Source of the DNA: an uncultured virus (IMG/VR IMGVR_UViG_3300040807_003058)
Taxonomy: Duplodnaviria; Heunggongvirae; Uroviricota; Caudoviricetes
Reading direction: 5' to 3' (one strand)
Length of the DNA stretch: 64,000 nucleotides
IMG/VR virus record: IMGVR_UViG_3300040807_003058
In this document: piece by piece, positions 1-64,000 of the stretch
Numbering within the stretch: position 1 is the first letter of the stretch
Layout: every line of letters starts with the position of its first letter
Made by a program: the position numbers and the translations under genes
Notes under the pieces: model-generated
The model's input: only the letters and a program-made list of their open reading frames with translations
Database searches by the model: none
Told to the model about the DNA's origin: nothing

Positions 1-19
1 GGGAGCAACAGGGGGTGGC

Positions 20-403
20 GTGAAGGAAGGAATCATCCAGTGGATGTCCGGCCGTGGCTGGAGAGTGACCGTCTTGGACGCGGAGAAGTGGACCGGGAAG
101 GCGTACGACCCCACGCTGGGTCCTATCCTGCGACCCGGGTCCTCCGCCGGGCCGTATCAGGGGTGGGGGGAGCGCTCGGAGGACCTGCTCCCGGTGTCTC
201 CGGGGGACATCAACACATTTTTCCGGACTGGCGTGCCGCGCCTGTCGCAGGAGATCATCGCGGCGAACATCGCCTTCATCCGCGAATTCGGAACGGAGGA
301 GCAGAAGGAGGAGATGCGCAGCGCGTTCGCCGCGGGGTTCATGCTCGAGCTCTCCCAGCGGGTGTTCAAACTGGATCTCTACCCGGAGGGGGACGATGCA
401 TAA
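20..403 (+). CDS. hypothetical protein
   Basis: 127-aa ORF, GTG start after a G-rich RBS-like stretch; no recognisable motif. Confidence 0.6.
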   Translation: MKEGIIQWMSGRGWRVTVLDAEKWTGKAYDPTLGPILRPGSSAGPYQGWGERSEDLLPVSPGDINTFFRTGVPRLSQEIIAANIAFIREFGTEEQKEEMRSAFAAGFMLELSQRVFKLDLYPEGDDA

Positions 404-469
404 GCTGAAGATGTTCCTGCAAGACACCTGGCCGTCGATGATCCACACACTGGAGCTTGGAGGAGAGGG

Positions 470-667
470 ATGGCAGTACCACAGGTAGTACGCGCGTTCA
501 GTACACGCGGAGAGGCGTGGGCCTTCCGCGAAGGCATCGAGTTCGTCAACGACACGTCTCTGACAGACATCAGCGTCATCTACGACGGCATGGACAAGTG
601 CGGGGAGCCGTGGAAGGTCGTGGTCGTTGATGATAGCAAGGACGACCCGCCGAGGGAGGGCGGCTGA
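470..667 (+). CDS. small hypothetical protein
   Basis: 65 aa, GGAGG upstream, followed by a terminator-like hairpin. Confidence 0.65.
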   Translation: MAVPQVVRAFSTRGEAWAFREGIEFVNDTSLTDISVIYDGMDKCGEPWKVVVVDDSKDDPPREGG

Positions 668-673
668 CCAACG

Positions 674-698
674 AAAGGGCGGCTTCGGCCGTCTCTTT
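674..698 (+). terminator. intrinsic terminator-like hairpin with cUUCGg loop
   Basis: AAAG-GGCGGC-TTCG-GCCGTC-TCTTT immediately after the stop of 470..667. Confidence 0.6.
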
Positions 699-770
699 AC
701 CCCGTTGCGGGTCATGTGTCCTCCCGTAATGGGACACAAGGAAGTGGGGACCTACAGCCCTTGGAGGGGT

Positions 771-1061
771 ATGCAGAAGATCAGTATGGAAGCCGCTGTT
801 GCGCTGCTCGACGTCGGAGACGATGTACACGCACTGGACCACGCCCAGCAGGCGTTTGGTCGATGGCTACAGCGAGGGGACGGTATCGCCGTCTACGTCA
901 ACAAAGACCTCAGCAGCTCCGAGGTAGGTCGGCGTAAGTTCGTCTCGTACGGCGGCCCTGATGCGCAGATTCCGGGGGACAGGCCCCCGGAGAAGTTCCC
1001 TGTCATGTCCACGACGCAGTGGGCGTACGTGTTGGAGGCAGTCGTACCGCGCGGAGGGTAG
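771..1061 (+). CDS. hypothetical protein
   Basis: ATG at 771 preceded by GGAGGGG, in frame with track ORF 627..1061. Confidence 0.6.
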   Translation: MQKISMEAAVALLDVGDDVHALDHAQQAFGRWLQRGDGIAVYVNKDLSSSEVGRRKFVSYGGPDAQIPGDRPPEKFPVMSTTQWAYVLEAVVPRGG

Positions 1062-1063
1062 TG

Positions 1064-1888
1064 ATGGCGAAGAGAAAGAAGTGGACAGAGGCAGAGGCGG
1101 AGTTCTTGCGTGAGCACGCCCAGGACTACACTGCGGCCGAGTTGGCTCGAGAGCTCGGATGCAGGCCGACTCAGGTGTACGGGGCTGTACGTCGGCTTGG
1201 GCTGAGCACGCGTGGCCGGGAGGACAAGTGGACGTCCCAGGACCGGGTTGATCTGCAACTCTATCGGCGGCAGGGACTCACGCATGAAGAGATCTCTGAG
1301 AAGATGGGCCGTAGTGTTGACGCCATCAGGGTGAAATCCAGGCGAATCGGGGCTACTCGGAGGCAGGTGCATGTCCCATGGACTGATGATGACGTAGCCC
1401 GTCTGCACCAGCTGTTCGAGGAGACCAAGGACTTCCGGGAGATCGCAGCTGCGATGGGCCGGGGGTACTACTCGATACGAGGCAAAGCCCGTAGGGAAGG
1501 GCTGACCATCCGATGGACCGAGGAAGAGGACCGGGTCCTACGGGAGATGGTCGGACGGAAGCACTACCACCTCATTGCCGAGCAACTCGGGCGTACCGCA
1601 ATTGCGGTACAGCACCGTTGCCAGAAGCTCGGCATTGGGCCGGGGAACGGAACCCACACGTTGCGGGAAATGGCAGACATCCTCGGTGTGTCCGACAAAT
1701 ACGTCGTGTACGTGCGTAAGCAACTACGCGGCTCGTGGGCACGTGGGAGTACAGGCCGCCGTGCTACGGATGAGAATATTGTGCAGGTGGCGAAGTGGAT
1801 TCTCGACCCAGCGAACAACTCAAGATGCGATGCACCAGCTGCTCGCATCCGGCAGGTCATCAAAGACTACGGAGGAGGAGAGGGGTGA
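1064..1888 (+). CDS. tandem Myb/SANT-like repeat and HTH DNA-binding protein
   Basis: Four repeats starting WTEAEAEFL, WTSQDRVDL, WTDDDVARL, WTEEEDRVL, each with a (I/L)A..(L/M)G(R/C)-like helix; then HTH-like TLREMADILGVS. Confidence 0.75.
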   Translation: MAKRKKWTEAEAEFLREHAQDYTAAELARELGCRPTQVYGAVRRLGLSTRGREDKWTSQDRVDLQLYRRQGLTHEEISEKMGRSVDAIRVKSRRIGATRRQVHVPWTDDDVARLHQLFEETKDFREIAAAMGRGYYSIRGKARREGLTIRWTEEEDRVLREMVGRKHYHLIAEQLGRTAIAVQHRCQKLGIGPGNGTHTLREMADILGVSDKYVVYVRKQLRGSWARGSTGRRATDENIVQVAKWILDPANNSRCDAPAARIRQVIKDYGGGEG

Positions 1889-2385
1889 GCGACGTACCAG
1901 AGCCGCATCGATCTATGCAGCAAGCCATTCGTCTGATGAAAGGCATCATCGAGATTACAGAGCTCGTGGCCGAGGAGAGGAGAGAGTCCGGGATGGGCTG
2001 GGCGATGGACACTCTGGCGCAAGATCTGGAGGAGTACATCGGAGCGAACGGCTCGGATCTCGGGGACGTAGAGTTCAAGCTCAAGTCCGGTGAGGCCGCC
2101 GTGACACTGGCAGACCTGGCTACGTTGCTGACACTGCTGTCCTATATCGCCGCGACCGGTGACGTGCCGGAGATACCGGGGCTGTCGGCGAAGCTGTGGC
2201 CGGACAGCGCTACCTGGGTTCGCCGCGACGGCGCTCTACGCGTCTTGAACTTCAGTCGGCAGTCGATGGAGACGTACTCACAGGCTGGTGACGACACCCC
2301 CGTAATGGTGGTCCGTTACCCGGCCAAGAGAGCGGCTACCTCCCTCGCGGGGGAGCTACGTGTCTGGGCCAGGGGCGGACAGTGA
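1885..2385 (+). CDS. hypothetical protein
   Basis: GTGA overlap with the upstream stop, strong GGAGGAGG RBS. Confidence 0.6.
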   Translation: MSDVPEPHRSMQQAIRLMKGIIEITELVAEERRESGMGWAMDTLAQDLEEYIGANGSDLGDVEFKLKSGEAAVTLADLATLLTLLSYIAATGDVPEIPGLSAKLWPDSATWVRRDGALRVLNFSRQSMETYSQAGDDTPVMVVRYPAKRAATSLAGELRVWARGGQ

Positions 2386-2609
2386 CCCAACCCGACTGGG
2401 AGGCGGAGGCCGAGAAGAAGCGGGCTCGAGCGGAGCCGGGCGACGTGGTGGACATCCCACGCCACACCGTTCGTAGGGGCGGCTGGTCACTACAGCCACC
2501 GAGGAAGACGAAACTACAGGTCGCAGGGGACATTGCAGTAGGGCTGTGGGTAGCCCTGGTGTGCTGCGTGTTTCTGTGGCTGGTCAAGACGTTGTTGGAG
2601 GGTCAATGA
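2382..2609 (+). CDS. small membrane protein
   Basis: C-terminal hydrophobic segment IAVGLWVALVCCVFLWLV; coupled overlaps on both sides. Confidence 0.6.
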   Translation: MTQPDWEAEAEKKRARAEPGDVVDIPRHTVRRGGWSLQPPRKTKLQVAGDIAVGLWVALVCCVFLWLVKTLLEGQ

Positions 2610-3355
2610 CCGACAAAAGAGACGAGGTGTGGTTCATCCTGGACACGGAGACTACCAGCAGCGACCCGGAGGAGGCGGAGCTGGTGGAAGTGGCGGTGGT
2701 GGCTTTCGACCCCCGCCGCCGCTGTGTCATCGATCAGCGGTCGACGCTGTTTCAGGTGCATGAAGACAGCTGGTCGTACGAGGCGGAGGAGGTACACGGC
2801 ATCCCGCAATCTGTGGCGAACGACTTCGGTGTCTCCCCAGTCCTGGGTGTGCCGAGGCTGGTGAAGTACCTCAACACCCGTCCCGACGCCCCGATCCTGG
2901 CGCACAACGCCGCCTACGACCAACGGGTGCTGGATCGGGCGTGCGCCTCGCTGCAGCAGCAGCAGGTAAACCACCGTCGGTGGGTGTGCACCTACACGCA
3001 GTTCGACTGGCCGAAGGGTACCGGCAGCCTGACGAACGTAGCACTAAGTCACGGGGTTGCGTTGATGGCCGCGCACCGGGCGCTGGATGACTGCCAGACG
3101 CTGGCTCGTCTGCTCGAGCAGGTGGGTGGGCCGGCCTACGGGCGTAACCTGAAGGAGATGATGGACTTCGCGCAGCTTCCCAGGAAGCGGTACAAGTCCA
3201 GTCATCCGCGTAGCCGCAACGACGATGTGAAGCGTCTGGGTTTCCGGTGGGACCCCGACAGGAAGATCTGGTGGAAGGACCTCACGGACTGCCAGCTGAA
3301 GGACACGCGAGATCGGCTGGGGCAGATGTTCCAGCTGACGGAGGCGGCCGGCTGA
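2606..3355 (+). CDS. DEDDh 3'-5' exonuclease (DnaQ/epsilon-like) with small C-terminal DUF5710-like domain
   Basis: ExoI ILDTETT, ExoII AHNAAYD, ExoIII AHRALDD; C-terminal VKRLGFRWDPDRKIWW. Confidence 0.85.
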   Translation: MTDKRDEVWFILDTETTSSDPEEAELVEVAVVAFDPRRRCVIDQRSTLFQVHEDSWSYEAEEVHGIPQSVANDFGVSPVLGVPRLVKYLNTRPDAPILAHNAAYDQRVLDRACASLQQQQVNHRRWVCTYTQFDWPKGTGSLTNVALSHGVALMAAHRALDDCQTLARLLEQVGGPAYGRNLKEMMDFAQLPRKRYKSSHPRSRNDDVKRLGFRWDPDRKIWWKDLTDCQLKDTRDRLGQMFQLTEAAG

Positions 3356-3813
3356 TGCACCCACTACAGACGGCAGCGTTCGTCACCGCCCAGGCCGCTG
3401 CGACCATCGTCGCCCTGTATTATCTGTACTTCGGGTACCGTAAGGTCCGCCTATCGGAGCAGGCCCGCGAGGAGTACTCCAAGGCCATTCGCCAGCGGAG
3501 GGAGGCGTCCAGACTTGCCCTCGAGGCCATCGACGCGCGGAAGGAACTGCTACGGGAGTTCTCCGAGATCACCCAACGCGCGTCGATGCTGGCCACCCAG
3601 GAAGGTGTGCTGCAGTTCCGCATGGTGCTGGTGGCGCTCATCCTAGAGAGCACAAAGGGCATGAAGGCCGCTGAGGCGAGGTACGAGTCCACGTTCGACG
3701 AGTACCAGGCGGTGGTAGACGAGGGCACCAGCCCTCTGGACCTCGTCGAGTACGAGATGTACATCAACTCACTAGACCCATGGAGACTGGTCATGGGCGA
3801 ATTCAGGGCGTGA
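3355..3813 (+). CDS. membrane-anchored coiled-coil protein
   Basis: TGATG overlap; N-terminal hydrophobic helix followed by a charged helical region. Confidence 0.6.
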   Translation: MHPLQTAAFVTAQAAATIVALYYLYFGYRKVRLSEQAREEYSKAIRQRREASRLALEAIDARKELLREFSEITQRASMLATQEGVLQFRMVLVALILESTKGMKAAEARYESTFDEYQAVVDEGTSPLDLVEYEMYINSLDPWRLVMGEFRA

Positions 3814-3833
3814 GCCCTCAGTAGGAGGACTAC

Positions 3834-4058
3834 ATGGCATACGGAAAGGCACTGGAGCAGCGGGCGATCCGGCCCGAGAGCAGCACGTCCCGCCGGTCGT
3901 GGATCACATCCGGAGGAGCCCAGGCGGTACGGTACTGGTCTACCGGCTCTGGGGAAGAGAAGTTCGGCGTAACGCAGTCCCAGCAGGACGGACGCAACGC
4001 CCGGATGCACCTGCAGGCCGTGCTGCAGAAGCGCGCGGAAGATGGGACCGACGAGTAG
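3834..4058 (+). CDS. small hypothetical protein
   Basis: 74 aa, AGGAGG RBS, followed by terminator hairpins. Confidence 0.55.
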   Translation: MAYGKALEQRAIRPESSTSRRSWITSGGAQAVRYWSTGSGEEKFGVTQSQQDGRNARMHLQAVLQKRAEDGTDE

Positions 4059-4066
4059 TCGGTTAC

Positions 4067-4084
4067 GGGGGCTACGGCCCTTTT
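4067..4084 (+). terminator. small UNCG-loop hairpin terminator
   Basis: GGGGGC-TACG-GCCC-TTTT. Confidence 0.45.
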
Positions 4085-4093
4085 AGCCCAAAG

Positions 4094-4130
4094 ACAAAGG
4101 CCCCAGCAGCAGCGCTACTGGGGCCTTTGT
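4094..4130. terminator. bidirectional intrinsic terminator between convergent units
   Basis: 13-bp inverted repeat ACAAAGGCCCCAG...CTGGGGCCTTTGT between the + strand genes and groES. Confidence 0.75.
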
Positions 4131-4144
4131 TCTGTCCGTCGAAC

Positions 4145-4435
4145 TCAGGAGAGCTCGCGGGCGAAGACTTCGTCCTCTCGTAGGAGGATGTAGTCCTCCC
4201 CGTTCACGGTGATGGAGGTGCCTGCGTACTTGCCGTACAGCACGATGTCGCCGTGGCTGACACGCAGCGGGATGCGGCTCCCGTCGTCTTTCATCTTGCC
4301 AGGCCCCACGGCGTAGACCTCCCCTCGGGTAGGCTTCTCCTTCGCCACATCCGGGATGATGATGCCACCTTCGGTGTGCTCCGGCTCGGCAAGGGGCTTG
4401 ACGATGATGCGGTCGTTCAGCGGCTCGAGATTCAT
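4145..4435 (-). CDS. groES: co-chaperonin GroES (Cpn10)
   Basis: PLNDRIIVK, mobile loop TEGGIIIPDVAKEKP, GEVYAVGPG, GDIVLYGKYAGT; GGAGG RBS. Confidence 0.95.
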   Translation of the reverse strand: MNLEPLNDRIIVKPLAEPEHTEGGIIIPDVAKEKPTRGEVYAVGPGKMKDDGSRIPLRVSHGDIVLYGKYAGTSITVNGEDYILLREDEVFARELS

Positions 4436-4452
4436 GCGTCCTCCATGGACAA

Positions 4453-4483
4453 CGGGGCCTGCGCAGTAGATGCACAGGCCCCG
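4453..4483 (-). terminator. hairpin between the esterase gene and groES (terminator/attenuator-like)
   Basis: CGGGGCCTG...CAGGCCCCG inverted repeat just upstream of the groES RBS. Confidence 0.45.
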
Positions 4484-4506
4484 CAGAAGTCAACACCGGT
4501 GTTGGC

Positions 4507-6504
4507 TTACGTCACGCCCCAACGTCCCTGCAGGTACGAGCGAACGGTTGCGTCATCACCGCTGCCGTCGCCCAAGAAGCGGTTGAACACGAGCACCTCT
4601 CCCATCTCCCCCTCAAAGTACGTGCCGGTGCTGTACCGGCCTCCGAGCTTGAGAGTACCGAGAAGCCCGAAGGTGGCAGCAGACGAGCCGCGATCGACCC
4701 CGCCAGCTTCCACACCAACGAATCCCGTGTCCGCCCGGTAGTAGTATCGGAGCAGGTGCGGAGCAGTGTAAACCGACGCCGGTACAGTTCCTACGTTGAT
4801 CTGCGCTGTCGTCGCGAAGTTGTTGAACAAGGGTGCGGGACTGCCCCCTAGCGTGTAGAGACCCGCATTCCCCGATCCTCCACGTGTACCGAAGTCTACT
4901 ACGTCACCGTTGACAGCATTCGGCACGCCTTGAAGCACCGCCCAGACTTCAGCCTCCCCGGTTGCCAGCAAGGCAGACCTTACGGCGGCTGGCAGGTCGA
5001 ACTGCGCACTGGAGCCCGTGAAGTTGACCGAGGGCAGCGTCCCAAAGGCATTTTCCTTGAACACCGGCTCATTGGTAGTGGTGGGGGTCGCATGGAGCCC
5101 CGCAAATCGGTCATCCCACTGCGAGACGCTGGCACCGTCCGCAAGAGCAAGTTGCGTCGGGTCGTACGCAGCCACCAGCCCTGAGATCCCTGACGGGATG
5201 TAGGAGAGGGCGCTGGTCACCGAAATGACTAGGTTCCCCGCACTTGACGGCACTTCGATCTGCCCAGACTGAGACCCCGTCGCCCCGACCGAGACGACCA
5301 CGTCCTCGAACTCCCCGGGACCCAAGGGTCCGATGTCCACCTTGTCGAGGGTGTATGGGCCCGTAGGGACAGTAGCTCCCCTTGCCGCACCTACGCGCGT
5401 GGTGCTGTTGTTCGTGAAGCGGATCGTCCCTGTTGGGGCATCTCCGATCGCCAGCGGGTTGTTGTCCGGCACCAGGGTCTGTGCCGCCTCATCCCAGCCG
5501 GTGTAGAGCTGCCAGTCCTCTTCTGCTGGAGCCGAGACCACCTCGTACCCGTAGAAGCCCGCCCCGATCGTTTGGTTGTAGATCGTCTGCGCGATCTCCT
5601 GCAGATACGTCAGCCGGTAGTGCAGCGCATCGGAGCCGTACACGCCCCGCAGCGGGTCGCCACCGTCCCACGAGACACTGTCCTGCGGGTCGATCGCGTG
5701 AGACCTCGCGTCGTACTTCACGAGGCGGTTGAACGCGTCGTTGATCTCCGTCTGGTAGGCGTAGGAGGCGGTGTTCGGGATGCGGAGGTTGACCGGGAAG
5801 AAGGGCATCGACTCCGCTCCGCTGGCCTCTGTGACCGCGAGGTACACGCCGTGCAGGAGCTCGGCGTACTCGGCAGCGGCTCGCTCCCCGGTCGAGTCCT
5901 TCTCCCCCTGCACCCACGCCATACCGAGGATGCGCGGGGTCAGGCCAGCCCCCAGAAGTGCCGTGATGCCATCCGAGACCGACGCTCTCGCGATGTCGTA
6001 GAGGGACTGGAGCGTCAACGCACCCACTCCCTCCAGGTTCCACGTGTTCGTCGGGTGCGGCCCTGACCCGGTAGACATCGGGTACGGGGCCACCGGGTAC
6101 CACCGGTTGTCGGCGGACGTCGGCACGTAGGTCGAGAGGCCCTCCCCAGACGCAGCGCAGTGCAGCACGTACAGGTCAGGCAGATCCGCGCCCGCGTCGA
6201 TCTGGTCCTGCCACAGCTGCGCGAACTCACACCCCGGCGTGGACTTGCCGGTCGACACTGCGCCCACGTTGAAGTCGTTGTTCCACGGCACCCAGACTCG
6301 AGTTCCGGACGACATGCAGTAGACGTTCGACAGCCCCGTGGGGGTCGTGCCGTTGACCCCAGCAGCGTTCGATTGGCCCATGACGAGCAGCACTGCCGCG
6401 TCCGTCGGGTTCCAGGGCCCAGAGGGAGGGGCTCCACCGCCGCCTCCGCCTCCGCCCAGTAGGGTCGTGCTCCCTGGACTTCCCCACCGTCCCCAGCCAG
6501 CCAT
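4507..6504 (-). CDS. SGNH/SASA (sialate O-acetylesterase-like) esterase with C-terminal LamG/concanavalin-like domain, probably virion-associated
   Basis: LLVMGQSNAAG, WVQGEKDS and DALH catalytic motifs; C-terminal DGASVSQWDD...FEGEMGEVLVFNRFL...YLQGRWG; TAATG overlap fixes the start at 6504. Confidence 0.75.
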   Translation of the reverse strand: MAGWGRWGSPGSTTLLGGGGGGGGAPPSGPWNPTDAAVLLVMGQSNAAGVNGTTPTGLSNVYCMSSGTRVWVPWNNDFNVGAVSTGKSTPGCEFAQLWQDQIDAGADLPDLYVLHCAASGEGLSTYVPTSADNRWYPVAPYPMSTGSGPHPTNTWNLEGVGALTLQSLYDIARASVSDGITALLGAGLTPRILGMAWVQGEKDSTGERAAAEYAELLHGVYLAVTEASGAESMPFFPVNLRIPNTASYAYQTEINDAFNRLVKYDARSHAIDPQDSVSWDGGDPLRGVYGSDALHYRLTYLQEIAQTIYNQTIGAGFYGYEVVSAPAEEDWQLYTGWDEAAQTLVPDNNPLAIGDAPTGTIRFTNNSTTRVGAARGATVPTGPYTLDKVDIGPLGPGEFEDVVVSVGATGSQSGQIEVPSSAGNLVISVTSALSYIPSGISGLVAAYDPTQLALADGASVSQWDDRFAGLHATPTTTNEPVFKENAFGTLPSVNFTGSSAQFDLPAAVRSALLATGEAEVWAVLQGVPNAVNGDVVDFGTRGGSGNAGLYTLGGSPAPLFNNFATTAQINVGTVPASVYTAPHLLRYYYRADTGFVGVEAGGVDRGSSAATFGLLGTLKLGGRYSTGTYFEGEMGEVLVFNRFLGDGSGDDATVRSYLQGRWGVT

Positions 6505-6836
6505 TAGACCTGCTCCTCGTCGTCGAGACTGACGACGCAATACCGGATGTCGTCGGTGCCTCCGGGCACGTGCACCCGCAGGTCCGGCTGGTCCTCCAGG
6601 TCATGCTGAAACCACAGCGTGGGGTTGCCCGGGTCAATCGACACGACCCACACGGTCTCTCGATACACCTCCCCCTCTGCGTCCCAGTCCAGCAGGTACG
6701 CCGGGCTGGTCGCCGTTACATTCAGGACCGCTAGGCCGAAGTACCGCGTACTTGGAGGTAGGCTGGATAGGTCGAATGACGCTCCCGCGGCGCCTACGGC
6801 AGGGAGTGTGAGTGTTGCTGATCGCTGCTTTGCCAT
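6504..6836 (-). CDS. hypothetical protein (possible virion accessory)
   Basis: ATG at 6836 with GGAG RBS, translationally coupled to the esterase gene. Confidence 0.6.
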   Translation of the reverse strand: MAKQRSATLTLPAVGAAGASFDLSSLPPSTRYFGLAVLNVTATSPAYLLDWDAEGEVYRETVWVVSIDPGNPTLWFQHDLEDQPDLRVHVPGGTDDIRYCVVSLDDEEQV

Positions 6837-6922
6837 CTCTGCTCCGTGGTTGGTTCCTCTGGAGTTGTCGGCAGTATACCCGTAGGTAGCCGGTACTCCG
6901 AGTAGATATATGAGTACACTAC

Positions 6923-6946
6923 ACGTGTGCCCGGACGGGCACACGT
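6923..6946. promoter_or_regulatory. perfect 11-bp inverted repeat in divergent intergenic region
   Basis: ACGTGTGCCCG-GA-CGGGCACACGT. Confidence 0.5.
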
Positions 6947-6962
6947 AAACCAGTAGTTCGTA

Positions 6963-6993
6963 CCCCTAGCGCATGCCCCTAGCGCATGCCCCT
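6963..6993. repeat. 13-bp tandem direct repeat (about 2.4 copies)
   Basis: CCCCTAGCGCATG x2 + CCCCT. Confidence 0.8.
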
Positions 6994-7062
6994 GGGATGA
7001 GGCATCATACCTGCAGTTACGGTAGCTCTGTCATCTACGGGCGGCTAGTCAGGTGTGCCGAA

Positions 7063-7698
7063 GTGGAAGCCAAGCTCATCATCATCATCGCCGCAGCCGC
7101 ATTCGGCATGATGTCCCTGGTATGGCTGCTGGTGTCTCTCGGCCGGGGTGATCATCTACGCAAGCCGAAGGTCCGTGATGGCCGCGAGGGCTTCATTACC
7201 GCAGTGCGGATGGCTATCACCGCCGCAGAGGAAGTCGCCAACCTCCCGGCTATCATGCGGTCGCTGGAGCTCAATGAGGACGTAGCCATCGCCCTGTTCG
7301 ACACGCACATGAACTACGTGTGGCACACCCGAGGATGGGTCCTATGCTTCCCCCCCACCAATGACACCTGCTGCAGTCTGGTAGGAAGAAATCATTACGA
7401 GGTGTACGCAGGGGCGATCTCGGAGGAGTGGATGGACGTGCACCGCAGGGCCATCGCCGGAGAGGTTATTTCGAATTCTAACGACCTGTGGGCCCCTCAC
7501 GGAGAAGAACAACGTATCGCGTGGACATGTTCTCCCTGGCGCTCCCCCGACGGAGAACAGCTTGGTATGATCGCAACCGGAATGACCATGCACGCGGACT
7601 CCGGCGGGTCCAATGGAACCGAGCGAACAGACCGAACTAGTCGAGCTTCTTCAGGCTCTGGTGGGCGCATCGGAGGAGAAGAGGGCTGCTACTGTTGA
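7063..7698 (+). CDS. membrane-anchored PAS domain protein
   Basis: N-terminal TM (LIIIIAAAAFGMMSLVWLLVSL); PAS signature IALFDTHMNY...LVGRNHYEVY...WMDVHRRAIAGE...WTCSPWRSPDGEQLGMI; GTG at 7063 after AGGTG. Confidence 0.8.
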   Translation: MEAKLIIIIAAAAFGMMSLVWLLVSLGRGDHLRKPKVRDGREGFITAVRMAITAAEEVANLPAIMRSLELNEDVAIALFDTHMNYVWHTRGWVLCFPPTNDTCCSLVGRNHYEVYAGAISEEWMDVHRRAIAGEVISNSNDLWAPHGEEQRIAWTCSPWRSPDGEQLGMIATGMTMHADSGGSNGTERTDRTSRASSGSGGRIGGEEGCYC

Positions 7699-8023
7699 TG
7701 GTGACTCTGGCGTTACATACACGCAGGGGCAGCTCCTTGCGGCCTTGATCTTCGCAGTGTCGGCTGCGCTGGCGATCTTCGTCTACATCAGCCAGCAGTT
7801 CGACGCGATGAACACCAGAATCTCTACAGAGGTGTCCGCCATCCGCGAAGGGGTGACGGAGGATCTGACGCAAAGCAGCATTCTGGTGAATCAACAGATC
7901 CGCGAAATCAGCGAGCAGATTCACTCTCTACGGGTCCAGATGGCGGAGAGGTACGTGACGCAGGATGATCTCGAGCGAGTGCGCGAGGACCTCCTCCACG
8001 AAGTAGAGCAGCGCTGCGAGTAA
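7613..8023 (+). CDS. single-TM coiled-coil protein, holin/antiholin-like
   Basis: TM LLAALIFAVSAALAIFVYI followed by a coiled coil ending MAERYVTQDDL, a pattern common in phage lysis-region membrane proteins. Confidence 0.5.
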   Translation: MEPSEQTELVELLQALVGASEEKRAATVDGDSGVTYTQGQLLAALIFAVSAALAIFVYISQQFDAMNTRISTEVSAIREGVTEDLTQSSILVNQQIREISEQIHSLRVQMAERYVTQDDLERVREDLLHEVEQRCE

Positions 8024-8082
8024 CCCCGGTCTTTGCTCGTGGGGGCTGACGTGTTACTAGCTCCTAGAGCCAGGAGACGAAC

Positions 8083-8769
8083 ATGCCCTACATTACTTTT
8101 CAAGGAAAGGCCCCGGACAGCACTGACCTATCAGCTGTCCGCGTGGCTGTATACGACACTTCCGGCCAGATTCTGGCCGATTGGGAGTACGGACCGTACT
8201 CCCCCGGAGAGTCCGCACGTACGGTGGAGCTCCCCGCCGGCGATTACCGCCTGTGGGTGAGGTCTTCCGGGTATGTGTTCGCTTGGCCGACTAGCCTCAC
8301 CGTCAATCCGGGGGATAGCGACGACGAAGGTAACCCCACGATCGTCGACCTCACCGCCAGTTCCACCTCCGCCCGCCCAGGGGCCCAGCTGCCGGCACAG
8401 GTTTACGGGTTCCTGAGCTACATCCCCCCGGGAGGGGAGATGGCCCGCCTGGCGGGAGGACACGGGCATGTAACACGCGGACACTACGGACCGCCTCAGA
8501 CCGCGCAACCCGCTGTCATCTTTACGAAAGTTGGGTCTGCGGGCGGTGGGCCAGAGAGTCTTAGGCCGTCCGAGACGTTCTCCGTGTACGCAGACGCCAA
8601 CGGCCGGTTCGAAGCTCAGCTCGAACCAGAGAGCGTGTACGCCGTCACAATGCCGAATCAGCAGGGCCAACGGTACTTCACGTCTCCGGCATCTGGGGTA
8701 TCCGCCGACCTGGAGACCCTGATTTTGGCCGACCTGTCGAAGGCCCCCTACGAATTCATCAACGGCTAG
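8083..8769 (+). CDS. putative virion protein with carboxypeptidase-regulatory/Ig-like domains
   Basis: ELPAGDYRLWVRSSGY, ADANGRFEAQL; AGGAG RBS. Confidence 0.5.
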   Translation: MPYITFQGKAPDSTDLSAVRVAVYDTSGQILADWEYGPYSPGESARTVELPAGDYRLWVRSSGYVFAWPTSLTVNPGDSDDEGNPTIVDLTASSTSARPGAQLPAQVYGFLSYIPPGGEMARLAGGHGHVTRGHYGPPQTAQPAVIFTKVGSAGGGPESLRPSETFSVYADANGRFEAQLEPESVYAVTMPNQQGQRYFTSPASGVSADLETLILADLSKAPYEFING

Positions 8770-8779
8770 GGCACCGACT

Positions 8780-9454
8780 ATGGCACGACGCTCTCGCTGG
8801 GCTGGGGATAACGTCACGCAGTGCCTGCATCAGCGGCACGTAACGCTGATGCTGTCGTTGGTAGTTGATTACTGGAACGACTACTGGGAACTACCGCCAC
8901 ACACCATCCCCTCCCCCGGCGGGCAGGCGGTGTCGAAAAGAGAGCGGGCAGCCCAGCTACACAATAGCCCCTACCATCGGCGGGGTTCCTGGCTCATCAG
9001 TACCAAGGGCATCTCCCCCGCTACGTGTTCAGACCCTGATTGGTACTTGCTGTACAGGATCATCGACGAGGCCTACCGGGACTTCTCCCGAGGCGTATTG
9101 TCGCAGTCACCGGAAGAGCACAGGAACGCCCTCAACGCCTACTGGTGGGTATTCGGGCTTCCTTGGCCGCTGCCGGCCGGAGTATCGCCGTACGAGGTAC
9201 GCCGACGGGTGCACCAAGCCCCCGAAGAAGTGGATCCTTTCGAGTACTTCGGACTTCCGGTAGAGACACTGTTCCGCGGGTGTAGCCCTGCGAGGATGCA
9301 CGAGCACGTAGATCCCATGGATCGTCAGCTCATCCACGACACCTCCTTCGAGGAGATGTGCCTGGCGTTGGATCTGGACCCAATGGGCAGCAGAAAGATG
9401 CTGGCGGTGTCCCCGCCACCATCAATGACCACGAGGAACTCGGAGAATGGCTGA
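8780..9454 (+). CDS. hypothetical protein
   Basis: 224-aa ORF filling the gap and overlapping the next start. Confidence 0.5.
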   Translation: MARRSRWAGDNVTQCLHQRHVTLMLSLVVDYWNDYWELPPHTIPSPGGQAVSKRERAAQLHNSPYHRRGSWLISTKGISPATCSDPDWYLLYRIIDEAYRDFSRGVLSQSPEEHRNALNAYWWVFGLPWPLPAGVSPYEVRRRVHQAPEEVDPFEYFGLPVETLFRGCSPARMHEHVDPMDRQLIHDTSFEEMCLALDLDPMGSRKMLAVSPPPSMTTRNSENG

Positions 9455-12400
9455 CGTACTGGACAGAGTGCTTCGCCGTGCCATCGAGTACGTAGATGAA
9501 CGCACTTCGACGTGGTCCGGCGGCACGGAGGAGATCCTCTCTGCCATCGGAGACCGCATCACCGACTTCGGTGGGGTGGACGCAGCGGTGTCTTCCGAGC
9601 TCGGCGCCCTGTGTGCCCGCGCTGCTGTGGATATCGATACGTTCTACGACGCGGTGTACGCACTGGCCCAGAGAGTTCGCGCCGAGCTCAACGAGATGTA
9701 CACCGACGTCGACGAGCTCATGGAGTCCGACAACGGCATTATCAACTGGTACCCCGCCAGCCGGCAGGCTGGCGAGAACCCTACGGTATCGGAGCTCGAG
9801 GCGTTGCTGGCTGCAGTACGTCGGGGGCGCTGGGCGAAGTCCGTTGCTACCGAGGTCGTGAGTGAGGAGATCCTTGCAGCAGCGCAGGCAGCAGCCGCGC
9901 AGCTCGCCGCGTACTACGGACAGGACGACACCGTTGCTGTGCTTCCCACGGCGCAGGAGATCGCGACGCTTCTCGACACCCTCGAGGGTGCGGACGATCT
10001 CCGGCTAAACCTCTCTGGACGGGAGTCGGACTTCGCTGCAACGGTGTTCGCCGCACCGGTTATCTACAACCTGCTGAACACGGCCGATCTCGAGATCACC
10101 GGGCTGATCGAGCGCATCAGCCTCGGGGAAGATGTAGAGGGCGTAGGGGCCGAGGCACTGGCCGCCGCGTACCTGCTGGCCAACATCCTGCTGGAGGTGC
10201 TGCGACCTACGCAGCCCTTTGGCGACGTGCTGTCCTACTCCGCAGAGCTCAGGGCGAGCGACAGCATCCGCGTCATCCCCGTAACCCTCACCCCGTTGGT
10301 GCAGGATGTACGTGGTAAGCGCGCAACCGCCGGGACCCTCACGGACGGGGTTCTGTCTCTGACGGGCGATGTACACACCGACACATGGTTCAGGCAGGAG
10401 CTGCTGGAGCCCACGGCAGTGCATCGGTGGTTCCGTCTGGGCGTGGCTACCGGGCAGCGCCAGGTCGTTGCGGAAGGTACGGCCGTACCCGTTCTACCCA
10501 CAGAAGTTGCCGGTATTACATCATTTGTCGTGACCCCGTTGACGGACGCCAGCGGCTACATCGATGTGGATGACGCCAGCGTGTTCACCTCCGGAGGTGC
10601 GTACGACGAGACCTGGTTGCGAGTAGGTACGGAGACCGACGGGTATCTGATGAAGACCCTGGGGTTCACCTCCACCGGGGTCGTAGAGCGCATCACCATC
10701 GATAAGACCTACGACGCCATCTCCCTGGCCACAGGCGCCGTAGCTACCTGGGCGGCGGTGGATGCTGCGATCACCGGGTTCGCCATCACCCCAACGTGGC
10801 ACACCACCCAGCTACTGGCGGACTACGCCGTGGCTGCTGCTGGGGTGATTACCCCCAGGCTGTCTTTGCAGCTGTCCGGCCTCGCGGCCACGAACTGGCC
10901 GGCATCCTGGGACCCGCCGAGCACCGGCCAATTCGCAGTGGGCGCCCTGGGGTTTGGTGCTTCTGGGTCTCCGGCTGAGTATTTCGGTATCGACCTCGCC
11001 ACGACCTGGCCGTCGGCCGACATCCTCGACGACTGGCGGTATGTCGATACGTACTTTACGTTCGACTACCTGCTGGAGGAGGATGACGCGTCCACCACGT
11101 GGTTTACGGTGGAGCGTCCGGCTGTGTACACCACGGACGCCTGGGCGGCACTGGCGGCTGCGCTCCCCGGACTGACTGTACGGCTTGGGGGAACTACCAC
11201 CAGGGTAATCACTGCCCGGGTGGTCGAGGCGGGGGAATTCACCCTGTCGGCCATCCCCGTAGGTACGCTTCTGCTCGAGCTTGAGGATCCCTTAGACCGT
11301 ACATCAGGCGCGGACCGGTGGTTGGACATCCTGTCGGACTCCGCGGAGAACTCGCTCACCTCTCCCAAGAGGTATGAGTTCACGTCCAGCGTGTGGGAGC
11401 TGGACGTTGTTCCCGGAGATACGATCGCGGACTCCGCAGGAACTACCGCCGGCGTGTTCAGCACCTACGGACGAGAGGCCGTTCTATCGGGGGCGGTCAC
11501 GGGGCCGTGCGCCAGGTACAGGTACATCCGCCCGGGAGATGTCGTCCTGTGCCTGGAGGACACCAGTTACTCCTGGCGGGTGGACTCATTGACTCAGGCG
11601 GGGCCGGTGTTGTCCCCCGTAGGCACCACCCCCACCACCGGCCTGACGGGAACCTTCCTGTTCGCGCCGCCCGGTGGAACGCAGACCAGCAGGTTCCTGG
11701 TGCGAGAAGGCGGCACCAAGCTCGACCTCTTCTCTCTGGAAGATAGAATCCAACGCGCTGTTCTGGACTCGGGGTACTCCGGGGAGTACCCGTCCGTGGA
11801 GTACTACCTGCAGGTTCGAGGCAGAACCCTCGCTGCCCAGAGGGTAGATGACAACGAGCTGCTGGTACCTGAGCTACGGACGTTGTGGAGCTCGTCCGAC
11901 ATCGAAGCCCGCCTCGTCGCGCGTACGTCACGGGACGGCCGAAGGGGCACGTTGACCACCTCCATCGGACCTGCGGCCGACCGTGCGGCATCTGCTGCAC
12001 TGATCACCGACCTGGTGACGGACAACCGCACCCGGTTCCTGGGGGGGACTGTCCCCGCGGCCCCGGGTACCGAGACGGTGGAGGTGGCTACTCCCGTCCG
12101 CTTGACGCAGCAGGGGCCCATCCACCGTGGGGGCCACCCGCTGTACGGCCGATGGGCCTACTGCAAGTACCTGCTGGACACGGCCCCCGGTTACGACCTC
12201 GAGCGTACCCGGGCGGACATCCAGCGTGCCTTTGCGGACCTTGGCACCACCGGCCTGGCCGCAGTCTCTACGATCTACACCGGCTCCTTTACCCCGACCG
12301 AGACGAAGTTCGGCACGCTGGTACTGGGCCCTGCGTTCACCGGCCTTGCAGATACCCTGTTGTGGATGGACGTCGTAACCGGCGCTGTCGGAGAATCTCC

Positions 12401-12809
12401 CACTACTCGCCCCCGGATTGTGCGGACAGAAGAGACTGCAACGGCCGGTACTTACGAGGTATACCTAAACCGACACATCAACCTGCCGCTGGACGTAGCC
12501 TATCCCACCACCGAGATCCGGGGGACTACCATCACCTCCGCCATGCGGGAGCTCGGGCTCGTACGCACGTCGTTGCTGCAGTCTCGGGATGCGTGCGACG
12601 TACTACGCCCACCTTCCCGCAGAACAGTGTCGACCAGCTCCGAGAGACTGACCGCCGCGGGATTCCCGGAGGTTGCTGAGCTGGTAGCCAACTGTGAGTT
12701 CAGTCGGTGGCCGGATCCGTCCGAGTATGGCATCTCCGCAGAAGATCTGGCAGAGGAGGTCGCTGCGCTGCTAGAACTTCTGGGTGACCGCACGGATACG
12801 CCGCTATGA
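9447..12809 (+). CDS. large putative structural (tail/baseplate) protein
   Basis: 1120 aa, Thr/Gly/Ala-rich beta-like core, upstream of the baseplate genes. Confidence 0.55.
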   Translation: MADVLDRVLRRAIEYVDERTSTWSGGTEEILSAIGDRITDFGGVDAAVSSELGALCARAAVDIDTFYDAVYALAQRVRAELNEMYTDVDELMESDNGIINWYPASRQAGENPTVSELEALLAAVRRGRWAKSVATEVVSEEILAAAQAAAAQLAAYYGQDDTVAVLPTAQEIATLLDTLEGADDLRLNLSGRESDFAATVFAAPVIYNLLNTADLEITGLIERISLGEDVEGVGAEALAAAYLLANILLEVLRPTQPFGDVLSYSAELRASDSIRVIPVTLTPLVQDVRGKRATAGTLTDGVLSLTGDVHTDTWFRQELLEPTAVHRWFRLGVATGQRQVVAEGTAVPVLPTEVAGITSFVVTPLTDASGYIDVDDASVFTSGGAYDETWLRVGTETDGYLMKTLGFTSTGVVERITIDKTYDAISLATGAVATWAAVDAAITGFAITPTWHTTQLLADYAVAAAGVITPRLSLQLSGLAATNWPASWDPPSTGQFAVGALGFGASGSPAEYFGIDLATTWPSADILDDWRYVDTYFTFDYLLEEDDASTTWFTVERPAVYTTDAWAALAAALPGLTVRLGGTTTRVITARVVEAGEFTLSAIPVGTLLLELEDPLDRTSGADRWLDILSDSAENSLTSPKRYEFTSSVWELDVVPGDTIADSAGTTAGVFSTYGREAVLSGAVTGPCARYRYIRPGDVVLCLEDTSYSWRVDSLTQAGPVLSPVGTTPTTGLTGTFLFAPPGGTQTSRFLVREGGTKLDLFSLEDRIQRAVLDSGYSGEYPSVEYYLQVRGRTLAAQRVDDNELLVPELRTLWSSSDIEARLVARTSRDGRRGTLTTSIGPAADRAASAALITDLVTDNRTRFLGGTVPAAPGTETVEVATPVRLTQQGPIHRGGHPLYGRWAYCKYLLDTAPGYDLERTRADIQRAFADLGTTGLAAVSTIYTGSFTPTETKFGTLVLGPAFTGLADTLLWMDVVTGAVGESPTTRPRIVRTEETATAGTYEVYLNRHINLPLDVAYPTTEIRGTTITSAMRELGLVRTSLLQSRDACDVLRPPSRRTVSTSSERLTAAGFPEVAELVANCEFSRWPDPSEYGISAEDLAEEVAALLELLGDRTDTPL

Positions 12810-13120
12810 CCAGCCCCGCCAACAGCCGACTGTTTCTGCAACGTAGGATGGCACAGGCCCTGGGGTTCCTAGAGGAGCAGCGGTCGTACGTACGGAAGTG
12901 GAACGTGACGCTCGAGCTCGCACGTAAGGCCGAACTTGCCCGACTCACCAGCCGGACAGCACACGGGCTGGCGCTCACACCAGTGGCCAGGAAGTTTGAG
13001 GGCCGTACCGACTCGCTCGAGCTGCTGGATGACCTGCTGGACTCCGCCGAGTCTGCGATCGAGGCGTTGCTGGCCAATCCGGAGAGATTCGGAGCGAAGC
13101 TGGCAGGAGAGCAGTCATGA
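12806..13120 (+). CDS. hypothetical helical protein
   Basis: ATGA overlaps on both sides. Confidence 0.6.
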   Translation: MTSPANSRLFLQRRMAQALGFLEEQRSYVRKWNVTLELARKAELARLTSRTAHGLALTPVARKFEGRTDSLELLDDLLDSAESAIEALLANPERFGAKLAGEQS

Positions 13121-13812
13121 CGGACGTCCTGGCATACAGAGCAGTAGTGCCGCTGAAGTGCGCGCTCCTGTCGGAGTACACCGAGAACGGCACTTCCTAC
13201 GCCGTTATCCGCACACCAGAGCCAGTGGTCGAAATCGACTCGGTGAAGGTCGGCCAGTATGACGCGGCAGCGGTTACACTCACCGGTCTGTACGAGGCCG
13301 TAGTGGAGCTGAGTTCCCGGCAACAGGGGACTTCTGTAGCAGGGCTGGATGTGTACGCCTTCGTGTACGTCCTCCCCGAGTCCGGGATTCGGTTCTCGCT
13401 GAACATCGGGTTTGGTAACACCACCACTCAGGCTGATGCGGTGTTGGACGCGCTCCAGCGTACGCAGCGGTTCCTACTGCGCACCCCGGGTAGCGACCCG
13501 TGGGCGCCTTCGTCCGGCGGGTTGCTGGTACTTCGGTCCATGCAGCAGGCCACGGACGCGGAGAAGCTGCGGGTGGTTGACGAGGCGTGTGACCGCTACA
13601 ACAAGACTACGTCCAGCATGCGGAGATCCCGCAGAGGGGTGTACGTTTCGCAGGTATCTGCGGAATCGGTGACCACCATCTCCTCGGCCGAGGCCCGCAA
13701 CATCCCCGGATTCTTCAGTGAGACCACCGGGCGCGTGACATACGTCCGTCTTCGTGCTGTGCTGCGCACACCGAACGGAACGATCACCGCACCCCTGTCC
13801 CTGGCGGCGTAA
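13117..13812 (+). CDS. putative baseplate wedge/sheath-initiator (gp25-like) protein
   Basis: LQRTQRFLLRTPGSDPWAPSSGG resembles the gp25-like motif; directly precedes the baseplate J-like gene. Confidence 0.5.
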   Translation: MTDVLAYRAVVPLKCALLSEYTENGTSYAVIRTPEPVVEIDSVKVGQYDAAAVTLTGLYEAVVELSSRQQGTSVAGLDVYAFVYVLPESGIRFSLNIGFGNTTTQADAVLDALQRTQRFLLRTPGSDPWAPSSGGLLVLRSMQQATDAEKLRVVDEACDRYNKTTSSMRRSRRGVYVSQVSAESVTTISSAEARNIPGFFSETTGRVTYVRLRAVLRTPNGTITAPLSLAA

Positions 13813-16691
13813 TGAGCATCAAGACCCTACTAGAGCAGCAGATGCTCGAGTACGACCCGGAGTTCGAGTCGGACGCCCGGTTCACCCGGCTGGTGTCCGA
13901 CGTACTCGCTGACTACATCGGCGAAGGCGTACCTGCCACGGACATCAAGGACCTCTTCCTCTCACGAGCGGAGGCGGAGGTACCGGGGATTGACGGGTCG
14001 GTACTGGCCGATCTGTTCGGTAAGGCCGTGACGCCGCTCATTCGTATGGTCCGGGCAGAGATCGGAGCCGCCCTATCCCGTCGCCGGTGGGATGACGACA
14101 CCGTACTCAGCTACGCCGACCTGAAGGAGTCTCGAGACGCCTTCTTCGTGCCGCCGCTACTGGGGACGTACTCCTCGGGGTTCATCCGGGCGTACTTCCC
14201 CAGCCCCCGTACGCTGACGCTCACTACCAACACCATTATCTCCGTCCCCGGGGAGACGCAGACGCTGACCTACCGACCGTCGCAGAACCTCACGTACACC
14301 GCGGCGGGGATGTCCGGCAACCTCGAGGGCGGGCGGTACTACATCGACGTGGAGGTAGTCGCTACCGCCACCGGGCCTGACTACGCGTTGTCTCCTGGCG
14401 ACGGTGCCGGCGCAACCGGTGTGCCTGGAGCTACGCGGCTGTCGGTGAAGCGGGCGTTCACCTCCGCCACAGCAGCGGACGACGCCACGACCCTGTCTGC
14501 TCGCATTCGGAACTCTCTGGCCCTCCGAACGCTGGCTACTACCGCCGGCGCGGCGTATGTGCTACCCTCCCTCGGGTACACCGACTTCTACATCGCGGAT
14601 GGTGGCGATGAGCTCATGCTCCGAGACAGGTTGTACGGAGTGGATGAAGTGTCCGGAATTCCGGGCGGGCCGATCATCCACGACGTAACGCCCGCGCCGA
14701 CCTACGTCTCGATGGGCGTAGCGTTCGACGTGTGGGTTCCTCCGAAGTCCGACACGCTGGCGACCTACCGACTGGCGAACATCACACATGAGGGACTGGA
14801 GGTAGTCACCGGCCTCGGCGGGTATCTGCAGGAGGTCCTCGGCGTGTACTACTTCCTGGGGGACGCGGACTTCGCCGCCCCGAGGATTCCGGACACGTCG
14901 TTGTTCACCTACCCGGCGCACGACATCATGACGGCCCCGGAGCCCACGAGCCCGCCGACCGTGCGGGTTGGTGACATCCTGCAGGTATCCGGTCAGCTGG
15001 ATGGCACTACCGGTGTCCGGGTGGACATCCCCATTCTGGCGGTGACGTCAGACAATCGGGTGAAGATCGATGCGTTGTCCGTGTTCACCCCCGCGGAATG
15101 GGCGGCGTTGGACGGTACTTACGTACGCGCAAGGGTCATGCGTAAGGTAGTCGATACCATCAACGCCCCGGCGTATCGCCCGGTGATGGTCCCGCTGGAG
15201 CGGGCCTTCCTTACGGCGGCAGACGGTACGGAGATCTCCGTATCCGGTCTCCCGGCCCTGGCACAGCCGGGCACCCTAACGCCAGAGACCGTGTCGGGGG
15301 CGTACGTCCCGAAGACGTACAACTACCTCGATGCAGCGGACGAGCTTCCGATTGTGTCGGTAGAGCGGGCGGAGGTCGTAGATTCCCTGTCTGGGCAGGG
15401 TACCGGAGAGTACCTGTATCCGGCCTACCCGCTCTTCGCGGAGATCATGGAAGCCCGACTTGGGGACGGGCTGTCGGACGGCACGACCCCGTTCCGTGTG
15501 CGCATCCACCTGCCCGGGCCGCAGGCCAGTAGCCTAGTCTATGACTTCGGAGGTGACGGGACCAACCTGTCAGTGGCTGAGTACTCTCCGATGAAATGGC
15601 CTCCACGAGGGGCCGGCTCGGCGCAGTACGAGGTAATCGACAATGGGGAGCCCATCTCCGAGTCGGGGTACCTCCGCCTCACCGGCTTGTCGAACGACAT
15701 GCCGCTGCAGGACTCCTCGGGTAACCGGGTAGTCGGCGACACGGGGGACCGCCTGATTCAGGAAGGCGACTGGGTGTTGCTGCGTCCGTTGGTTGATTCC
15801 GGTGAATCTGGGCTCCGGGCGTACCCCATCAAGGAGGTCTCGACCACCGACACCGGCAGGATCGACCTGTACATGACCGACCTGCCCGTAGGTGAGATCG
15901 GCACCATCGATATCTACCAGGGTACCTCTCGAACCGTGCAGATGCTGCAAGGTCGCGGTCCGGAGGGAACGTACTACTTCGACGTGTTCAGTCAGCTGAT
16001 TTCCCCGCTGCCTACTCCGCTCAAGAACCAGCTACCTCCGTCGGGTACCAAGGTCGCCATCCAGCCGCAGGTGTTCGCTTCCCACGGGTACAACATCTGC
16101 AGCGTGTTGCCGGGTGAGACCCTCTCCTACACTGAGCGGCCGCACATCAGCTTCCCCACGCGATACGTAGCAGACGACACGCTGATCACGCAGAGGACGC
16201 TGGACCTCTACGGGTTCACGGGTGACACCGTCACGGACCTACAGACCGTCATCGAGTCGGATGCGAACCGACCCGTCGGGAAGTCAGGACTCGCCCGGAT
16301 GTACCCGCCGTCGTACGTGACGTGCACCTTCTACTACGAGGGTGACTTCTCTGCGGAGAACGCGGCCGACGCGGTCGTAGAGCGCATGGCAGAATCCACG
16401 GCAGAAGAGAGGTTGGAGCTCAGCGACCTACTCGACTCGCTGCGAGACCTCGGCGCAGGGTACGTGACGTCCGGCCGGATGTTCGTCATGCAAATGGATC
16501 ACCGCCGTATCTGGTCGTACGAGGCCACTCGAGGCGCTGTGAAGATCCACCGTCTCTCCAGGCCCCTGCCGCTGGCGATTACGTTGGTGAAGCTCAAGGC
16601 CCGGGAGATCGGGGAGGTCGTCGACGAGACAGATCCAGCGAACCAGGAGCAGGTCTTCGTCTACCGCTACGGGGGCTTCAATGCGGATTGA
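13812..16691 (+). CDS. baseplate J-like (gp6/gp47) wedge protein
   Basis: SSGFIRAYF, VEVVATATGPDY, FTSATAADDATTLSARIRNSL match the baseplate-J pattern. Confidence 0.65.
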   Translation: MSIKTLLEQQMLEYDPEFESDARFTRLVSDVLADYIGEGVPATDIKDLFLSRAEAEVPGIDGSVLADLFGKAVTPLIRMVRAEIGAALSRRRWDDDTVLSYADLKESRDAFFVPPLLGTYSSGFIRAYFPSPRTLTLTTNTIISVPGETQTLTYRPSQNLTYTAAGMSGNLEGGRYYIDVEVVATATGPDYALSPGDGAGATGVPGATRLSVKRAFTSATAADDATTLSARIRNSLALRTLATTAGAAYVLPSLGYTDFYIADGGDELMLRDRLYGVDEVSGIPGGPIIHDVTPAPTYVSMGVAFDVWVPPKSDTLATYRLANITHEGLEVVTGLGGYLQEVLGVYYFLGDADFAAPRIPDTSLFTYPAHDIMTAPEPTSPPTVRVGDILQVSGQLDGTTGVRVDIPILAVTSDNRVKIDALSVFTPAEWAALDGTYVRARVMRKVVDTINAPAYRPVMVPLERAFLTAADGTEISVSGLPALAQPGTLTPETVSGAYVPKTYNYLDAADELPIVSVERAEVVDSLSGQGTGEYLYPAYPLFAEIMEARLGDGLSDGTTPFRVRIHLPGPQASSLVYDFGGDGTNLSVAEYSPMKWPPRGAGSAQYEVIDNGEPISESGYLRLTGLSNDMPLQDSSGNRVVGDTGDRLIQEGDWVLLRPLVDSGESGLRAYPIKEVSTTDTGRIDLYMTDLPVGEIGTIDIYQGTSRTVQMLQGRGPEGTYYFDVFSQLISPLPTPLKNQLPPSGTKVAIQPQVFASHGYNICSVLPGETLSYTERPHISFPTRYVADDTLITQRTLDLYGFTGDTVTDLQTVIESDANRPVGKSGLARMYPPSYVTCTFYYEGDFSAENAADAVVERMAESTAEERLELSDLLDSLRDLGAGYVTSGRMFVMQMDHRRIWSYEATRGAVKIHRLSRPLPLAITLVKLKAREIGEVVDETDPANQEQVFVYRYGGFNAD

Positions 16692-17898
16692 TTTCGCGGA
16701 TGCAGCGGACTTCGTCGGGCTGGACGGGCAGAACTTTCTGCCGCAGTCGAACATCGAGGCCCACTCCTTCAACGGGGATGGAGCGTACTTCGGTCCGTAC
16801 GCCACTTTCACTGAGGACGGAGCCGGCACAACGTGGGAAGCACGAGGAAGCTGGCCGGCCAGCCCCGGCGCTATGATGCAGAAGGACACCATCGCCGTGG
16901 TGTCCTCCGAATCCTCCGGGCTGACAGGCTGGTGGGACGAGGAGTGCTTCAACCTGTTCAGCGACAGCAGCCCGTACTCCACCCCTTCTTCGGGGGAGTA
17001 CATCGTGCAGATGCTGCCGGGGGTACTCATCGCGAAGGACAACAACCGCGTGGTGTGCGTGCACTTCGACCTGGACATGACCTACAGCTTCCCGTCGGCG
17101 CTGATCGACGCGACGTACTGGGAGAGCCCGGGGGTAGAGTCCCCTGCCTGGGTCAGCGTGGGCCCGAACATCGCAGTAGCCCCCGAGGCACTGTCGGCGG
17201 GGAAGGTTGGCAACGATGAGATGCTCATCGTTGCCGGCGACCAGAGCCTCCAGATCTGGGGCCGGACTACCAGCCAGCCGTACCTGCACCCCCTCTCCAC
17301 CGACCTTACGCACCTGCTCAGCGCGTTGCCGGAGTTCAACGCCCCGAAGTTTCTGGCGGCGACTGTGTCTCCAGGGGGGAGGGTAGCCGTCACCGGAAAT
17401 GACTCCTCCGGCACTTTCTTCGCCTACACCCCTCTCCCGGTGGACCTCACGATCCCCCTATCTGGGCAGGTCCTGTTCGACTTCCTGCCGGGGAGCATGA
17501 CGTCCTACACGTGGTGCCACCCGTACTACGTCGGGGAGACGCTGTGGGTACAGTCTGAGTTCGGACTGACGGAGGTAGTCGACGCCTTCGATCCGACATC
17601 TGCCAGGGTACGGCTAGGGCTGATCGACGAGGACACGGAGTTCGGGCAGTACAACATCATCAACAACTGGGGACCGTTGGCATTTGCCGGGGCGGACCTG
17701 CAGAACATGATCCTGGTGCAGGAGATCTACACGACGTACGGCCAGGGCAGTCTGGTCTATCTTCTCAGCCTGGACTGCTCGACGATCATCCACCGTAGGA
17801 AGTACTCCGGCCTACCTTTGGGCCTGTCAGTCACCCGAACGGCAGTGCCGACATCAACCCCGGTGTTCCCCGGTACGACGCCGGACGTGCAGGACTAG
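16681..17898 (+). CDS. putative structural protein
   Basis: 405 aa, beta-rich, within the baseplate operon. Confidence 0.5.
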   Translation: MRIDFADAADFVGLDGQNFLPQSNIEAHSFNGDGAYFGPYATFTEDGAGTTWEARGSWPASPGAMMQKDTIAVVSSESSGLTGWWDEECFNLFSDSSPYSTPSSGEYIVQMLPGVLIAKDNNRVVCVHFDLDMTYSFPSALIDATYWESPGVESPAWVSVGPNIAVAPEALSAGKVGNDEMLIVAGDQSLQIWGRTTSQPYLHPLSTDLTHLLSALPEFNAPKFLAATVSPGGRVAVTGNDSSGTFFAYTPLPVDLTIPLSGQVLFDFLPGSMTSYTWCHPYYVGETLWVQSEFGLTEVVDAFDPTSARVRLGLIDEDTEFGQYNIINNWGPLAFAGADLQNMILVQEIYTTYGQGSLVYLLSLDCSTIIHRRKYSGLPLGLSVTRTAVPTSTPVFPGTTPDVQD

Positions 17899-17901
17899 CT
17901 C

Positions 17902-19917
17902 ATGCCATTCATCTTCCACGACATGGGCTCCCTGGAGTTCGTCACTACCATCCAGTCTAGCAGCCGTTACCGGCCTGTTCTGGGCCAAGAGGTGGGGGAT
18001 CCCCGGTTTTTGTGGGGGGTAGTGGGTGATGACCTGCACTTCCTCCCGGGCACCGACAAGCAGTTGGTCGAGTCCCTGTGGCGCGCGGCCCTGCAGCTCG
18101 TGTCCTCCGAGTTGGCTGACGCGGCGTACGTCGACGCCACCAAGTCCCTGCTCAGCTTCCCCACCTCTCGAGAGCGTAGGTGGTACCCGCTGGACGTGTT
18201 CCGCGATGTAGACGTCGCGAACTCTCCCGGCGAACTCACGTACAGCGTTACTCACGCCCCGGGCGCGTACGCCAACCCCACCAGCACCGGGCTTGAGCTC
18301 GGACTGCACCACGGGGGTAGTACGACGTGGGTAGGAGTGAAGACCGCCAGTAGGTTTCCGCTGGCCACGGTCCTGCGGTCACAGTGTGTGCTGACGATGG
18401 GCTCGAGTAGCCCCACCGAGCTGTGGATGGTGTACGGCTACGCGACACTGGGGGACATGCGCACGTGCCCCGCCGGCATCGCCGTATCGACCGCCGGCTC
18501 CGTCGGGACCTGGGACGGAGCGACCCTGACGACCGTCGGCACGGTGGACCCTACGCAGGAACTCACGCTCAGCATGTGGCTGGACGCGGCCAACCACGGG
18601 TACGGCTCCGGCCGCGCGGTCGTGCAGGTCACCGACGGTACGTCCACCGTACGCGCCCCGGTGGATGTGACAACCACCGGGCTGCTGGTCGACGGAGTGT
18701 ACCTAATGGCGCCAACCACCAGCCTGGTGGCCTCCGGGTTCCCGGGCGGTGCGCTGGAGATTGTAAAGGCAAAGGTCGACCAGATCAGCTTCATCGACGC
18801 TGCTATCCCTACGGATATCAAGGAGATTCCGGTTATCCGTACGGAGCCGCGTGTCGCTGCGGACTCGCTGATCGCGAGCGTGGACTACATCGTGGTCAAG
18901 TACGACGACGACATCTCCTACATCCAGTGGTTTGTGCAGCCGCCGGAGAAGGTGTGGGCGGAGTCGATGGACCTCTACTCCACACAGCTCATTGACTCCT
19001 TCGGGCAGTCAGTGGGAGTCCCGACGCTGCTGTCGCAGCTACAGGACGACCCGTACGTCCTCAACCGCATCACAGCGTTGCTGTACGGCCTGGTGACGGG
19101 CCCGACAACCGAAGCCCTACGAGTAGGGCTCAGTGGAGCCTGCGGCTGTCCTGTGGCGGTAGAGGAGGGCACAGTCGTCCGTATGCACGATAGCATCGGC
19201 CGGCCGGCGATTGTGGTACGCCAGGTTCGAGGCATCCGTACGTACTACTACAGCCCGGGTCTACGCCCGACGGTAACGCCGGGGCAGGTCGTGTCTCGTT
19301 GGCAGGCGCTGTGTACCGGCCCTCGTGTCCGGGATTGGGTCACAGCTACGAAGGCCGACATCGTCGACAAGCTCATCGCATCGGGCGTGCCGGAGATGGG
19401 GAAGTTCAGCTCGCTGTTCGTGGACATCCCCGCAGGCAGCGAAACCCTACTGACGAGCGACCCGTCGATCGTAGACGAAATCACCCGCTACCTCGAGCGA
19501 GCGCTACCCGTGTGGATGGGCACGCTCCGGGTGTTCATCACCACATTGCTGGATTTCACGGAAGACCTCTCCCCCACGGACGAGGTGTTCTTCCGAGGAC
19601 GCTTCTTCGACGCGGCACACCTGACGTACACCTACGCCGACGTAGGAACTTACGGCGCTACGGTGTATACCCATCGCGACACCTTTACCGATGCCATTGA
19701 CGCGCGGTACGGTGACCCCCGAGGGTTCGCCTATGACGGCTCTCTGGACTACGGAGAAGCTGATGAGCAGATCTTCAAGGACCAACTGCACTTCACGCTG
19801 GCCGTGGACCCCCTCGGTCCAGGGCCTCTAGTAGACACTGTCACGACCGTGTTCGGTGATCCCTACACCATCCCAGGTGGTGGTACCCCCGTCACAGTGA
19901 GCGAAGATGTCCCATAA
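17902..19917 (+). CDS. putative baseplate wedge protein
   Basis: LIDSFGQSVG...ITALLYGLVTGPTTEALRVGL and YLERALPVW resemble gp7/gpI-like wedge motifs; position in operon. Confidence 0.5.
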   Translation: MPFIFHDMGSLEFVTTIQSSSRYRPVLGQEVGDPRFLWGVVGDDLHFLPGTDKQLVESLWRAALQLVSSELADAAYVDATKSLLSFPTSRERRWYPLDVFRDVDVANSPGELTYSVTHAPGAYANPTSTGLELGLHHGGSTTWVGVKTASRFPLATVLRSQCVLTMGSSSPTELWMVYGYATLGDMRTCPAGIAVSTAGSVGTWDGATLTTVGTVDPTQELTLSMWLDAANHGYGSGRAVVQVTDGTSTVRAPVDVTTTGLLVDGVYLMAPTTSLVASGFPGGALEIVKAKVDQISFIDAAIPTDIKEIPVIRTEPRVAADSLIASVDYIVVKYDDDISYIQWFVQPPEKVWAESMDLYSTQLIDSFGQSVGVPTLLSQLQDDPYVLNRITALLYGLVTGPTTEALRVGLSGACGCPVAVEEGTVVRMHDSIGRPAIVVRQVRGIRTYYYSPGLRPTVTPGQVVSRWQALCTGPRVRDWVTATKADIVDKLIASGVPEMGKFSSLFVDIPAGSETLLTSDPSIVDEITRYLERALPVWMGTLRVFITTLLDFTEDLSPTDEVFFRGRFFDAAHLTYTYADVGTYGATVYTHRDTFTDAIDARYGDPRGFAYDGSLDYGEADEQIFKDQLHFTLAVDPLGPGPLVDTVTTVFGDPYTIPGGGTPVTVSEDVP

Positions 19918-20479
19918 GAACGTCGTACAGGGTGAAAAGGAACGCGTGCTCAAGAGTGGGCACGTCTCCGTCATCGTGCACCACGAGGACGGCACCGACT
20001 CTGTGTTGGACCTTGGGGAGAACAAGCTGACGGAGACGTTCCGCGTATTCGTAGCTCGTTTCCTCGCGCGGACGGCAGCAACCGTCCCTTCGGCTACGTA
20101 CATGACTGATGATGGCCTCATCATCTCCGATACGTACATGCCGATGGCGTTGATCGTAGGTACCGGTACTACCCCAGCGGATAAGACGGACACCGCGCTC
20201 GAGACGAAGATCGGTGCGGTCGGGGCCGTGGAGTTTCCGCTGGCGCGTGTCGACGTCAACGACAACATCACGAAGTACGGTACCGGGCCGATCTACGTCG
20301 GCTTCGAGTTCGACATCCCCTCCGGCGCAATCAACGGCGAGGTCACTCCCTACACCATCACGGAGTGGGGTATGATCGCCGGGGATGGTACCGGAGCCAC
20401 CCTCCTCGCCCGTAAGGTGGGCGACCTCATCAAGCACTTCAACCTGTCCGTCACCGTACGGTGGGAGATTCGCGTATGA
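19907..20479 (+). CDS. tail-collar/fibre attachment protein
   Basis: IVGTGTTPADKTDTALE and TITEWGM...LLARK typical of tail-collar domains. Confidence 0.6.
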   Translation: MSHKNVVQGEKERVLKSGHVSVIVHHEDGTDSVLDLGENKLTETFRVFVARFLARTAATVPSATYMTDDGLIISDTYMPMALIVGTGTTPADKTDTALETKIGAVGAVEFPLARVDVNDNITKYGTGPIYVGFEFDIPSGAINGEVTPYTITEWGMIAGDGTGATLLARKVGDLIKHFNLSVTVRWEIRV

Positions 20480-21510
20480 ACCTCAAGCAGTACATCAAGA
20501 CATCGTCCAACCCCGTACTAGCCCTGGCCGACGCTGTGGCGGCCCCCGAAGCCACGGAAGAGACGAAGGTCATCGCTGCGTTGGGAAAGGCCCGCGACGA
20601 GTCGCAGGCCCGTACAATGATCCAACGTATGACGGCCGAGGAGCTCGTCGGGTACATCGCCGACGGGGAACGCGAACAGAAGCGGGAAGCCACGAAGACC
20701 GTCATGGAGATGGCCAAGGCTACCGTAGATGCGCAGCGCCGGGCAGCGGCTGCCGAAGGTGCCGCCGCAGAAGCAGGGGACGACGTGGCGGACGAGATCA
20801 TGAGCACAATCGGGGTGGAATTCCTCGGAGACGGAGACCAGGACGACGAGATGGGCAGTATCAAGACTTCTTTCCTCCGCAACAGCACCCTCCTCGGGAT
20901 GGGTGACGAGCAGGACATCCGCGAGCTACTGCTCGAGGAGACCGCCCCCAACGCAGAGACGCGTACCGCTCGCGCTGCCGTAGGTACGGCCGCAGGCGCA
21001 GGCCTCGGCGGCGGCCTTGGGGCGCTACTCTCGAAGTTCCGGCGAACCCCTCGGGCCGCGGCCATCGGTGCTGCGGGTGCCGGTGCCCTCGGAGCACTGA
21101 CCGGTGCAGCATCGCCCGCCTCGCAGTTCACCGGGTTCGACGCGAACACCGGAGAGGAGGTGGGTCGGCAGGACGTTCGTGCAGCTCGAGAGATTGCGGA
21201 AGCCCTCGAGCCCGGCCGCATGAACGACAACTTCGCCATCGACGAAGCCGGCCTCGGCGGTCCGCTCGACAGCGTGCCGGAGAACCTCCGGCCGGACTTC
21301 GCGTACGCCATCGACCTCGACGAGGCGCTGGAAGAGGACCCCATTCTCGCCGCGTCGCTGATGAAGGGCTCTTCGGCCAACGCTTACGCCCACATCAAGG
21401 CCATGAAGTTCGCAGAGGCCGCCGTGCGTCTAGAGCAGGGCGGGTTCTCGAAGCAGAGCCATGCCGCCAACTCCACGGCTCTGAAGATTGCGTCGCGCGT
21501 AATGGGGTAG
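20476..21510 (+). CDS. glycine-zipper-containing putative internal virion protein
   Basis: AVGTAAGAGLGGGLGALL...AAAIGAAGAGALGALTG; several K-x-S/A motifs. Confidence 0.55.
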   Translation: MNLKQYIKTSSNPVLALADAVAAPEATEETKVIAALGKARDESQARTMIQRMTAEELVGYIADGEREQKREATKTVMEMAKATVDAQRRAAAAEGAAAEAGDDVADEIMSTIGVEFLGDGDQDDEMGSIKTSFLRNSTLLGMGDEQDIRELLLEETAPNAETRTARAAVGTAAGAGLGGGLGALLSKFRRTPRAAAIGAAGAGALGALTGAASPASQFTGFDANTGEEVGRQDVRAAREIAEALEPGRMNDNFAIDEAGLGGPLDSVPENLRPDFAYAIDLDEALEEDPILAASLMKGSSANAYAHIKAMKFAEAAVRLEQGGFSKQSHAANSTALKIASRVMG

Positions 21511-21513
21511 GGC

Positions 21514-21924
21514 ATGCCGAACATCACCTACAAGTGGCAGCCTGCGTACGACGACGGGGAAGTGCTCGACCACACGTTGTCGGCAACGTACCGCGTTCCC
21601 AACCCCAACACAGTCTCCGCCATGCGGGCAGTGTTGGGTTCGGGTGTAGGCGCCGCACTGGGTGCCGGTGCCGGGCGACTGGCGGAGATCGCGGCGAAGA
21701 GACGGCTCCGCTACGCGGGAGTCCCGGCCGCACTTGGCGGCGCTGCCTTGGGGGCCCTAGCCTCAGCCGCCGACCCCAGCCCAATCAAGGTGGAGGTCGG
21801 ATCGGTGACGTCAGCCACAGGGGATGCGGAGGAGGCGATGGACGCCATCCTGTATCTTCGTGGACACGTGGCTCCCGCCACATTCGAGCGTAAGTGGGGG
21901 TACCTACCCTCCCCCGTGGAGTAG
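21514..21924 (+). CDS. glycine-zipper membrane protein
   Basis: AVLGSGVGAALGAGAG...AGVPAALGGAALGALASA. Confidence 0.55.
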   Translation: MPNITYKWQPAYDDGEVLDHTLSATYRVPNPNTVSAMRAVLGSGVGAALGAGAGRLAEIAAKRRLRYAGVPAALGGAALGALASAADPSPIKVEVGSVTSATGDAEEAMDAILYLRGHVAPATFERKWGYLPSPVE

Positions 21925-21927
21925 AAG

Positions 21928-24705
21928 ATGCCTGATTACGACTCCCATAACGAGATCCTGGCGGCGGGCCGGTTCATCGAACCAGGCGACCCCGTCCAGC
22001 CGAGCATCCCCAATGACCCCTCGCAGGAGGTGTCCAAGGGTCTCGATACGGCGTACGCCTACAGCCGCATGCTGCTGTCTATGCATGTGCAGAAGGGCTC
22101 GACGTCAGACCTCGGGTGGGAAGTCACGGTCGTAGGGGACCTGACGATCGCGACGAAGGACCTGCAGATCAATTTCGGGTTTGAGGACCCGCAGAGCGGG
22201 CTGCCGGAGACGTCGTTTGTGGTCCTGTCGCAGGACACGTACTCCTTCGGCGCCAACACCATCATGTTGGTGCAGGTGCCGGCAGCAGGGGTTACGCAGA
22301 TCGTCAGTTCGGCTGACATCGGCAGTAAGATTCAACTCTTCGCCGACGAAGCCTCGGTACAGGCATTCGTGAAGGCGCAAGAGGCACTGGTCGACCGGTT
22401 GGAAGCAGTGCGGTGGGTGCCCGTTGCGTGGGCTACCGCAGGCGCGTTGAACCTACTCGGCAAGATCCACGTCCCCTCCGGCCGTACGCTGGTCGGCGGT
22501 ACGTTGGACGATGGGTACGTCGCTGCCACCGGCGCCACCCTGGCTACGGAATCCATCGTCAACCAGGACCGTAACCTCATCCTGTATGGGGACCTGCGTC
22601 TGGAGCTGGCGACCATCGCCCCGTCAACCGTCAAGTTCGTGACGACCCTCGGTACGGCCTACCTCTACATTGCCGACAGAGTGGTAGCGACACTCAACTT
22701 CGGTGGCGTGACGCTCGATGCGGCGACGCCGTACCTCACGGTAACCATCCCCCGTGGACTGCCCGTAGGGTCCACGCCGGTGCTCGCTGTGTCAGCGAGC
22801 TCCGGGGCGTACGACCCCGCCACTGGCGGCAACACCACCGTCTTCCTCGGACACTATGACACAGTGGCCGACCGAGTGGTTATGTCGACCGGTGCCATCA
22901 TCGAGCCCGATGGAGCGTACGGCAGCATCATCCCCGGGCAGGCAGCCAGCATCTCCGAGATTCGCAGGCTGGACGGCGACGTCATCCGGGTGAACATCGC
23001 CACTGGCGCAGGCCCGGCCGTTCGCCCAGGCATGTACAACGTGAAGGCCGACGCCTTCCTGGCCGTGCTCGATGCTACTGGGGCCTTCGGAGAAGGAGTA
23101 GCTGCCCGGGGCATTGCCGCGGAGACGCTATACCCCCTACAGGCGTTGGTGGACGGGGCGCTGGTGGTTCCGTACGACTTTGACGGCGTAGAAGTTGTCG
23201 GCCTAGTTGGTCGAGAGGGCGGCGTGCGCGCAGACGTGCTGGTGGCCAACAACACGCTGTACGTCAACGGCGTGGAGGTGGGGTCCGAGCTCACGTCTCT
23301 CGACGGGCGCATCAATACCAACGCCGTGGACATCATCACCGCCAACGGCAACATCGCCACCAACGCCGGCGATATCTCAACGAACGCCGGCGATATCTCA
23401 ACGAACGCAGGGGACATCGCCACTCTGCAGGCAGACGTTGCCACTGCAGTGACCAAGAGCACGCCCTACACGGCGGCGCCGACATCAACTGCGCCCTCAT
23501 GGAGGTCGGTATCCGCCGTGCCCGCGGGTAGCCGGGCGTACCCGAGCTCGAGCGTACCGTTCAGCAACTTCGGTGGGCTGGACACGGATGGTATTGCCCT
23601 GGCCCTGGCGTATGATAACGGGGCCTCTTGGGAGATCGCTGTCCGTGACCCTACGGGGGTCGCCGCGCTTGGTAGCCGCAACGGGTTCGCCCAGCTGTGG
23701 GGGGTGGTCGTCAACGGGTTGGGGCAGATGCTGGTAGTGGAGGACTCTGGCGCCAACGTCAACATCTACATCCTGGATACGGACGACGGTACGTTCACCT
23801 ACCCGACGCTGGACGGACCGGTAGTGGCTGCCTTGTCTACTCCCATCCTATTTGGCTCCACTGCGAAGCACTCTCTGGTTTTTGACGCTGCCGGATCCCA
23901 ACTCACTGCCATCGAGTGGGGCACGGGGGAGACCATCACGTACCTCAGCGGATCTCCGCTCACTATCCCCCGAGATAGTGATGCGGCGGGGCTGACGCTG
24001 AAGGCCGGGTGCAGGTACCAGAACCGGGCGTATGTCATCGGACAGGACCTCGGTGCTGGTGGGTACACGGTGCAGGTATCGGCAGTGGAGCTTGACCCTA
24101 CCGGCACGGGGGAAGTGGATGTCAGCAACTGGGCGGAGGTGGGTAGTTACGCCAAGGACCTGACCGTCTACGACGGCGGCGGCGCATGGGCCGCAGCGCC
24201 GACCTCCCAGTACTACATCACGGCCAACCGCCACGGGGTATTCGCCCTGGTGTCTGCCCCAGAGACAGGAGCAACCGGGTTCGAGGACATGTATCTCCTG
24301 AAGATCCCCCACGAATTCAGCGGCACCGGGTTCCGTACTCTGGCGGAAGAGTCCAAGCTGGAAGAGTATTGGAAACCCGCAGTCAACACGTTGGTGGGGT
24401 TTGTGGCCTCGCACGAACACCTGTTCATGGCCATGACCGACGAGCTCATCTGCTTGGACAGCCGCACCCTAGAGACGCGGTGGACCAAGACCGCCGCGGA
24501 GTGCCACTCACTAGGGGGCGCCTCTGACAGTATTCTGGGGATCTCCTGGTCCTGGGCAGGCCTGAACGTAGTAACGACATCTACGGGCGGAGACGGGGTG
24601 ACGCTGATCAGCGATGGCACAGCCCATCGCCTGGTTACGTATGCGAACGAGGCCGCACAGTTCGCCTTGTTCCCCAACTCACATGTAGTCTCGGTAGTGG
24701 AGTAG
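21928..24705 (+). CDS. tail fibre / receptor-binding protein
   Basis: 925 aa; trimeric coiled-coil heptads INTNAVD/IATNAGD/ISTNAGD/ISTNAGD followed by a beta-rich C-terminal domain. Confidence 0.65.
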   Translation: MPDYDSHNEILAAGRFIEPGDPVQPSIPNDPSQEVSKGLDTAYAYSRMLLSMHVQKGSTSDLGWEVTVVGDLTIATKDLQINFGFEDPQSGLPETSFVVLSQDTYSFGANTIMLVQVPAAGVTQIVSSADIGSKIQLFADEASVQAFVKAQEALVDRLEAVRWVPVAWATAGALNLLGKIHVPSGRTLVGGTLDDGYVAATGATLATESIVNQDRNLILYGDLRLELATIAPSTVKFVTTLGTAYLYIADRVVATLNFGGVTLDAATPYLTVTIPRGLPVGSTPVLAVSASSGAYDPATGGNTTVFLGHYDTVADRVVMSTGAIIEPDGAYGSIIPGQAASISEIRRLDGDVIRVNIATGAGPAVRPGMYNVKADAFLAVLDATGAFGEGVAARGIAAETLYPLQALVDGALVVPYDFDGVEVVGLVGREGGVRADVLVANNTLYVNGVEVGSELTSLDGRINTNAVDIITANGNIATNAGDISTNAGDISTNAGDIATLQADVATAVTKSTPYTAAPTSTAPSWRSVSAVPAGSRAYPSSSVPFSNFGGLDTDGIALALAYDNGASWEIAVRDPTGVAALGSRNGFAQLWGVVVNGLGQMLVVEDSGANVNIYILDTDDGTFTYPTLDGPVVAALSTPILFGSTAKHSLVFDAAGSQLTAIEWGTGETITYLSGSPLTIPRDSDAAGLTLKAGCRYQNRAYVIGQDLGAGGYTVQVSAVELDPTGTGEVDVSNWAEVGSYAKDLTVYDGGGAWAAAPTSQYYITANRHGVFALVSAPETGATGFEDMYLLKIPHEFSGTGFRTLAEESKLEEYWKPAVNTLVGFVASHEHLFMAMTDELICLDSRTLETRWTKTAAECHSLGGASDSILGISWSWAGLNVVTTSTGGDGVTLISDGTAHRLVTYANEAAQFALFPNSHVVSVVE
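23362..23418 (+). repeat. 21-bp in-frame tandem repeat (NAGDIST heptad)
   Basis: AACGCCGGCGATATCTCAACG x2 plus a degenerate third copy. Confidence 0.85.
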
Positions 24706-24709
24706 TGTA

Positions 24710-25000
24710 GTGAGTACAGCGGTTTGGGTCGTTCTGGTAGTATCGATCGTACTGGCTGCGGGCGGTGCCTGGGTTATCTCCCGTAATCGAGCTCGTCGAG
24801 AGCTCGCCAAGTACGAGCTGCGGGACCGTACGGACCTCGAACAGGAACGTACGGAAGAGGAACAGCAGGCAGAGGAAGTGGTGCAGGAAGTCATTGACCG
24901 CGCAGAATCCGTGCTCGAGGGGATCAACACCCGTCACGATCAACGCGTAGTGGACCTGAAGAACGTCGACTCGTTCGACAAGTTCCAGTTCCGGAGGTAG
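24710..25000 (+). CDS. N-terminal TM coiled-coil protein (i-spanin-like)
   Basis: AVWVVLVVSIVLAAGGAWVI then a charged coiled coil. Confidence 0.5.
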   Translation: MSTAVWVVLVVSIVLAAGGAWVISRNRARRELAKYELRDRTDLEQERTEEEQQAEEVVQEVIDRAESVLEGINTRHDQRVVDLKNVDSFDKFQFRR

Positions 25001-25002
25001 TC

Positions 25003-25413
25003 ATGGTCCGCATCGTCGCCATCATCGCAGCACTGACCTACGCCCCCCTGGCTGCCAGCGCACAGGTGGTGCTGGAGTACCTACCGGAAGGGGAGATCGT
25101 CGAGATCGACGGCGTGGAGTACATGGCGTACGACCTCGAGACTTTCCGTGAGGTAGCCGAGGTGGACCTCGAGCTACAGGCATGCCTCGAGCGAGAGAGC
25201 TTCTACCGCGATCTCTCCGGGGAGCTCTCCGCACAGGTGGAAAACCTCATCAACGTAGTCGAACGCCGCGCAGACGAGCACCGCGCGGCGCTGGAGGACT
25301 ACGCGGCGTTGGTGCAGGCTCAGGCGGAAGACAGCTGGCTGCACCCCATCCACACACCTATCGAGCTGGGGCTGCTGGGGACGCTGGTTGCAGTGGCTGC
25401 CCTGCTTCGTTGA
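25003..25413 (+). CDS. secreted coiled-coil protein with C-terminal TM (spanin-like partner)
   Basis: signal peptide ending AASA|Q, coiled coil, C-terminal LGLLGTLVAVAALL; GGAGGT RBS. Confidence 0.5.
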   Translation: MVRIVAIIAALTYAPLAASAQVVLEYLPEGEIVEIDGVEYMAYDLETFREVAEVDLELQACLERESFYRDLSGELSAQVENLINVVERRADEHRAALEDYAALVQAQAEDSWLHPIHTPIELGLLGTLVAVAALLR

Positions 25414-25537
25414 CCCTCGGGATGGGCTCCTCCGCAGGTGCGAGGGAACCTACCCGCAGCAGCGCTACGATGCCCAGAAAGACCACAACTGCTAGGACGG
25501 TGAGTACATCACCGGCCTGCAAGTCTTCGCTGGCCAT
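25358..25537 (-). CDS. small membrane protein
   Basis: VLTVLAVVVFLGIVALL; TGATG coupling to the upstream sORF. Confidence 0.5.
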   Translation of the reverse strand: MASEDLQAGDVLTVLAVVVFLGIVALLRVGSLAPAEEPIPRVNEAGQPLQPASPAAPAR

Positions 25538-25638
25538 CACATCCCCCTTGTCATCGCTGCAGCTGCAAGGGCACCGGCTACCGCTACGATAATGGCGAAC
25601 AACAGCGCCCGCCTATCTGGATCTTCCAGGAAGCCCAT
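25537..25638 (-). CDS. 33-aa membrane peptide (not in ORF track)
   Basis: MGFLEDPDRRALLFAIIVAVAGALAAAAMTRGM; GAGGT RBS; stop overlaps the next ATG. Confidence 0.55.
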   Translation of the reverse strand: MGFLEDPDRRALLFAIIVAVAGALAAAAMTRGM

Positions 25639-25645
25639 GGGTACC

Positions 25646-26008
25646 TCATGGGGCGTAGTACCACTCATAGATGACGGCCGATTCCGCACTCGCATTCGCG
25701 GAGTCGACAGTCACGATGATCTTGTGCTCTGCGGCTGCGCCGGCATCAGTGTCATCCTTCACCATGTTCGCCGGCACGGACAGCGCGTCGAGCTTCTCAT
25801 TCCCGGGCCACAGGTAGGGGATGCCGTCGGCAGACGCAGCCGCCCCGATACCGTTTACGGCCACTGGATGCTCCCCGGTGTTGACCAGAGCGAGGTGGTA
25901 TTTCCTACGCTGGTCCCACGGCTGCAGAGTGGTGTGGTTCACCGGCTTGGGGATCGTGGTGCCTGTGACGGTAGCGTCTACCCTGCCTGATGCTACGACG
26001 TATCGCAT
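25646..26008 (-). CDS. hypothetical protein
   Basis: 120 aa, GAGG RBS. Confidence 0.6.
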   Translation of the reverse strand: MRYVVASGRVDATVTGTTIPKPVNHTTLQPWDQRRKYHLALVNTGEHPVAVNGIGAAASADGIPYLWPGNEKLDALSVPANMVKDDTDAGAAAEHKIIVTVDSANASAESAVIYEWYYAP

Positions 26009-26050
26009 GACTTCCTCGGAGGCTAAATCGGCCCGGGGGCCGTAGGCCCG

Positions 26051-26407
26051 TCATACCGACGGGTTCGTAGTATTGACGTAGGAGATGATGACCGAAAGCG
26101 GGTTCATCCGCGACTCCGCCAAGGACTCCGGGTCGGAATCGCAGATGGCGTCGATCATCGTAGCACGGGCCTCTACGTTCTTCACAGCCAGTTGGATGAG
26201 CTCCGCCGGCTCTTCCACGCCGAAGTGCCGCATCAACTCCCCAACCATGTCCGCCGCGGACTCCGGCACAGTGCCTGGGTCGATGGTAGGGCCGGCGTAG
26301 TTAGTAGCTGGTTTCGGCGCAGGGGTCGGATCTGGTTCAGCGACAGGGGTTACCTGCAAGTAGCTCTCGGGCTGCGGCGGGGGCTGCTCCGCCGCAGCCT
26401 CTGTCAG
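26051..26407 (-). CDS. C-terminal extension of 26404..27144 reached by -1 frameshift
   Basis: -1 frame is open from the slippery heptamer to the stop at 26051; only a TTG with no clear RBS offers an independent start for the full ORF. Confidence 0.7.
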   Translation of the reverse strand: MTEAAAEQPPPQPESYLQVTPVAEPDPTPAPKPATNYAGPTIDPGTVPESAADMVGELMRHFGVEEPAELIQLAVKNVEARATMIDAICDSDPESLAESRMNPLSVIISYVNTTNPSV

Positions 26408-26413
26408 TTTCCC
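26370..26413 (-). other. programmed -1 ribosomal frameshift signal
   Basis: G GGA AAC (26413-26407) directly before TGA, 7-nt spacer, 11-bp stem GGCTGCGGCGG/CCGCCGCAGCC. Confidence 0.75.
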
Positions 26414-27144
26414 TCGGGCGCCTCTTCCTCGAGTCCGAGCAGTGCCTGCACCTCATCATCCGACAGCTGCAGTTGCGCACTGGCCGTGAACCCGACGAGG
26501 CGGGTCAGTCCGTCCAGCTTCTGCTCGATGCGCGTTACACGGGAGTTCGTGTCGGACGTCGTATCCGTGATGACTTTCAGCCGCTTGTCCACCTTGCGGA
26601 ACAGCGAATCCGTACGCTTCTCCAGCGACTGGTTGAGTCCGTCCAGCGCGGAGAGTACGTCGCCGATACCGCCGACGGCGACCTCTTCCTGCGGGTCCGT
26701 GTCTGCCGGAGCCGGCTGTTCCGGCGTCTGCGGCTGTTCCTGAGCTTCCTCCGCCGGCTCGGGCTCCGGAGTGGGCTCCGGAGTGGGCTCCGGCTCGGTC
26801 GCAGCTTCCGGATCGTCTACCGGCTCCTCACCGTCGGTCGGTGCCTCGTACCCTTCCGCGAGGCCGTGGACGTACGCCACGTCGACCACGTAGTCGAGGA
26901 GGTCCTCCACCGTCATCTTCACCCGCATCACGCCGCTGGGGTCCTTGATGTCGAGGTGGGGCAGGAATCCTTCGTGCTTGGGTACGAGGAACGTCGGGGC
27001 TTTCTCCCCCGTCGATGGGTGCGCCACCTCGCCGTACGCCTGACGAAGCCATGCCAGCAGAGGCGCGGTGGATTCGTTGGCGGCTGCGAATTCCTGTAGC
27101 TGCTGGCGGGTGTAGAGCGTATTCGAGTCGAGTGTAGTCGTCAT
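26404..27144 (-). CDS. acidic, Pro/Glu-rich hypothetical protein with C-terminal coiled coil
   Basis: 246 aa, PEPTPEPTPEPEP linker, GGAGGGAGG RBS. Confidence 0.7.
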   Translation of the reverse strand: MTTTLDSNTLYTRQQLQEFAAANESTAPLLAWLRQAYGEVAHPSTGEKAPTFLVPKHEGFLPHLDIKDPSGVMRVKMTVEDLLDYVVDVAYVHGLAEGYEAPTDGEEPVDDPEAATEPEPTPEPTPEPEPAEEAQEQPQTPEQPAPADTDPQEEVAVGGIGDVLSALDGLNQSLEKRTDSLFRKVDKRLKVITDTTSDTNSRVTRIEQKLDGLTRLVGFTASAQLQLSDDEVQALLGLEEEAPEGN

Positions 27145-27692
27145 GATTTCCTCCCTCCGAGGAGAACTTGCAGCAGGTCGTATCCAGACTCAGCTGCGGG
27201 TGTCACGTTGTCCGACGCACAGGTCAGTAGCCGCCCGCTCGGACAGCGCGGGCAGTACAGGTTGCAGGATGCCTCTGAAATCTTCGTACCGTAGGTGTCG
27301 CACACCCAGGCAGACATGAACGCCCGCACCCCACCGAGGTTGTCCAGGTCCGTGGGGGACGGTGGCTTCTCTCGAGTGGCGGACGGTATGTCAAATCGGT
27401 GTAGGTCTGGGTTCGGTGGGTCGAGCTGTCCGCATAGGCTTATGTCCTCTTCTGACAGGCCGAACAGGAACCGCAGGACGTCCAACGTGGGCTTGGTCCG
27501 CTTGTGTAGGACGTTGCCTTGCTTCCGGACGGCCTTCTTCTTCAGTACCAGCCTGCCGCTGGAGATCATCTCCAGGATGCGTTCCCGGAACTCCCCCGGG
27601 GACTCCTTCTTACGGCGCTTGTACCGTGAGACCTTGTCTGGCCAATCCTCCGGCTCGAGCTGAAGCAGCTCCTCGTTACTGTACTTGGCCAT
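27141..27692 (-). CDS. hypothetical protein, basic N-terminus and Cys-rich C-terminus
   Basis: CNLYCPRCPSGRLLTC; coupled overlaps. Confidence 0.6.
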   Translation of the reverse strand: MAKYSNEELLQLEPEDWPDKVSRYKRRKKESPGEFRERILEMISSGRLVLKKKAVRKQGNVLHKRTKPTLDVLRFLFGLSEEDISLCGQLDPPNPDLHRFDIPSATREKPPSPTDLDNLGGVRAFMSAWVCDTYGTKISEASCNLYCPRCPSGRLLTCASDNVTPAAESGYDLLQVLLGGRKS

Positions 27693-28263
27693 TTCGAATC
27701 TCCTTCATCACCTGCAGCGCGTGCTTGGCGATGAGCAGGCCGTCGCTGTTGCCGTTGGTGACCTTCTCTCCGATACGGTCTGCAAGGGGGTCGGCCTTGG
27801 CCAGCGCGGAGTACCGGGCCTTACGCTCTACGTAGTCCTCGCCCTTCACGTAGATACCGAGCCCTTCCTGCCAAGCTCGGCCCTGCACCTCCACAAACGG
27901 GATTTCCAGTGCGTGGCACAGCGTTACCGGCAGGGCGAGCTCGTACCCCTGCACGAACTGCGCCTTCTTACCCTTGGACCTCTTTTTGCCTTGTCCGTCA
28001 TGCATGTCGGGGATGATGTTCACCTTCTCGATGACGCAGACTTCCACCGCATCTCGGATATGCCAGTGGATCTGTGCGATCTCCGAGATGTCGTACTGCG
28101 CCCTCTGCCAGATGTATCCCCGGTCTTCTCCGGGCACGTCCTCCAGGTACAGGAAGCAGAAGGCGCCGGCGGACTTCCCGGTGTCCCACCCCAGTACTCC
28201 GGGCCCCCGCCGAGGGTCGGGGTACCACTGCAGTCCGCGGGTCTTCAGGGTGCTGCGGGCCAT
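27676..28263 (-). CDS. RuvC-like Holliday junction resolvase
   Basis: VLGWDTGKSAGA, CVIEKV, V.G..WQ, NSDGLLIA acidic motifs. Confidence 0.75.
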   Translation of the reverse strand: MARSTLKTRGLQWYPDPRRGPGVLGWDTGKSAGAFCFLYLEDVPGEDRGYIWQRAQYDISEIAQIHWHIRDAVEVCVIEKVNIIPDMHDGQGKKRSKGKKAQFVQGYELALPVTLCHALEIPFVEVQGRAWQEGLGIYVKGEDYVERKARYSALAKADPLADRIGEKVTNGNSDGLLIAKHALQVMKEIRNGQVQ

Positions 28264-28994
28264 CACTTCCTCCTACGGACGGACAGGTGCCTCTGCGCGC
28301 TGCTCTTCGCCGCTTCTCTCACCCCAGCCTCTACGCTGGATAGGTCGGGATGTACCCGGGACATGGTCTGCCTGCGGGTTACCTCACGCGAGGCCAGCTG
28401 GGACGTCCGCAGCAGCGCAGTGACCTTGGCCTTCAGCTGCATAAGCAACGTCTTGTTGGTGTTGATGTGGAAGTCCAGCCGCGTGATGTACGGTTCGAGC
28501 TCTGCTCGGCGCTTCCTCTCCGACACGGTCTTCACCCCCTGGTACATCCCCTGGAACTCTAGGAATGCCCAGCGACGGCGGTGCTCCAGCGTCACCTTCT
28601 GTGCGTCGATGATGGCCGTCTGTTCATCGAGGTAGGAGAGGTAGGTGTTGCAGTAGGAGTAGAACCGCCCGAGCTCATCGATACTGAGGCCGGCGAGGTT
28701 CACCGACTCTAGGTCGGGCGTACCTACGTCCCAGTACATGTCGATCATCGCCGGCGTACTGGGTACCCGGAGGAAGTCATCCCCCTCCCGGGCCCCTTCG
28801 GCCGGCACGATGAGGTCTACCACCCCCCACATTTCCCGGGGAATGGGCGGGTACGGCGTACGAGAGACCTTCATCCGGGCGAGGATGCTGCCGCTCATCT
28901 CAACGTAGTCCAGCTGCTCTGCCTGCTCGATGACCCCCAGTCTGTAGTGATCGAGCTCGTCCCCTCGCTCGTACTCCTGCAGGTCGTCAGTCAT
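28263..28994 (-). CDS. helical protein, possibly a UvsY-like recombination mediator
   Basis: C-terminal KTVSERKRRAELEP...LKAKVTAL...ASREVTRR coiled coil; context. Confidence 0.4.
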   Translation of the reverse strand: MTDDLQEYERGDELDHYRLGVIEQAEQLDYVEMSGSILARMKVSRTPYPPIPREMWGVVDLIVPAEGAREGDDFLRVPSTPAMIDMYWDVGTPDLESVNLAGLSIDELGRFYSYCNTYLSYLDEQTAIIDAQKVTLEHRRRWAFLEFQGMYQGVKTVSERKRRAELEPYITRLDFHINTNKTLLMQLKAKVTALLRTSQLASREVTRRQTMSRVHPDLSSVEAGVREAAKSSAQRHLSVRRRK

Positions 28995-29823
28995 TGTGCG
29001 CTCCGGTCAGCTGCTGGCATACGCTGCGGTAGGGGCAGTTGCCGCACCACCCACCGACGTTGGGGATGAGCAGACGACCTTCCTCCTCAGCTTCTGCAGC
29101 ACGAATCGCACGTGTCTCCAGCGCACGCAACACCTTTGCGTTCGGCTGAATCCAGCTGTGCAGGAACGGCCACGGCTTCTCCACCAACACCCATAGAATG
29201 AGCCCGGCCGACGCCTTCAGCCGTTCTACGTACGACTGCACCTGTTTCCGGTACTGCAGCGGGACGGTGATGCCGCCCCGGGAGTTCCGGTACTTCTCCA
29301 TGGCGGAGGTACTGACGGTCTTCACGTCGATGACCAACCGGACGATGCCCTCTTCACGGCGGCCTTTGCGCCACATCGTCAGCACAGCGTCAGGAGTGCC
29401 CGTCAGCAACGTCCCCGGGAACTTCAGGCCCTGTTCGATGTGCCACTCGCCAGCCCACTCACCGCCGTATTCGAGCTCGAACGCCTGTTCGATGACCATG
29501 TACACAGCGTCGTGGAACCCGTGGCCGATGTTGAACCGCCGGTACAGCGGGGCCCAGGAAATGCCGTCGGTGGGTTCATGTCGAACCTGCATCTGCAACG
29601 ACAGGTCGCACTTCGACCCGTAGTCGCTTACGGCGTTGGTGATGTGGATGCCGTAGGACCGCTTGGAGGACTCCTCCTTCATCCGGCGGTAGTAGTTGTC
29701 CATGGCGTGAGCCATGTTGATCTGCGGTACCTCCAGCGGCCGATCAAGCTCGTCAGGTACCGGAATCCCCGTCTGCTCGGTTCTCTGTCTCGGCGGTAGG
29801 AACATTCCCGGTGTCGCGTTCAT
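28987..29823 (-). CDS. Cas4-like / PD-(D/E)XK exonuclease
   Basis: GHGFH, LTGTPD, VIDVKT, QVQSY, C-terminal WCGNCPYRSVC plus N-terminal Cys (4Fe-4S-type ligands). Confidence 0.8.
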   Translation of the reverse strand: MNATPGMFLPPRQRTEQTGIPVPDELDRPLEVPQINMAHAMDNYYRRMKEESSKRSYGIHITNAVSDYGSKCDLSLQMQVRHEPTDGISWAPLYRRFNIGHGFHDAVYMVIEQAFELEYGGEWAGEWHIEQGLKFPGTLLTGTPDAVLTMWRKGRREEGIVRLVIDVKTVSTSAMEKYRNSRGGITVPLQYRKQVQSYVERLKASAGLILWVLVEKPWPFLHSWIQPNAKVLRALETRAIRAAEAEEEGRLLIPNVGGWCGNCPYRSVCQQLTGAHND

Positions 29824-29974
29824 CACCCTCCCAAGGGCGGGTACCGTGCACAGGGCATTTCGGTACGTTCGTGTTGTATCCGAGCACCGCCCCACACAGC
29901 GGGCAGTGTACGTCGGACGCGGACTCTTTTGTCCGGACTTTGTTGCGTGCGGTAACTACCGACAGCTTTTCCAT
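29753..29974 (-). CDS. small zinc-ribbon protein
   Basis: CPLCG...CPVHG; AGGAG RBS right after the polymerase stop. Confidence 0.6.
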   Translation of the reverse strand: MEKLSVVTARNKVRTKESASDVHCPLCGAVLGYNTNVPKCPVHGTRPWEGDERDTGNVPTAETENRADGDSGT

Positions 29975-29986
29975 TTTCGGCTCCTA

Positions 29987-32503
29987 CTACTTGATCTCAC
30001 CCCAACGGCCGGCGAGGCCGCCAGTGGCCTTGAATCGGACTGGAGCATCCAGACCGTGGCACTCTTCCATCACGTAGATCATACGTTCGAGAGCCTGCTT
30101 GGCCACTTCCTTCGGGGCGGACCCGAGGAGCTCATCGTGCACCTGCATCAGTAGCTTGCCGCCGAGATCGTTCCACTCATCGTCGAACTCCAGGGCAGTC
30201 ATGACGTTCTGCATCATGTCGGCGGCCAGACCCTGAATGGGGGTGTTGATGCACTGGCGCATGGCTCGGGCGACCTTCGACGAATCTCCGGAGAACGTGA
30301 ACTGCGGGTGGCGGTAGCGGCCCATACGCGTACGTACGAACCCGTTCTCCCGTAGCATGTCCTTCAGCGAGTCACCCATCTTACCCAGACCGGGGTATGC
30401 GACGTGGCGAATGCCGTGGATGAGGTCCTTAGCGTCATCGACGCTGCAGATTTCCCCAGTAGCATCAGTGATTTGGACTGCCAGGCCGGTAGGGCCAATG
30501 CCATACAGGATGCCGAAGATGGCGGACTTCGCTCCCTTCCTGTACTTGATCAGCCGCCCATCCTGGAACGTCAGGATGTCGTAGTACCCCTGCAGGATGA
30601 CCGGGTCGAGCTCTGCCTCAAGCGCCTCGAACTCCCCCCAGTCGGTGACGGAGCCACACTGTCCTACGATGTACTCCGCCGCTCGCTGAGCTCGTTCCAG
30701 GTCTCGCCGTAGCTCGTCGGCCTCGGGCTTGTGCAGCCGATCGAACGCGGCCTCGAAGTCCTTGAGCTCGTCTCCCTCTGGGCTTGCCAGACGCCACGCT
30801 CGCTGGAACCGCGGAAGCCGGTCCTCGTCGCCCCACTGCTTGGCGGCGTAGATGTAGTCGTACGTCAGGTCGGGCACCAGGTCGCTGTATGCCTTGGCAG
30901 CAGTGAAGCTGTGCATGTCCAGCCCGTCGTTGATGACCTTGATCAGGTTCTCGTCGTCGGACTCCATCGCGGCAAGGCGGACCTCCAGCTGCGCGTAGTC
31001 AGCGCAGACGAGCATCCGCCCTTCCGGGGCAATCATGGAGTTGCGGATGTTCACCTCGAGCTCGACCGGCTGGAACTCCGGTGCTGACTCGACGTGCTCC
31101 GTCATCTCCTCGACAGTCATTCCCCACTCATTTGCAGACTCCTCGGTGATTTCCGGGGGGTCGATCGCAGGCGGCAGCGTCACGAAGATCGGGTACGCCG
31201 GCAGGTTCTGCATGTTCGGGCCGTTTGAGCTCAGCCGGCCGGTCACGGTGTCAGGACGTACCCTGGTGTGGATGCGGCCGGTCATGTCCCACCGGATGTC
31301 CAGCATCGCCTGGGCGTACGTGCTGAGGATCTTGTTCAACGCCCGGTAACGCTTCAGGCGCTTGATGCCGGGCGCACCGTACTTGACCATCAGCTTGTCC
31401 AGCGCACGCTGTCCAGTGCCGATGGCGCCGGTATCCGTGTACTCCGTGACGGGCAGACCCAACCCGATGCGGTTGCCCTCGAGGTCGTAGTCCCCGTGAA
31501 AGACCCGGGCTAGCTGCTTCCCGGAGTTGGGGTTCACCTCTGCCGGAGGGGCCCCCTTCTCCCGCAGAGCATCATTCACCTCCTTCTGGAACAGCGCGTA
31601 CTCAGCCGCAGCGGCCTGCCGCAGAGGGTCAACCGCCTTGGTCAGCGGGTCGGCATCAAGCAGGATGCCCCGCTGCTCCATCCTCTTCAGCACCAGCATG
31701 TACTGCCGGTCCTTGCGTACGTGCCAGTCCCACATCGTCAGCATCTTCGTGCCGGTAACCCATCCGTGTTCCGGGCAGAAGTGCTTGTCGGGGTTGGTCA
31801 AAGACCTCTGCGCGGCCGGCTGCCCGCAGTGCGGGCACTCTACGCACCACGGCAGGGTCTTGGCGATCTCGGACCCCAGCGTGCACAAGCCGAGATGAGC
31901 CACGGCGTCTCGAGTACAGTAGTCCAGAGCCTGGTGGAACGTAGACGGGTTCTCCAGAGCCTGGCGGATGCCGCCGTTCTTCAGGATGAGGTCGTCGAAG
32001 GAGTTCATCGGCAACCCCAGCCAGAAGCGGGAGCGCACCTTCAGGTTGCGGAGGTGATGGGTGTCCTCGGCGTCCTCGTCCCACAGGTACCAGAGTTTCA
32101 GACCATCAGCCCAGAAGGTGGTGAACTCCAGGCCGAGGTGGCGCATGCTGTACTCAACGACGTTGAAGTCGAAGATGCTGTTGAAGCACGCCAGTTGACT
32201 CTGGCGTTTGTGCAGCAGCGGTACCAGCACGTCAGCATACGCGCGGTACTTACCGTAGGTAGGTACGGCAATACGGCGGTCGTCGAACGCCAGACATAGG
32301 ACCTGCAGTTCTGCGCCGAGACCGTCTCCAGCGAACTTGTCGTCCTTGTCTGCGCGGTGGACTACATAGCCTAGCCCGTCCGTCTCTGTGTCGAATCCGA
32401 TGAAGCCTTCGTAGGTCTCCAGCGTCTGGGCAAGTCGTGCAACAGCTTCGGGGGTGTCCACCCACTCGGACGGGCCGAGTTGGCGTTCAGACGTGAACCG
32501 CAT
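29987..32503 (-). CDS. family A DNA polymerase with 3'-5' exonuclease domain
   Basis: GFDTETDG, FNSIFD, YCTRDA; TVTGRLSSNGPNMQNLP; motif A ADYAQLEVR, motif B RKGAKSAIFGILYG, motif C QVHDEL. Confidence 0.95.
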   Translation of the reverse strand: MRFTSERQLGPSEWVDTPEAVARLAQTLETYEGFIGFDTETDGLGYVVHRADKDDKFAGDGLGAELQVLCLAFDDRRIAVPTYGKYRAYADVLVPLLHKRQSQLACFNSIFDFNVVEYSMRHLGLEFTTFWADGLKLWYLWDEDAEDTHHLRNLKVRSRFWLGLPMNSFDDLILKNGGIRQALENPSTFHQALDYCTRDAVAHLGLCTLGSEIAKTLPWCVECPHCGQPAAQRSLTNPDKHFCPEHGWVTGTKMLTMWDWHVRKDRQYMLVLKRMEQRGILLDADPLTKAVDPLRQAAAAEYALFQKEVNDALREKGAPPAEVNPNSGKQLARVFHGDYDLEGNRIGLGLPVTEYTDTGAIGTGQRALDKLMVKYGAPGIKRLKRYRALNKILSTYAQAMLDIRWDMTGRIHTRVRPDTVTGRLSSNGPNMQNLPAYPIFVTLPPAIDPPEITEESANEWGMTVEEMTEHVESAPEFQPVELEVNIRNSMIAPEGRMLVCADYAQLEVRLAAMESDDENLIKVINDGLDMHSFTAAKAYSDLVPDLTYDYIYAAKQWGDEDRLPRFQRAWRLASPEGDELKDFEAAFDRLHKPEADELRRDLERAQRAAEYIVGQCGSVTDWGEFEALEAELDPVILQGYYDILTFQDGRLIKYRKGAKSAIFGILYGIGPTGLAVQITDATGEICSVDDAKDLIHGIRHVAYPGLGKMGDSLKDMLRENGFVRTRMGRYRHPQFTFSGDSSKVARAMRQCINTPIQGLAADMMQNVMTALEFDDEWNDLGGKLLMQVHDELLGSAPKEVAKQALERMIYVMEECHGLDAPVRFKATGGLAGRWGEIK

Positions 32504-32520
32504 TAGTACTCCGCGAGTGT

Positions 32521-32578
32521 AAAGCCAAAGGCACGTGCCGGGAGGGCCCCGGAGGGAGGGAGGGCCCTCACCGGCACG
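32521..32578 (-). terminator. long GC hairpin with short U tract after the SSB-like gene
   Basis: CGTGCCGG-GAGGGCCC...GGGCCCTC-A-CCGGCACG, followed on the - strand by TTTGGCTTT. Confidence 0.55.
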
Positions 32579-32579
32579 C

Positions 32580-32600
32580 TGTCACGCCATTGGCGTGACA
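32580..32600. promoter_or_regulatory. perfect 21-bp palindrome
   Basis: TGTCACGCCA-T-TGGCGTGACA. Confidence 0.5.
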
Positions 32601-32601
32601 A

Positions 32602-34140
32602 TCACGAGGCGCCGCCGTACGGCAACGCCTGGGAATCGATCAGCCGGGCCTGCTGCTGAGGAGACAGGTCCGGGTAGAACGTCGTCTTGGAGAAGTCGGG
32701 CTTCCGCTTCTCGTAGTCCTCGGCGACGTTGCTCGGGAGGTTCTTCGTCTTCTCCGACGGGGGGTGATGCATCGGCATCTCCTCCCAGTCAGAGGGCTTG
32801 AGAACGATCCGGTGGTTGTTCAGCCGGTCGGCGTACACCGAGAAGGTGTAGCCGGTACCCTTGCCGACCTTGGTGGCCTTCACGGAGGTGATGACTTCCG
32901 TGACGTTGGTGCGCTCCGGGGTGTTGCACCCGGGGGTACTGCACTCCGTCTCTTCCTCCGGTAGCCCCACGTACTTGCAGTGCGGGCACTGGCATTCGGT
33001 GGTGTACGCCTCGTACACTTCAATGTCCTCCGAGTGGTTGCACTCGTCTACGCCCCAGGAGATGGACGACGGGCCTTCGTCTGAGGGGTTGGGCGTGACC
33101 CAGTCCTCGTTGCACGAGGGGCAGTACAGCCTCTTGACGTGGATCTGGTGGTGCGTCCGTCCGGTGGTAGCGCCGTCCTTCAGACAGGACTTACAGGTGC
33201 TACGCACGCGAGAAACGTGCTGCATCAGGTTCTGGAAGGTGTGGAACCCGGAGGACCGGCCCTCGTCCAGCGAGGCCGTGTACCACATGCCGCCCATGCG
33301 GATGCCGTGCGAGGCATCGCAGCTCATGAACTTCCAGGCGGAGGACTCGCGCGGCAGGTTCATGTATCCCGCCTTCTTCGCGTCCTTCTTGTTCTCGTTC
33401 CCGTGCATCCACTCCAGGACGTACACCGGAATGCACGGCATGTCGTCCGTGCGGAAGCCCATGACGCGGTCGTCCTTGTCCACGCCGGCGTCCCACTCGT
33501 GCTGGGCTTCGGTGCAGAACGTACACGCGTGCGTCTGCGCCAGCAGCTTCTCCGCCACGAACTGCGCGTCTTCCGGCTCTGCGTAGGTCTGCAGCGCCTC
33601 CGGGAAGTAGTCGCCGAATGCACGGGGGTAGGGGTGCTCCGCCGGGGCGAGACAGCCCCACGCCTCCTCTTCCATGACGTACGGCACGTACGTCCGCACC
33701 CCGGTCTCCCGGTCCACCAGCATCATGCCGGGGATGTCGTCATCGTCGGACTCCTCCCAGTTGGGGGAGGGGTTCCAGCCGTCCCGGGACTTCGGACCGG
33801 CATCCCAGTCGAAGGTGCACCGGTAGGAGTTGTACTGCGCGTTCTTACGCTGGAAGAACCTGGGGATGACGCTGGAGTCACCCGAGGCACGGTTGATGCT
33901 GTGGGTGGTCAGGTACCCAATGTCCTCCAGAGGGTACAACCGCACATGCAGCGTTCCGCCTGTGCTGTGCTTGTGCATCCAGAGGGCTCCGTCGTCCGGC
34001 ATCCAGAACGATGAGCTCCCGATCTCGAACGTGTTGCCTCCGCCGCCACCGGAGTTGGACTTCTTCTCCTTCGCCTCCTTGCGTCGCTGCTTCTGTCGCT
34101 TACGCATCTCGGCCATCTTCTGCTGTGCGGACATCGTCAT
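32602..34140 (-). CDS. putative single-stranded DNA-binding / replication protein with multiple CxxC motifs
   Basis: basic N-terminus and Gly linker as in gp32-like SSBs; CTFC, CKSC, CPSC, CPHC; lies between primase and polymerase; ATGA overlap. Confidence 0.5.
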   Translation of the reverse strand: MTMSAQQKMAEMRKRQKQRRKEAKEKKSNSGGGGGNTFEIGSSSFWMPDDGALWMHKHSTGGTLHVRLYPLEDIGYLTTHSINRASGDSSVIPRFFQRKNAQYNSYRCTFDWDAGPKSRDGWNPSPNWEESDDDDIPGMMLVDRETGVRTYVPYVMEEEAWGCLAPAEHPYPRAFGDYFPEALQTYAEPEDAQFVAEKLLAQTHACTFCTEAQHEWDAGVDKDDRVMGFRTDDMPCIPVYVLEWMHGNENKKDAKKAGYMNLPRESSAWKFMSCDASHGIRMGGMWYTASLDEGRSSGFHTFQNLMQHVSRVRSTCKSCLKDGATTGRTHHQIHVKRLYCPSCNEDWVTPNPSDEGPSSISWGVDECNHSEDIEVYEAYTTECQCPHCKYVGLPEEETECSTPGCNTPERTNVTEVITSVKATKVGKGTGYTFSVYADRLNNHRIVLKPSDWEEMPMHHPPSEKTKNLPSNVAEDYEKRKPDFSKTTFYPDLSPQQQARLIDSQALPYGGAS

Positions 34141-35516
34141 GTGCCGTCTCCTTTTCCGTCCTCCCCGAATTGTTGTTTCTTTGCGCGGATTACCCGCAGC
34201 ACCCCTTCCCAACCCGGGGAGGTTGATCGGTTGGGGCGCAGGACATCGTAGCCGGAATGCTCCGGTACGTCACCCGTCTTATGTACCGTTTCGAGCAGGG
34301 CCCTGGCGCCGAAGACACTGAGGTCCTTCTTACGCGCCTGAGCCACCTTTCTGCGGTACCTGGCCTTCTTCACCTGGTCCATCACCCACTCGGCATGGGC
34401 CTTACGGGCAATGTCTCCGTAGCGGCCGGGGGAGTGTGCGATCTCTTTGTAGGGCTGTGCCTCCCGTAGTACTCGCCGGAGCTCGCCGGCTGTGAGGTCC
34501 TCTGGGTCACTGCCTTCCGGCAGCAGGGCGATCCTCGTACGTGCGGTACTGCCTAGCTGTGCGGCGATGGTCATTGCCGCCATCACCCCTGCATCGTCAC
34601 CGTCGTACGCCAACGTGATATCAAGCTGTCTGCCGCACTTCCTCCTAAGTCCCTTGAGTCGGCGCAGCTGTACCTGTCCCAACTGCGTACCGAAGCTGGC
34701 CATTGGCACTACACCTGCGGAAAGAGCCCGTAGCGCGTGGCCCATGCCCTCCACCATCACGACGCTGGAGTTGTCGTGGTTCAGCAGGAACGGGAAGGCG
34801 TTGTTCTCGTTGTAGAACGCCTTCTTACGTGGAGGCCGGTACTCCGGCAGCTCCTCCTCCATGTACTCCTGGGTCAGGTAGTACTCGAGCTCCTTGCGGT
34901 ACCACTTCCACCGGAGGTCGTCGTCGAACTGCGCTCGAGTCTGGATACCTACGAGCTCGTCGGCCGCGGAAATCACCGGGAACACGATACGGTGGAAGTG
35001 CTCGTCGTACCCGACGTTCATCTTCCGCAAGGTCGACTCCGCGTGCCCTCGCTCGAGGTACTTCTTCGGCAAGCGCGGGAAGTAGTGCAGTAGGTGCCGA
35101 GGCAGCGGGGGCATGAAGTCCGTTTCCGGCTCATCGCCTCCGCCGGCCTTGGCCAACGCCGCCGTGAGTAGGTCGGGGTCAATGCCCTGCAGCACTTCCA
35201 GCGCCTTGCTGTCGTCTCCGTACAGCTTCCGTAGCAGACTGTGCAGTCCGCCAGACGCCCCGCACACGAAGCAGTAGTACTGCCCGGTAGCCGCGTTCAG
35301 GGAGAATGAACCTACGTTGTGGTCGTTGTGGAACGGACACAGCGACCAGATCTCCACTCCCTTCTTGCCGTTACGCTTCTCCGACCTCTTCAGCGCACTC
35401 TCTGCCGACGCCAGGGCCTGTTCGATGTCTTTCTGTAGCTTCTGCTCCGCTGCTTCGGTATTTCCTCGGATTACCTCCAACACCTGGTCCCACAGGCCTG
35501 CGTACTCATGGGTCAA
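34137..35516 (-). CDS. dnaG: DNA primase (CHC2 zinc finger + TOPRIM)
   Basis: CPFHND...SF...YYCFVCG, RIVFP, VMVEG, LAYDGDDAG, LPEGSDP. Confidence 0.9.
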   Translation of the reverse strand: MTHEYAGLWDQVLEVIRGNTEAAEQKLQKDIEQALASAESALKRSEKRNGKKGVEIWSLCPFHNDHNVGSFSLNAATGQYYCFVCGASGGLHSLLRKLYGDDSKALEVLQGIDPDLLTAALAKAGGGDEPETDFMPPLPRHLLHYFPRLPKKYLERGHAESTLRKMNVGYDEHFHRIVFPVISAADELVGIQTRAQFDDDLRWKWYRKELEYYLTQEYMEEELPEYRPPRKKAFYNENNAFPFLLNHDNSSVVMVEGMGHALRALSAGVVPMASFGTQLGQVQLRRLKGLRRKCGRQLDITLAYDGDDAGVMAAMTIAAQLGSTARTRIALLPEGSDPEDLTAGELRRVLREAQPYKEIAHSPGRYGDIARKAHAEWVMDQVKKARYRRKVAQARKKDLSVFGARALLETVHKTGDVPEHSGYDVLRPNRSTSPGWEGVLRVIRAKKQQFGEDGKGDGT

Positions 35517-37098
35517 TGCTCTCCCTCCTGTCGTTCATGGCCCGCTGGAACACTGAGGACGGCGGCTTACCGGATCTAGGCGCAGGGGCATCCTGGGAAG
35601 CAGCCTGCTTACCCGCGCGCTGGGTGTCTTTCTTGCTCTGGGCTTTGGCCTGGTCACGAAGGTATTCCAGCGACGCCTCGATGATGTCTGTACCCTGTTG
35701 GTTCGTGAGGATCTCCTCGTAGGAGCAGACGTCTGTGGCCCGGAAGAACCGATCCTCCACAGTAAAGGCGCCACCATGCCTCCTGCGCAGCGGCCATACG
35801 CACTGCAGGTGCTTGACCACGCCCGACTGCTTCGTGACGGGGTCGACGTAGGGGATGCAGTACGGTTCCGCCAGCTTGAACATCCGGACGTGCCCGATGA
35901 ACATGCACTTCTGTGCGAGGCCGTCGGAGCCGTACACGTTCGAATCAGACGGGGTGTGCCACTGGAAGTCGTAGTCCTTCGGCAACCCTGCCCGGTTTTC
36001 CTGCGTCGTTACGAACGACGGGATGCCCAGCTCCGAGATAGCCTTCGAGGCCTTCATGATGCGGGTGGCATCTGTGTCGTTGCGCTTGGCGAGCTCGGAG
36101 TGATGGATCTCGTGAAGCTGGTCCACGCAGACGTAGGCAGCGTCGAGGTCTTCCACCAGGTTCTTGATGTAGCCGGTGGTGATGCGCCCGACTTCGTCGT
36201 CAATCGCCTCGATACCCACGACGTACAGCCGACTGTTCTCGTGGATCATCTGTGCGACTTCCTCGAACCGCACGATCATCTGTAGGTCTGCTGCGTCGTA
36301 CTCGATGTTGTGGATCGTCTTGTACTTCAGCTCCTCCACCGCATCGACGCTCAGCCCCGCGTACCGGCACGCCAGTCGAGTGAGGATGACCTCCTTCGGG
36401 TTCTCCGGGTCAATGATGATCCCGGGGATACCGTTGACTAGGCTGTTGTGCACGGCGATGTCGTTGAGAATCCACGACTTACCGTTCTTCGGCCGGGCAA
36501 AGAACACGTACATGCCTGCGTAGAAGATGCGGATCATCCGGTTGAAGCGCGGCCACGGCGTATCGATGTTGCCGCTGCGGACGGTCTTGCCCAGCAGAGT
36601 CTCCACCACGGAGTTGGCGCTGGCCCCGATGCGCTCGGGCATCGCCATTTTCTCGCCGAGCGACTTCAGCTTGTTCAGCGTCTGCTGCGCGGCCTCCATG
36701 GCGGTGTAGTAGCCGGAGGTGAGCGGGGCTTCGCTCTTGGTGACCCACAGCTCCAGCACCAACTTCGCCGCCATGTGGTTCTTGTACGACTCGAGGACCT
36801 CCAACCCGTAGATCAGCGGGTCCACCATCTCGTCGTACTCCTGCCACTCGAACCCCGCGTAGCTGTCCTGCAGAGACTCTAGGGTAGGAGGGAACAACGC
36901 GGGATTGGTGTTCCGGATCTCCAGCAGGCGCTCCGCAATCTGTCGGGGACCATCATCCCGCAGGTACTCCGGCTTCACCACACCGTCGACGAGCATCGAG
37001 AAGTCCCCGCTGGCAGCGCAGGCCGAGAGGAAATCGATGTCCTCCCCGTTCTCGCACAGCCCTGCCTGGATGTCGGAGAGCTCTTCTTCGTCGCTCAT
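35506..37098 (-). CDS. DnaB-like (SF4) replicative helicase
   Basis: Walker A ARPKNGKS, Walker B VCVDQL, TTQENR, YGSDGLAQ; adjacent to primase. Confidence 0.85.
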   Translation of the reverse strand: MSDEEELSDIQAGLCENGEDIDFLSACAASGDFSMLVDGVVKPEYLRDDGPRQIAERLLEIRNTNPALFPPTLESLQDSYAGFEWQEYDEMVDPLIYGLEVLESYKNHMAAKLVLELWVTKSEAPLTSGYYTAMEAAQQTLNKLKSLGEKMAMPERIGASANSVVETLLGKTVRSGNIDTPWPRFNRMIRIFYAGMYVFFARPKNGKSWILNDIAVHNSLVNGIPGIIIDPENPKEVILTRLACRYAGLSVDAVEELKYKTIHNIEYDAADLQMIVRFEEVAQMIHENSRLYVVGIEAIDDEVGRITTGYIKNLVEDLDAAYVCVDQLHEIHHSELAKRNDTDATRIMKASKAISELGIPSFVTTQENRAGLPKDYDFQWHTPSDSNVYGSDGLAQKCMFIGHVRMFKLAEPYCIPYVDPVTKQSGVVKHLQCVWPLRRRHGGAFTVEDRFFRATDVCSYEEILTNQQGTDIIEASLEYLRDQAKAQSKKDTQRAGKQAASQDAPAPRSGKPPSSVFQRAMNDRRESIDP

Positions 37099-37101
37099 TA
37101 C

Positions 37102-37950
37102 CTACCTCTTGTTGTTGATTACGTCGCCGGCTTGTACTGATGTCTCTTCCACCGGGCTATTCGTGGCCCACGCTTCTGCGTTCTCGATAGCTGTGCGCAG
37201 GGCCAGCAGTAGGATCTCGGTGGCCAGTGCACTCGCTCCGGGGCCCTCGTGCAACAGGTTGCCGCCACGGGACCACACCTCCGGTTCCCACAGGTCCATC
37301 TCGCCCATCGACTCCGTGACGGCGCAGTCCCGCAAGTCAGGTACCAGCGTGACGGCCTGCGCTGCAGTCCCATCTTCGCCCTCGTCCAGCGCCCGGGTCA
37401 GGCTGAAGTGCCGAAGTACACGACACCCCTGCGCATAGACGCCGCTGCCTCCCGACACCAGTACGATGGCCGAGTGCATCTCGTACGACAGGTCTACCCG
37501 AGTACCCATGTCCTTGAGCAACCCGCGTACCGGCCACGCGGCATTTGATTCTCGGAACTCCTTTGGGGAGCTGGCGGCATCCCACAACAGGCGACACAGG
37601 TGATTGAACGGCGTGGTGCCCATGGTCCCGAGTAGGCCGCCGGTACGGAAGTCCTCATAGAGCTTGCGGAGGTCGTCGGTCATATCCATGTCCGGTAGGT
37701 ACGGGTAGATGAGCTCATCCGCGCACTGCCGGTCCTGGAGGATGCTCTCTACCCCGCGGTGTACCTCTTGGCTGAAGGGCTTCCAGCTGCCGGAACTGCC
37801 TACATATGGAGGCATGATCGTTGTGCGTAGCTCTGGCCTACCTCCCGGCTGAGGCACCGCCGTCATTACCAGCGTGAATCTGTACGGTGCCGGCCCCATC
37901 ACTTCTTGCTCTTCTGGGTGATCCGGAGGCTGGCCCGACGGCTCTTCCAC
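37102..37950 (-). CDS. hypothetical protein
   Basis: ORF filling the operon; start uncertain. Confidence 0.55.
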   Translation of the reverse strand: MEEPSGQPPDHPEEQEVMGPAPYRFTLVMTAVPQPGGRPELRTTIMPPYVGSSGSWKPFSQEVHRGVESILQDRQCADELIYPYLPDMDMTDDLRKLYEDFRTGGLLGTMGTTPFNHLCRLLWDAASSPKEFRESNAAWPVRGLLKDMGTRVDLSYEMHSAIVLVSGGSGVYAQGCRVLRHFSLTRALDEGEDGTAAQAVTLVPDLRDCAVTESMGEMDLWEPEVWSRGGNLLHEGPGASALATEILLLALRTAIENAEAWATNSPVEETSVQAGDVINNKR

Positions 37951-38462
37951 TTCAGCACGCCGTAGTCTTCCAGAACGTCCGGGCTCACCATCCCTCGGCG
38001 AATGGCTTCCTGCATGGCAGACGGGCTCACGGCCAGGCGAAGTACGGGCGTACCGTCGACCTCCACCTCCTCCAGGGCCTCGATCAGGTCTTCGTGTGCC
38101 TGCAGAACATCATCATCGAACTCCATCTTGGCGACGGACTTCGCAACCGTGAACTTGTTCGGGCCGATGCTCCATGAGCCGCCTTTGCCCTGGAAGTGCT
38201 CGGTCACCGTGTCGGAGATGACCTTGCGGATGTTCTTCTCCGCTTCCTGCAGCGCCTCGTACTCCTCCAGCAGGTTCTTCCCCGGACCTACCTGGGCAGC
38301 GACCCTCAGGTCTTCGTAGGTGGATTCCTTGCGCGCCTGAGTCACCAACAGCGTCTGGCTGTTGTTACGAACCTCCTCCCGGAAGTCATCGTCATCCGTC
38401 TCGAACCGGCCGCCTTCGGTGCTCATCGGCAGCTTCTTCACGCTCAGGTTACTCATCTTCAT
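37899..38462 (-). CDS. hypothetical protein
   Basis: 187 aa, GAGGAGG RBS. Confidence 0.65.
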   Translation of the reverse strand: MKMSNLSVKKLPMSTEGGRFETDDDDFREEVRNNSQTLLVTQARKESTYEDLRVAAQVGPGKNLLEEYEALQEAEKNIRKVISDTVTEHFQGKGGSWSIGPNKFTVAKSVAKMEFDDDVLQAHEDLIEALEEVEVDGTPVLRLAVSPSAMQEAIRRGMVSPDVLEDYGVLKWKSRRASLRITQKSKK

Positions 38463-39450
38463 CCTCCTCGGTTGTCATGATGTCCGGCGAGAAGAGCTCC
38501 GCCCCTCGCTGTGACTTGTGTCCGGTTTCGACGTGGTGCATGTCGGCCGCCATGTTCAGCGCCCATTGCCTGACGGTAGCTACGTCAGTCTTCTCGTCGT
38601 GCCACTTGTTCGTAGCTGAGAGTACTTCCTCCCACTCGGCGTGTGGTGCCTCTCCAGCCCGTGCCCGTCGGATGGTGTCCGCCGTCCACAGGGCCCGGTA
38701 GAGGTGCCACGTCAGGTTGTCGACTGGCTCTCGGGCCGGCAGCTCTGGCCGTGTGAATGAGAACTCGGCACTCCACTGGTCTCCGCGACTGTCGTGATAG
38801 ACATCCCACGGGTCGGGTGCGACGTACACGTCGTAGTTCACGTCGACTCGTGGGTGGTAGATGCCCATGCGGAAGGACTCGCCCATGTGGGCGTGGTAGT
38901 GCATGGCCTTCGCCTGGCGGGGATTACACGCAGCGTACGCCGCATGCCCGAAGGCGATGACAAGCACCGGGTCGACGAACATCAGCTCCGCCTGCCACCT
39001 GGGGGTACAGGGAGTTAGTACGGTCTTCGTCGGCTTCAACATCTTCCGGTAGTCGTTGAAGTTGACGTTCCGGCATCCCAGTGCCGACGTGACGAACATG
39101 TCCTCGAGCTCGTAGGGTGTTCTCCCCTCGAGCCGTTCCAGGCACCTCCGTAGGGTCTTCATGTTCTGCGAACCCAGGGGCTCGCCGGGGTCGTTACCGG
39201 AGTAGTTGCCGTACCGCTCCTGCCGAGGGTCGGGCCCCGACAGCATCAGTACGACGTCCCTGTGCCAAGGTACCGGTGCGAGGTCATCATCGAACGCAGC
39301 GGGGGAACACCCCATTGGGACCAGACCCGGAAACTTCTCCTCCGAGGCCTTCTCCGAACAGCGGATATCCGCCAGCTTACAGCGCATGCAGTTCATCCAG
39401 GCTCCGCAGTGGGTGTCCCACGCGGCCTGGCGAATGGCTTCGTCTCCCAT
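38449..39450 (-). CDS. family-4 uracil-DNA glycosylase-like protein (degenerate catalytic motifs)
   Basis: CMRCKL...R, FVTSALGCR, KPT....PC, VDPVLVIAFGHAA; start at 39450 via TAATG overlap. Confidence 0.7.
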   Translation of the reverse strand: MGDEAIRQAAWDTHCGAWMNCMRCKLADIRCSEKASEEKFPGLVPMGCSPAAFDDDLAPVPWHRDVVLMLSGPDPRQERYGNYSGNDPGEPLGSQNMKTLRRCLERLEGRTPYELEDMFVTSALGCRNVNFNDYRKMLKPTKTVLTPCTPRWQAELMFVDPVLVIAFGHAAYAACNPRQAKAMHYHAHMGESFRMGIYHPRVDVNYDVYVAPDPWDVYHDSRGDQWSAEFSFTRPELPAREPVDNLTWHLYRALWTADTIRRARAGEAPHAEWEEVLSATNKWHDEKTDVATVRQWALNMAADMHHVETGHKSQRGAELFSPDIMTTEEDEDE

Positions 39451-41021
39451 TACCGGAACCTCGGCTTCCTGTTGGTGGGTGCCCCTTGGCCCGGAGGCTT
39501 CCTCTGCCGGGCCGCTGTGTCCGTGGCTACCACCGGCTGCTTGATGGTGTAGCCCCGGTCTTTGCAGATCTTCTGGATACCCCGGCACAGCTTCGCCCCG
39601 TACGCACTGGCGGGGTAGAGGATGTGATACTCCGGGGTGGCCTTTCCTGCTAGCGCTCGCAGTGCCCGGCCGGCGCCCTGCTGCACCGCCTTTGTGTTGG
39701 TGGAGCCCGACGGGACGGGGTACACCACCGTGTCGAGGTCTTGTCGGTCCAGCGCCTGCTCGCCGATCTTCCGAGCCACAAAGACGATGTCGTGTCCCTC
39801 CAGAATCTCCGGCCGGCGATGGGCGGGGGTCGACGCTTTGATGATGCCGATATCGCCCAACTCGTCCTTCGCCAACGCCATGATCCGGTTGCGGGGGGTA
39901 ATGACCATGACCTTTCGGCCCCGTCTCCGCAAGTCTTTCAACAGGTCGATCAGAGTCGCGGCGAAAACGGGGTCCGGCTTCATGTTCGGGCCTCCAAGGC
40001 ATCCCGTGCACATCTTGCCGTAGTCCTTAGATTTCGAGGACTTACGCACCCCCTCTACTCTGTGGAAGAACACGTCTGGGTACAGGTCTGGCTCTACGTC
40101 CTCGTAGAGGACAGGCCCGATGTGCGCCAGGTAGACCCGCTCTGCGCCGTTCTCGTGGGGGGTGGCGGTGAGACCGAATCGGTAGGCGTTGAACAGCGGG
40201 ATGGTCCACGTGGCGTTGAGCTTCGTCCAGTACACGTGGAGCTCGTCCCAGAACACGGTGCCGAAGTAGTTCAGGCACTCCTGCGAGACATGCCCTTTCT
40301 GTACCCGGGATGTGAACGACTGGTACATGGCGATGGTGATCGGCGCCCCCTCCCACGTCCACGTTTCGGGAGGACCCTGGATACGTCCGATGTCCTCCCG
40401 AGGGATGTCGTAGAACTGGGACGCCCGGTTGACCCACTGCTCGTATAGACCTCCGTTGTCTACGAACACCAGGATGGGTACCCCCAGTGCCCGCCCCAGC
40501 TCCAGCGCCAACACGGTCTTGCCGCGCCCGGGGCCGAGGACAATGACGCCGCGCTCCTCGTACAGGGCTTCACGGAAGGCCGCGGATTGCGATCCCTCCC
40601 GCATCTTGATCTTGGGGATGCTGGCCAGCACGGGGTGTTGGGGCCGGCGCGGCATGGTGTCGACCACCTCATACCCAGCCGCCTCCAACACAGACGGGCG
40701 TACGATGTGTCTGGGCAGCACGTACATGCCGTCCCAGGTGCGGGAAGCCATGTCCACCTCGACCTCGACGCTGGAGTTCACGGTTTCCCAGCGGGGCTTG
40801 GTACCCTCCACCAGCTTCCCTGACTCAGCGTCGTAGATTGGAACGGACATGCCGGGGTCGTACTCGGTGTGAGGTACCTGGCTGCCGTCGGGCAGAGTCA
40901 CCACGGTCTCTCTGACAACCATCTCGTAAGAGAACCGCGCCCGGTCCATGATGCTCTGTGGTGGCTCGGTCTCTAGGAGGCACATCGGCCCCAGCCAAGC
41001 CCTTGGGCGTCGGTTGCTCAT
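39450..41021 (-). CDS. superfamily II DNA helicase (UvsW/XPB-like)
   Basis: GPGRGKT, WDELH, GLTATP, QQGAGRALR. Confidence 0.85.
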   Translation of the reverse strand: MSNRRPRAWLGPMCLLETEPPQSIMDRARFSYEMVVRETVVTLPDGSQVPHTEYDPGMSVPIYDAESGKLVEGTKPRWETVNSSVEVEVDMASRTWDGMYVLPRHIVRPSVLEAAGYEVVDTMPRRPQHPVLASIPKIKMREGSQSAAFREALYEERGVIVLGPGRGKTVLALELGRALGVPILVFVDNGGLYEQWVNRASQFYDIPREDIGRIQGPPETWTWEGAPITIAMYQSFTSRVQKGHVSQECLNYFGTVFWDELHVYWTKLNATWTIPLFNAYRFGLTATPHENGAERVYLAHIGPVLYEDVEPDLYPDVFFHRVEGVRKSSKSKDYGKMCTGCLGGPNMKPDPVFAATLIDLLKDLRRRGRKVMVITPRNRIMALAKDELGDIGIIKASTPAHRRPEILEGHDIVFVARKIGEQALDRQDLDTVVYPVPSGSTNTKAVQQGAGRALRALAGKATPEYHILYPASAYGAKLCRGIQKICKDRGYTIKQPVVATDTAARQRKPPGQGAPTNRKPRFR

Positions 41022-41022
41022 A

Positions 41023-41823
41023 TCACTCCTCGATGTGTAGTTCAGGCCCTCGAGCCCACTGGAACAGCAGCTGGAAGATGTTGTGGCCCCCCAGGGTCTT
41101 GTGCCAGAAGTGCTGGCTCATGGACATGAAGGCGCTGGCGAGGCCGATCTGCATGAGCTCGCTGGCGTCTCGGGCAAGCCCCGGCTGCAGGCCCATGCCG
41201 AGGATGCTGCCTTCGTTGCCCGTGAGCGGCAGCAGGTCGTTGCTGGTGGCAGAGATAGAGGGCACTTTCGCCGAAGTGCCAGTAGCTGAGTGCCTGGTCT
41301 GCCCCCAGCGCTGCTGCTGGTCGAGCTGCGCGTCCAACCTCTTCCGAGCGGCCGATACCGCTCCAGGCGGACGCTGTACATCCCTGGAAGCCTGGGCCCG
41401 TGCTCGGTCCCGCAGTCGGGCCGACCGCTCTGCCGCAGAAGCACGCTGGTTCATGGACTCTCGGATTTCCTCGATAGCGACTGCGTCGGGACTCATTGTG
41501 GGCGTGCTCTTCTTGGGCTGGGTGGTGGCAACTGCGGGGACATACTCCTCGAGCGCCTGTCGCATAGCGCTGAGAACCTCTTCCTGGTGGCGATTGGCCT
41601 CAGACTCGAGGCCACGGGACTTGCAGAGCTCTTCGGTTGTGGCGGTGGCTGCCCGAACACTCTCTAGCAGCTCATTGGCTTCTTCCTTCTCCTCGTCGTT
41701 CAGGGGATCTGTCTGTAGGGAGCATACGATTGAGGCTTCCTTCTCAATCAGCATACGGTACTGCCGTAGGAGCTCGAGGTTCTCCTCGGTTCCCAGGGCA
41801 TCTAGGCTATTTCGGAGTATCAT
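41023..41823 (-). CDS. hypothetical protein, first gene of the leftward replication unit
   Basis: 266 aa, GAGGT RBS. Confidence 0.6.
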   Translation of the reverse strand: MILRNSLDALGTEENLELLRQYRMLIEKEASIVCSLQTDPLNDEEKEEANELLESVRAATATTEELCKSRGLESEANRHQEEVLSAMRQALEEYVPAVATTQPKKSTPTMSPDAVAIEEIRESMNQRASAAERSARLRDRARAQASRDVQRPPGAVSAARKRLDAQLDQQQRWGQTRHSATGTSAKVPSISATSNDLLPLTGNEGSILGMGLQPGLARDASELMQIGLASAFMSMSQHFWHKTLGGHNIFQLLFQWARGPELHIEE

Positions 41824-41933
41824 ACCTCTCTGGGTTATGGGGGCCGCATCTTCTTATGTCCAATCTTGACCTACGAAGGTGCCGTACCATACGGTTCTCA
41901 CGGCACTTGCATCAGCGACGAAGCGGAGCAGAG

Positions 41934-43136
41934 ATGGCAACTTTCGGTAATTTCGTGCTCGCAGTATCTCGAGCGGGCATTGACGGCGTCTTCCCCGGCG
42001 CAGAGAAGACCTCATCTGTTCTGGGGCAGTTGCCCGACTCGGAGTTCGGGCTGGTAGTCCGTGACGGTAGCCAGCGACTGGCCGTGCTGCCCATCCACGA
42101 CGAAGACTCTGTGGCGATGAGCGCCGCGCATGTCATCGCCGGAGATGACGTCCTGTCCCCGGGACTGCGGAAGATGGCGTCCCTGCGCATCATCAGCCGG
42201 ATGCAGGAGATGGGCGAAGAGGCCCCGAGGGAACTACAGCTCATCGCTTCGTCGTCCGCCGAAGTACCGCGCATCACCGAATGGGCGGCTATGGTCGATT
42301 CCGAGGAGCCCGTGGAGAAGACCTCCTCGGCCCCGGACCTTCCGCAGCTGTTCGAGGTGGAAGTCCCGTTCGTAGGGGGCGAGGACTTCACGATGCGTAC
42401 GATGTCTGACCTGCGGGATGCTGAGGCGTATATCAACACCTGGCACGACAAGATGAGCTCCACGGACCTCCGCTCGTTCCGCAAGGCCATCTCGGAAGCG
42501 TACTCGCAGATGGACATCCCGGAAGACCGCTCGGCGATGAACTCCTTCGCCCGGGAGAAGAGCTCGATGTACCTCGGCACGGACCCGAGGGCCAACGCAG
42601 AGGCCCACATCCAGGCGCGTATCGACGCAGTGCCCGCCCCGAAGGCCTCCTCGGCTCTTCGAGGCATCGTCGATGACATGGCCGCGGAGTTCCGAAACGC
42701 CTACGACTGCGATGACCTCCAGCAGCGCACAGAGCGCCTCGAGAAGCTGGCTGCCGACCTCGACACCTTCGACAGGACCCTGGGACTGGATGACATGCTT
42801 CCGGGCGTCCTGTCCGTGTTCTACGCGCCCGGAGAGGGCGACTTCCTCAAGCGTAGCGCTGGTGCAGATCCAGCGAAGATGAAGGAAGACCCGAAGCACG
42901 AGTTCGGGCACATCATCATCCGAGAGTCGGACATCAAGCACCTCGCCAGCCGCGGCGTAGCCAGTCGTCTGGAGCAGGTACTGCCGGAGGAGGTGGTGGA
43001 CGCGCTGGTGGATGACCCACTGACGATCTTCAAGTCCCTGCCCCTGCCGCAGAAGAAGGTGGTCGCAGAATTCGTGCACGAATTCGTGACGGTACGACGC
43101 CCGCTGGAGGATGTGGAAGAGTCGCTGTACACTTGA
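41934..43136 (+). CDS. putative head/virion protein rich in K-x-S/A motifs
   Basis: ATG at 41934 with GGAG RBS; EKTSS x2, KMAS, KMSS, EKSS, KASS, EKLAA, KRSA. Confidence 0.65.
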   Translation: MATFGNFVLAVSRAGIDGVFPGAEKTSSVLGQLPDSEFGLVVRDGSQRLAVLPIHDEDSVAMSAAHVIAGDDVLSPGLRKMASLRIISRMQEMGEEAPRELQLIASSSAEVPRITEWAAMVDSEEPVEKTSSAPDLPQLFEVEVPFVGGEDFTMRTMSDLRDAEAYINTWHDKMSSTDLRSFRKAISEAYSQMDIPEDRSAMNSFAREKSSMYLGTDPRANAEAHIQARIDAVPAPKASSALRGIVDDMAAEFRNAYDCDDLQQRTERLEKLAADLDTFDRTLGLDDMLPGVLSVFYAPGEGDFLKRSAGADPAKMKEDPKHEFGHIIIRESDIKHLASRGVASRLEQVLPEEVVDALVDDPLTIFKSLPLPQKKVVAEFVHEFVTVRRPLEDVEESLYT

Positions 43137-43151
43137 TGAAGGAGGTACGCA

Positions 43152-44078
43152 GTGACTACCACACCAACACAGGTACGGTCTGACGTCTTCGGGGCCGCGG
43201 CGGAAGCCGTAGGTCCTTCGGAGCTACAGGGTTTCGTGCGCATCCTGGCTGACCCCGTCGATGCCATCGATCGGTTTCGGCAGGCGTATGACGAAGAGGA
43301 TCCGGAAACCGGAGTAGCCCCGGCGGCGGAGATCGTTACCGACGCAGAGGCACTCCCGAAGGATGGGCCGGAGTCGTACTCCCTGCCCGCTTGGGAGAAC
43401 AAGCAGCGTATGTGGGGCCGTATGCCCTGCGAAGCCATGTACTACGCGTTGTCGCAGGCCCTCGGGCCGCAGTGGTGGGAAGAGGAGAACGAAGTCATCT
43501 TCGAGACCATCCACCGAGCTGGGTTCCGTCTAGGGCCGCAGGGGTTCACCCGGACCATGGCGCTGAAGGCGCTGATGTCCGCTCCGCAAGGGGAGAGCCT
43601 CTTCCACCGCAACTGGAAGGTCTTCCTGTTCCTCGCTACAGCCCTGTCGGGACGGCCGGGCAAGTGGGGGGACGTAGACCTACCCACCCCGCTCGAGGTG
43701 TACCTGGCAATGAAGGTCGCCGCCGAGTTCCGGCCCGAGGCGTACTCCGACGAGGTCCTATCGGCCATCGCCGCATCCTGCCTCGAGGACGGTCTGTGGG
43801 TGTACCCCGGCGTAATGGGAATGGCACAGGCGCACGCCCTGGGACAGCTCCGGTACTACGACATCCCTGTTACGGTGGATGACGTGGAGAAAGTACAGGT
43901 GTTGGTGGCAAAGCATCTCTCCGGCGATGACCAGCTACCAGACGAGCCCGAGGGCTACCTCACCGCACAGGCGTTGTTGGTGCTTGACCTCGTCCGTAGT
44001 ATCGAGTTCCTGGACGAGGCGGGCGACTCCGCCGTGCAGGATGTCCACGACGTAATCTCCGGAATGAGCGATGGCTGA
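43152..44078 (+). CDS. hypothetical protein (head module)
   Basis: AAGGAGGT RBS; 308 aa. Confidence 0.65.
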   Translation: MTTTPTQVRSDVFGAAAEAVGPSELQGFVRILADPVDAIDRFRQAYDEEDPETGVAPAAEIVTDAEALPKDGPESYSLPAWENKQRMWGRMPCEAMYYALSQALGPQWWEEENEVIFETIHRAGFRLGPQGFTRTMALKALMSAPQGESLFHRNWKVFLFLATALSGRPGKWGDVDLPTPLEVYLAMKVAAEFRPEAYSDEVLSAIAASCLEDGLWVYPGVMGMAQAHALGQLRYYDIPVTVDDVEKVQVLVAKHLSGDDQLPDEPEGYLTAQALLVLDLVRSIEFLDEAGDSAVQDVHDVISGMSDG

Positions 44079-46215
44079 TCTGCCCCAACCACCAGAGATT
44101 CGTAAGCCGCCGTCCCCGTCTACGCAGAGAGGGCGCAGCGTCGCGGATACTCCGGAAGACGCATACTCACAGTCTTCTGCCTCCCGGGGAGGGGACACGA
44201 GTCTGAAGACTCCGAACCCCTATCTGGATCTGTCGAACCTGACGCTTCCGACGGAACCACAGGAGATCTACGAATACTGCCGGTACCTCGCCGGAGCGTC
44301 CGCCATCCACAAGGCGTACGTCACGCAGATGTCGACCATCCCCGTGACGGACATCCGCATCAAGCCCCGGGTGGAGGTGTCGGAAGATGTTCGAGGCGCG
44401 CAGCAGGAAGCTACTCGAGGCTCGGGAAGCGATTACGTAGAGGACCCGAGGACCCGTCAGTTCGCGAACTTCGTAACGAACAAGCTGCGTCTGCGTAGGT
44501 TCAACCAGCGGGCGAGCCTGTACCTACACACCTACGACGCTGCGGTCATCACGCTGAACTTCCCGTTCACGAAGATGTTCCGCTGCAAGTCCTGCGGTCA
44601 CTCCTTCCCCGGACAAGAGTCGGAGTACTCCCGGGAGACCGGCCAGAGCGTGGGGTTCCGTGCGAAGTGCCCGAGCTGCGGGCATGTCGGCCGGGTCGAG
44701 GTCAGCGACAAGTACGACTACAACGCGCTGGAGGAGATCACGCTGCAGGTGCTCGACACCGAGCAGATCCACTCTCTGCGGAACGACTTCACCGGAAAGG
44801 TGGAGCTCTATTACGAGATCCCGGAAGACATCAAAGACCGGCTGCGGGACTCAGACGTAAACCCGGACTTCCTGTTCTCCTACCCGCAGGAGTACCTCCA
44901 CGCAGCCGTAGGGACTGGCGGAGCGTACTACCACCTCGACGGAGACCGGCCGGTACTACGGCTTATTCCCGGGTCGTATTACCTCCTGACGAGCCCGCAC
45001 ATGCCTGTGGGCTCTAACGGCCTGCCCATCCCGCAGATGCTGGCCACGTTCAAGGACACGTGGCTTCTGCGGAAGCTCATGCGTGCGTCGGAGGCGGTGG
45101 CGAATCAGCACATCGTGCCGCTGGAGATCCTGTTCCCCGATGCGACCGGCACCAAGGGCGGGCTGTTCCAGACGCTAAACGTGTCGAGGTACATGCCGCT
45201 GCTACACGAGCTCGTGTCCAAGCACGCGAAGGACCCCAATATCCGGGGTGTCCTGCCGTTCCCCGTTGGCCGCATGGTTCTCGGTGGAGAGGGTAAGGCC
45301 CTACTGCTCTCGCAGGAGATTCGCGTCCTGGCGGAGAACATCATGGCAGGACTGGGGGCTCCGCTGGAGTTCCTCTTCGGAGGGCTCAGCTACTCCGGCA
45401 GCTCGGTGTCCATCAAGCAGCTGGAGAAGAAGTTCGAGGACCTTCGCATCGAGCTCCGCACGATGAACCAGTGGGTAGTAGACCGAATCACCGAGCGTGC
45501 CGGGTACCCCGGGTATGAGGTCAGCTTTGCCGACCTCCGCATCGGTGATGACCTGCCGTTCCAGCAGATGCTGGGGTCCATGGTGCAGGCCAGCCAGCTC
45601 TCTCTGGAGACTTTGCACGATGAGATGGGCATCAACACCGTCTCCGAGCGTAACCGCATCGACCGAGACATGAAGTTCCAGAACCAGCTCCGTGCCGACC
45701 AGGCCAAGGTCGACATCGAGTCTCAGGAGCGCTCTCAGATCGCGCAGGCTAACGCGGAGGCTACGGCGGCCATCAGCGCAGCTCGCGCCAACCTCGATGC
45801 GCGTGTGGAGGCCGCCCAGCAGATTCGGGATGACTCCGACCTCCTGCAGTCCGTCCTGTCGTCACCAGACCTGGCAGCACAGCTGCTGGGGTCGAACGCC
45901 CCGGAACTGGCTACGGGACAGGGGCCGGAAAACCTGCCGGTCACGCCCAACCCAGAGTCCGTGTACTCCTCGCCGGAGGATACGGCTGCCGCCATCGAGA
46001 CGCAGGCACCTACAGAAGAAACGGTGGCTGACCTGGTAAGGGCCATGGGACGCATTGACCCGACGGACTGGCCACATGCACAGTCTATCCTGGCCGAGCA
46101 GTACGGCAGCGACATCGCGAACGCCGTCAACGCCAGGCTCATGGCCGCAAAGGCCGGCGCGGGGCAAATGCCTACCGAGCAGCCGGGCGTGCGCGACGCC
46201 AGCATCGACTACTAG
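44071..46215 (+). CDS. probable portal protein with zinc-ribbon insertion
   Basis: portal-like GLPIPQML...LRKLMRA, AENIMAGLGAPLEFLFG...YSGSSVS, LSLETLHDEMG; CKSC/CPSC insertion; acidic C-terminal tail. Confidence 0.6.
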   Translation: MADLPQPPEIRKPPSPSTQRGRSVADTPEDAYSQSSASRGGDTSLKTPNPYLDLSNLTLPTEPQEIYEYCRYLAGASAIHKAYVTQMSTIPVTDIRIKPRVEVSEDVRGAQQEATRGSGSDYVEDPRTRQFANFVTNKLRLRRFNQRASLYLHTYDAAVITLNFPFTKMFRCKSCGHSFPGQESEYSRETGQSVGFRAKCPSCGHVGRVEVSDKYDYNALEEITLQVLDTEQIHSLRNDFTGKVELYYEIPEDIKDRLRDSDVNPDFLFSYPQEYLHAAVGTGGAYYHLDGDRPVLRLIPGSYYLLTSPHMPVGSNGLPIPQMLATFKDTWLLRKLMRASEAVANQHIVPLEILFPDATGTKGGLFQTLNVSRYMPLLHELVSKHAKDPNIRGVLPFPVGRMVLGGEGKALLLSQEIRVLAENIMAGLGAPLEFLFGGLSYSGSSVSIKQLEKKFEDLRIELRTMNQWVVDRITERAGYPGYEVSFADLRIGDDLPFQQMLGSMVQASQLSLETLHDEMGINTVSERNRIDRDMKFQNQLRADQAKVDIESQERSQIAQANAEATAAISAARANLDARVEAAQQIRDDSDLLQSVLSSPDLAAQLLGSNAPELATGQGPENLPVTPNPESVYSSPEDTAAAIETQAPTEETVADLVRAMGRIDPTDWPHAQSILAEQYGSDIANAVNARLMAAKAGAGQMPTEQPGVRDASIDY

Positions 46216-46224
46216 GAGTAGGAC

Positions 46225-49200
46225 ATGGCCGACATCAGCCCGCAGGAGAGAGCCCGCCGGGAGCTTATCCGCAACCTCCCCCCTGCGGACGAGATGGCGG
46301 AAGACGTTCTCAACCGTACCGTGGCCGCACTCGAGAAGAACTTCGAGGCACCCATCGGTGACGACAACTACCGGTTGGAGCTCATCGGCGGCCTGGAGCA
46401 CTCCGGCGTACCTGACCCCAAGGACTGGGACGCGCTGTACAAGCACATGACAAAGGGCCGTACGTACGGCGCCAAGGTCTACGGCACCTTCCGCATCACC
46501 GACCAGCGTACGGGGGAGGTCGTCAAGGAAGAGCGTCGCCTGGTATCGGTTGTTCCGACACCGGTACACGACCGATCGTTCATCGTGGGCGGCAAGAAGC
46601 GCTTCCTCATGCACCAGTGGCGTCGTAAGCCGGGTGTGTTCAGTCGCTGGGACGAGAAGGGCGACATCACCAACGAGTACAACCTCGACCCATCGACCTC
46701 AGGGTCCATCCGCAGCTTCAAGGTCGTGTACGACCGCGGAATGGAGGGGCAGGACCCCTCGTTCAAGGTGCACTACAAGAGCTCCAAGTCGGTGGATGCA
46801 TGGGCGCTGGCCAAACTGTTGGGCGCCTCGGACAAGGACCTGCGCAAGGCCGTGGGCAAGGAAGTGGCCGACGGCATCATCTCCTCTATGGATGACGAGA
46901 AGTACGAGAAGAACATCCGCAGCTTCCACCAGAAGGTGTTCGGCAACAAGAAGGACGCGAAGGAGCTTGACCTCAACCTGCTCGAGGCGCAGCTGAAGGA
47001 CGAATTCAACCGCACGTCGGTCGACCCGGACGTCATGAAGATGTCGCTCGGGAAGGCGGAAGACCGCATCACGCAGAGCACGATCGTCAGTGGGTTCGGC
47101 AGGTTGGTAGACATCGCCAACGGCGGTCCGCAGGATGACCGCGAATCGTTGGTCGTGAAGAACATCCTGTCCCCGGCTGACCTCGTCGCAGAGGCCGTGG
47201 GCCGTAAGTCCACGGTGGACAAGTACCGGTCGAAGGTACGCCGGAAGATCATGGGCCTGCAGAGCGACCAGGAGCCCAAGCTGGACCTTCTGCTCGGCAC
47301 AGATCTACGTGGAAACATCACCAAGAGGATCACTACGTCCGACGTCATGCGGTCGGACCACGCTACGACCCCCCTAGATTCGTTTGCGCAGGCAACCTCC
47401 ACCACAATCATGGGTGAGGGCGCCATTGGTAGCGAGCAGGCCATCCCGACGGAGGCCAAGCTGCTGAACAGCGGCAGCTTCGGGTTCCTGGACCCGTCGC
47501 ACACCCCGGAGAGCTCGCGGGCGGGCGTTGTTCTGCACCTTCCCGTGCGGGCGAAGATCGTACAGTCGCAGGATCCCCGCAGGGACAAGGACCTCCCAGT
47601 CAGCAAGGTAGTCAGCGAGTTCGTGCGGCCGAACGGCAAGAAGGTGGACCTCTCCCCGGCAGATGTGTCCGGCAAGGCCATAGGCATGGCTGATCAGTAC
47701 GAGCTGACTTCCTCCGGGAAGATCAAGGCCACGCCCAACGACGCGGGGTTCGTAAAGGCCCTACGGGATGGTGAGGTGGTGCTGGTGAAGCCGAGGGAGG
47801 TCGACTACTGGGTGCAGGATGCCGCCCAGATGTTCGACGTGAACTCCTCGCTGATCCCATTCGCCAATTCCATCCAGGGCGGCCGAGTAGGCTACTCCGA
47901 CAAGCAGACACAGCAGTCTCTCCCGCTGAAGTACCGGGAGACTCCGCTGGTGCAGGTGAAGGCTCCCGGGACAGACTACAGCTACGAGCAGCTGCTGGGA
48001 GAGGAAGCCGGCGCGGTCCACGCCCCCTTTGATGGGGAAGTCGTAGCGATCGACGAGGGCGACAACTCCCGTACGATCAAGGTCCGGAAGAAGGGCGGCA
48101 AGAAGGTCGAGGAGATCAAGCTCCCGAAGAACATCCCGCTGGGTGGGGGCGTCCCTCTCGATGCCAGCCCTACAGTGGCTGTAGGCGATAAGTTCAAGGC
48201 CGGGGACGTACTCGCAGACTCGGTGTACACCAAGGACGGCACGCTCTCGATGGGCGTAAATCTGCGGACGGTGTACCTCCCGCACTACTCCGCGACGTTC
48301 GAAGACTCGATCCTCATGTCGGAAAGTGCTGCACGGAAGATGACCTCCGAGCACATGTACGAGGAGGAACTGGACTCGCAGGCGGTGAAGCCCAGCAAGG
48401 CCAACTACCTGCAGTACTCCCCCACACCCATCTCCAAGGAAGACTCTGCCCTGCTGACGGACGAAGGCGTCATCAAGGTAGGTTCTCGCGTGAAGCCCGG
48501 CCAGCTGCTGCTGGTGGGTACGAAGACGGAGCACGTCGACCAGGAGTCGGCGGCGAAGGCCGCGGCAGAGATCGGCTTCTACCAGAGCAACAACAAGCGG
48601 AAGGTACGGCGCGGCACACGCTTCTACGAGAAGCGGTGGAAGCACGACTCCGAGGGGGTCGTCACCGGAGTGGAGAAGACCAGAAACGGATACAAGATCT
48701 TCGTGAAGACCGAAGAGCCGCTGGAGGTAGGAGACAAGATCTTCGGACGGCACGGCAACAAGGGTGTTGTCGGTACGATCCTGCCGGATGAGATGATGCC
48801 GACGGACACCGACGGTAAGCCGGCGGAGCTCGTGCTGAACCCGCTGGGCGTTCCCGGTCGCATCAACCCCAGCCAGAACTTTGAGACGTTCGTCGGCAAG
48901 GTAGCGGAGAAGCTCGGCCGTCCGGAGATCCTCGACAACTGGAAGAAGGAGTCCAACTGGGACTTCGTGAAGAACAAGCTGCAACAGTACAGCATTCCCG
49001 ATGGGGAGGACTTCACCGACCCGACAACCGGCCGGAAGCTCAAGGGCATTTCCGCCGGCACGCAGTACGTGCTCAAGGCGAAGCAGCAGGTCGAGCACAA
49101 GTCTTCTGCTCGAGGTATCGGTGGGTTCCAGACCTCGGGCCTGGCCTCCAAGGGAGAGGACGGCGCGCAGAGCCTGGGCGAGCTCGGGTTCTACGGCCTA

Positions 49201-52200
49201 CTGGCTCAGGATGCTCGAGAGTTTCTACGGGACGCGCAGCTCAACAAGTCGGAGAACCGCCCGGAGATCTGGTCGGCGCTGTCGAACGGCCGTGCTCTTC
49301 CCGGGGCAAAGGTTCCACAGGCGTTCGAGCGGTTCCAGGCGTACATGCGGGGCGCCGGCATCGAAGTGGAGCGTGACTCCAAGCGAGGGGTATTCAAGCT
49401 CCTACCGATCACCGACGACAAGGTGCGGGAGATCGCCCGGACTTCCGGCAAGGACAACGTCATCACCAAGCCCTGGGAGACCATCCGGGCGAAGAACGAC
49501 AAGCCGATCCCTGGGGGCCTGTTCGATCCCGATGCAGTGCGCGGGTTGAGTGGGTCGAAGTGGGCGCGGTTCGAGCTCGATCACCCCGTACCCAACCCGG
49601 TGTACGAGAAGAGCATCCGAGAGATCCTCGGCATCAAGCCCAAGGAGTACGAGGGGCTGATGTCCGGCACGCAGTCAGTGGCGACCGCCGACGGAGAGCT
49701 CTACGGCCACCAGGCCATCAAGCACATGCTGGATAACGTCGACCTCGATGTGGCGTACGAGAAGGCGAAGAAGGCCGCAGCCACGTCGAAGGAGGCTTCT
49801 GATCGTAGTCGCGGCTACCGTGTGATGAAGTCCATCGACATGCTTCGCGGCAACGACATGTCCCCCGCCGATGCCTTCATGCGCCGGCAGGTACTGGTGC
49901 TACCGGCGAACATCCGCGGGCTTCGCCGAGATCAGAATAGCGGGGACTGGGTCATCGGTGACCTGAACTACCTCTACCGCGACCTCGGGATGATCAACCG
50001 GGAGTTGGTCAAGGCCCGGGAAATCGGGCAGCCTCCGAAGGTCATCGCGCAGCTCGAGGCTGGTCTGTACGAGGGCATGAAGTCCCTGATGCAGTCCGAG
50101 GGGTCTGTGCCTCTCAGCGGTACCGGGTACCAGGGTGTACTCGGTACGCTGGCTGGCCGGCGACCGGACCCCAGCGGCAAGGACGCCACCAACGTCAAGG
50201 AGTCTTTGTTCAAGAAGACGTTGCTTCAGCGCCGGCAGATCATGTCCGGCCGTACGGTCCTGGCACCGGATAGCGACATCGACATGGACGAGGTTATTCT
50301 TCCGCGGAAGATGGCTGTGGCGATCATGGAGCCGCTGATCGAGGCGGAGTGGAACCGACGAAACCCCCCGAGCTCGGGCGGTACACGCAGGAACAACAAG
50401 CTGCGATCCTTCCGAGAGAGACTGGAGTCGTACAAGCTGGAGAACAAGAGGGACCAGGAAGTAGACCGCATCCTGGAGAACGTCATTCGCGACCGGTGGG
50501 TGGCCGTAAAGCGCGACCCCGTGCTGCACAAGTACGGCGTTCAGGGGTTCAAGCCGGTGCTGCGCGATACCAAGACAGTGGGCCTGCACCCCGTGGTGTA
50601 CGGGGGCCTGAATGCAGATAACGACGGCGATACGCTGGCCATCTTCGCCCCTATTTCGAAAAAGGCCAGCAACGAGCTCCGGGATAAGCTCCGTCCGACC
50701 AAGAATCTGTTCAACCCTGCATCGGGCCAACTCGAGTACACAGTCTCTCACGAGGCCATCCTCGGTATCTCCCGCGCTACGAAGTCCCAGGGCAAGGACA
50801 CCGGGAAGTCCTTCAACTCCCTGCAGGCTGCTACCAACGCGTACAACGATAACCAGTTCGATGTGAACGACGTCATCGACGTCAACGGCCGCAAGGTCTC
50901 CTACGGCCTGCACCTGCTCGACGAAGCCCTGCCTGACGGCCACAAGATGGAGGACCTCGTACAGAAGGGTGTCCTACCTGCTATGACCGACCCAGCCGGG
51001 CTGACGAAGAAGCAGATCAACGGCGTACTGACGCACATTGCGAAGGAGGCTCCTCAGTCGTTCTCGTCCACCGCCGCCGGGTTCCGGGAGGTGGGGCAGA
51101 ACGTCGCAACGACTTCCGGAGCCACGCTGCTGCTGGATGACCTCAAGCCGGTGCTGGTGGACGAACGCCGGCGGGTGGAGAACGAGCTCTACCGCGAGCT
51201 AGGTAAGGTCAAGGGGATCGTGGACTCCGGCGAACGGCAGGAGCGGACCCGACAGATCTTCAAGGACAAGCTCATCGGCATCACCGACAAGGCGATGACG
51301 GAGCTACGCAAGACCATGACCGACAAGCGTCCGAACATGACGGCTGAGCTCACGTTCACCGGAGCTCGGGTCAAGCCCGGACAGCTGCAGCAGGTGCTGT
51401 TCGCCCCCGGGGCTTTGACCGACGCGAAGGACCAGGTCGTTGAGTCGCCGGTCATGCAGAGCTACACCGAGGGTCTGGACATGGCCAACTACTGGGCGTC
51501 GATGCACGGCGCTCGGATGGGCACTGTGTCGAAGGTCGTGCAGGTTCAGGAGCCTGGATACCTCACAAAGCAGCTGGTCAACACCTCGATGGACCAGTCG
51601 ATCACCGAGGTTGACTGCGGTACTACCCGAGGGGTTGAGGTCGATCTGTCCGCCAGTACGGACGATCTCTACGGTCGTGTACTCGCCGCTCCAGTGAAGG
51701 TAGCAGGGATGAACCTCTCCCCTGGGGAGAGCCTGACGCCGCAGATCGTGTCGGAGATCAACAGGAAGACGTCCGCCAAGAACCCCAAGGTGCGTGTGCG
51801 CTCTCCGCTGTACTGCGAGGCGAAGGAAGGCATCTGCCAGGTGTGCGCCGGCCGCACACCTACCGGGGAGTTCCACGCCAAGGGCACCAACTTCGGCATC
51901 ATCGCCGCACAGTCGGTGGGCGAGCGGTCCACGCAGCTGATGCTTTCGCTGTTCCACGGAGGCGGTGTCTACGACCCGAAGGCGGACACCGAAGGAAAGA
52001 CCTCCGTCAAGGACATGTACCACCAGGCATCGGCGTTGATGCGCATGCCGCGTACGATGGGAGGCAAGGCCGCTGTGGTTGCCCCGGTATCCGGGAAGAT
52101 CGAGAAGGTAGAGACGGACACTCGACGGGGCGGGTACAACCTGCAGCTCGAGGGTGCCAAGTCAGTGTTCCTGCCGGCCGAGAGACGTGCACCGAACGGC

Positions 52201-52737
52201 AAGAAGTTTCGGGACTTCTACAAGCCGGGGGACAGCATCAAGGCCGGCGACGTACTCACGGACGGCATCGCCAACCCGAAGGCCATCCTTGAGACGACGG
52301 GCGACATGGACAAGGCCCGGGAGTACCTCGTCAACCGAATGAACTCCCTGTACTCCGGTACTGGCGTGCTTCGGCGGAACATCGAGGCTTTGGTTCGCGG
52401 TGTGTCCAACACCGTGGAGGTGGTGGGGTCTGGAAAGACCGACTACCTCCCCGGACAGCGCATCTCGCTGCAGGAGGCAGAGGCTGCGAAGAAGGAAGAC
52501 CCCTCCTTCCGGTTCACGAACATCCTCAAGGGGGTGGACGTCGCTCCGCGAGAGGTTCGAGAGGACTTCATGGCCCGGCTCAACTACAACAACCTCAGGC
52601 GCACCATCATTGACTCTGCGGCCGTTGGCGCCGAGTCTAGGTACCATGGAACCCACCCCATCCCGGCGCTGGCGTACGCCGCTGAATTCAACCGGGACGG
52701 ACGTTACGGTGCGGTGAGGTCGGACGGCAGGTACTGA
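46225..52737 (+). CDS. single-chain fused beta-beta' DNA-directed RNA polymerase
   Basis: beta motifs HTPES, SLIPF, FEDSIL, GDKIFGRHGNKG, LNPLGVPGRIN, GAQSLGE, then in the same frame beta' motifs GGLFD, DLNYLY, SGRTV, RDPVLH, NADNDGD, HGARMG, GYLTK, AAQSVGE, LFHGGG; AGGAG RBS. Confidence 0.95.
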   Translation: MADISPQERARRELIRNLPPADEMAEDVLNRTVAALEKNFEAPIGDDNYRLELIGGLEHSGVPDPKDWDALYKHMTKGRTYGAKVYGTFRITDQRTGEVVKEERRLVSVVPTPVHDRSFIVGGKKRFLMHQWRRKPGVFSRWDEKGDITNEYNLDPSTSGSIRSFKVVYDRGMEGQDPSFKVHYKSSKSVDAWALAKLLGASDKDLRKAVGKEVADGIISSMDDEKYEKNIRSFHQKVFGNKKDAKELDLNLLEAQLKDEFNRTSVDPDVMKMSLGKAEDRITQSTIVSGFGRLVDIANGGPQDDRESLVVKNILSPADLVAEAVGRKSTVDKYRSKVRRKIMGLQSDQEPKLDLLLGTDLRGNITKRITTSDVMRSDHATTPLDSFAQATSTTIMGEGAIGSEQAIPTEAKLLNSGSFGFLDPSHTPESSRAGVVLHLPVRAKIVQSQDPRRDKDLPVSKVVSEFVRPNGKKVDLSPADVSGKAIGMADQYELTSSGKIKATPNDAGFVKALRDGEVVLVKPREVDYWVQDAAQMFDVNSSLIPFANSIQGGRVGYSDKQTQQSLPLKYRETPLVQVKAPGTDYSYEQLLGEEAGAVHAPFDGEVVAIDEGDNSRTIKVRKKGGKKVEEIKLPKNIPLGGGVPLDASPTVAVGDKFKAGDVLADSVYTKDGTLSMGVNLRTVYLPHYSATFEDSILMSESAARKMTSEHMYEEELDSQAVKPSKANYLQYSPTPISKEDSALLTDEGVIKVGSRVKPGQLLLVGTKTEHVDQESAAKAAAEIGFYQSNNKRKVRRGTRFYEKRWKHDSEGVVTGVEKTRNGYKIFVKTEEPLEVGDKIFGRHGNKGVVGTILPDEMMPTDTDGKPAELVLNPLGVPGRINPSQNFETFVGKVAEKLGRPEILDNWKKESNWDFVKNKLQQYSIPDGEDFTDPTTGRKLKGISAGTQYVLKAKQQVEHKSSARGIGGFQTSGLASKGEDGAQSLGELGFYGLLAQDAREFLRDAQLNKSENRPEIWSALSNGRALPGAKVPQAFERFQAYMRGAGIEVERDSKRGVFKLLPITDDKVREIARTSGKDNVITKPWETIRAKNDKPIPGGLFDPDAVRGLSGSKWARFELDHPVPNPVYEKSIREILGIKPKEYEGLMSGTQSVATADGELYGHQAIKHMLDNVDLDVAYEKAKKAAATSKEASDRSRGYRVMKSIDMLRGNDMSPADAFMRRQVLVLPANIRGLRRDQNSGDWVIGDLNYLYRDLGMINRELVKAREIGQPPKVIAQLEAGLYEGMKSLMQSEGSVPLSGTGYQGVLGTLAGRRPDPSGKDATNVKESLFKKTLLQRRQIMSGRTVLAPDSDIDMDEVILPRKMAVAIMEPLIEAEWNRRNPPSSGGTRRNNKLRSFRERLESYKLENKRDQEVDRILENVIRDRWVAVKRDPVLHKYGVQGFKPVLRDTKTVGLHPVVYGGLNADNDGDTLAIFAPISKKASNELRDKLRPTKNLFNPASGQLEYTVSHEAILGISRATKSQGKDTGKSFNSLQAATNAYNDNQFDVNDVIDVNGRKVSYGLHLLDEALPDGHKMEDLVQKGVLPAMTDPAGLTKKQINGVLTHIAKEAPQSFSSTAAGFREVGQNVATTSGATLLLDDLKPVLVDERRRVENELYRELGKVKGIVDSGERQERTRQIFKDKLIGITDKAMTELRKTMTDKRPNMTAELTFTGARVKPGQLQQVLFAPGALTDAKDQVVESPVMQSYTEGLDMANYWASMHGARMGTVSKVVQVQEPGYLTKQLVNTSMDQSITEVDCGTTRGVEVDLSASTDDLYGRVLAAPVKVAGMNLSPGESLTPQIVSEINRKTSAKNPKVRVRSPLYCEAKEGICQVCAGRTPTGEFHAKGTNFGIIAAQSVGERSTQLMLSLFHGGGVYDPKADTEGKTSVKDMYHQASALMRMPRTMGGKAAVVAPVSGKIEKVETDTRRGGYNLQLEGAKSVFLPAERRAPNGKKFRDFYKPGDSIKAGDVLTDGIANPKAILETTGDMDKAREYLVNRMNSLYSGTGVLRRNIEALVRGVSNTVEVVGSGKTDYLPGQRISLQEAEAAKKEDPSFRFTNILKGVDVAPREVREDFMARLNYNNLRRTIIDSAAVGAESRYHGTHPIPALAYAAEFNRDGRYGAVRSDGRY

Positions 52738-54443
52738 TGCAGCCACCAGAGACAGTATCGGGAGTGTCGCTGGACACGGGATTTGTCGTTGACGTCAACA
52801 CCGCTGACCGGCTGTACGACGTGCAGCTCGAGCGCAGCAACAGGGTGTTGGAGGACATCCCGCGGCTGGAGTCGGCGGTCTCCATCGGAGGTGGGGGGTA
52901 CTCCGGCTCCTACCTGAAGAAGCGGACGAAGGTGGTCGTGGCCCGCCCACGCGGCAGCAGCACGTGGGTCATCCTCGGGGCTCTGGCTGTCCCCACCCCG
53001 GACTACGTGGACCCGGAGGACCCTACACAAGGGGAACTCGGGGCTCGATCGGACCACAAAGCCGGCCGTAATGGGGACGAGCCCGGCGACCACGTCATGC
53101 AGAACGACCTCGGCGGCCACATGGCCGTCAGGAACAACGGCGTGCTGGAGGTGTACGCCAATGAGTTCCTTTGGTCGCGGTACTTCCCGAATGAACGCGC
53201 CATCCGGCAGTTCTGCCAGAGCTACCAGACCGCTGGGTTCTTCGGCCTGTCGGAGTTCTTCACCTCCCGGGAGGAGAACACCGACGCGTCCGGCCAAACC
53301 CCTACCGGGTACCGGGCTCGTATCAAGTCCCGCACTGCCTCAGCCCCGCACGTATGGATGGACGCCGGCACAGTGCGGGGGGAAGAGGAAGTCCGTCTTC
53401 CCGGACTACCGAAGAGGTCGGAGAAGGGCGTAAGCAACCTCTGCTTCCGGTTCCTGGTGTTCGACCAGGAGATGGTCGATCGGTACTCCGCTGCTGGCGA
53501 GGGCCCACCGCCCCCCGGCGCAGCCCGGATGGCTCTTCGGGCTGACGAGGAAGGCAACGTGCTGTGGGCTTCTGCCGGCACAATGACCTTCACCGCCGGG
53601 GAGACGGTAATCAACAGCCGCACCCGGCTGCGGATGACCGCCGGCTCCGGGCTGGACATCCTCAGCCGAGGGACAACCTCACTGAAGTCCAGGGCAACAA
53701 TGACGCTAGCGTCTGACAAGGCGATGGCGCTCGTAAGCGGGGGTGACGTCGTCGTACGGTGCCGTCGGTTCCGGGTACAGGCGGACAACGACGAGTATGA
53801 GGTACAGGGCCCGTGGAAGGTGCGTGCCGGCGGGGTGATGGAGCTACACACCTCGGCCCACATGAGCGTCCGCGCGGGTGGCGACAAGACCGTCAGTACT
53901 GCCGGCAGCAACCATGAGGTAGTTGGTGGGCGTAAGGGACTGATTGTTCTCGGCAATTCCGCCCCCGAAAACATCGGCCGTGACTTCTCCGCCTACAGGA
54001 TGGTGGTGAAGAACGGTGCTTACCGACAGACTGTAGAGCGTGGCTCTATCGAGCTCCGAGTTGGCCCGGAACAGGCGCCGCTGGCGACGGTGATAGTCCA
54101 CAACGATGTGACGAAGCCGACGGAGATCGGGCGTATTGAGCTCCGGCACAACATCTCCGGGGCGAAGGTGCTCATCTCCTCCGACGGCAGCTTCGAGATC
54201 GGGGGACGGGCAGGCGGAATCCACGGAGATGCCGCAGGGAACGTGCAGCTCGGCCGCACCGCGGGAGTTCCTGGGTACATCGTTACCTCTGCCTCCCACC
54301 AGGACTACGTTACGGGACTGCCCCTACGCGGGGTTCCTGGTGCCGTGGTGAACCAGACGGCTGCAGGAGTTCCTGGGCCGGGGGTGCCGGTGGTGCCGCC
54401 GGTACCGACGCTGCCGGAAGTCCCCATACCGGACGCCGACTGA
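52737..54443 (+). CDS. baseplate hub/spike protein (Gp5/VgrG-like)
   Basis: N-terminal OB-fold-like GFVVDVN...VVVA...VILG, then short Gly-punctuated beta repeats (AGGDKTVSTAGSNHEVVGG). Confidence 0.65.
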   Translation: MQPPETVSGVSLDTGFVVDVNTADRLYDVQLERSNRVLEDIPRLESAVSIGGGGYSGSYLKKRTKVVVARPRGSSTWVILGALAVPTPDYVDPEDPTQGELGARSDHKAGRNGDEPGDHVMQNDLGGHMAVRNNGVLEVYANEFLWSRYFPNERAIRQFCQSYQTAGFFGLSEFFTSREENTDASGQTPTGYRARIKSRTASAPHVWMDAGTVRGEEEVRLPGLPKRSEKGVSNLCFRFLVFDQEMVDRYSAAGEGPPPPGAARMALRADEEGNVLWASAGTMTFTAGETVINSRTRLRMTAGSGLDILSRGTTSLKSRATMTLASDKAMALVSGGDVVVRCRRFRVQADNDEYEVQGPWKVRAGGVMELHTSAHMSVRAGGDKTVSTAGSNHEVVGGRKGLIVLGNSAPENIGRDFSAYRMVVKNGAYRQTVERGSIELRVGPEQAPLATVIVHNDVTKPTEIGRIELRHNISGAKVLISSDGSFEIGGRAGGIHGDAAGNVQLGRTAGVPGYIVTSASHQDYVTGLPLRGVPGAVVNQTAAGVPGPGVPVVPPVPTLPEVPIPDAD

Positions 54444-55150
54444 TGCCACTGCCGTCACCAGCAGCGCTAACGTCGTCCATCACGACCTCCCTGGTTGCTC
54501 GGGGAGTCGGCGGGGTCGTTGTTCCGGGTGGATACAACCCCTGGCTGCTGATGGTGCAGCACGCGGTGGAGGCTTTGCAGGGTAAGATCACTGCGGCTTT
54601 TCAGGCTGGGGTGTGGTACCCCGGGACGACTACCTCCCCTCCTACACCTTCCGTACTAACGACTACCCCGGGCGTGTTCCAGCCTGCGGTGGAGACGATC
54701 GCCATGACCGTGGCCCGGGGTGCTTCCTCTGGGGCCCCTTCTGCGAGAGCGCGGTCCTACGCGGCGGAGGCGGGCCTGAACGGTCCGTACGGGGCTGCGC
54801 TGCCAGAGGCCGTAGGAGAGGGGTGTATACGGGCCTGGGGAGTTGCCGGCATGCTTGTACCCGTAGATGGGGTGTTCGCCACCGCGGCTACCGCCGCCCC
54901 GGCAAGTACTCCCGTAAGTGTGATCTTCCCTCCGACCTGGTCGCCCGACGCGGCGGCTATCGTGTCCGCACGGTGGAACAGCGACCCCCGGCTGTATAGC
55001 CCCAACCCAGCGGGCAGGGCGTCTACGGCAATGATGCTGTCGAAGGTCGTGCTAGACAGTATTACCTGGCTGCGGCCTACTGTACTTGTGGGCACGGTAG
55101 GAGGTACTGTCGTCCCCGCCACCGTGTCCCCCGGTACATCCATTGTCTGA
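54443..55150 (+). CDS. putative structural protein downstream of the spike
   Basis: Ala/Gly/Thr/Pro-rich, TGATG coupling. Confidence 0.55.
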   Translation: MPLPSPAALTSSITTSLVARGVGGVVVPGGYNPWLLMVQHAVEALQGKITAAFQAGVWYPGTTTSPPTPSVLTTTPGVFQPAVETIAMTVARGASSGAPSARARSYAAEAGLNGPYGAALPEAVGEGCIRAWGVAGMLVPVDGVFATAATAAPASTPVSVIFPPTWSPDAAAIVSARWNSDPRLYSPNPAGRASTAMMLSKVVLDSITWLRPTVLVGTVGGTVVPATVSPGTSIV

Positions 55151-58100
55151 CCTCGAGTGGACATATACGCGAGTAGGGAACCTGACCTGGTTGAACCAGG
55201 TGGTCGACGTACTCGATGCGGTGGCCCCTGTAATGCGGGCGGAGCAGGCGCTGAACGACGCGCTGAGTACGGTTGCGCGGGTACAGAGCATCATCGAGCA
55301 GGCGTTTGCGGCAGCCTCTGCCCGCCGAGTGCTCGCGCTCGGTGCCGGCCTGGCGCTGGAAGAGTTCATCCAGGACTACCTCACCGACAACGGCTATCTT
55401 CTCACCTACAGCAACCTCGGCCGGCTCATCGACCGCCTGGGGGTGGGTACGTTCCTCGAGGGAATGCAGGACTCCGTCAACGGCAAGGAATACGACAGGT
55501 TCGCCAGAGTACCCGGACTCCGGGCAGAGCTCCTACAGAGGGACAGCCGGGGACCGTTCCAAGACCTCGGGTTCACCTACCAGCAGAAGGCTCGCCGGGC
55601 CGTCTACCAGGTAGATGACCTATTCCAGCGGACAGAGTTCACTGACTTCGAGGACTTCCTCATCCCGTTCCTGGAAGCGTTCTACGATGATGGCGACCAA
55701 CAACGTCCCGTGTGGAACGAGCCGGTGGATCGCGTTGGGGGAGTAATCCTCACGGTAGAGGGCGTGGACCCGGCGGAGGTCATCGAACGGTTCGACCTAC
55801 TCGCCAGGCTCATCAGCCACGCCAGTAACGGCATTACGAACATCCTGCGCGACGTCGACTTCTCCGTCCTGCGGGATGTGCCGACCAAGGCTTGGGCAGG
55901 GTTCCTCGACGCGCTACCTGATGGAGCCAAGAACGACGGTGGGTTCGCAACGACGTCAGCGCTGCAGATCGACGCGCTGGACCCCCGGGTGCGTGGATTC
56001 GGGCAGAACTACTCGGCTGCCCCGGACTTCCAGCGCCTGGGCACGGCCGACCTCATCCCCGCCCTGGGGAACCTCCTGCAGGAATCCAATCTTGTCGCCG
56101 AGTTTCTCGGCCTGCAGCTACCTTCCCGGGTGGCCCTGGATGGCCTGGCCACCGCCCTGGCTGAGCGAATTCAGCGGATCCTTGATGCGATTCGAGCCAT
56201 CCAGGATTTCGCCCGTCTTCTGCGGGATGCACTGGCGCTCAGCGGGGTGGCGAAGCTCCACATTCCGTTGGAGATTCGCAGTAGGGACGAGCTCGTTCAG
56301 GAAATCTATCGGGCCACCCCGTCGCGCAATGACCTAGTCCGGGTAACTCGGAACCCCAACGATCAGCTACGGGAAGACTTCGCAGATTACCCGTCCTGGG
56401 CGCAGGTGATGCAGGTGGGGGACCTCACCAGCACGCAGCATGCTCTGGGGATTTCCAGGACAGACCCTGACTTCGCCTTCGAGGCCGCCGGCAACCTGAT
56501 GGTCATGGGTCTCGGCATCTTCTACACCGAGGGACCGCTGGCGAGACTCCTCAACGGCATCTTCAGCGACACAGGGGACACCGAGCTCCTGCCGTTCGTG
56601 AACCTCGATCTCGACGATGTCGGCTCTATCTCCCCGTCGGTACTAAGAGAGTCCATCCTTCCTGGTATCGACCTTCCCCCGGGAGCAATAGGGTCGCTGG
56701 TGGACGTAGGGTCGGACGGAGTACCCGGGGTCACCGACCCCGTGTCGGAAGGCGGGTCCCCCGGGACAGACGTGTACGTCGTGCGCGAAGTCCCCGCCCC
56801 GGCCAGCGGGCCCGTGGGCACGGGAGTGAAGTCGGTCGCTACCGGGACTCCTGTGCGCGCAGCTTACCCGTCGGACGACAACCCTGCTGTGCTGCACCCC
56901 GCCTCGGCCGCGCTCATCACCTCAAACGGGGCGATCACGGCCATGCAGGAGAGCGACGGCGGGTATGGCGGCGGTACTGGCGGCGTACCAAATACCACCG
57001 AGGAGTGGGCGCCGCTAGCTCAGCTGGAGTTGGGGTACGATTCCGGATTTGCGCACGAACCGGGGGTGCACCTCGTTGATTTCGACATTCGCCCCGGTGG
57101 GACCGTTCTGCACAGCTCGACGATTACTGCACTGTACTCCGGCACCTTCGGCGGTCGAGTAGCTCGCTCATCCGTCACTGTGGCGTACGGCGACAGCTAC
57201 GTAGTTGCTGAGATCGTCAGCTCCCTCGGTGGAGATGAGTGGGCGATTTACCCGGCCATCCCGGAGGACGCGGCGACTACGGGGCTCCTGGCTGCGGGGG
57301 TGATGCCCCGCGTGCAGAACAGGTGCACCCACACCTCCGCCACGACCTCCGAAGAGGTGCTGACGTTCGAGACGCAGGTAGGCCTACTGCGGTCTACCGT
57401 GGTGACTGACCCAGACGGGGCGGTAGTAGGGGGAAGCTCGTCGGACGTATCCCGAGCAGTGCTGAATGTGCAGAGCGAGGGCCACGTGCACGCCGCAGCA
57501 GATTCCGAGTACGGGCAATACTACCGCTGCGCATTTACCGCTGGGTACGGGGATACTCTTCTCTCCGCTCCGCTGGTGGCCATCTCCTCCGGAGGAGTGG
57601 TCTGTGCTCCGGCTACGTACCCCCCAACCGCCTACAAGAACGCCGTCGACCTGGTGCCGGCGTCGATCGGCAGGCCGGCCTCGGGGGCGCCGCGGAACTC
57701 CGTGAGCAGGAAGGCCGCGTTCCTGGGAGCAGGGGCCACATACTACTGTATGGCCGAGGTGGTAACGTCCTCCGACACACTAGGGGCCTGTCGTCAATTC
57801 CCTGGCACACGCCTACTGACGGCATGGGCCGGCCGAGTGGTCCGCATTGGTATCGGCACGACTGCCGACACCAATGCTAGGGTATGGGCGGCGCAGGCGG
57901 AGGTGGTCGATGTAGAGGTGTTGTCTGGGGGATCCTGGGTGCCTCTTGGGGCCGCGGCCGTGAATTACGGGACCTACGGGCCTGGAGGGTGGCCGGTAGA
58001 AGCCACCGCAGGTACGAAAGCGACATACCCCGCAGCAGCCCTAAGGCTGGTTCTGTTTCCCAGCGACCACCTGGCCACTACCTGGCCAGTAGCGCCCACA

Positions 58101-58781
58101 AACACTCTGCTGGGCCACGCCTGGTACGAAGGCGACATCTGCGTGGTACCTCCAGGCACGTACGTACACGCTCGAGGAGGGGCTATGCCTCCTGGGAGCG
58201 TAGGCGGGCCCGGTAACGGTGTGTCCAACACCGGCGGGTGGGGTTTCGTCCGATCGGTGGACCTACCGCCGCAGGTAACGGCTGCCGGTAAGCGAACGCT
58301 GGCGCTGGAGTTCAGGGTGATGGCGGATGTGTCCGACGTTGTCGGCACGTACCTGCTGCTGACCACTCGGTACCACCGAATCCGCTATACCGCCGACACG
58401 GGGCAGTGGGCGCTGGACATCCGCTCCCCCGATACCTGGCAGTGGTCGCTGGACGTGGTAACGAACACGCTGCCTGTCTCTGCGGATGGTCGACACCGGA
58501 TGACGATCACTCGAGACCCCGCGGTCGGTACCCTCGGCCTGAAAATGGAGACGTTCTCCGTAGGCTGGTCTACCGATTGGGATTCTTCTGTTTCTGTGGC
58601 GTCCGTATCGCCGCAACTGGTAGGTTGGCAGCCGAGGAACCGTCCCGTCCGTCTGGGCAACCGTCCTCGACAACTGTCCCAGTTGACCTCAGCCATTGGC
58701 AACTTCCTGGAAGACAGCAACGGCATTCGCTATGGGTCGATGCCTCTAGCGATTCTCAGCGTGGACCACAGCTACGAGTAA
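55143..58781 (+). CDS. large putative virion protein
   Basis: 1212 aa; helical N-terminal half and beta-rich C-terminal half; TTG start overlapping the upstream stop. Confidence 0.6.
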   Translation: MSDLEWTYTRVGNLTWLNQVVDVLDAVAPVMRAEQALNDALSTVARVQSIIEQAFAAASARRVLALGAGLALEEFIQDYLTDNGYLLTYSNLGRLIDRLGVGTFLEGMQDSVNGKEYDRFARVPGLRAELLQRDSRGPFQDLGFTYQQKARRAVYQVDDLFQRTEFTDFEDFLIPFLEAFYDDGDQQRPVWNEPVDRVGGVILTVEGVDPAEVIERFDLLARLISHASNGITNILRDVDFSVLRDVPTKAWAGFLDALPDGAKNDGGFATTSALQIDALDPRVRGFGQNYSAAPDFQRLGTADLIPALGNLLQESNLVAEFLGLQLPSRVALDGLATALAERIQRILDAIRAIQDFARLLRDALALSGVAKLHIPLEIRSRDELVQEIYRATPSRNDLVRVTRNPNDQLREDFADYPSWAQVMQVGDLTSTQHALGISRTDPDFAFEAAGNLMVMGLGIFYTEGPLARLLNGIFSDTGDTELLPFVNLDLDDVGSISPSVLRESILPGIDLPPGAIGSLVDVGSDGVPGVTDPVSEGGSPGTDVYVVREVPAPASGPVGTGVKSVATGTPVRAAYPSDDNPAVLHPASAALITSNGAITAMQESDGGYGGGTGGVPNTTEEWAPLAQLELGYDSGFAHEPGVHLVDFDIRPGGTVLHSSTITALYSGTFGGRVARSSVTVAYGDSYVVAEIVSSLGGDEWAIYPAIPEDAATTGLLAAGVMPRVQNRCTHTSATTSEEVLTFETQVGLLRSTVVTDPDGAVVGGSSSDVSRAVLNVQSEGHVHAAADSEYGQYYRCAFTAGYGDTLLSAPLVAISSGGVVCAPATYPPTAYKNAVDLVPASIGRPASGAPRNSVSRKAAFLGAGATYYCMAEVVTSSDTLGACRQFPGTRLLTAWAGRVVRIGIGTTADTNARVWAAQAEVVDVEVLSGGSWVPLGAAAVNYGTYGPGGWPVEATAGTKATYPAAALRLVLFPSDHLATTWPVAPTNTLLGHAWYEGDICVVPPGTYVHARGGAMPPGSVGGPGNGVSNTGGWGFVRSVDLPPQVTAAGKRTLALEFRVMADVSDVVGTYLLLTTRYHRIRYTADTGQWALDIRSPDTWQWSLDVVTNTLPVSADGRHRMTITRDPAVGTLGLKMETFSVGWSTDWDSSVSVASVSPQLVGWQPRNRPVRLGNRPRQLSQLTSAIGNFLEDSNGIRYGSMPLAILSVDHSYE

Positions 58782-58784
58782 GGC

Positions 58785-60998
58785 ATGGACAACCCCTTCC
58801 TGACACGGCGTACCCGACCGAAGACTTCTGGCACCCGTGCGCACGTCGGCGAGACTGCATCGTCGTGGGCACAGCGCTGCTACGCGGAGCTGGTGCGTCA
58901 GCAGCCGTGGGTAGCCAAGTACTCAGTCAGGAAGTCGATCTACGCAGAGGACCAGTCGGCCGGCTATGCGGTGGGGTACTTCCACATCGGGCCGAAGGTC
59001 ATCCCGGCGCACGTAGCGGACATCAACGACGTCAACGTCATCACCGTCCCGATCATCATCGAGGACTTCAAGGCGTACCCGTTCGACGTCTTCTACTTCA
59101 ACGGGTCGTTGTTCCCTCTTCGGGAGACCCGGGCTACGTCGATCCTCGATCTACCGGACATCTTCGATCAGCCGGTTGAGCGGAACCTGTCGGAGCTTCT
59201 CCGTCGAAACTACTACAACTCCGGTCGCCGTGGCGGTTCGGAGTACGGACTGCTTCAGGGCGTGAAGTACTCCTCGGTGAAGGACTCGACGCTGCGTGTA
59301 GCGACGGACTGCATCAAGCAGGCGAACGCCGCCGTAGAGGGCCTCCGCAAGGTGTCCAACGCCGTACTGGCAGACAACGAAGAAGGTCTGCAGAGTCTGC
59401 GGGATGCCGACCCGCTGTTCGCCGCGATGCTCGAAGACCAGCTGCATGGGCTGCAGAAGAGATCGTCGGACGACGCGGAAGAGGCGGATGAGCTACAGCT
59501 CGTAGCAGAGCACCTCGAGCAGTCCGCGGCGGTGTACGCCCTAGAGTTCAGGAAGACCTCCAGCTCTTTGGATGTGCGCCCCCACTGGGCATCGTCCCCG
59601 ACAGCCGGAGCACGAGAGCCAGGTGAGTGGGAGCCCACCAGCCTATGGGAAGTCCAGAAGGTAAGCCAGGTACTGGCAGATCAGGTACTGGCTGACGGTG
59701 CCGCGATCTACGCCGTTGCTGAGGGGAGCTCGGCGTTCCCCGAGGCGGTACGTGCGCACGCAGAGCGTGATGTACACCTACAGGACCACGCTGCAGAGGC
59801 CCAGGCACAGTCTGACGAGCTATTCCGGAAGCTGTCGATGACGGTCGAAGGGGCCTCCGTCCGTAAGGTGGAGTTCGTGAACAAGGCCGGCATCCCCGGG
59901 CTGCCAGACGACGGCAGCGCCTGGCTGATCTACAACTGCACGGGTACGAAGTCGTACGACCTCGCTGGACTCCTGCTGGAGAGTGGCGAGGCCCTGCTCC
60001 TCGGAGAGGGGTACTACCCCGGAGACCTGGCGAGGGCCATGGCGCTGGTTCCGTCAGACGAGAAGTCCGCTGCACCGAAGGTCACGTCTGCGAAGTGGGC
60101 GACGCGTGGGGGCCTTGCGCCTGCTCGAGCTGCTATGTGGGCCACCGAGGACGTTGTGCGGGTACTACCGCTCAGCGGAGACGACATCACCATCAACGGC
60201 GAGAAGGCCTACGGGGTCGGAGAGTCGTGCTACCGATGGCAGATGGCGATCCCGGCGGACATCAAGCGGGCGATGACCGACGTAGCGGACTCGGCGAACG
60301 TGTACATCCCCCGCGATGCTGATGTCGTCGACGTATCCGCTGTAGAGGCCATCCGCATCCCGTACGAGGATGTGGGATCCGTGCAGATGTCGAAGAGCTC
60401 CTCGGCATTGCCCGACACGCTGCGGCATGTGTCCGATCTCGGGTGGAGTGTGGCCGGCCAGCCGTGGACGGACAAGACCTCCGCCGTACTGGAGCTGGTG
60501 TATCGAGGGTCGGACGTACCATCGGCCGAGCAGCTGTGCGACGCTGCAGAGGAAGACGGCCTCGTCCGTATCCCCGGCGACGTCAGCAAGTGGTCGTCTG
60601 TGGCTGCGGCCGAGGCCGTGGCCGAGGTGATGGAGCGCTATGCCGATGTTCAGCGCGTGGCTGACGACGTCGTCAGCGGCGTAGACACTTCGAGCATGGC
60701 GGAGGCGGCGATGACGATGTACGAGAGCCTTCCGCCGTCGGCGAAGCAGTCGTCGGTGCTCCGAGAGAGCGTGAACAGCGTACTGTCGCTGGGGTTCCTC
60801 AATCGCAGGACGCTCATGAAGTTCGTGAAGCAGGTCGATAATCTGGAGGAGATGCAGTCCGCTCTGTGCGGGCTACTACTGGCCTCTCGTCTCGGCCTGA
60901 AGGAGATCCCGCAGGAGGCGGCAGAGGCGGCCATTGACGCAATGGAGCCCATCCTGACCGGCCTCAAGAGCGTGGAGCACAGTCTCAGGGTGATGTGA
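58785..60998 (+). CDS. putative head protein rich in K-x-S/A motifs
   Basis: 737 aa; 17 of 29 lysines have S or A at +2 (hand count). Confidence 0.65.
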   Translation: MDNPFLTRRTRPKTSGTRAHVGETASSWAQRCYAELVRQQPWVAKYSVRKSIYAEDQSAGYAVGYFHIGPKVIPAHVADINDVNVITVPIIIEDFKAYPFDVFYFNGSLFPLRETRATSILDLPDIFDQPVERNLSELLRRNYYNSGRRGGSEYGLLQGVKYSSVKDSTLRVATDCIKQANAAVEGLRKVSNAVLADNEEGLQSLRDADPLFAAMLEDQLHGLQKRSSDDAEEADELQLVAEHLEQSAAVYALEFRKTSSSLDVRPHWASSPTAGAREPGEWEPTSLWEVQKVSQVLADQVLADGAAIYAVAEGSSAFPEAVRAHAERDVHLQDHAAEAQAQSDELFRKLSMTVEGASVRKVEFVNKAGIPGLPDDGSAWLIYNCTGTKSYDLAGLLLESGEALLLGEGYYPGDLARAMALVPSDEKSAAPKVTSAKWATRGGLAPARAAMWATEDVVRVLPLSGDDITINGEKAYGVGESCYRWQMAIPADIKRAMTDVADSANVYIPRDADVVDVSAVEAIRIPYEDVGSVQMSKSSSALPDTLRHVSDLGWSVAGQPWTDKTSAVLELVYRGSDVPSAEQLCDAAEEDGLVRIPGDVSKWSSVAAAEAVAEVMERYADVQRVADDVVSGVDTSSMAEAAMTMYESLPPSAKQSSVLRESVNSVLSLGFLNRRTLMKFVKQVDNLEEMQSALCGLLLASRLGLKEIPQEAAEAAIDAMEPILTGLKSVEHSLRVM

Positions 60999-62119
60999 TG
61001 GCTAGCAGGGGGCAGAAGTTTCCGTTCGAGCGCTACGCTCGCTTGAGGTACTTCCACGGGCGGGGGGTAGACGACATCGTGCAGGAGGTAACCTCCGGCC
61101 TGGGGCTGTACTCCGGGCCTTTGCGCGATCTCGATGGGCACTACCGAAGTGCACTCCCTGGTACTCCGCGCAGGATTGCGCTGGTGTCGGGCGCGACGTC
61201 GAAGCCGGCGCTGAACCGGATTGACGTGCTGGTAATGGGTGACGCGGCAGCGGCCGGGATGGACGCGGCGGAGTACGTCGACCACTTCGGGCTGGGCGCA
61301 TACGACCCCAGCACGAAGTCCGGGGAGAACAAGATCAGCATGGCGGTGCTGCTCTGGCGGAACGTAGAGGCTCGCCGGCTTATCTGTGGGCTGCTGCTGA
61401 CGGATGCCACGACCAAGGAGATTCGGGAGGCGGTGAAGAAGTTCCTGCCGGGTAAGACCCCGGGCTCCCTGCGTACGTCGGACATCACCGCGTTCCGGGA
61501 GCTGTTCTGGGACTTCACCGGATGGTCCCCCGGGGCGGTGCTGAACTACCTGAAGATGGTCCCCGGGGCCCTGCCGGCCACCTCCGCCCTACGACACGGG
61601 CGTGAGGGCCTGCTGTTCCGCCTTGGCCTGGCGAAGACCGGCATCGAGTCGATGGAGATGTACTCCCGCATTCGGGACATCGCGTTCCTTCAGCTGGACA
61701 CGCTGCGTACGTCTCCCGAGAAGTTCTCGCCCGCTGAGTTCTCCTCCGCCTTTGCCGTATTCAAGGCGGCCGACGCCGAGGTGCGGAACCTGGCGGAGGC
61801 GCTGGACGAGGACTTCGGGGCGGAAGTGCAGCGTATCAAGATGCAGGAGATCAAGGACTTCGAGAACCTCGACGACGTGCTGTATCAGGCACACATCCAC
61901 AGTGATCGTGGACTGGTGCAGGAAGCCGTGGCTCGGGGGATCATCACCAACGAGGAGGGAGATGATCTCCTCGTCCAGGTAGACAACGGCATGTTGCTGG
62001 AAGAAGATGAACGCGTACGTCTGCGCATCGAAGTCTACGGCTCCGTCAGTTCAGCTGAAGAAGGCGAAGACACGCCAGACGCCACCGCACTGAACACCGA
62101 GCTACGGAAAGCACAGTAG
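60998..62119 (+). CDS. hypothetical protein
   Basis: about 373 aa, TGATG coupling, acidic C-terminus. Confidence 0.65.
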   Translation: MASRGQKFPFERYARLRYFHGRGVDDIVQEVTSGLGLYSGPLRDLDGHYRSALPGTPRRIALVSGATSKPALNRIDVLVMGDAAAAGMDAAEYVDHFGLGAYDPSTKSGENKISMAVLLWRNVEARRLICGLLLTDATTKEIREAVKKFLPGKTPGSLRTSDITAFRELFWDFTGWSPGAVLNYLKMVPGALPATSALRHGREGLLFRLGLAKTGIESMEMYSRIRDIAFLQLDTLRTSPEKFSPAEFSSAFAVFKAADAEVRNLAEALDEDFGAEVQRIKMQEIKDFENLDDVLYQAHIHSDRGLVQEAVARGIITNEEGDDLLVQVDNGMLLEEDERVRLRIEVYGSVSSAEEGEDTPDATALNTELRKAQ

Positions 62120-62145
62120 TGCTCCCACAACACCGCGAGGACAAG

Positions 62146-62559
62146 ATGAGCATCGCAAAGGTATCACTCTCCCGTCGGGCACGACTCCTCCTCGGGGCCC
62201 TCGGGGCCGGAGGAGCCACTGCAGGTACATATGGTGCAGCACAGGCAGGGGCCCTCGGCGAAGCAGCACAAGGTGTTGCAGGCGAGGTTCCAAGGGTCCT
62301 GGCGGACTACGCCGCCATGATGGGGATGGGCGGTGCGGTGGGCAAGGGCGGCGGAGGCCCCCTCGGGAAGGGGATCCCAGAGAGTTGGGTTCCGGACTGG
62401 GCCACTGACGTAAATGCCGCCAAGGGCTTGGCTGCCGACATCCGAGGGGCCAGGGTCGACGGCGCGTATGACCGAGGGTACAACAAGTACAAGGAGATCA
62501 CAGCGCCACGTATTCCTAGCGGTATCCCGAGTGGACTTCTGCACCAGCCGGTGGGCTGA
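62146..62559 (+). CDS. small Gly/Ala-rich protein with K-V-S and twin-arginine-like leader
   Basis: MSIAKVSLSRRARLLLGALGAGGATAG; GAGG RBS. Confidence 0.65.
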   Translation: MSIAKVSLSRRARLLLGALGAGGATAGTYGAAQAGALGEAAQGVAGEVPRVLADYAAMMGMGGAVGKGGGGPLGKGIPESWVPDWATDVNAAKGLAADIRGARVDGAYDRGYNKYKEITAPRIPSGIPSGLLHQPVG

Positions 62560-62951
62560 TGCTGTACAAGGTGGCCATATCCCGCAGGGGTCGTAACGGC
62601 CTGCTGCTAGCTGGAGCCGCTGCTGCCAGCGCAGCGGCTGCTTGGCCAGCACTGCAAGGGCACCTAACTGGTCTACGGGGAGAATTACCCACTCTGGTTC
62701 CCCTGAGGTACGTGGGAGAATCCCGGTCCTCTGGGGCCAGGGATAACGCATACAACCTACGCCACTCCTTGGATGCTGACCCCAGGAGAAGAGGTCTCGG
62801 CGGCCCCGGGTACTCCACCATGGGGTGGGACGCGTGGAGGGAGGGTGTTGGCTACCTGGAAGGACGTCTAGCCCAGGCAGACATGGAAAATGTCCGCGGC
62901 GGGGCGTACCAAGACCCTCTATTCGACCTGACCCCCGGTGGCCGGAGGTGA
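62559..62951 (+). CDS. small protein with K-V-A and twin-arginine-like leader
   Basis: MLYKVAISRRGRNGLLLAGAAAASAAAAW; TGATG coupling. Confidence 0.65.
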   Translation: MLYKVAISRRGRNGLLLAGAAAASAAAAWPALQGHLTGLRGELPTLVPLRYVGESRSSGARDNAYNLRHSLDADPRRRGLGGPGYSTMGWDAWREGVGYLEGRLAQADMENVRGGAYQDPLFDLTPGGRR

Positions 62952-62953
62952 CC

Positions 62954-63319
62954 GTGCAGCGCCTTAGTAAAGTATCCATGTCCCGGCGTCTACGCCGCAT
63001 GCTGGCAGTGGGCGGCGTTGGGGGTGCGGGGGTTGCTGCGGCCTACTCCTCTGCCCTACCAGGTGGTCTACAGGAGGCGATGCACAACGCAGCGGGGTCC
63101 GCTGGGTTCGCGGTGGCGCCGCCAGGGTACACAGGTATGCGCAGCTTCGATGGGGAGAACCGTCGGGCCATAATAGAAACCGTAAACGCCAACCCAGAGA
63201 GGTGGCTGGACACCCCCGCAAAGAGACGCAGGTGGGAGCAGTCAGGTAACGCTGGACCGGTAACCGCCGCCCGCGCCCGTGCGCAGCAGCTGCAGTCCGT
63301 GCCATCCTGGTTCCTGTAG
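62954..63319 (+). CDS. small protein with K-V-S and twin-arginine-like leader
   Basis: MQRLSKVSMSRRLRRMLAVGGVGGAGVAAAY; GGAGG 5 nt before GTG 62954 (alternative GTG 62948). Confidence 0.6.
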   Translation: MQRLSKVSMSRRLRRMLAVGGVGGAGVAAAYSSALPGGLQEAMHNAAGSAGFAVAPPGYTGMRSFDGENRRAIIETVNANPERWLDTPAKRRRWEQSGNAGPVTAARARAQQLQSVPSWFL

Positions 63320-63322
63320 CAC

Positions 63323-63350
63323 TTGCCTTCTCACAGAGCTCCGGTATCCT
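63323..63350 (+). promoter_or_regulatory. possible sigma70-type promoter
   Basis: TTGCCT-16 nt-TATCCT upstream of the AGGAGGT RBS of 63380. Confidence 0.3.
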
Positions 63351-63379
63351 GCCGACGCATCTCAGCGTAGGAGGTCAGG

Positions 63380-63964
63380 ATGCCGGAGTCTCTGTTCGTA
63401 AACACCAGCGGCAAGCAGCTGGATCAGGTCCATGCCGCAGCCACCCTGTTCGAGTCCTTCCGCAAGGACTTCGAGGATCTCGGACAGAACCACAACGGTC
63501 GGGTCATCCAGGCGGACGACAAGGACCTGTACGTCATCGACCTGCCGAACTGCACGGCATCCGTCTGGATGGAGCAGAACAAGGACATCATGGTCCACAT
63601 CTGCCCGCCGGGGATTCGGGCTGCCTTCGCCCCCATGAGCGAACGAGGTCCCCAGGAGTTCCATGAGGAGCTCCGCCGCATCGGCAACCAGCTCGGCCTG
63701 CTGGTGGGACGGGTGACGCAGGAGCAGAAGGTCTGCAAGGCCTTGCTGGAGTTCTACAGCCACTACCAGCAGGATGCTCTGCTGGCCGCCAATCCCCGGT
63801 ACAAGATGCGGGCGATTGCCCACGACTACGACCGTAAGGGCATGGATCTCTTCCAGATCCGCCTCGTCAGGCTGTACAGTCGCGGGGGGTGGGATGACCG
63901 AGTGAAGGACCTCGTCATCACCTTCGACCGGCTCATCGGAAAGCAGATACCGGACCTGGAATGA
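63380..63964 (+). CDS. hypothetical protein
   Basis: 194 aa, AGGAGGT RBS. Confidence 0.65.
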   Translation: MPESLFVNTSGKQLDQVHAAATLFESFRKDFEDLGQNHNGRVIQADDKDLYVIDLPNCTASVWMEQNKDIMVHICPPGIRAAFAPMSERGPQEFHEELRRIGNQLGLLVGRVTQEQKVCKALLEFYSHYQQDALLAANPRYKMRAIAHDYDRKGMDLFQIRLVRLYSRGGWDDRVKDLVITFDRLIGKQIPDLE

Positions 63965-64000
63965 GCTCGACATCCATGAAGAAGGTTCCTGCGGGAGCTG
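63961..64000 (+). CDS. start of next gene, truncated by window edge
   Basis: ATGA overlap, open to the end of the window. Confidence 0.4.
   Translation, partial: MSSTSMKKVPAGA

Follow-up and report, generated by a model that had tools for sequence, protein, structure and literature searches.

An uninterrupted single-chain beta-beta' RNA polymerase encoded between the portal and spike genes of an uncultured tailed phage

In bacterial RNA polymerase (RNAP), an alpha dimer is needed for the assembly of beta and beta', and in Helicobacter and Wolbachia these two subunits are made as one polypeptide, beta followed by beta', through an rpoB-rpoC fusion. The virion RNAP of phage N4 is a giant single-chain polymerase that the capsid carries and that is injected to perform early transcription; it is a T7-like single-subunit enzyme, and its fold is unrelated to that of the two-barrel RNAPs. 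Phage-encoded two-barrel RNAPs are found in phiKZ and AR9, which lack alpha, omega and sigma homologues and of which one RNAP set is packaged and injected, according to the available text of two reports (PMC7824862, PMC13282480). The crAss-like virion RNAP (phi14:2 gp66) is described as a large packaged single protein with a two-barrel active site (bioRxiv 10.1101/2020.03.07.982082). The RNAP-encoding Caudovirales (mReC) were reported from tailed-phage metagenome contigs (Weinheimer and Aylward, 2020; PMC7481178): their beta and beta' are recognisable by cellular HMMs, branch outside cellular clades, and are encoded by genes ringed by phage hallmark genes. In the main text of that paper, beta and beta' are handled as two subunits and concatenated, “fused” and “fusion” refer to crAss phage only, and virion association, zinc-ribbon loss and portal linkage are not discussed.

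Cultured phages with a related enzyme are Salmonella phage Arash (Gp206 + Gp216; OQ632216) and the Vibrio phages D69, D148 and D181. The Arash paper, in its available text, simply names the two pieces beta and beta' subunits (PMC10585845). By virion mass spectrometry, Gp206 (128 peptides) ranked first among all proteins with 3516 spectra, compared to 1210 spectra for Gp216, 1333 for the major capsid protein, 877 for the portal and 467 for the sigma-like Gp10 (PMC10585845). One of the two sigma-like proteins of Arash was found in virions; the preparation was broad, with 116 of 252 proteins listed as virion, including ribonucleotide reductases and RNA ligases, and the authors caution that carry-over of abundant enzymes may occur (PMC10585845).

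Here, we describe an RNAP of this kind from an uncultured virus. The window, i.e., the whole 64-kb stretch of DNA that was analysed, is only part of the phage genome, which runs on beyond it. The features discussed below are the following (all on the + strand):

44071..46215, +: portal protein, 714 aa, with a conserved four-Cys insertion (BLASTP, tblastn, AF2 + Foldseek)
46225..52737, +: single-chain beta-beta' RNAP, 2170 aa (ATG start, stop-free frame, Pfam and PDB searches)
46225..49389, +: beta module, aa 1-1055, complete and co-linear with bacterial beta
48730-48765, + (aa 836-847): GDKIFGRHGNKG, lysine motif of beta
aa 871-881, +: LNPLGVPGRIN, beta motif
aa 980-986, +: GAQSLGE, beta motif
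aa 1030-1034, +: VPQAF, beta motif
49357..49407, + (aa 1045-1061): GIEVERDSKRGVFKLLP, junction stretch, in which GIEVERDSKR runs directly into GVFKLLP with no added linker (MAFFT against cellular beta' N-termini)
49390..52737, +: beta' module, aa 1056-2170, keeping the clamp-helix region, NADNDGD, bridge helix, trigger loop and second zinc site
50611-50631, + (aa 1463-1469): NADNDGD, beta' motif
aa 1761-1766 and aa 1778-1782, +: HGARMG and GYLTK, bridge helix
aa 1894-1900 and aa 1909-1911, +: AAQSVGE and LFH, trigger loop
52737..54443, +: central spike or baseplate hub-like protein, 568 aa (Atlas, homologue domains, AF2 + Foldseek)
54443..62119, +: four closely abutting ORFs of 235, 1212, 737 and 374 aa (ORF coordinates)

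A sequence-only reading of this DNA had claimed one uninterrupted 2170-aa ORF that carries RpoB and then RpoC motifs in order, and both points hold: the frame 46225..52737 (+) opens with an ATG and is stop-free throughout, and each quoted motif lies where it had been placed. The HMM search proposed at the time recovered cellular-profile Pfam domains in beta-then-beta' order, namely Rpb2_3, Rpb2_6 (5.7e-42), Rpb1_2 (1e-18) and Rpb1_5 (4.8e-23, aa 1750-2071). In PDB sequence searches, C. difficile beta' 170-1129 matches residues 1160-2140 (5.9e-81) and bacterial beta matches at 8.5e-61; cyanobacterial beta 35-1056 aligns to residues 39-1048 in a single stretch, and Thermus beta 47-1100 aligns to the beta module in three stretches. 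Identity to cellular subunits is 25-28%. The two-lysine GDKxxxRHGNKG-type motif of the beta double-psi barrel is present as GDKIFGRHGNKG, with G836, D837, K838 and K846 invariant in 26 homologues. NADNDGD holds the three catalytic Asp of NADFDGD, and A1464, D1465, D1467, G1468 and D1469 are invariant in the same homologues, in which the F position is variable (F 10, N 9, S 4, V 3). Bridge helix, trigger loop and second zinc site are all present, the clamp-helix region, which is sigma-docking in bacteria, aligns with cellular beta', and the alignment with bacterial beta' reaches residue 2140. The ORF encodes a genuine RNAP whose beta and beta' are joined directly in a single chain.

The junction was also claimed earlier, and contigs of two runs bridge 49357-49407 without an indel: a contig of run X4, from another sample and another study, spans 46000-49626 with 0 differences and 0 gaps, and one of run X2, possibly the source sample, spans 47359-53000. 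These comparisons are of assembled contigs, over 46000-53000 in 4 runs, and no indel or joint is listed in any of them. Junction-flanking columns are conserved across 26 fused homologues. The zinc ribbon at the start of beta', with its four Cys between GLF and RMGHIEL, is absent through deletion of ~32 residues in 7/7 phage rows of a MAFFT alignment in which the four-Cys pattern is kept in 5/6 cellular rows. The whole RNAP has only four cysteines (C1798, C1864, C1871 and C1874), all invariant in the aligned homologues and all belonging to the second zinc site, which leaves none for the zinc ribbon. Judged from these alignments, the ribbon is the sole clear loss relative to minimal bacterial subunits. 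The description of the enzyme as “streamlined” is only modestly apt: the modules are otherwise co-linear with minimal bacterial subunits.

Comparison with the known systems separates this enzyme from most of them. The Helicobacter and Wolbachia fusions lie in a ribosomal-protein gene context and are longer, whereas the window RNAP is shorter and lies between portal and spike genes. The N4 virion RNAP is a functional analogue with an unrelated fold. The phiKZ/AR9 enzymes consist of 4-5 polypeptides and are far more diverged, the AR9 match being confined to the barrel region (7s00_C, E 9.7e-18, query 826-897). The crAss enzyme shows no cellular beta/beta' similarity by COG HMMs, as stated in the main text of PMC7481178, in contrast to the Rpb2_6 match obtained here. 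The nearest phage beta' outside the fused clade, and its sister in the tree, is that of Rhizobium phage RHph_TM30 (Kleczkowskaviridae), a stand-alone 1127-aa gene located beside replication genes and not beside a portal gene. The enzymes of Arash and of Vibrio D69, D148 and D181, on the other hand, share the direct beta-to-beta' joint, the missing zinc ribbon, a portal just upstream and the same beta'-tree clade. They are ~26-27% identical to the window RNAP, their genomes measure 180-187 kb, and a break within beta' (near query residues 1553/1574) divides their enzyme, whereas the window RNAP is uninterrupted; in D181, one further split has a homing endonuclease gene in its gap. Arash also has two sigma-like genes and an adjacent SNF2 helicase, neither of which was found in the window. 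Only portal, RNAP and DNA polymerase are detectably shared between Arash and the window phage.

In a beta' tree, 29 phage rows are set apart from 9 cellular (bacterial) rows with an SH-aLRT of 100; this was a quick LG+G4 search with few cellular rows, archaea and eukaryotes being absent. The phylogeny suggested in the sequence-only reading thus places the RNAP outside all 9 bacterial beta' sampled and inside a phage-only clade that includes Arash. Identity as a cellular rpoBC fusion is contradicted by this position, outside the bacterial beta' sampled, and by the phage-gene neighbours. With cellular-profile Pfam matches and a phage clade outside Bacteria, the RNAP belongs with the RNAP-encoding Caudovirales (PMC7481178), which bears out an earlier caution that the family may not be new: its lineage is that already known from 2020. 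The mReC-type T4-type major capsid (PF07068) and terminase (PF03237) were not found in the 64-kb window, a partial genome; in one relative (L003), a PF03237/GpA-type terminase lies 1.3 kb downstream of the RNAP.

The fused architecture is common to at least 44 of 120 listed metagenomic protein clusters. By tblastn, portal homologues lie upstream of the RNAP match in 6/13 loci (L001, L002, L003, L005, L011 and L013), which include Arash, Vibrio phage D69 and a 156-kb UViG. The tblastn rows of L005 and L013 are identical. The 10 kb preceding the RNAP of a 73-kb relative (L004 and its duplicates) yielded no portal homologue. The portal and RNAP homologue clusters have matching longest contigs of 37257, 65781, 76276 and 99249 bp, and the portal-protein cluster of the window phage includes a contig of up to 101.8 kb. 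No description of the uninterrupted single chain, the family-wide loss of the beta' zinc ribbon or the conserved portal-RNAP linkage was found in the literature searched.

The RNAP gene lies inside a virion-gene block on one strand, with the portal stop 9 nt upstream and the spike ORF overlapping by 1 nt. Both neighbours had been predicted earlier, and the evidence agrees. The portal matches Arash portal gp204 (BLASTP 1e-41), and the top PDB matches of its AF2 model (pLDDT 73) in Foldseek are all phage portals, the best being lambda 8xot_B (E 4.4e-8). The next ORF does start through the proposed TGATG overlap, at 52737, on the final base of the RNAP stop, and its Gp5-like, or gp5/VgrG-type, nature is indicated by the Atlas clusters Gp5_OB and Phage_base_V (0.94-0.96), by the domains of 40 homologues (Gp5_trimer_C in 16, Phage_base_V in 6, Gp5_C in 3), and by an AF2 model (pLDDT 79.5) whose best Foldseek matches are the PhiTE baseplate, the R2 pyocin spike, phi92 and P2 gpV (E 8.5e-5 to 1.7e-3). 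The four ORFs downstream have no Pfam or PHROG matches, the 1212-aa ORF giving a weak lectin-like lead (Atlas, 0.86); they are presumed virion or tail genes. The host virus is best explained as an uncultured tailed phage with a contractile-type baseplate, from estuary metagenomes. Other neighbours in the window encode a primase, a helicase and a family A DNA polymerase. Genes for sigma, an SNF2 helicase, a terminase or a capsid protein were not recognised in these 64 kb, so that the assignment to a virion module rests on two neighbours. As noted earlier, alpha, omega and sigma genes are not visible: Pfam gave no match to RNA_pol_A/L, omega or sigma region 2 in the RNAP and 59 other window ORFs, and a multi-HTH regulator (1019-1888) has weak sigma region 4-like HTH matches. 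Contigs matching the RNAP ORF occur in two metatranscriptome libraries (X5, 20/21 pieces at least 99% alike; X6, 10/10), where DNA carry-over is possible.

These observations suggest a mode of action that we regard as fairly likely, largely by analogy with Arash: an RNAP made with the virion genes would be carried in the head, delivered with the DNA, and transcribe phage genes without host RNAP. Beta and beta' would be translated as one polypeptide, the beta C-terminus running straight into the beta' N-terminus, with both catalytic double-psi beta-barrels, clamp, bridge helix and trigger loop in a single chain. Expression together with the portal and spike genes is most likely, because the gene sits in one same-strand portal-RNAP-spike block. 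Its presence within the virion is probable, since the distantly related Arash enzyme is abundant in virion proteomics; it would be loaded into the head, ejected into the host together with the phage DNA, and then transcribe phage genes independently of host RNAP. A specificity factor encoded by the phage is its probable partner, given that the sigma-docking clamp-helix region is kept and that relatives encode sigma-like proteins; with two sigma-like genes in Arash, and the product of one detected in virions, factor independence is improbable for the relatives. The enzyme may work without alpha or omega.

A less probable alternative is that the RNAP is not a virion protein but is produced once infection is under way, its promoter being recognised by host RNAP or another factor, and that it serves middle or late genes, with the portal adjacency reflecting gene order only. 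Packaging in the window phage is indeed argued by analogy, the set of proteins assigned to Arash virions is very large (116; PMC10585845), and phiKZ-type phages possess non-virion multisubunit RNAPs as well (PMC7824862); moreover, no second RNAP is visible in the window, and a single enzyme may therefore have to serve late transcription anyway. However, with a 9-nt gap on one side and a 1-nt overlap on the other, a separate promoter would have to lie within coding sequence, the Arash homologue tops the particle spectra (3516 versus 1333 for the major capsid protein; PMC10585845), and the portal-RNAP linkage recurs across very different genomes.

Somewhat less likely still is a hybrid enzyme, in which the fused chain is a catalytic core that recruits a host alpha dimer, omega and/or host sigma for assembly and promoter finding. 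The low identity to cellular subunits (25-28%), the absence of alpha from an Arash annotation that lists its own sigma-like genes, and the phiKZ/AR9 enzymes, which work without alpha, omega or sigma homologues (PMC13282480), speak indirectly against it, even though both modules align co-linearly with bacterial subunits along almost all of their length, the sigma-docking clamp-helix region aligns with cellular beta', and no phage alpha, omega or sigma was found among the 59 window ORFs; an ejected enzyme could depend on a host subunit, but this would be an extra dependency. An assembly or frameshift error that fused two genes, or a gene newly acquired from a cell or bacterial rpoB-rpoC on a misbinned contig, is highly improbable: several matching “phage” records are unannotated bacterial-like rpoB-rpoC stretches (Staphylococcus, Listeria, Salmonella), but here contigs of two runs cross the junction without an indel, the joint is kept in 26 aligned homologues, the beta' tree sets the RNAP apart from bacteria, the neighbours are portal, spike, family A DNA polymerase, primase and helicase, and GC is uniform (0.61-0.65).

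A broader and more tentative idea is that mid-sized tailed phages (contigs of ~70-115 kb) carry a self-sufficient single-polypeptide RNAP in the head that needs no alpha, omega or zinc ribbon, the covalent joint allowing threading through the tail and refolding without subunit assembly, and the phage needing no host RNAP for transcription from the first minute onwards. If true, no simpler natural enzyme would retain the complete bacterial beta/beta' architecture, and injected RNAPs would have arisen by a third independent route besides those of N4 and crAss/phiKZ. A single-chain bacterial-like RNAP would offer a compact model for the roles of alpha, omega and the zinc ribbon, as well as for the packaging and ejection of a 240-kDa enzyme and for phage escape from host transcription control and rifamycin-type inhibition. 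The deep-branching phage RNAP clade known from metagenomes since 2020 would thereby be tied to a concrete biology, a head-borne enzyme genetically linked to the portal, which is open to study in Arash and the Vibrio D69 group, relatives that are already in culture.

The polymerase gene occupies a single uninterrupted frame (46225–52737, plus strand), which encodes 2170 aa without a break, and every motif by which the sequence-only reading had recognized a β-β′ RNA polymerase (RNAP) is found in its place. A Pfam profile search returned Rpb2_3, Rpb2_6 (5.7e-42), Rpb1_2, and Rpb1_5, in the order β, then β′. The first ~1055 residues are co-linear with bacterial β: residues 47–1100 of Thermus β align in three stretches and residues 35–1056 of cyanobacterial β in one, while residues 170–1129 of C. 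difficile β′ align in one stretch with RNAP residues 1160–2140. In a MAFFT alignment of seven phage rows with six cellular β′ N-termini, the β C-terminus (VPQAFERF...GIEVERDSKR) runs straight into the β′ N-terminus (GVFKLLPITDD...) with zero linker. The β′ N-terminal zinc ribbon (~32 residues), with a four-cysteine pattern present in five of the six cellular rows, is deleted in all seven phage rows; the whole window RNAP contains only four cysteines, namely those of the conserved second zinc site. The clamp-helix region, which in bacteria is the docking site for sigma region 2, aligns with cellular β′. The catalytic motif reads NADNDGD; its three aspartates are invariant in 26 fused homologues, and its F position is variable (F in 10, N in 9, S in 4, V in 3). 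The description of the enzyme as streamlined holds modestly: the β′ module, at 1115 aa, falls below the length of all full-length bacterial β′ chains listed in a PDB sequence search (shortest listed, 1161 aa). The β module, at 1055 aa, likewise falls below the bacterial β chains listed in a second such search (shortest, 1100 aa) and is close to the 1070–1072-aa β chains there. The zinc ribbon is the one clear loss of a module.

The region aligning with rifampicin-binding cluster I of bacterial β (window RNAP residues 376–405) is strongly diverged across the family, and the window RNAP reads ...TTIMGEGAI... where bacterial β has ...RRISALGPGGL.... In the Thermus alignment, six rifampicin-contact positions (Q513, F514, D516, H526, R529, and S531 in E. 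coli numbering) all appear substituted. From these substitutions we infer that the enzyme would be naturally insensitive to rifampicin.

The fusion is intact in assembled contigs of two runs. Contigs from four sequencing runs were compared with 46000–53000, and no indel or joint was reported in any of them: one contig, from another sample and study, spans 46000–49626 with 0 differences and 0 gaps, and a second, possibly from the source sample, spans 47359–53000. Moreover, at least 44 fused β-β′ clusters occur among the 120 matches listed of 196, with proteins of 1988–2913 aa that carry both Pfam domain sets, the longer ones additionally bearing intein or homing-endonuclease domains. Among the matches listed, the closest fused homologues are 43–52% identical to the window RNAP and a second tier ~30%. 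In an alignment of 26 fused proteins, the positions flanking the joint vary hardly or not at all (G1045, P1061, T1063, D1064; further GLFD 1098–1101, W1113, and PNP 1123–1125). A search for shorter, split close relatives, which seeded on words from the first 500 residues, scored 8000 candidates and carries little weight, returned only four distant β or β′ matches (24–27% identity). When viral, metagenome, and genome contigs were scanned for the genomic context of the 43–52% relatives, only the ~27–31% tier, or nothing, came back.

Many of the fused homologues (P0004, P0006–P0008, and P0025–P0042) are 2450–2940 aa long and contain intein or LAGLIDADG/Hom_end domains; mobile elements seem to target the RNAP gene often. 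Two relatives (P0044 and P0045) have an inorganic pyrophosphatase (InPase, PF18823) domain inside the β module, between Rpb2_3 and Rpb2_6, and a 73-kb related phage locus encodes a separate InPase-domain ORF (18773–20587) 2.7 kb downstream of its RNAP. These arrangements would place a pyrophosphatase within a polymerase or beside one.

The best phage records by tblastn are Vibrio phages D69, D148, and D181 (~187 kb) and Salmonella phage Arash (181 kb), at 26–27% identity. Arash and D69 have the same direct β-β′ joint as the window RNAP, likewise without the zinc ribbon, but divide the enzyme elsewhere: a protein of 1525–1527 aa comprises β and the N-terminal half of β′, and a protein of 606–609 aa supplies the rest. 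D181 has one additional break, and at least this one looks secondary because a free-standing homing endonuclease gene occupies the gap. In Rhizobium phage TM30, the β′ gene is separate and lies away from any portal. A β′ tree was built from 38 rows (29 phage, 9 cellular) and 1053 columns (LG+G4, quick search, SH-aLRT); cellular sampling was thin, and the root was assumed. All phage rows group apart from all cellular ones (SH-aLRT 100), TM30 is sister to all β-β′-joined forms (98), Arash and D69 are nested among the joined forms, and the window RNAP falls into a 14-row subclade (100) adjoining cluster P0002 (99). Within the limits of its root and sampling, the tree speaks against a recent bacterial capture and is in line with the deep-branching clade of Weinheimer and Aylward (PMC7481178).

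The caution that the family itself may not be new was well placed, since the lineage is already known from that study. In its main text, “fused” and “fusion” are applied only to crAss phage, and β and β′ are concatenated as two subunits; the jumbo-phage RNAP reviews, in their accessible parts, describe split enzymes only (PMC7824862, PMC13282480). In the full-text literature searched, which takes in few subscription journals, we found no description of an uninterrupted bacterial-like β-β′ phage RNAP, of its zinc-ribbon loss, or of a portal-RNAP linkage. The feature is real and was correctly described from the sequence.

The window reads as phage DNA. Its GC content is uniform (0.61–0.65), several estuary metagenomes contain its DNA, and no tRNA genes were found in it. 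Two plus-strand blocks encode almost entirely unrecognized proteins, and replication functions are grouped on the opposite strand:

~26–41 kb, minus strand: replication block with family A DNA polymerase, DnaG-type primase, DnaB-like helicase, Cas4-like nuclease, resolvase, and ResIII helicase
29987–32503, minus strand: family A DNA polymerase, within the replication block

No isolate among the phages compared appears to be close: megablast of 40000–64000 against phages gave no match, all matches of the DNA polymerase are below 33% identity, and the genes that Arash has in common with the window are just those for portal, RNAP, and DNA polymerase. Genes for sigma, SNF2, terminase, or capsid were not recognized within the 64 kb, where tblastn with proteins of Arash and of a related 156-kb virus genome found nothing below E 0.5 for these functions. 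The ResIII helicase (39450–41021, minus strand) shows no clear orthology to the SNF2 helicase of these two phages (E 0.1). Its ORF overlaps a UDG-superfamily ORF (38449–40011, minus strand) by ~560 nt as listed, so that one start is probably mis-called; the Arash annotation likewise includes a long uracil-DNA-glycosylase-like gene. A 2.1-kb stretch (41022–43151) separates the replication block from the portal operon and has rival ORFs on both strands (499 aa, plus; 266 and 255 aa, minus), none of which has a family match.

A 289-aa protein (1019–1888) with repeated HTH units (Myb, GcrA, sigma-70 region 4-like) matches phrog_323, “transcriptional regulator, D5-like” (1.6e-42), and lacks sigma region 2; its domains make it a candidate phage transcription factor. 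A 677-aa protein (4507–6540, minus strand), which has a domain of the SASA/sialate O-acetylesterase-like type (1.2e-8), is possibly a tail enzyme that modifies the receptor. The small ORF closing the first plus-strand block (24710–25000) has PHROG matches to Rz-like spanin (1.5e-6), which points to a lysis cassette at this site and to a Gram-negative host. For a 1212-aa ORF, an Atlas search yielded a best score of 0.86, a lead only. By eye, the N-termini of the window's proteins show no obvious common cargo tag. In 41000–56000, 0 sigma-70-like promoters were found against 1.8 expected; a script detected no AT-rich islands, nor did any phage promoter motif emerge.

The gene order portal, RNAP, central spike was borne out. 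The portal ORF (44071–46215) ends 9 nt upstream of the RNAP start, and the spike ORF (52737–54443) begins on the last base of the RNAP stop codon. PDB sequence searches with either protein gave no match, and fold searches were therefore needed. The portal ORF matches the annotated Arash portal (BLASTP 1e-41), and for its AF2 model (29 homologues, pLDDT 73) the best Foldseek matches in the PDB are phage portals without exception: lambda leads (E 4.4e-8), followed by phage 812, N4, and T4. In 6 of 13 loci compared by tblastn, a portal homologue lies upstream of the RNAP. The protein cluster of the portal includes a contig of 101,836 bp. The portal contains a four-cysteine, zinc-ribbon-like insertion (residues 172–203, CKSCGH...CPSCGH), in which three cysteines (C172, C175, C203) never vary and the fourth (C200) hardly does across 29 homologues; cysteine pairs occur likewise at the aligned site of the Arash portal, and one homologue is auto-named DUF1610 Zn-ribbon protein. 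Homologues of the spike carry Gp5_trimer_C (16 of 40), Phage_base_V (6 of 40), or Gp5_C (3 of 40). The folds closest to its AF2 model (pLDDT 79.5) are those of membrane-piercing spikes and of baseplate hubs (PhiTE, R2 pyocin, phi92, P2 gpV, VgrG), and an Atlas search agrees with the assignment. The baseplate of this phage is probably of the contractile type.

The sequence-only reading had proposed that the polymerase is packaged and injected, an interpretation that is plausible and partly supported. In the study of Arash (PMC10585845), mass spectrometry of gradient-purified particles detected the large RNAP piece, Gp206, with the most spectra of any protein (3516; 128 unique peptides), together with the small piece, Gp216 (1210 spectra), the adjacent helicase, Gp217 (1148), the portal, Gp204 (877), and the sigma-like Gp10 (467). 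However, as many as 116 of the 252 Arash proteins count as virion proteins in that study, a very broad definition, and its authors concede that some carry-over is possible. Caution is also due because the window shares so few genes with Arash and because sigma, SNF2, terminase, and capsid genes went unrecognized in its 64 kb. By Pfam, Gp217 is an SNF2 helicase, and Gp10 and Gp196 contain sigma-70 region 2 or 3. The 156-kb virus genome has the order portal, RNAP, terminase, SNF2 helicase, the last (19512–20993) being orthologous to Arash gp217 (34% identity, E 3e-81). Contigs from two metatranscriptome libraries contain pieces of the window RNAP ORF, which is compatible with expression and no proof of it. 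By analogy with the Arash particles and the order in the 156-kb genome, and given the tight, operon-like spacing in the window, the best reading for this phage would be an RNAP that is carried in the head and injected.
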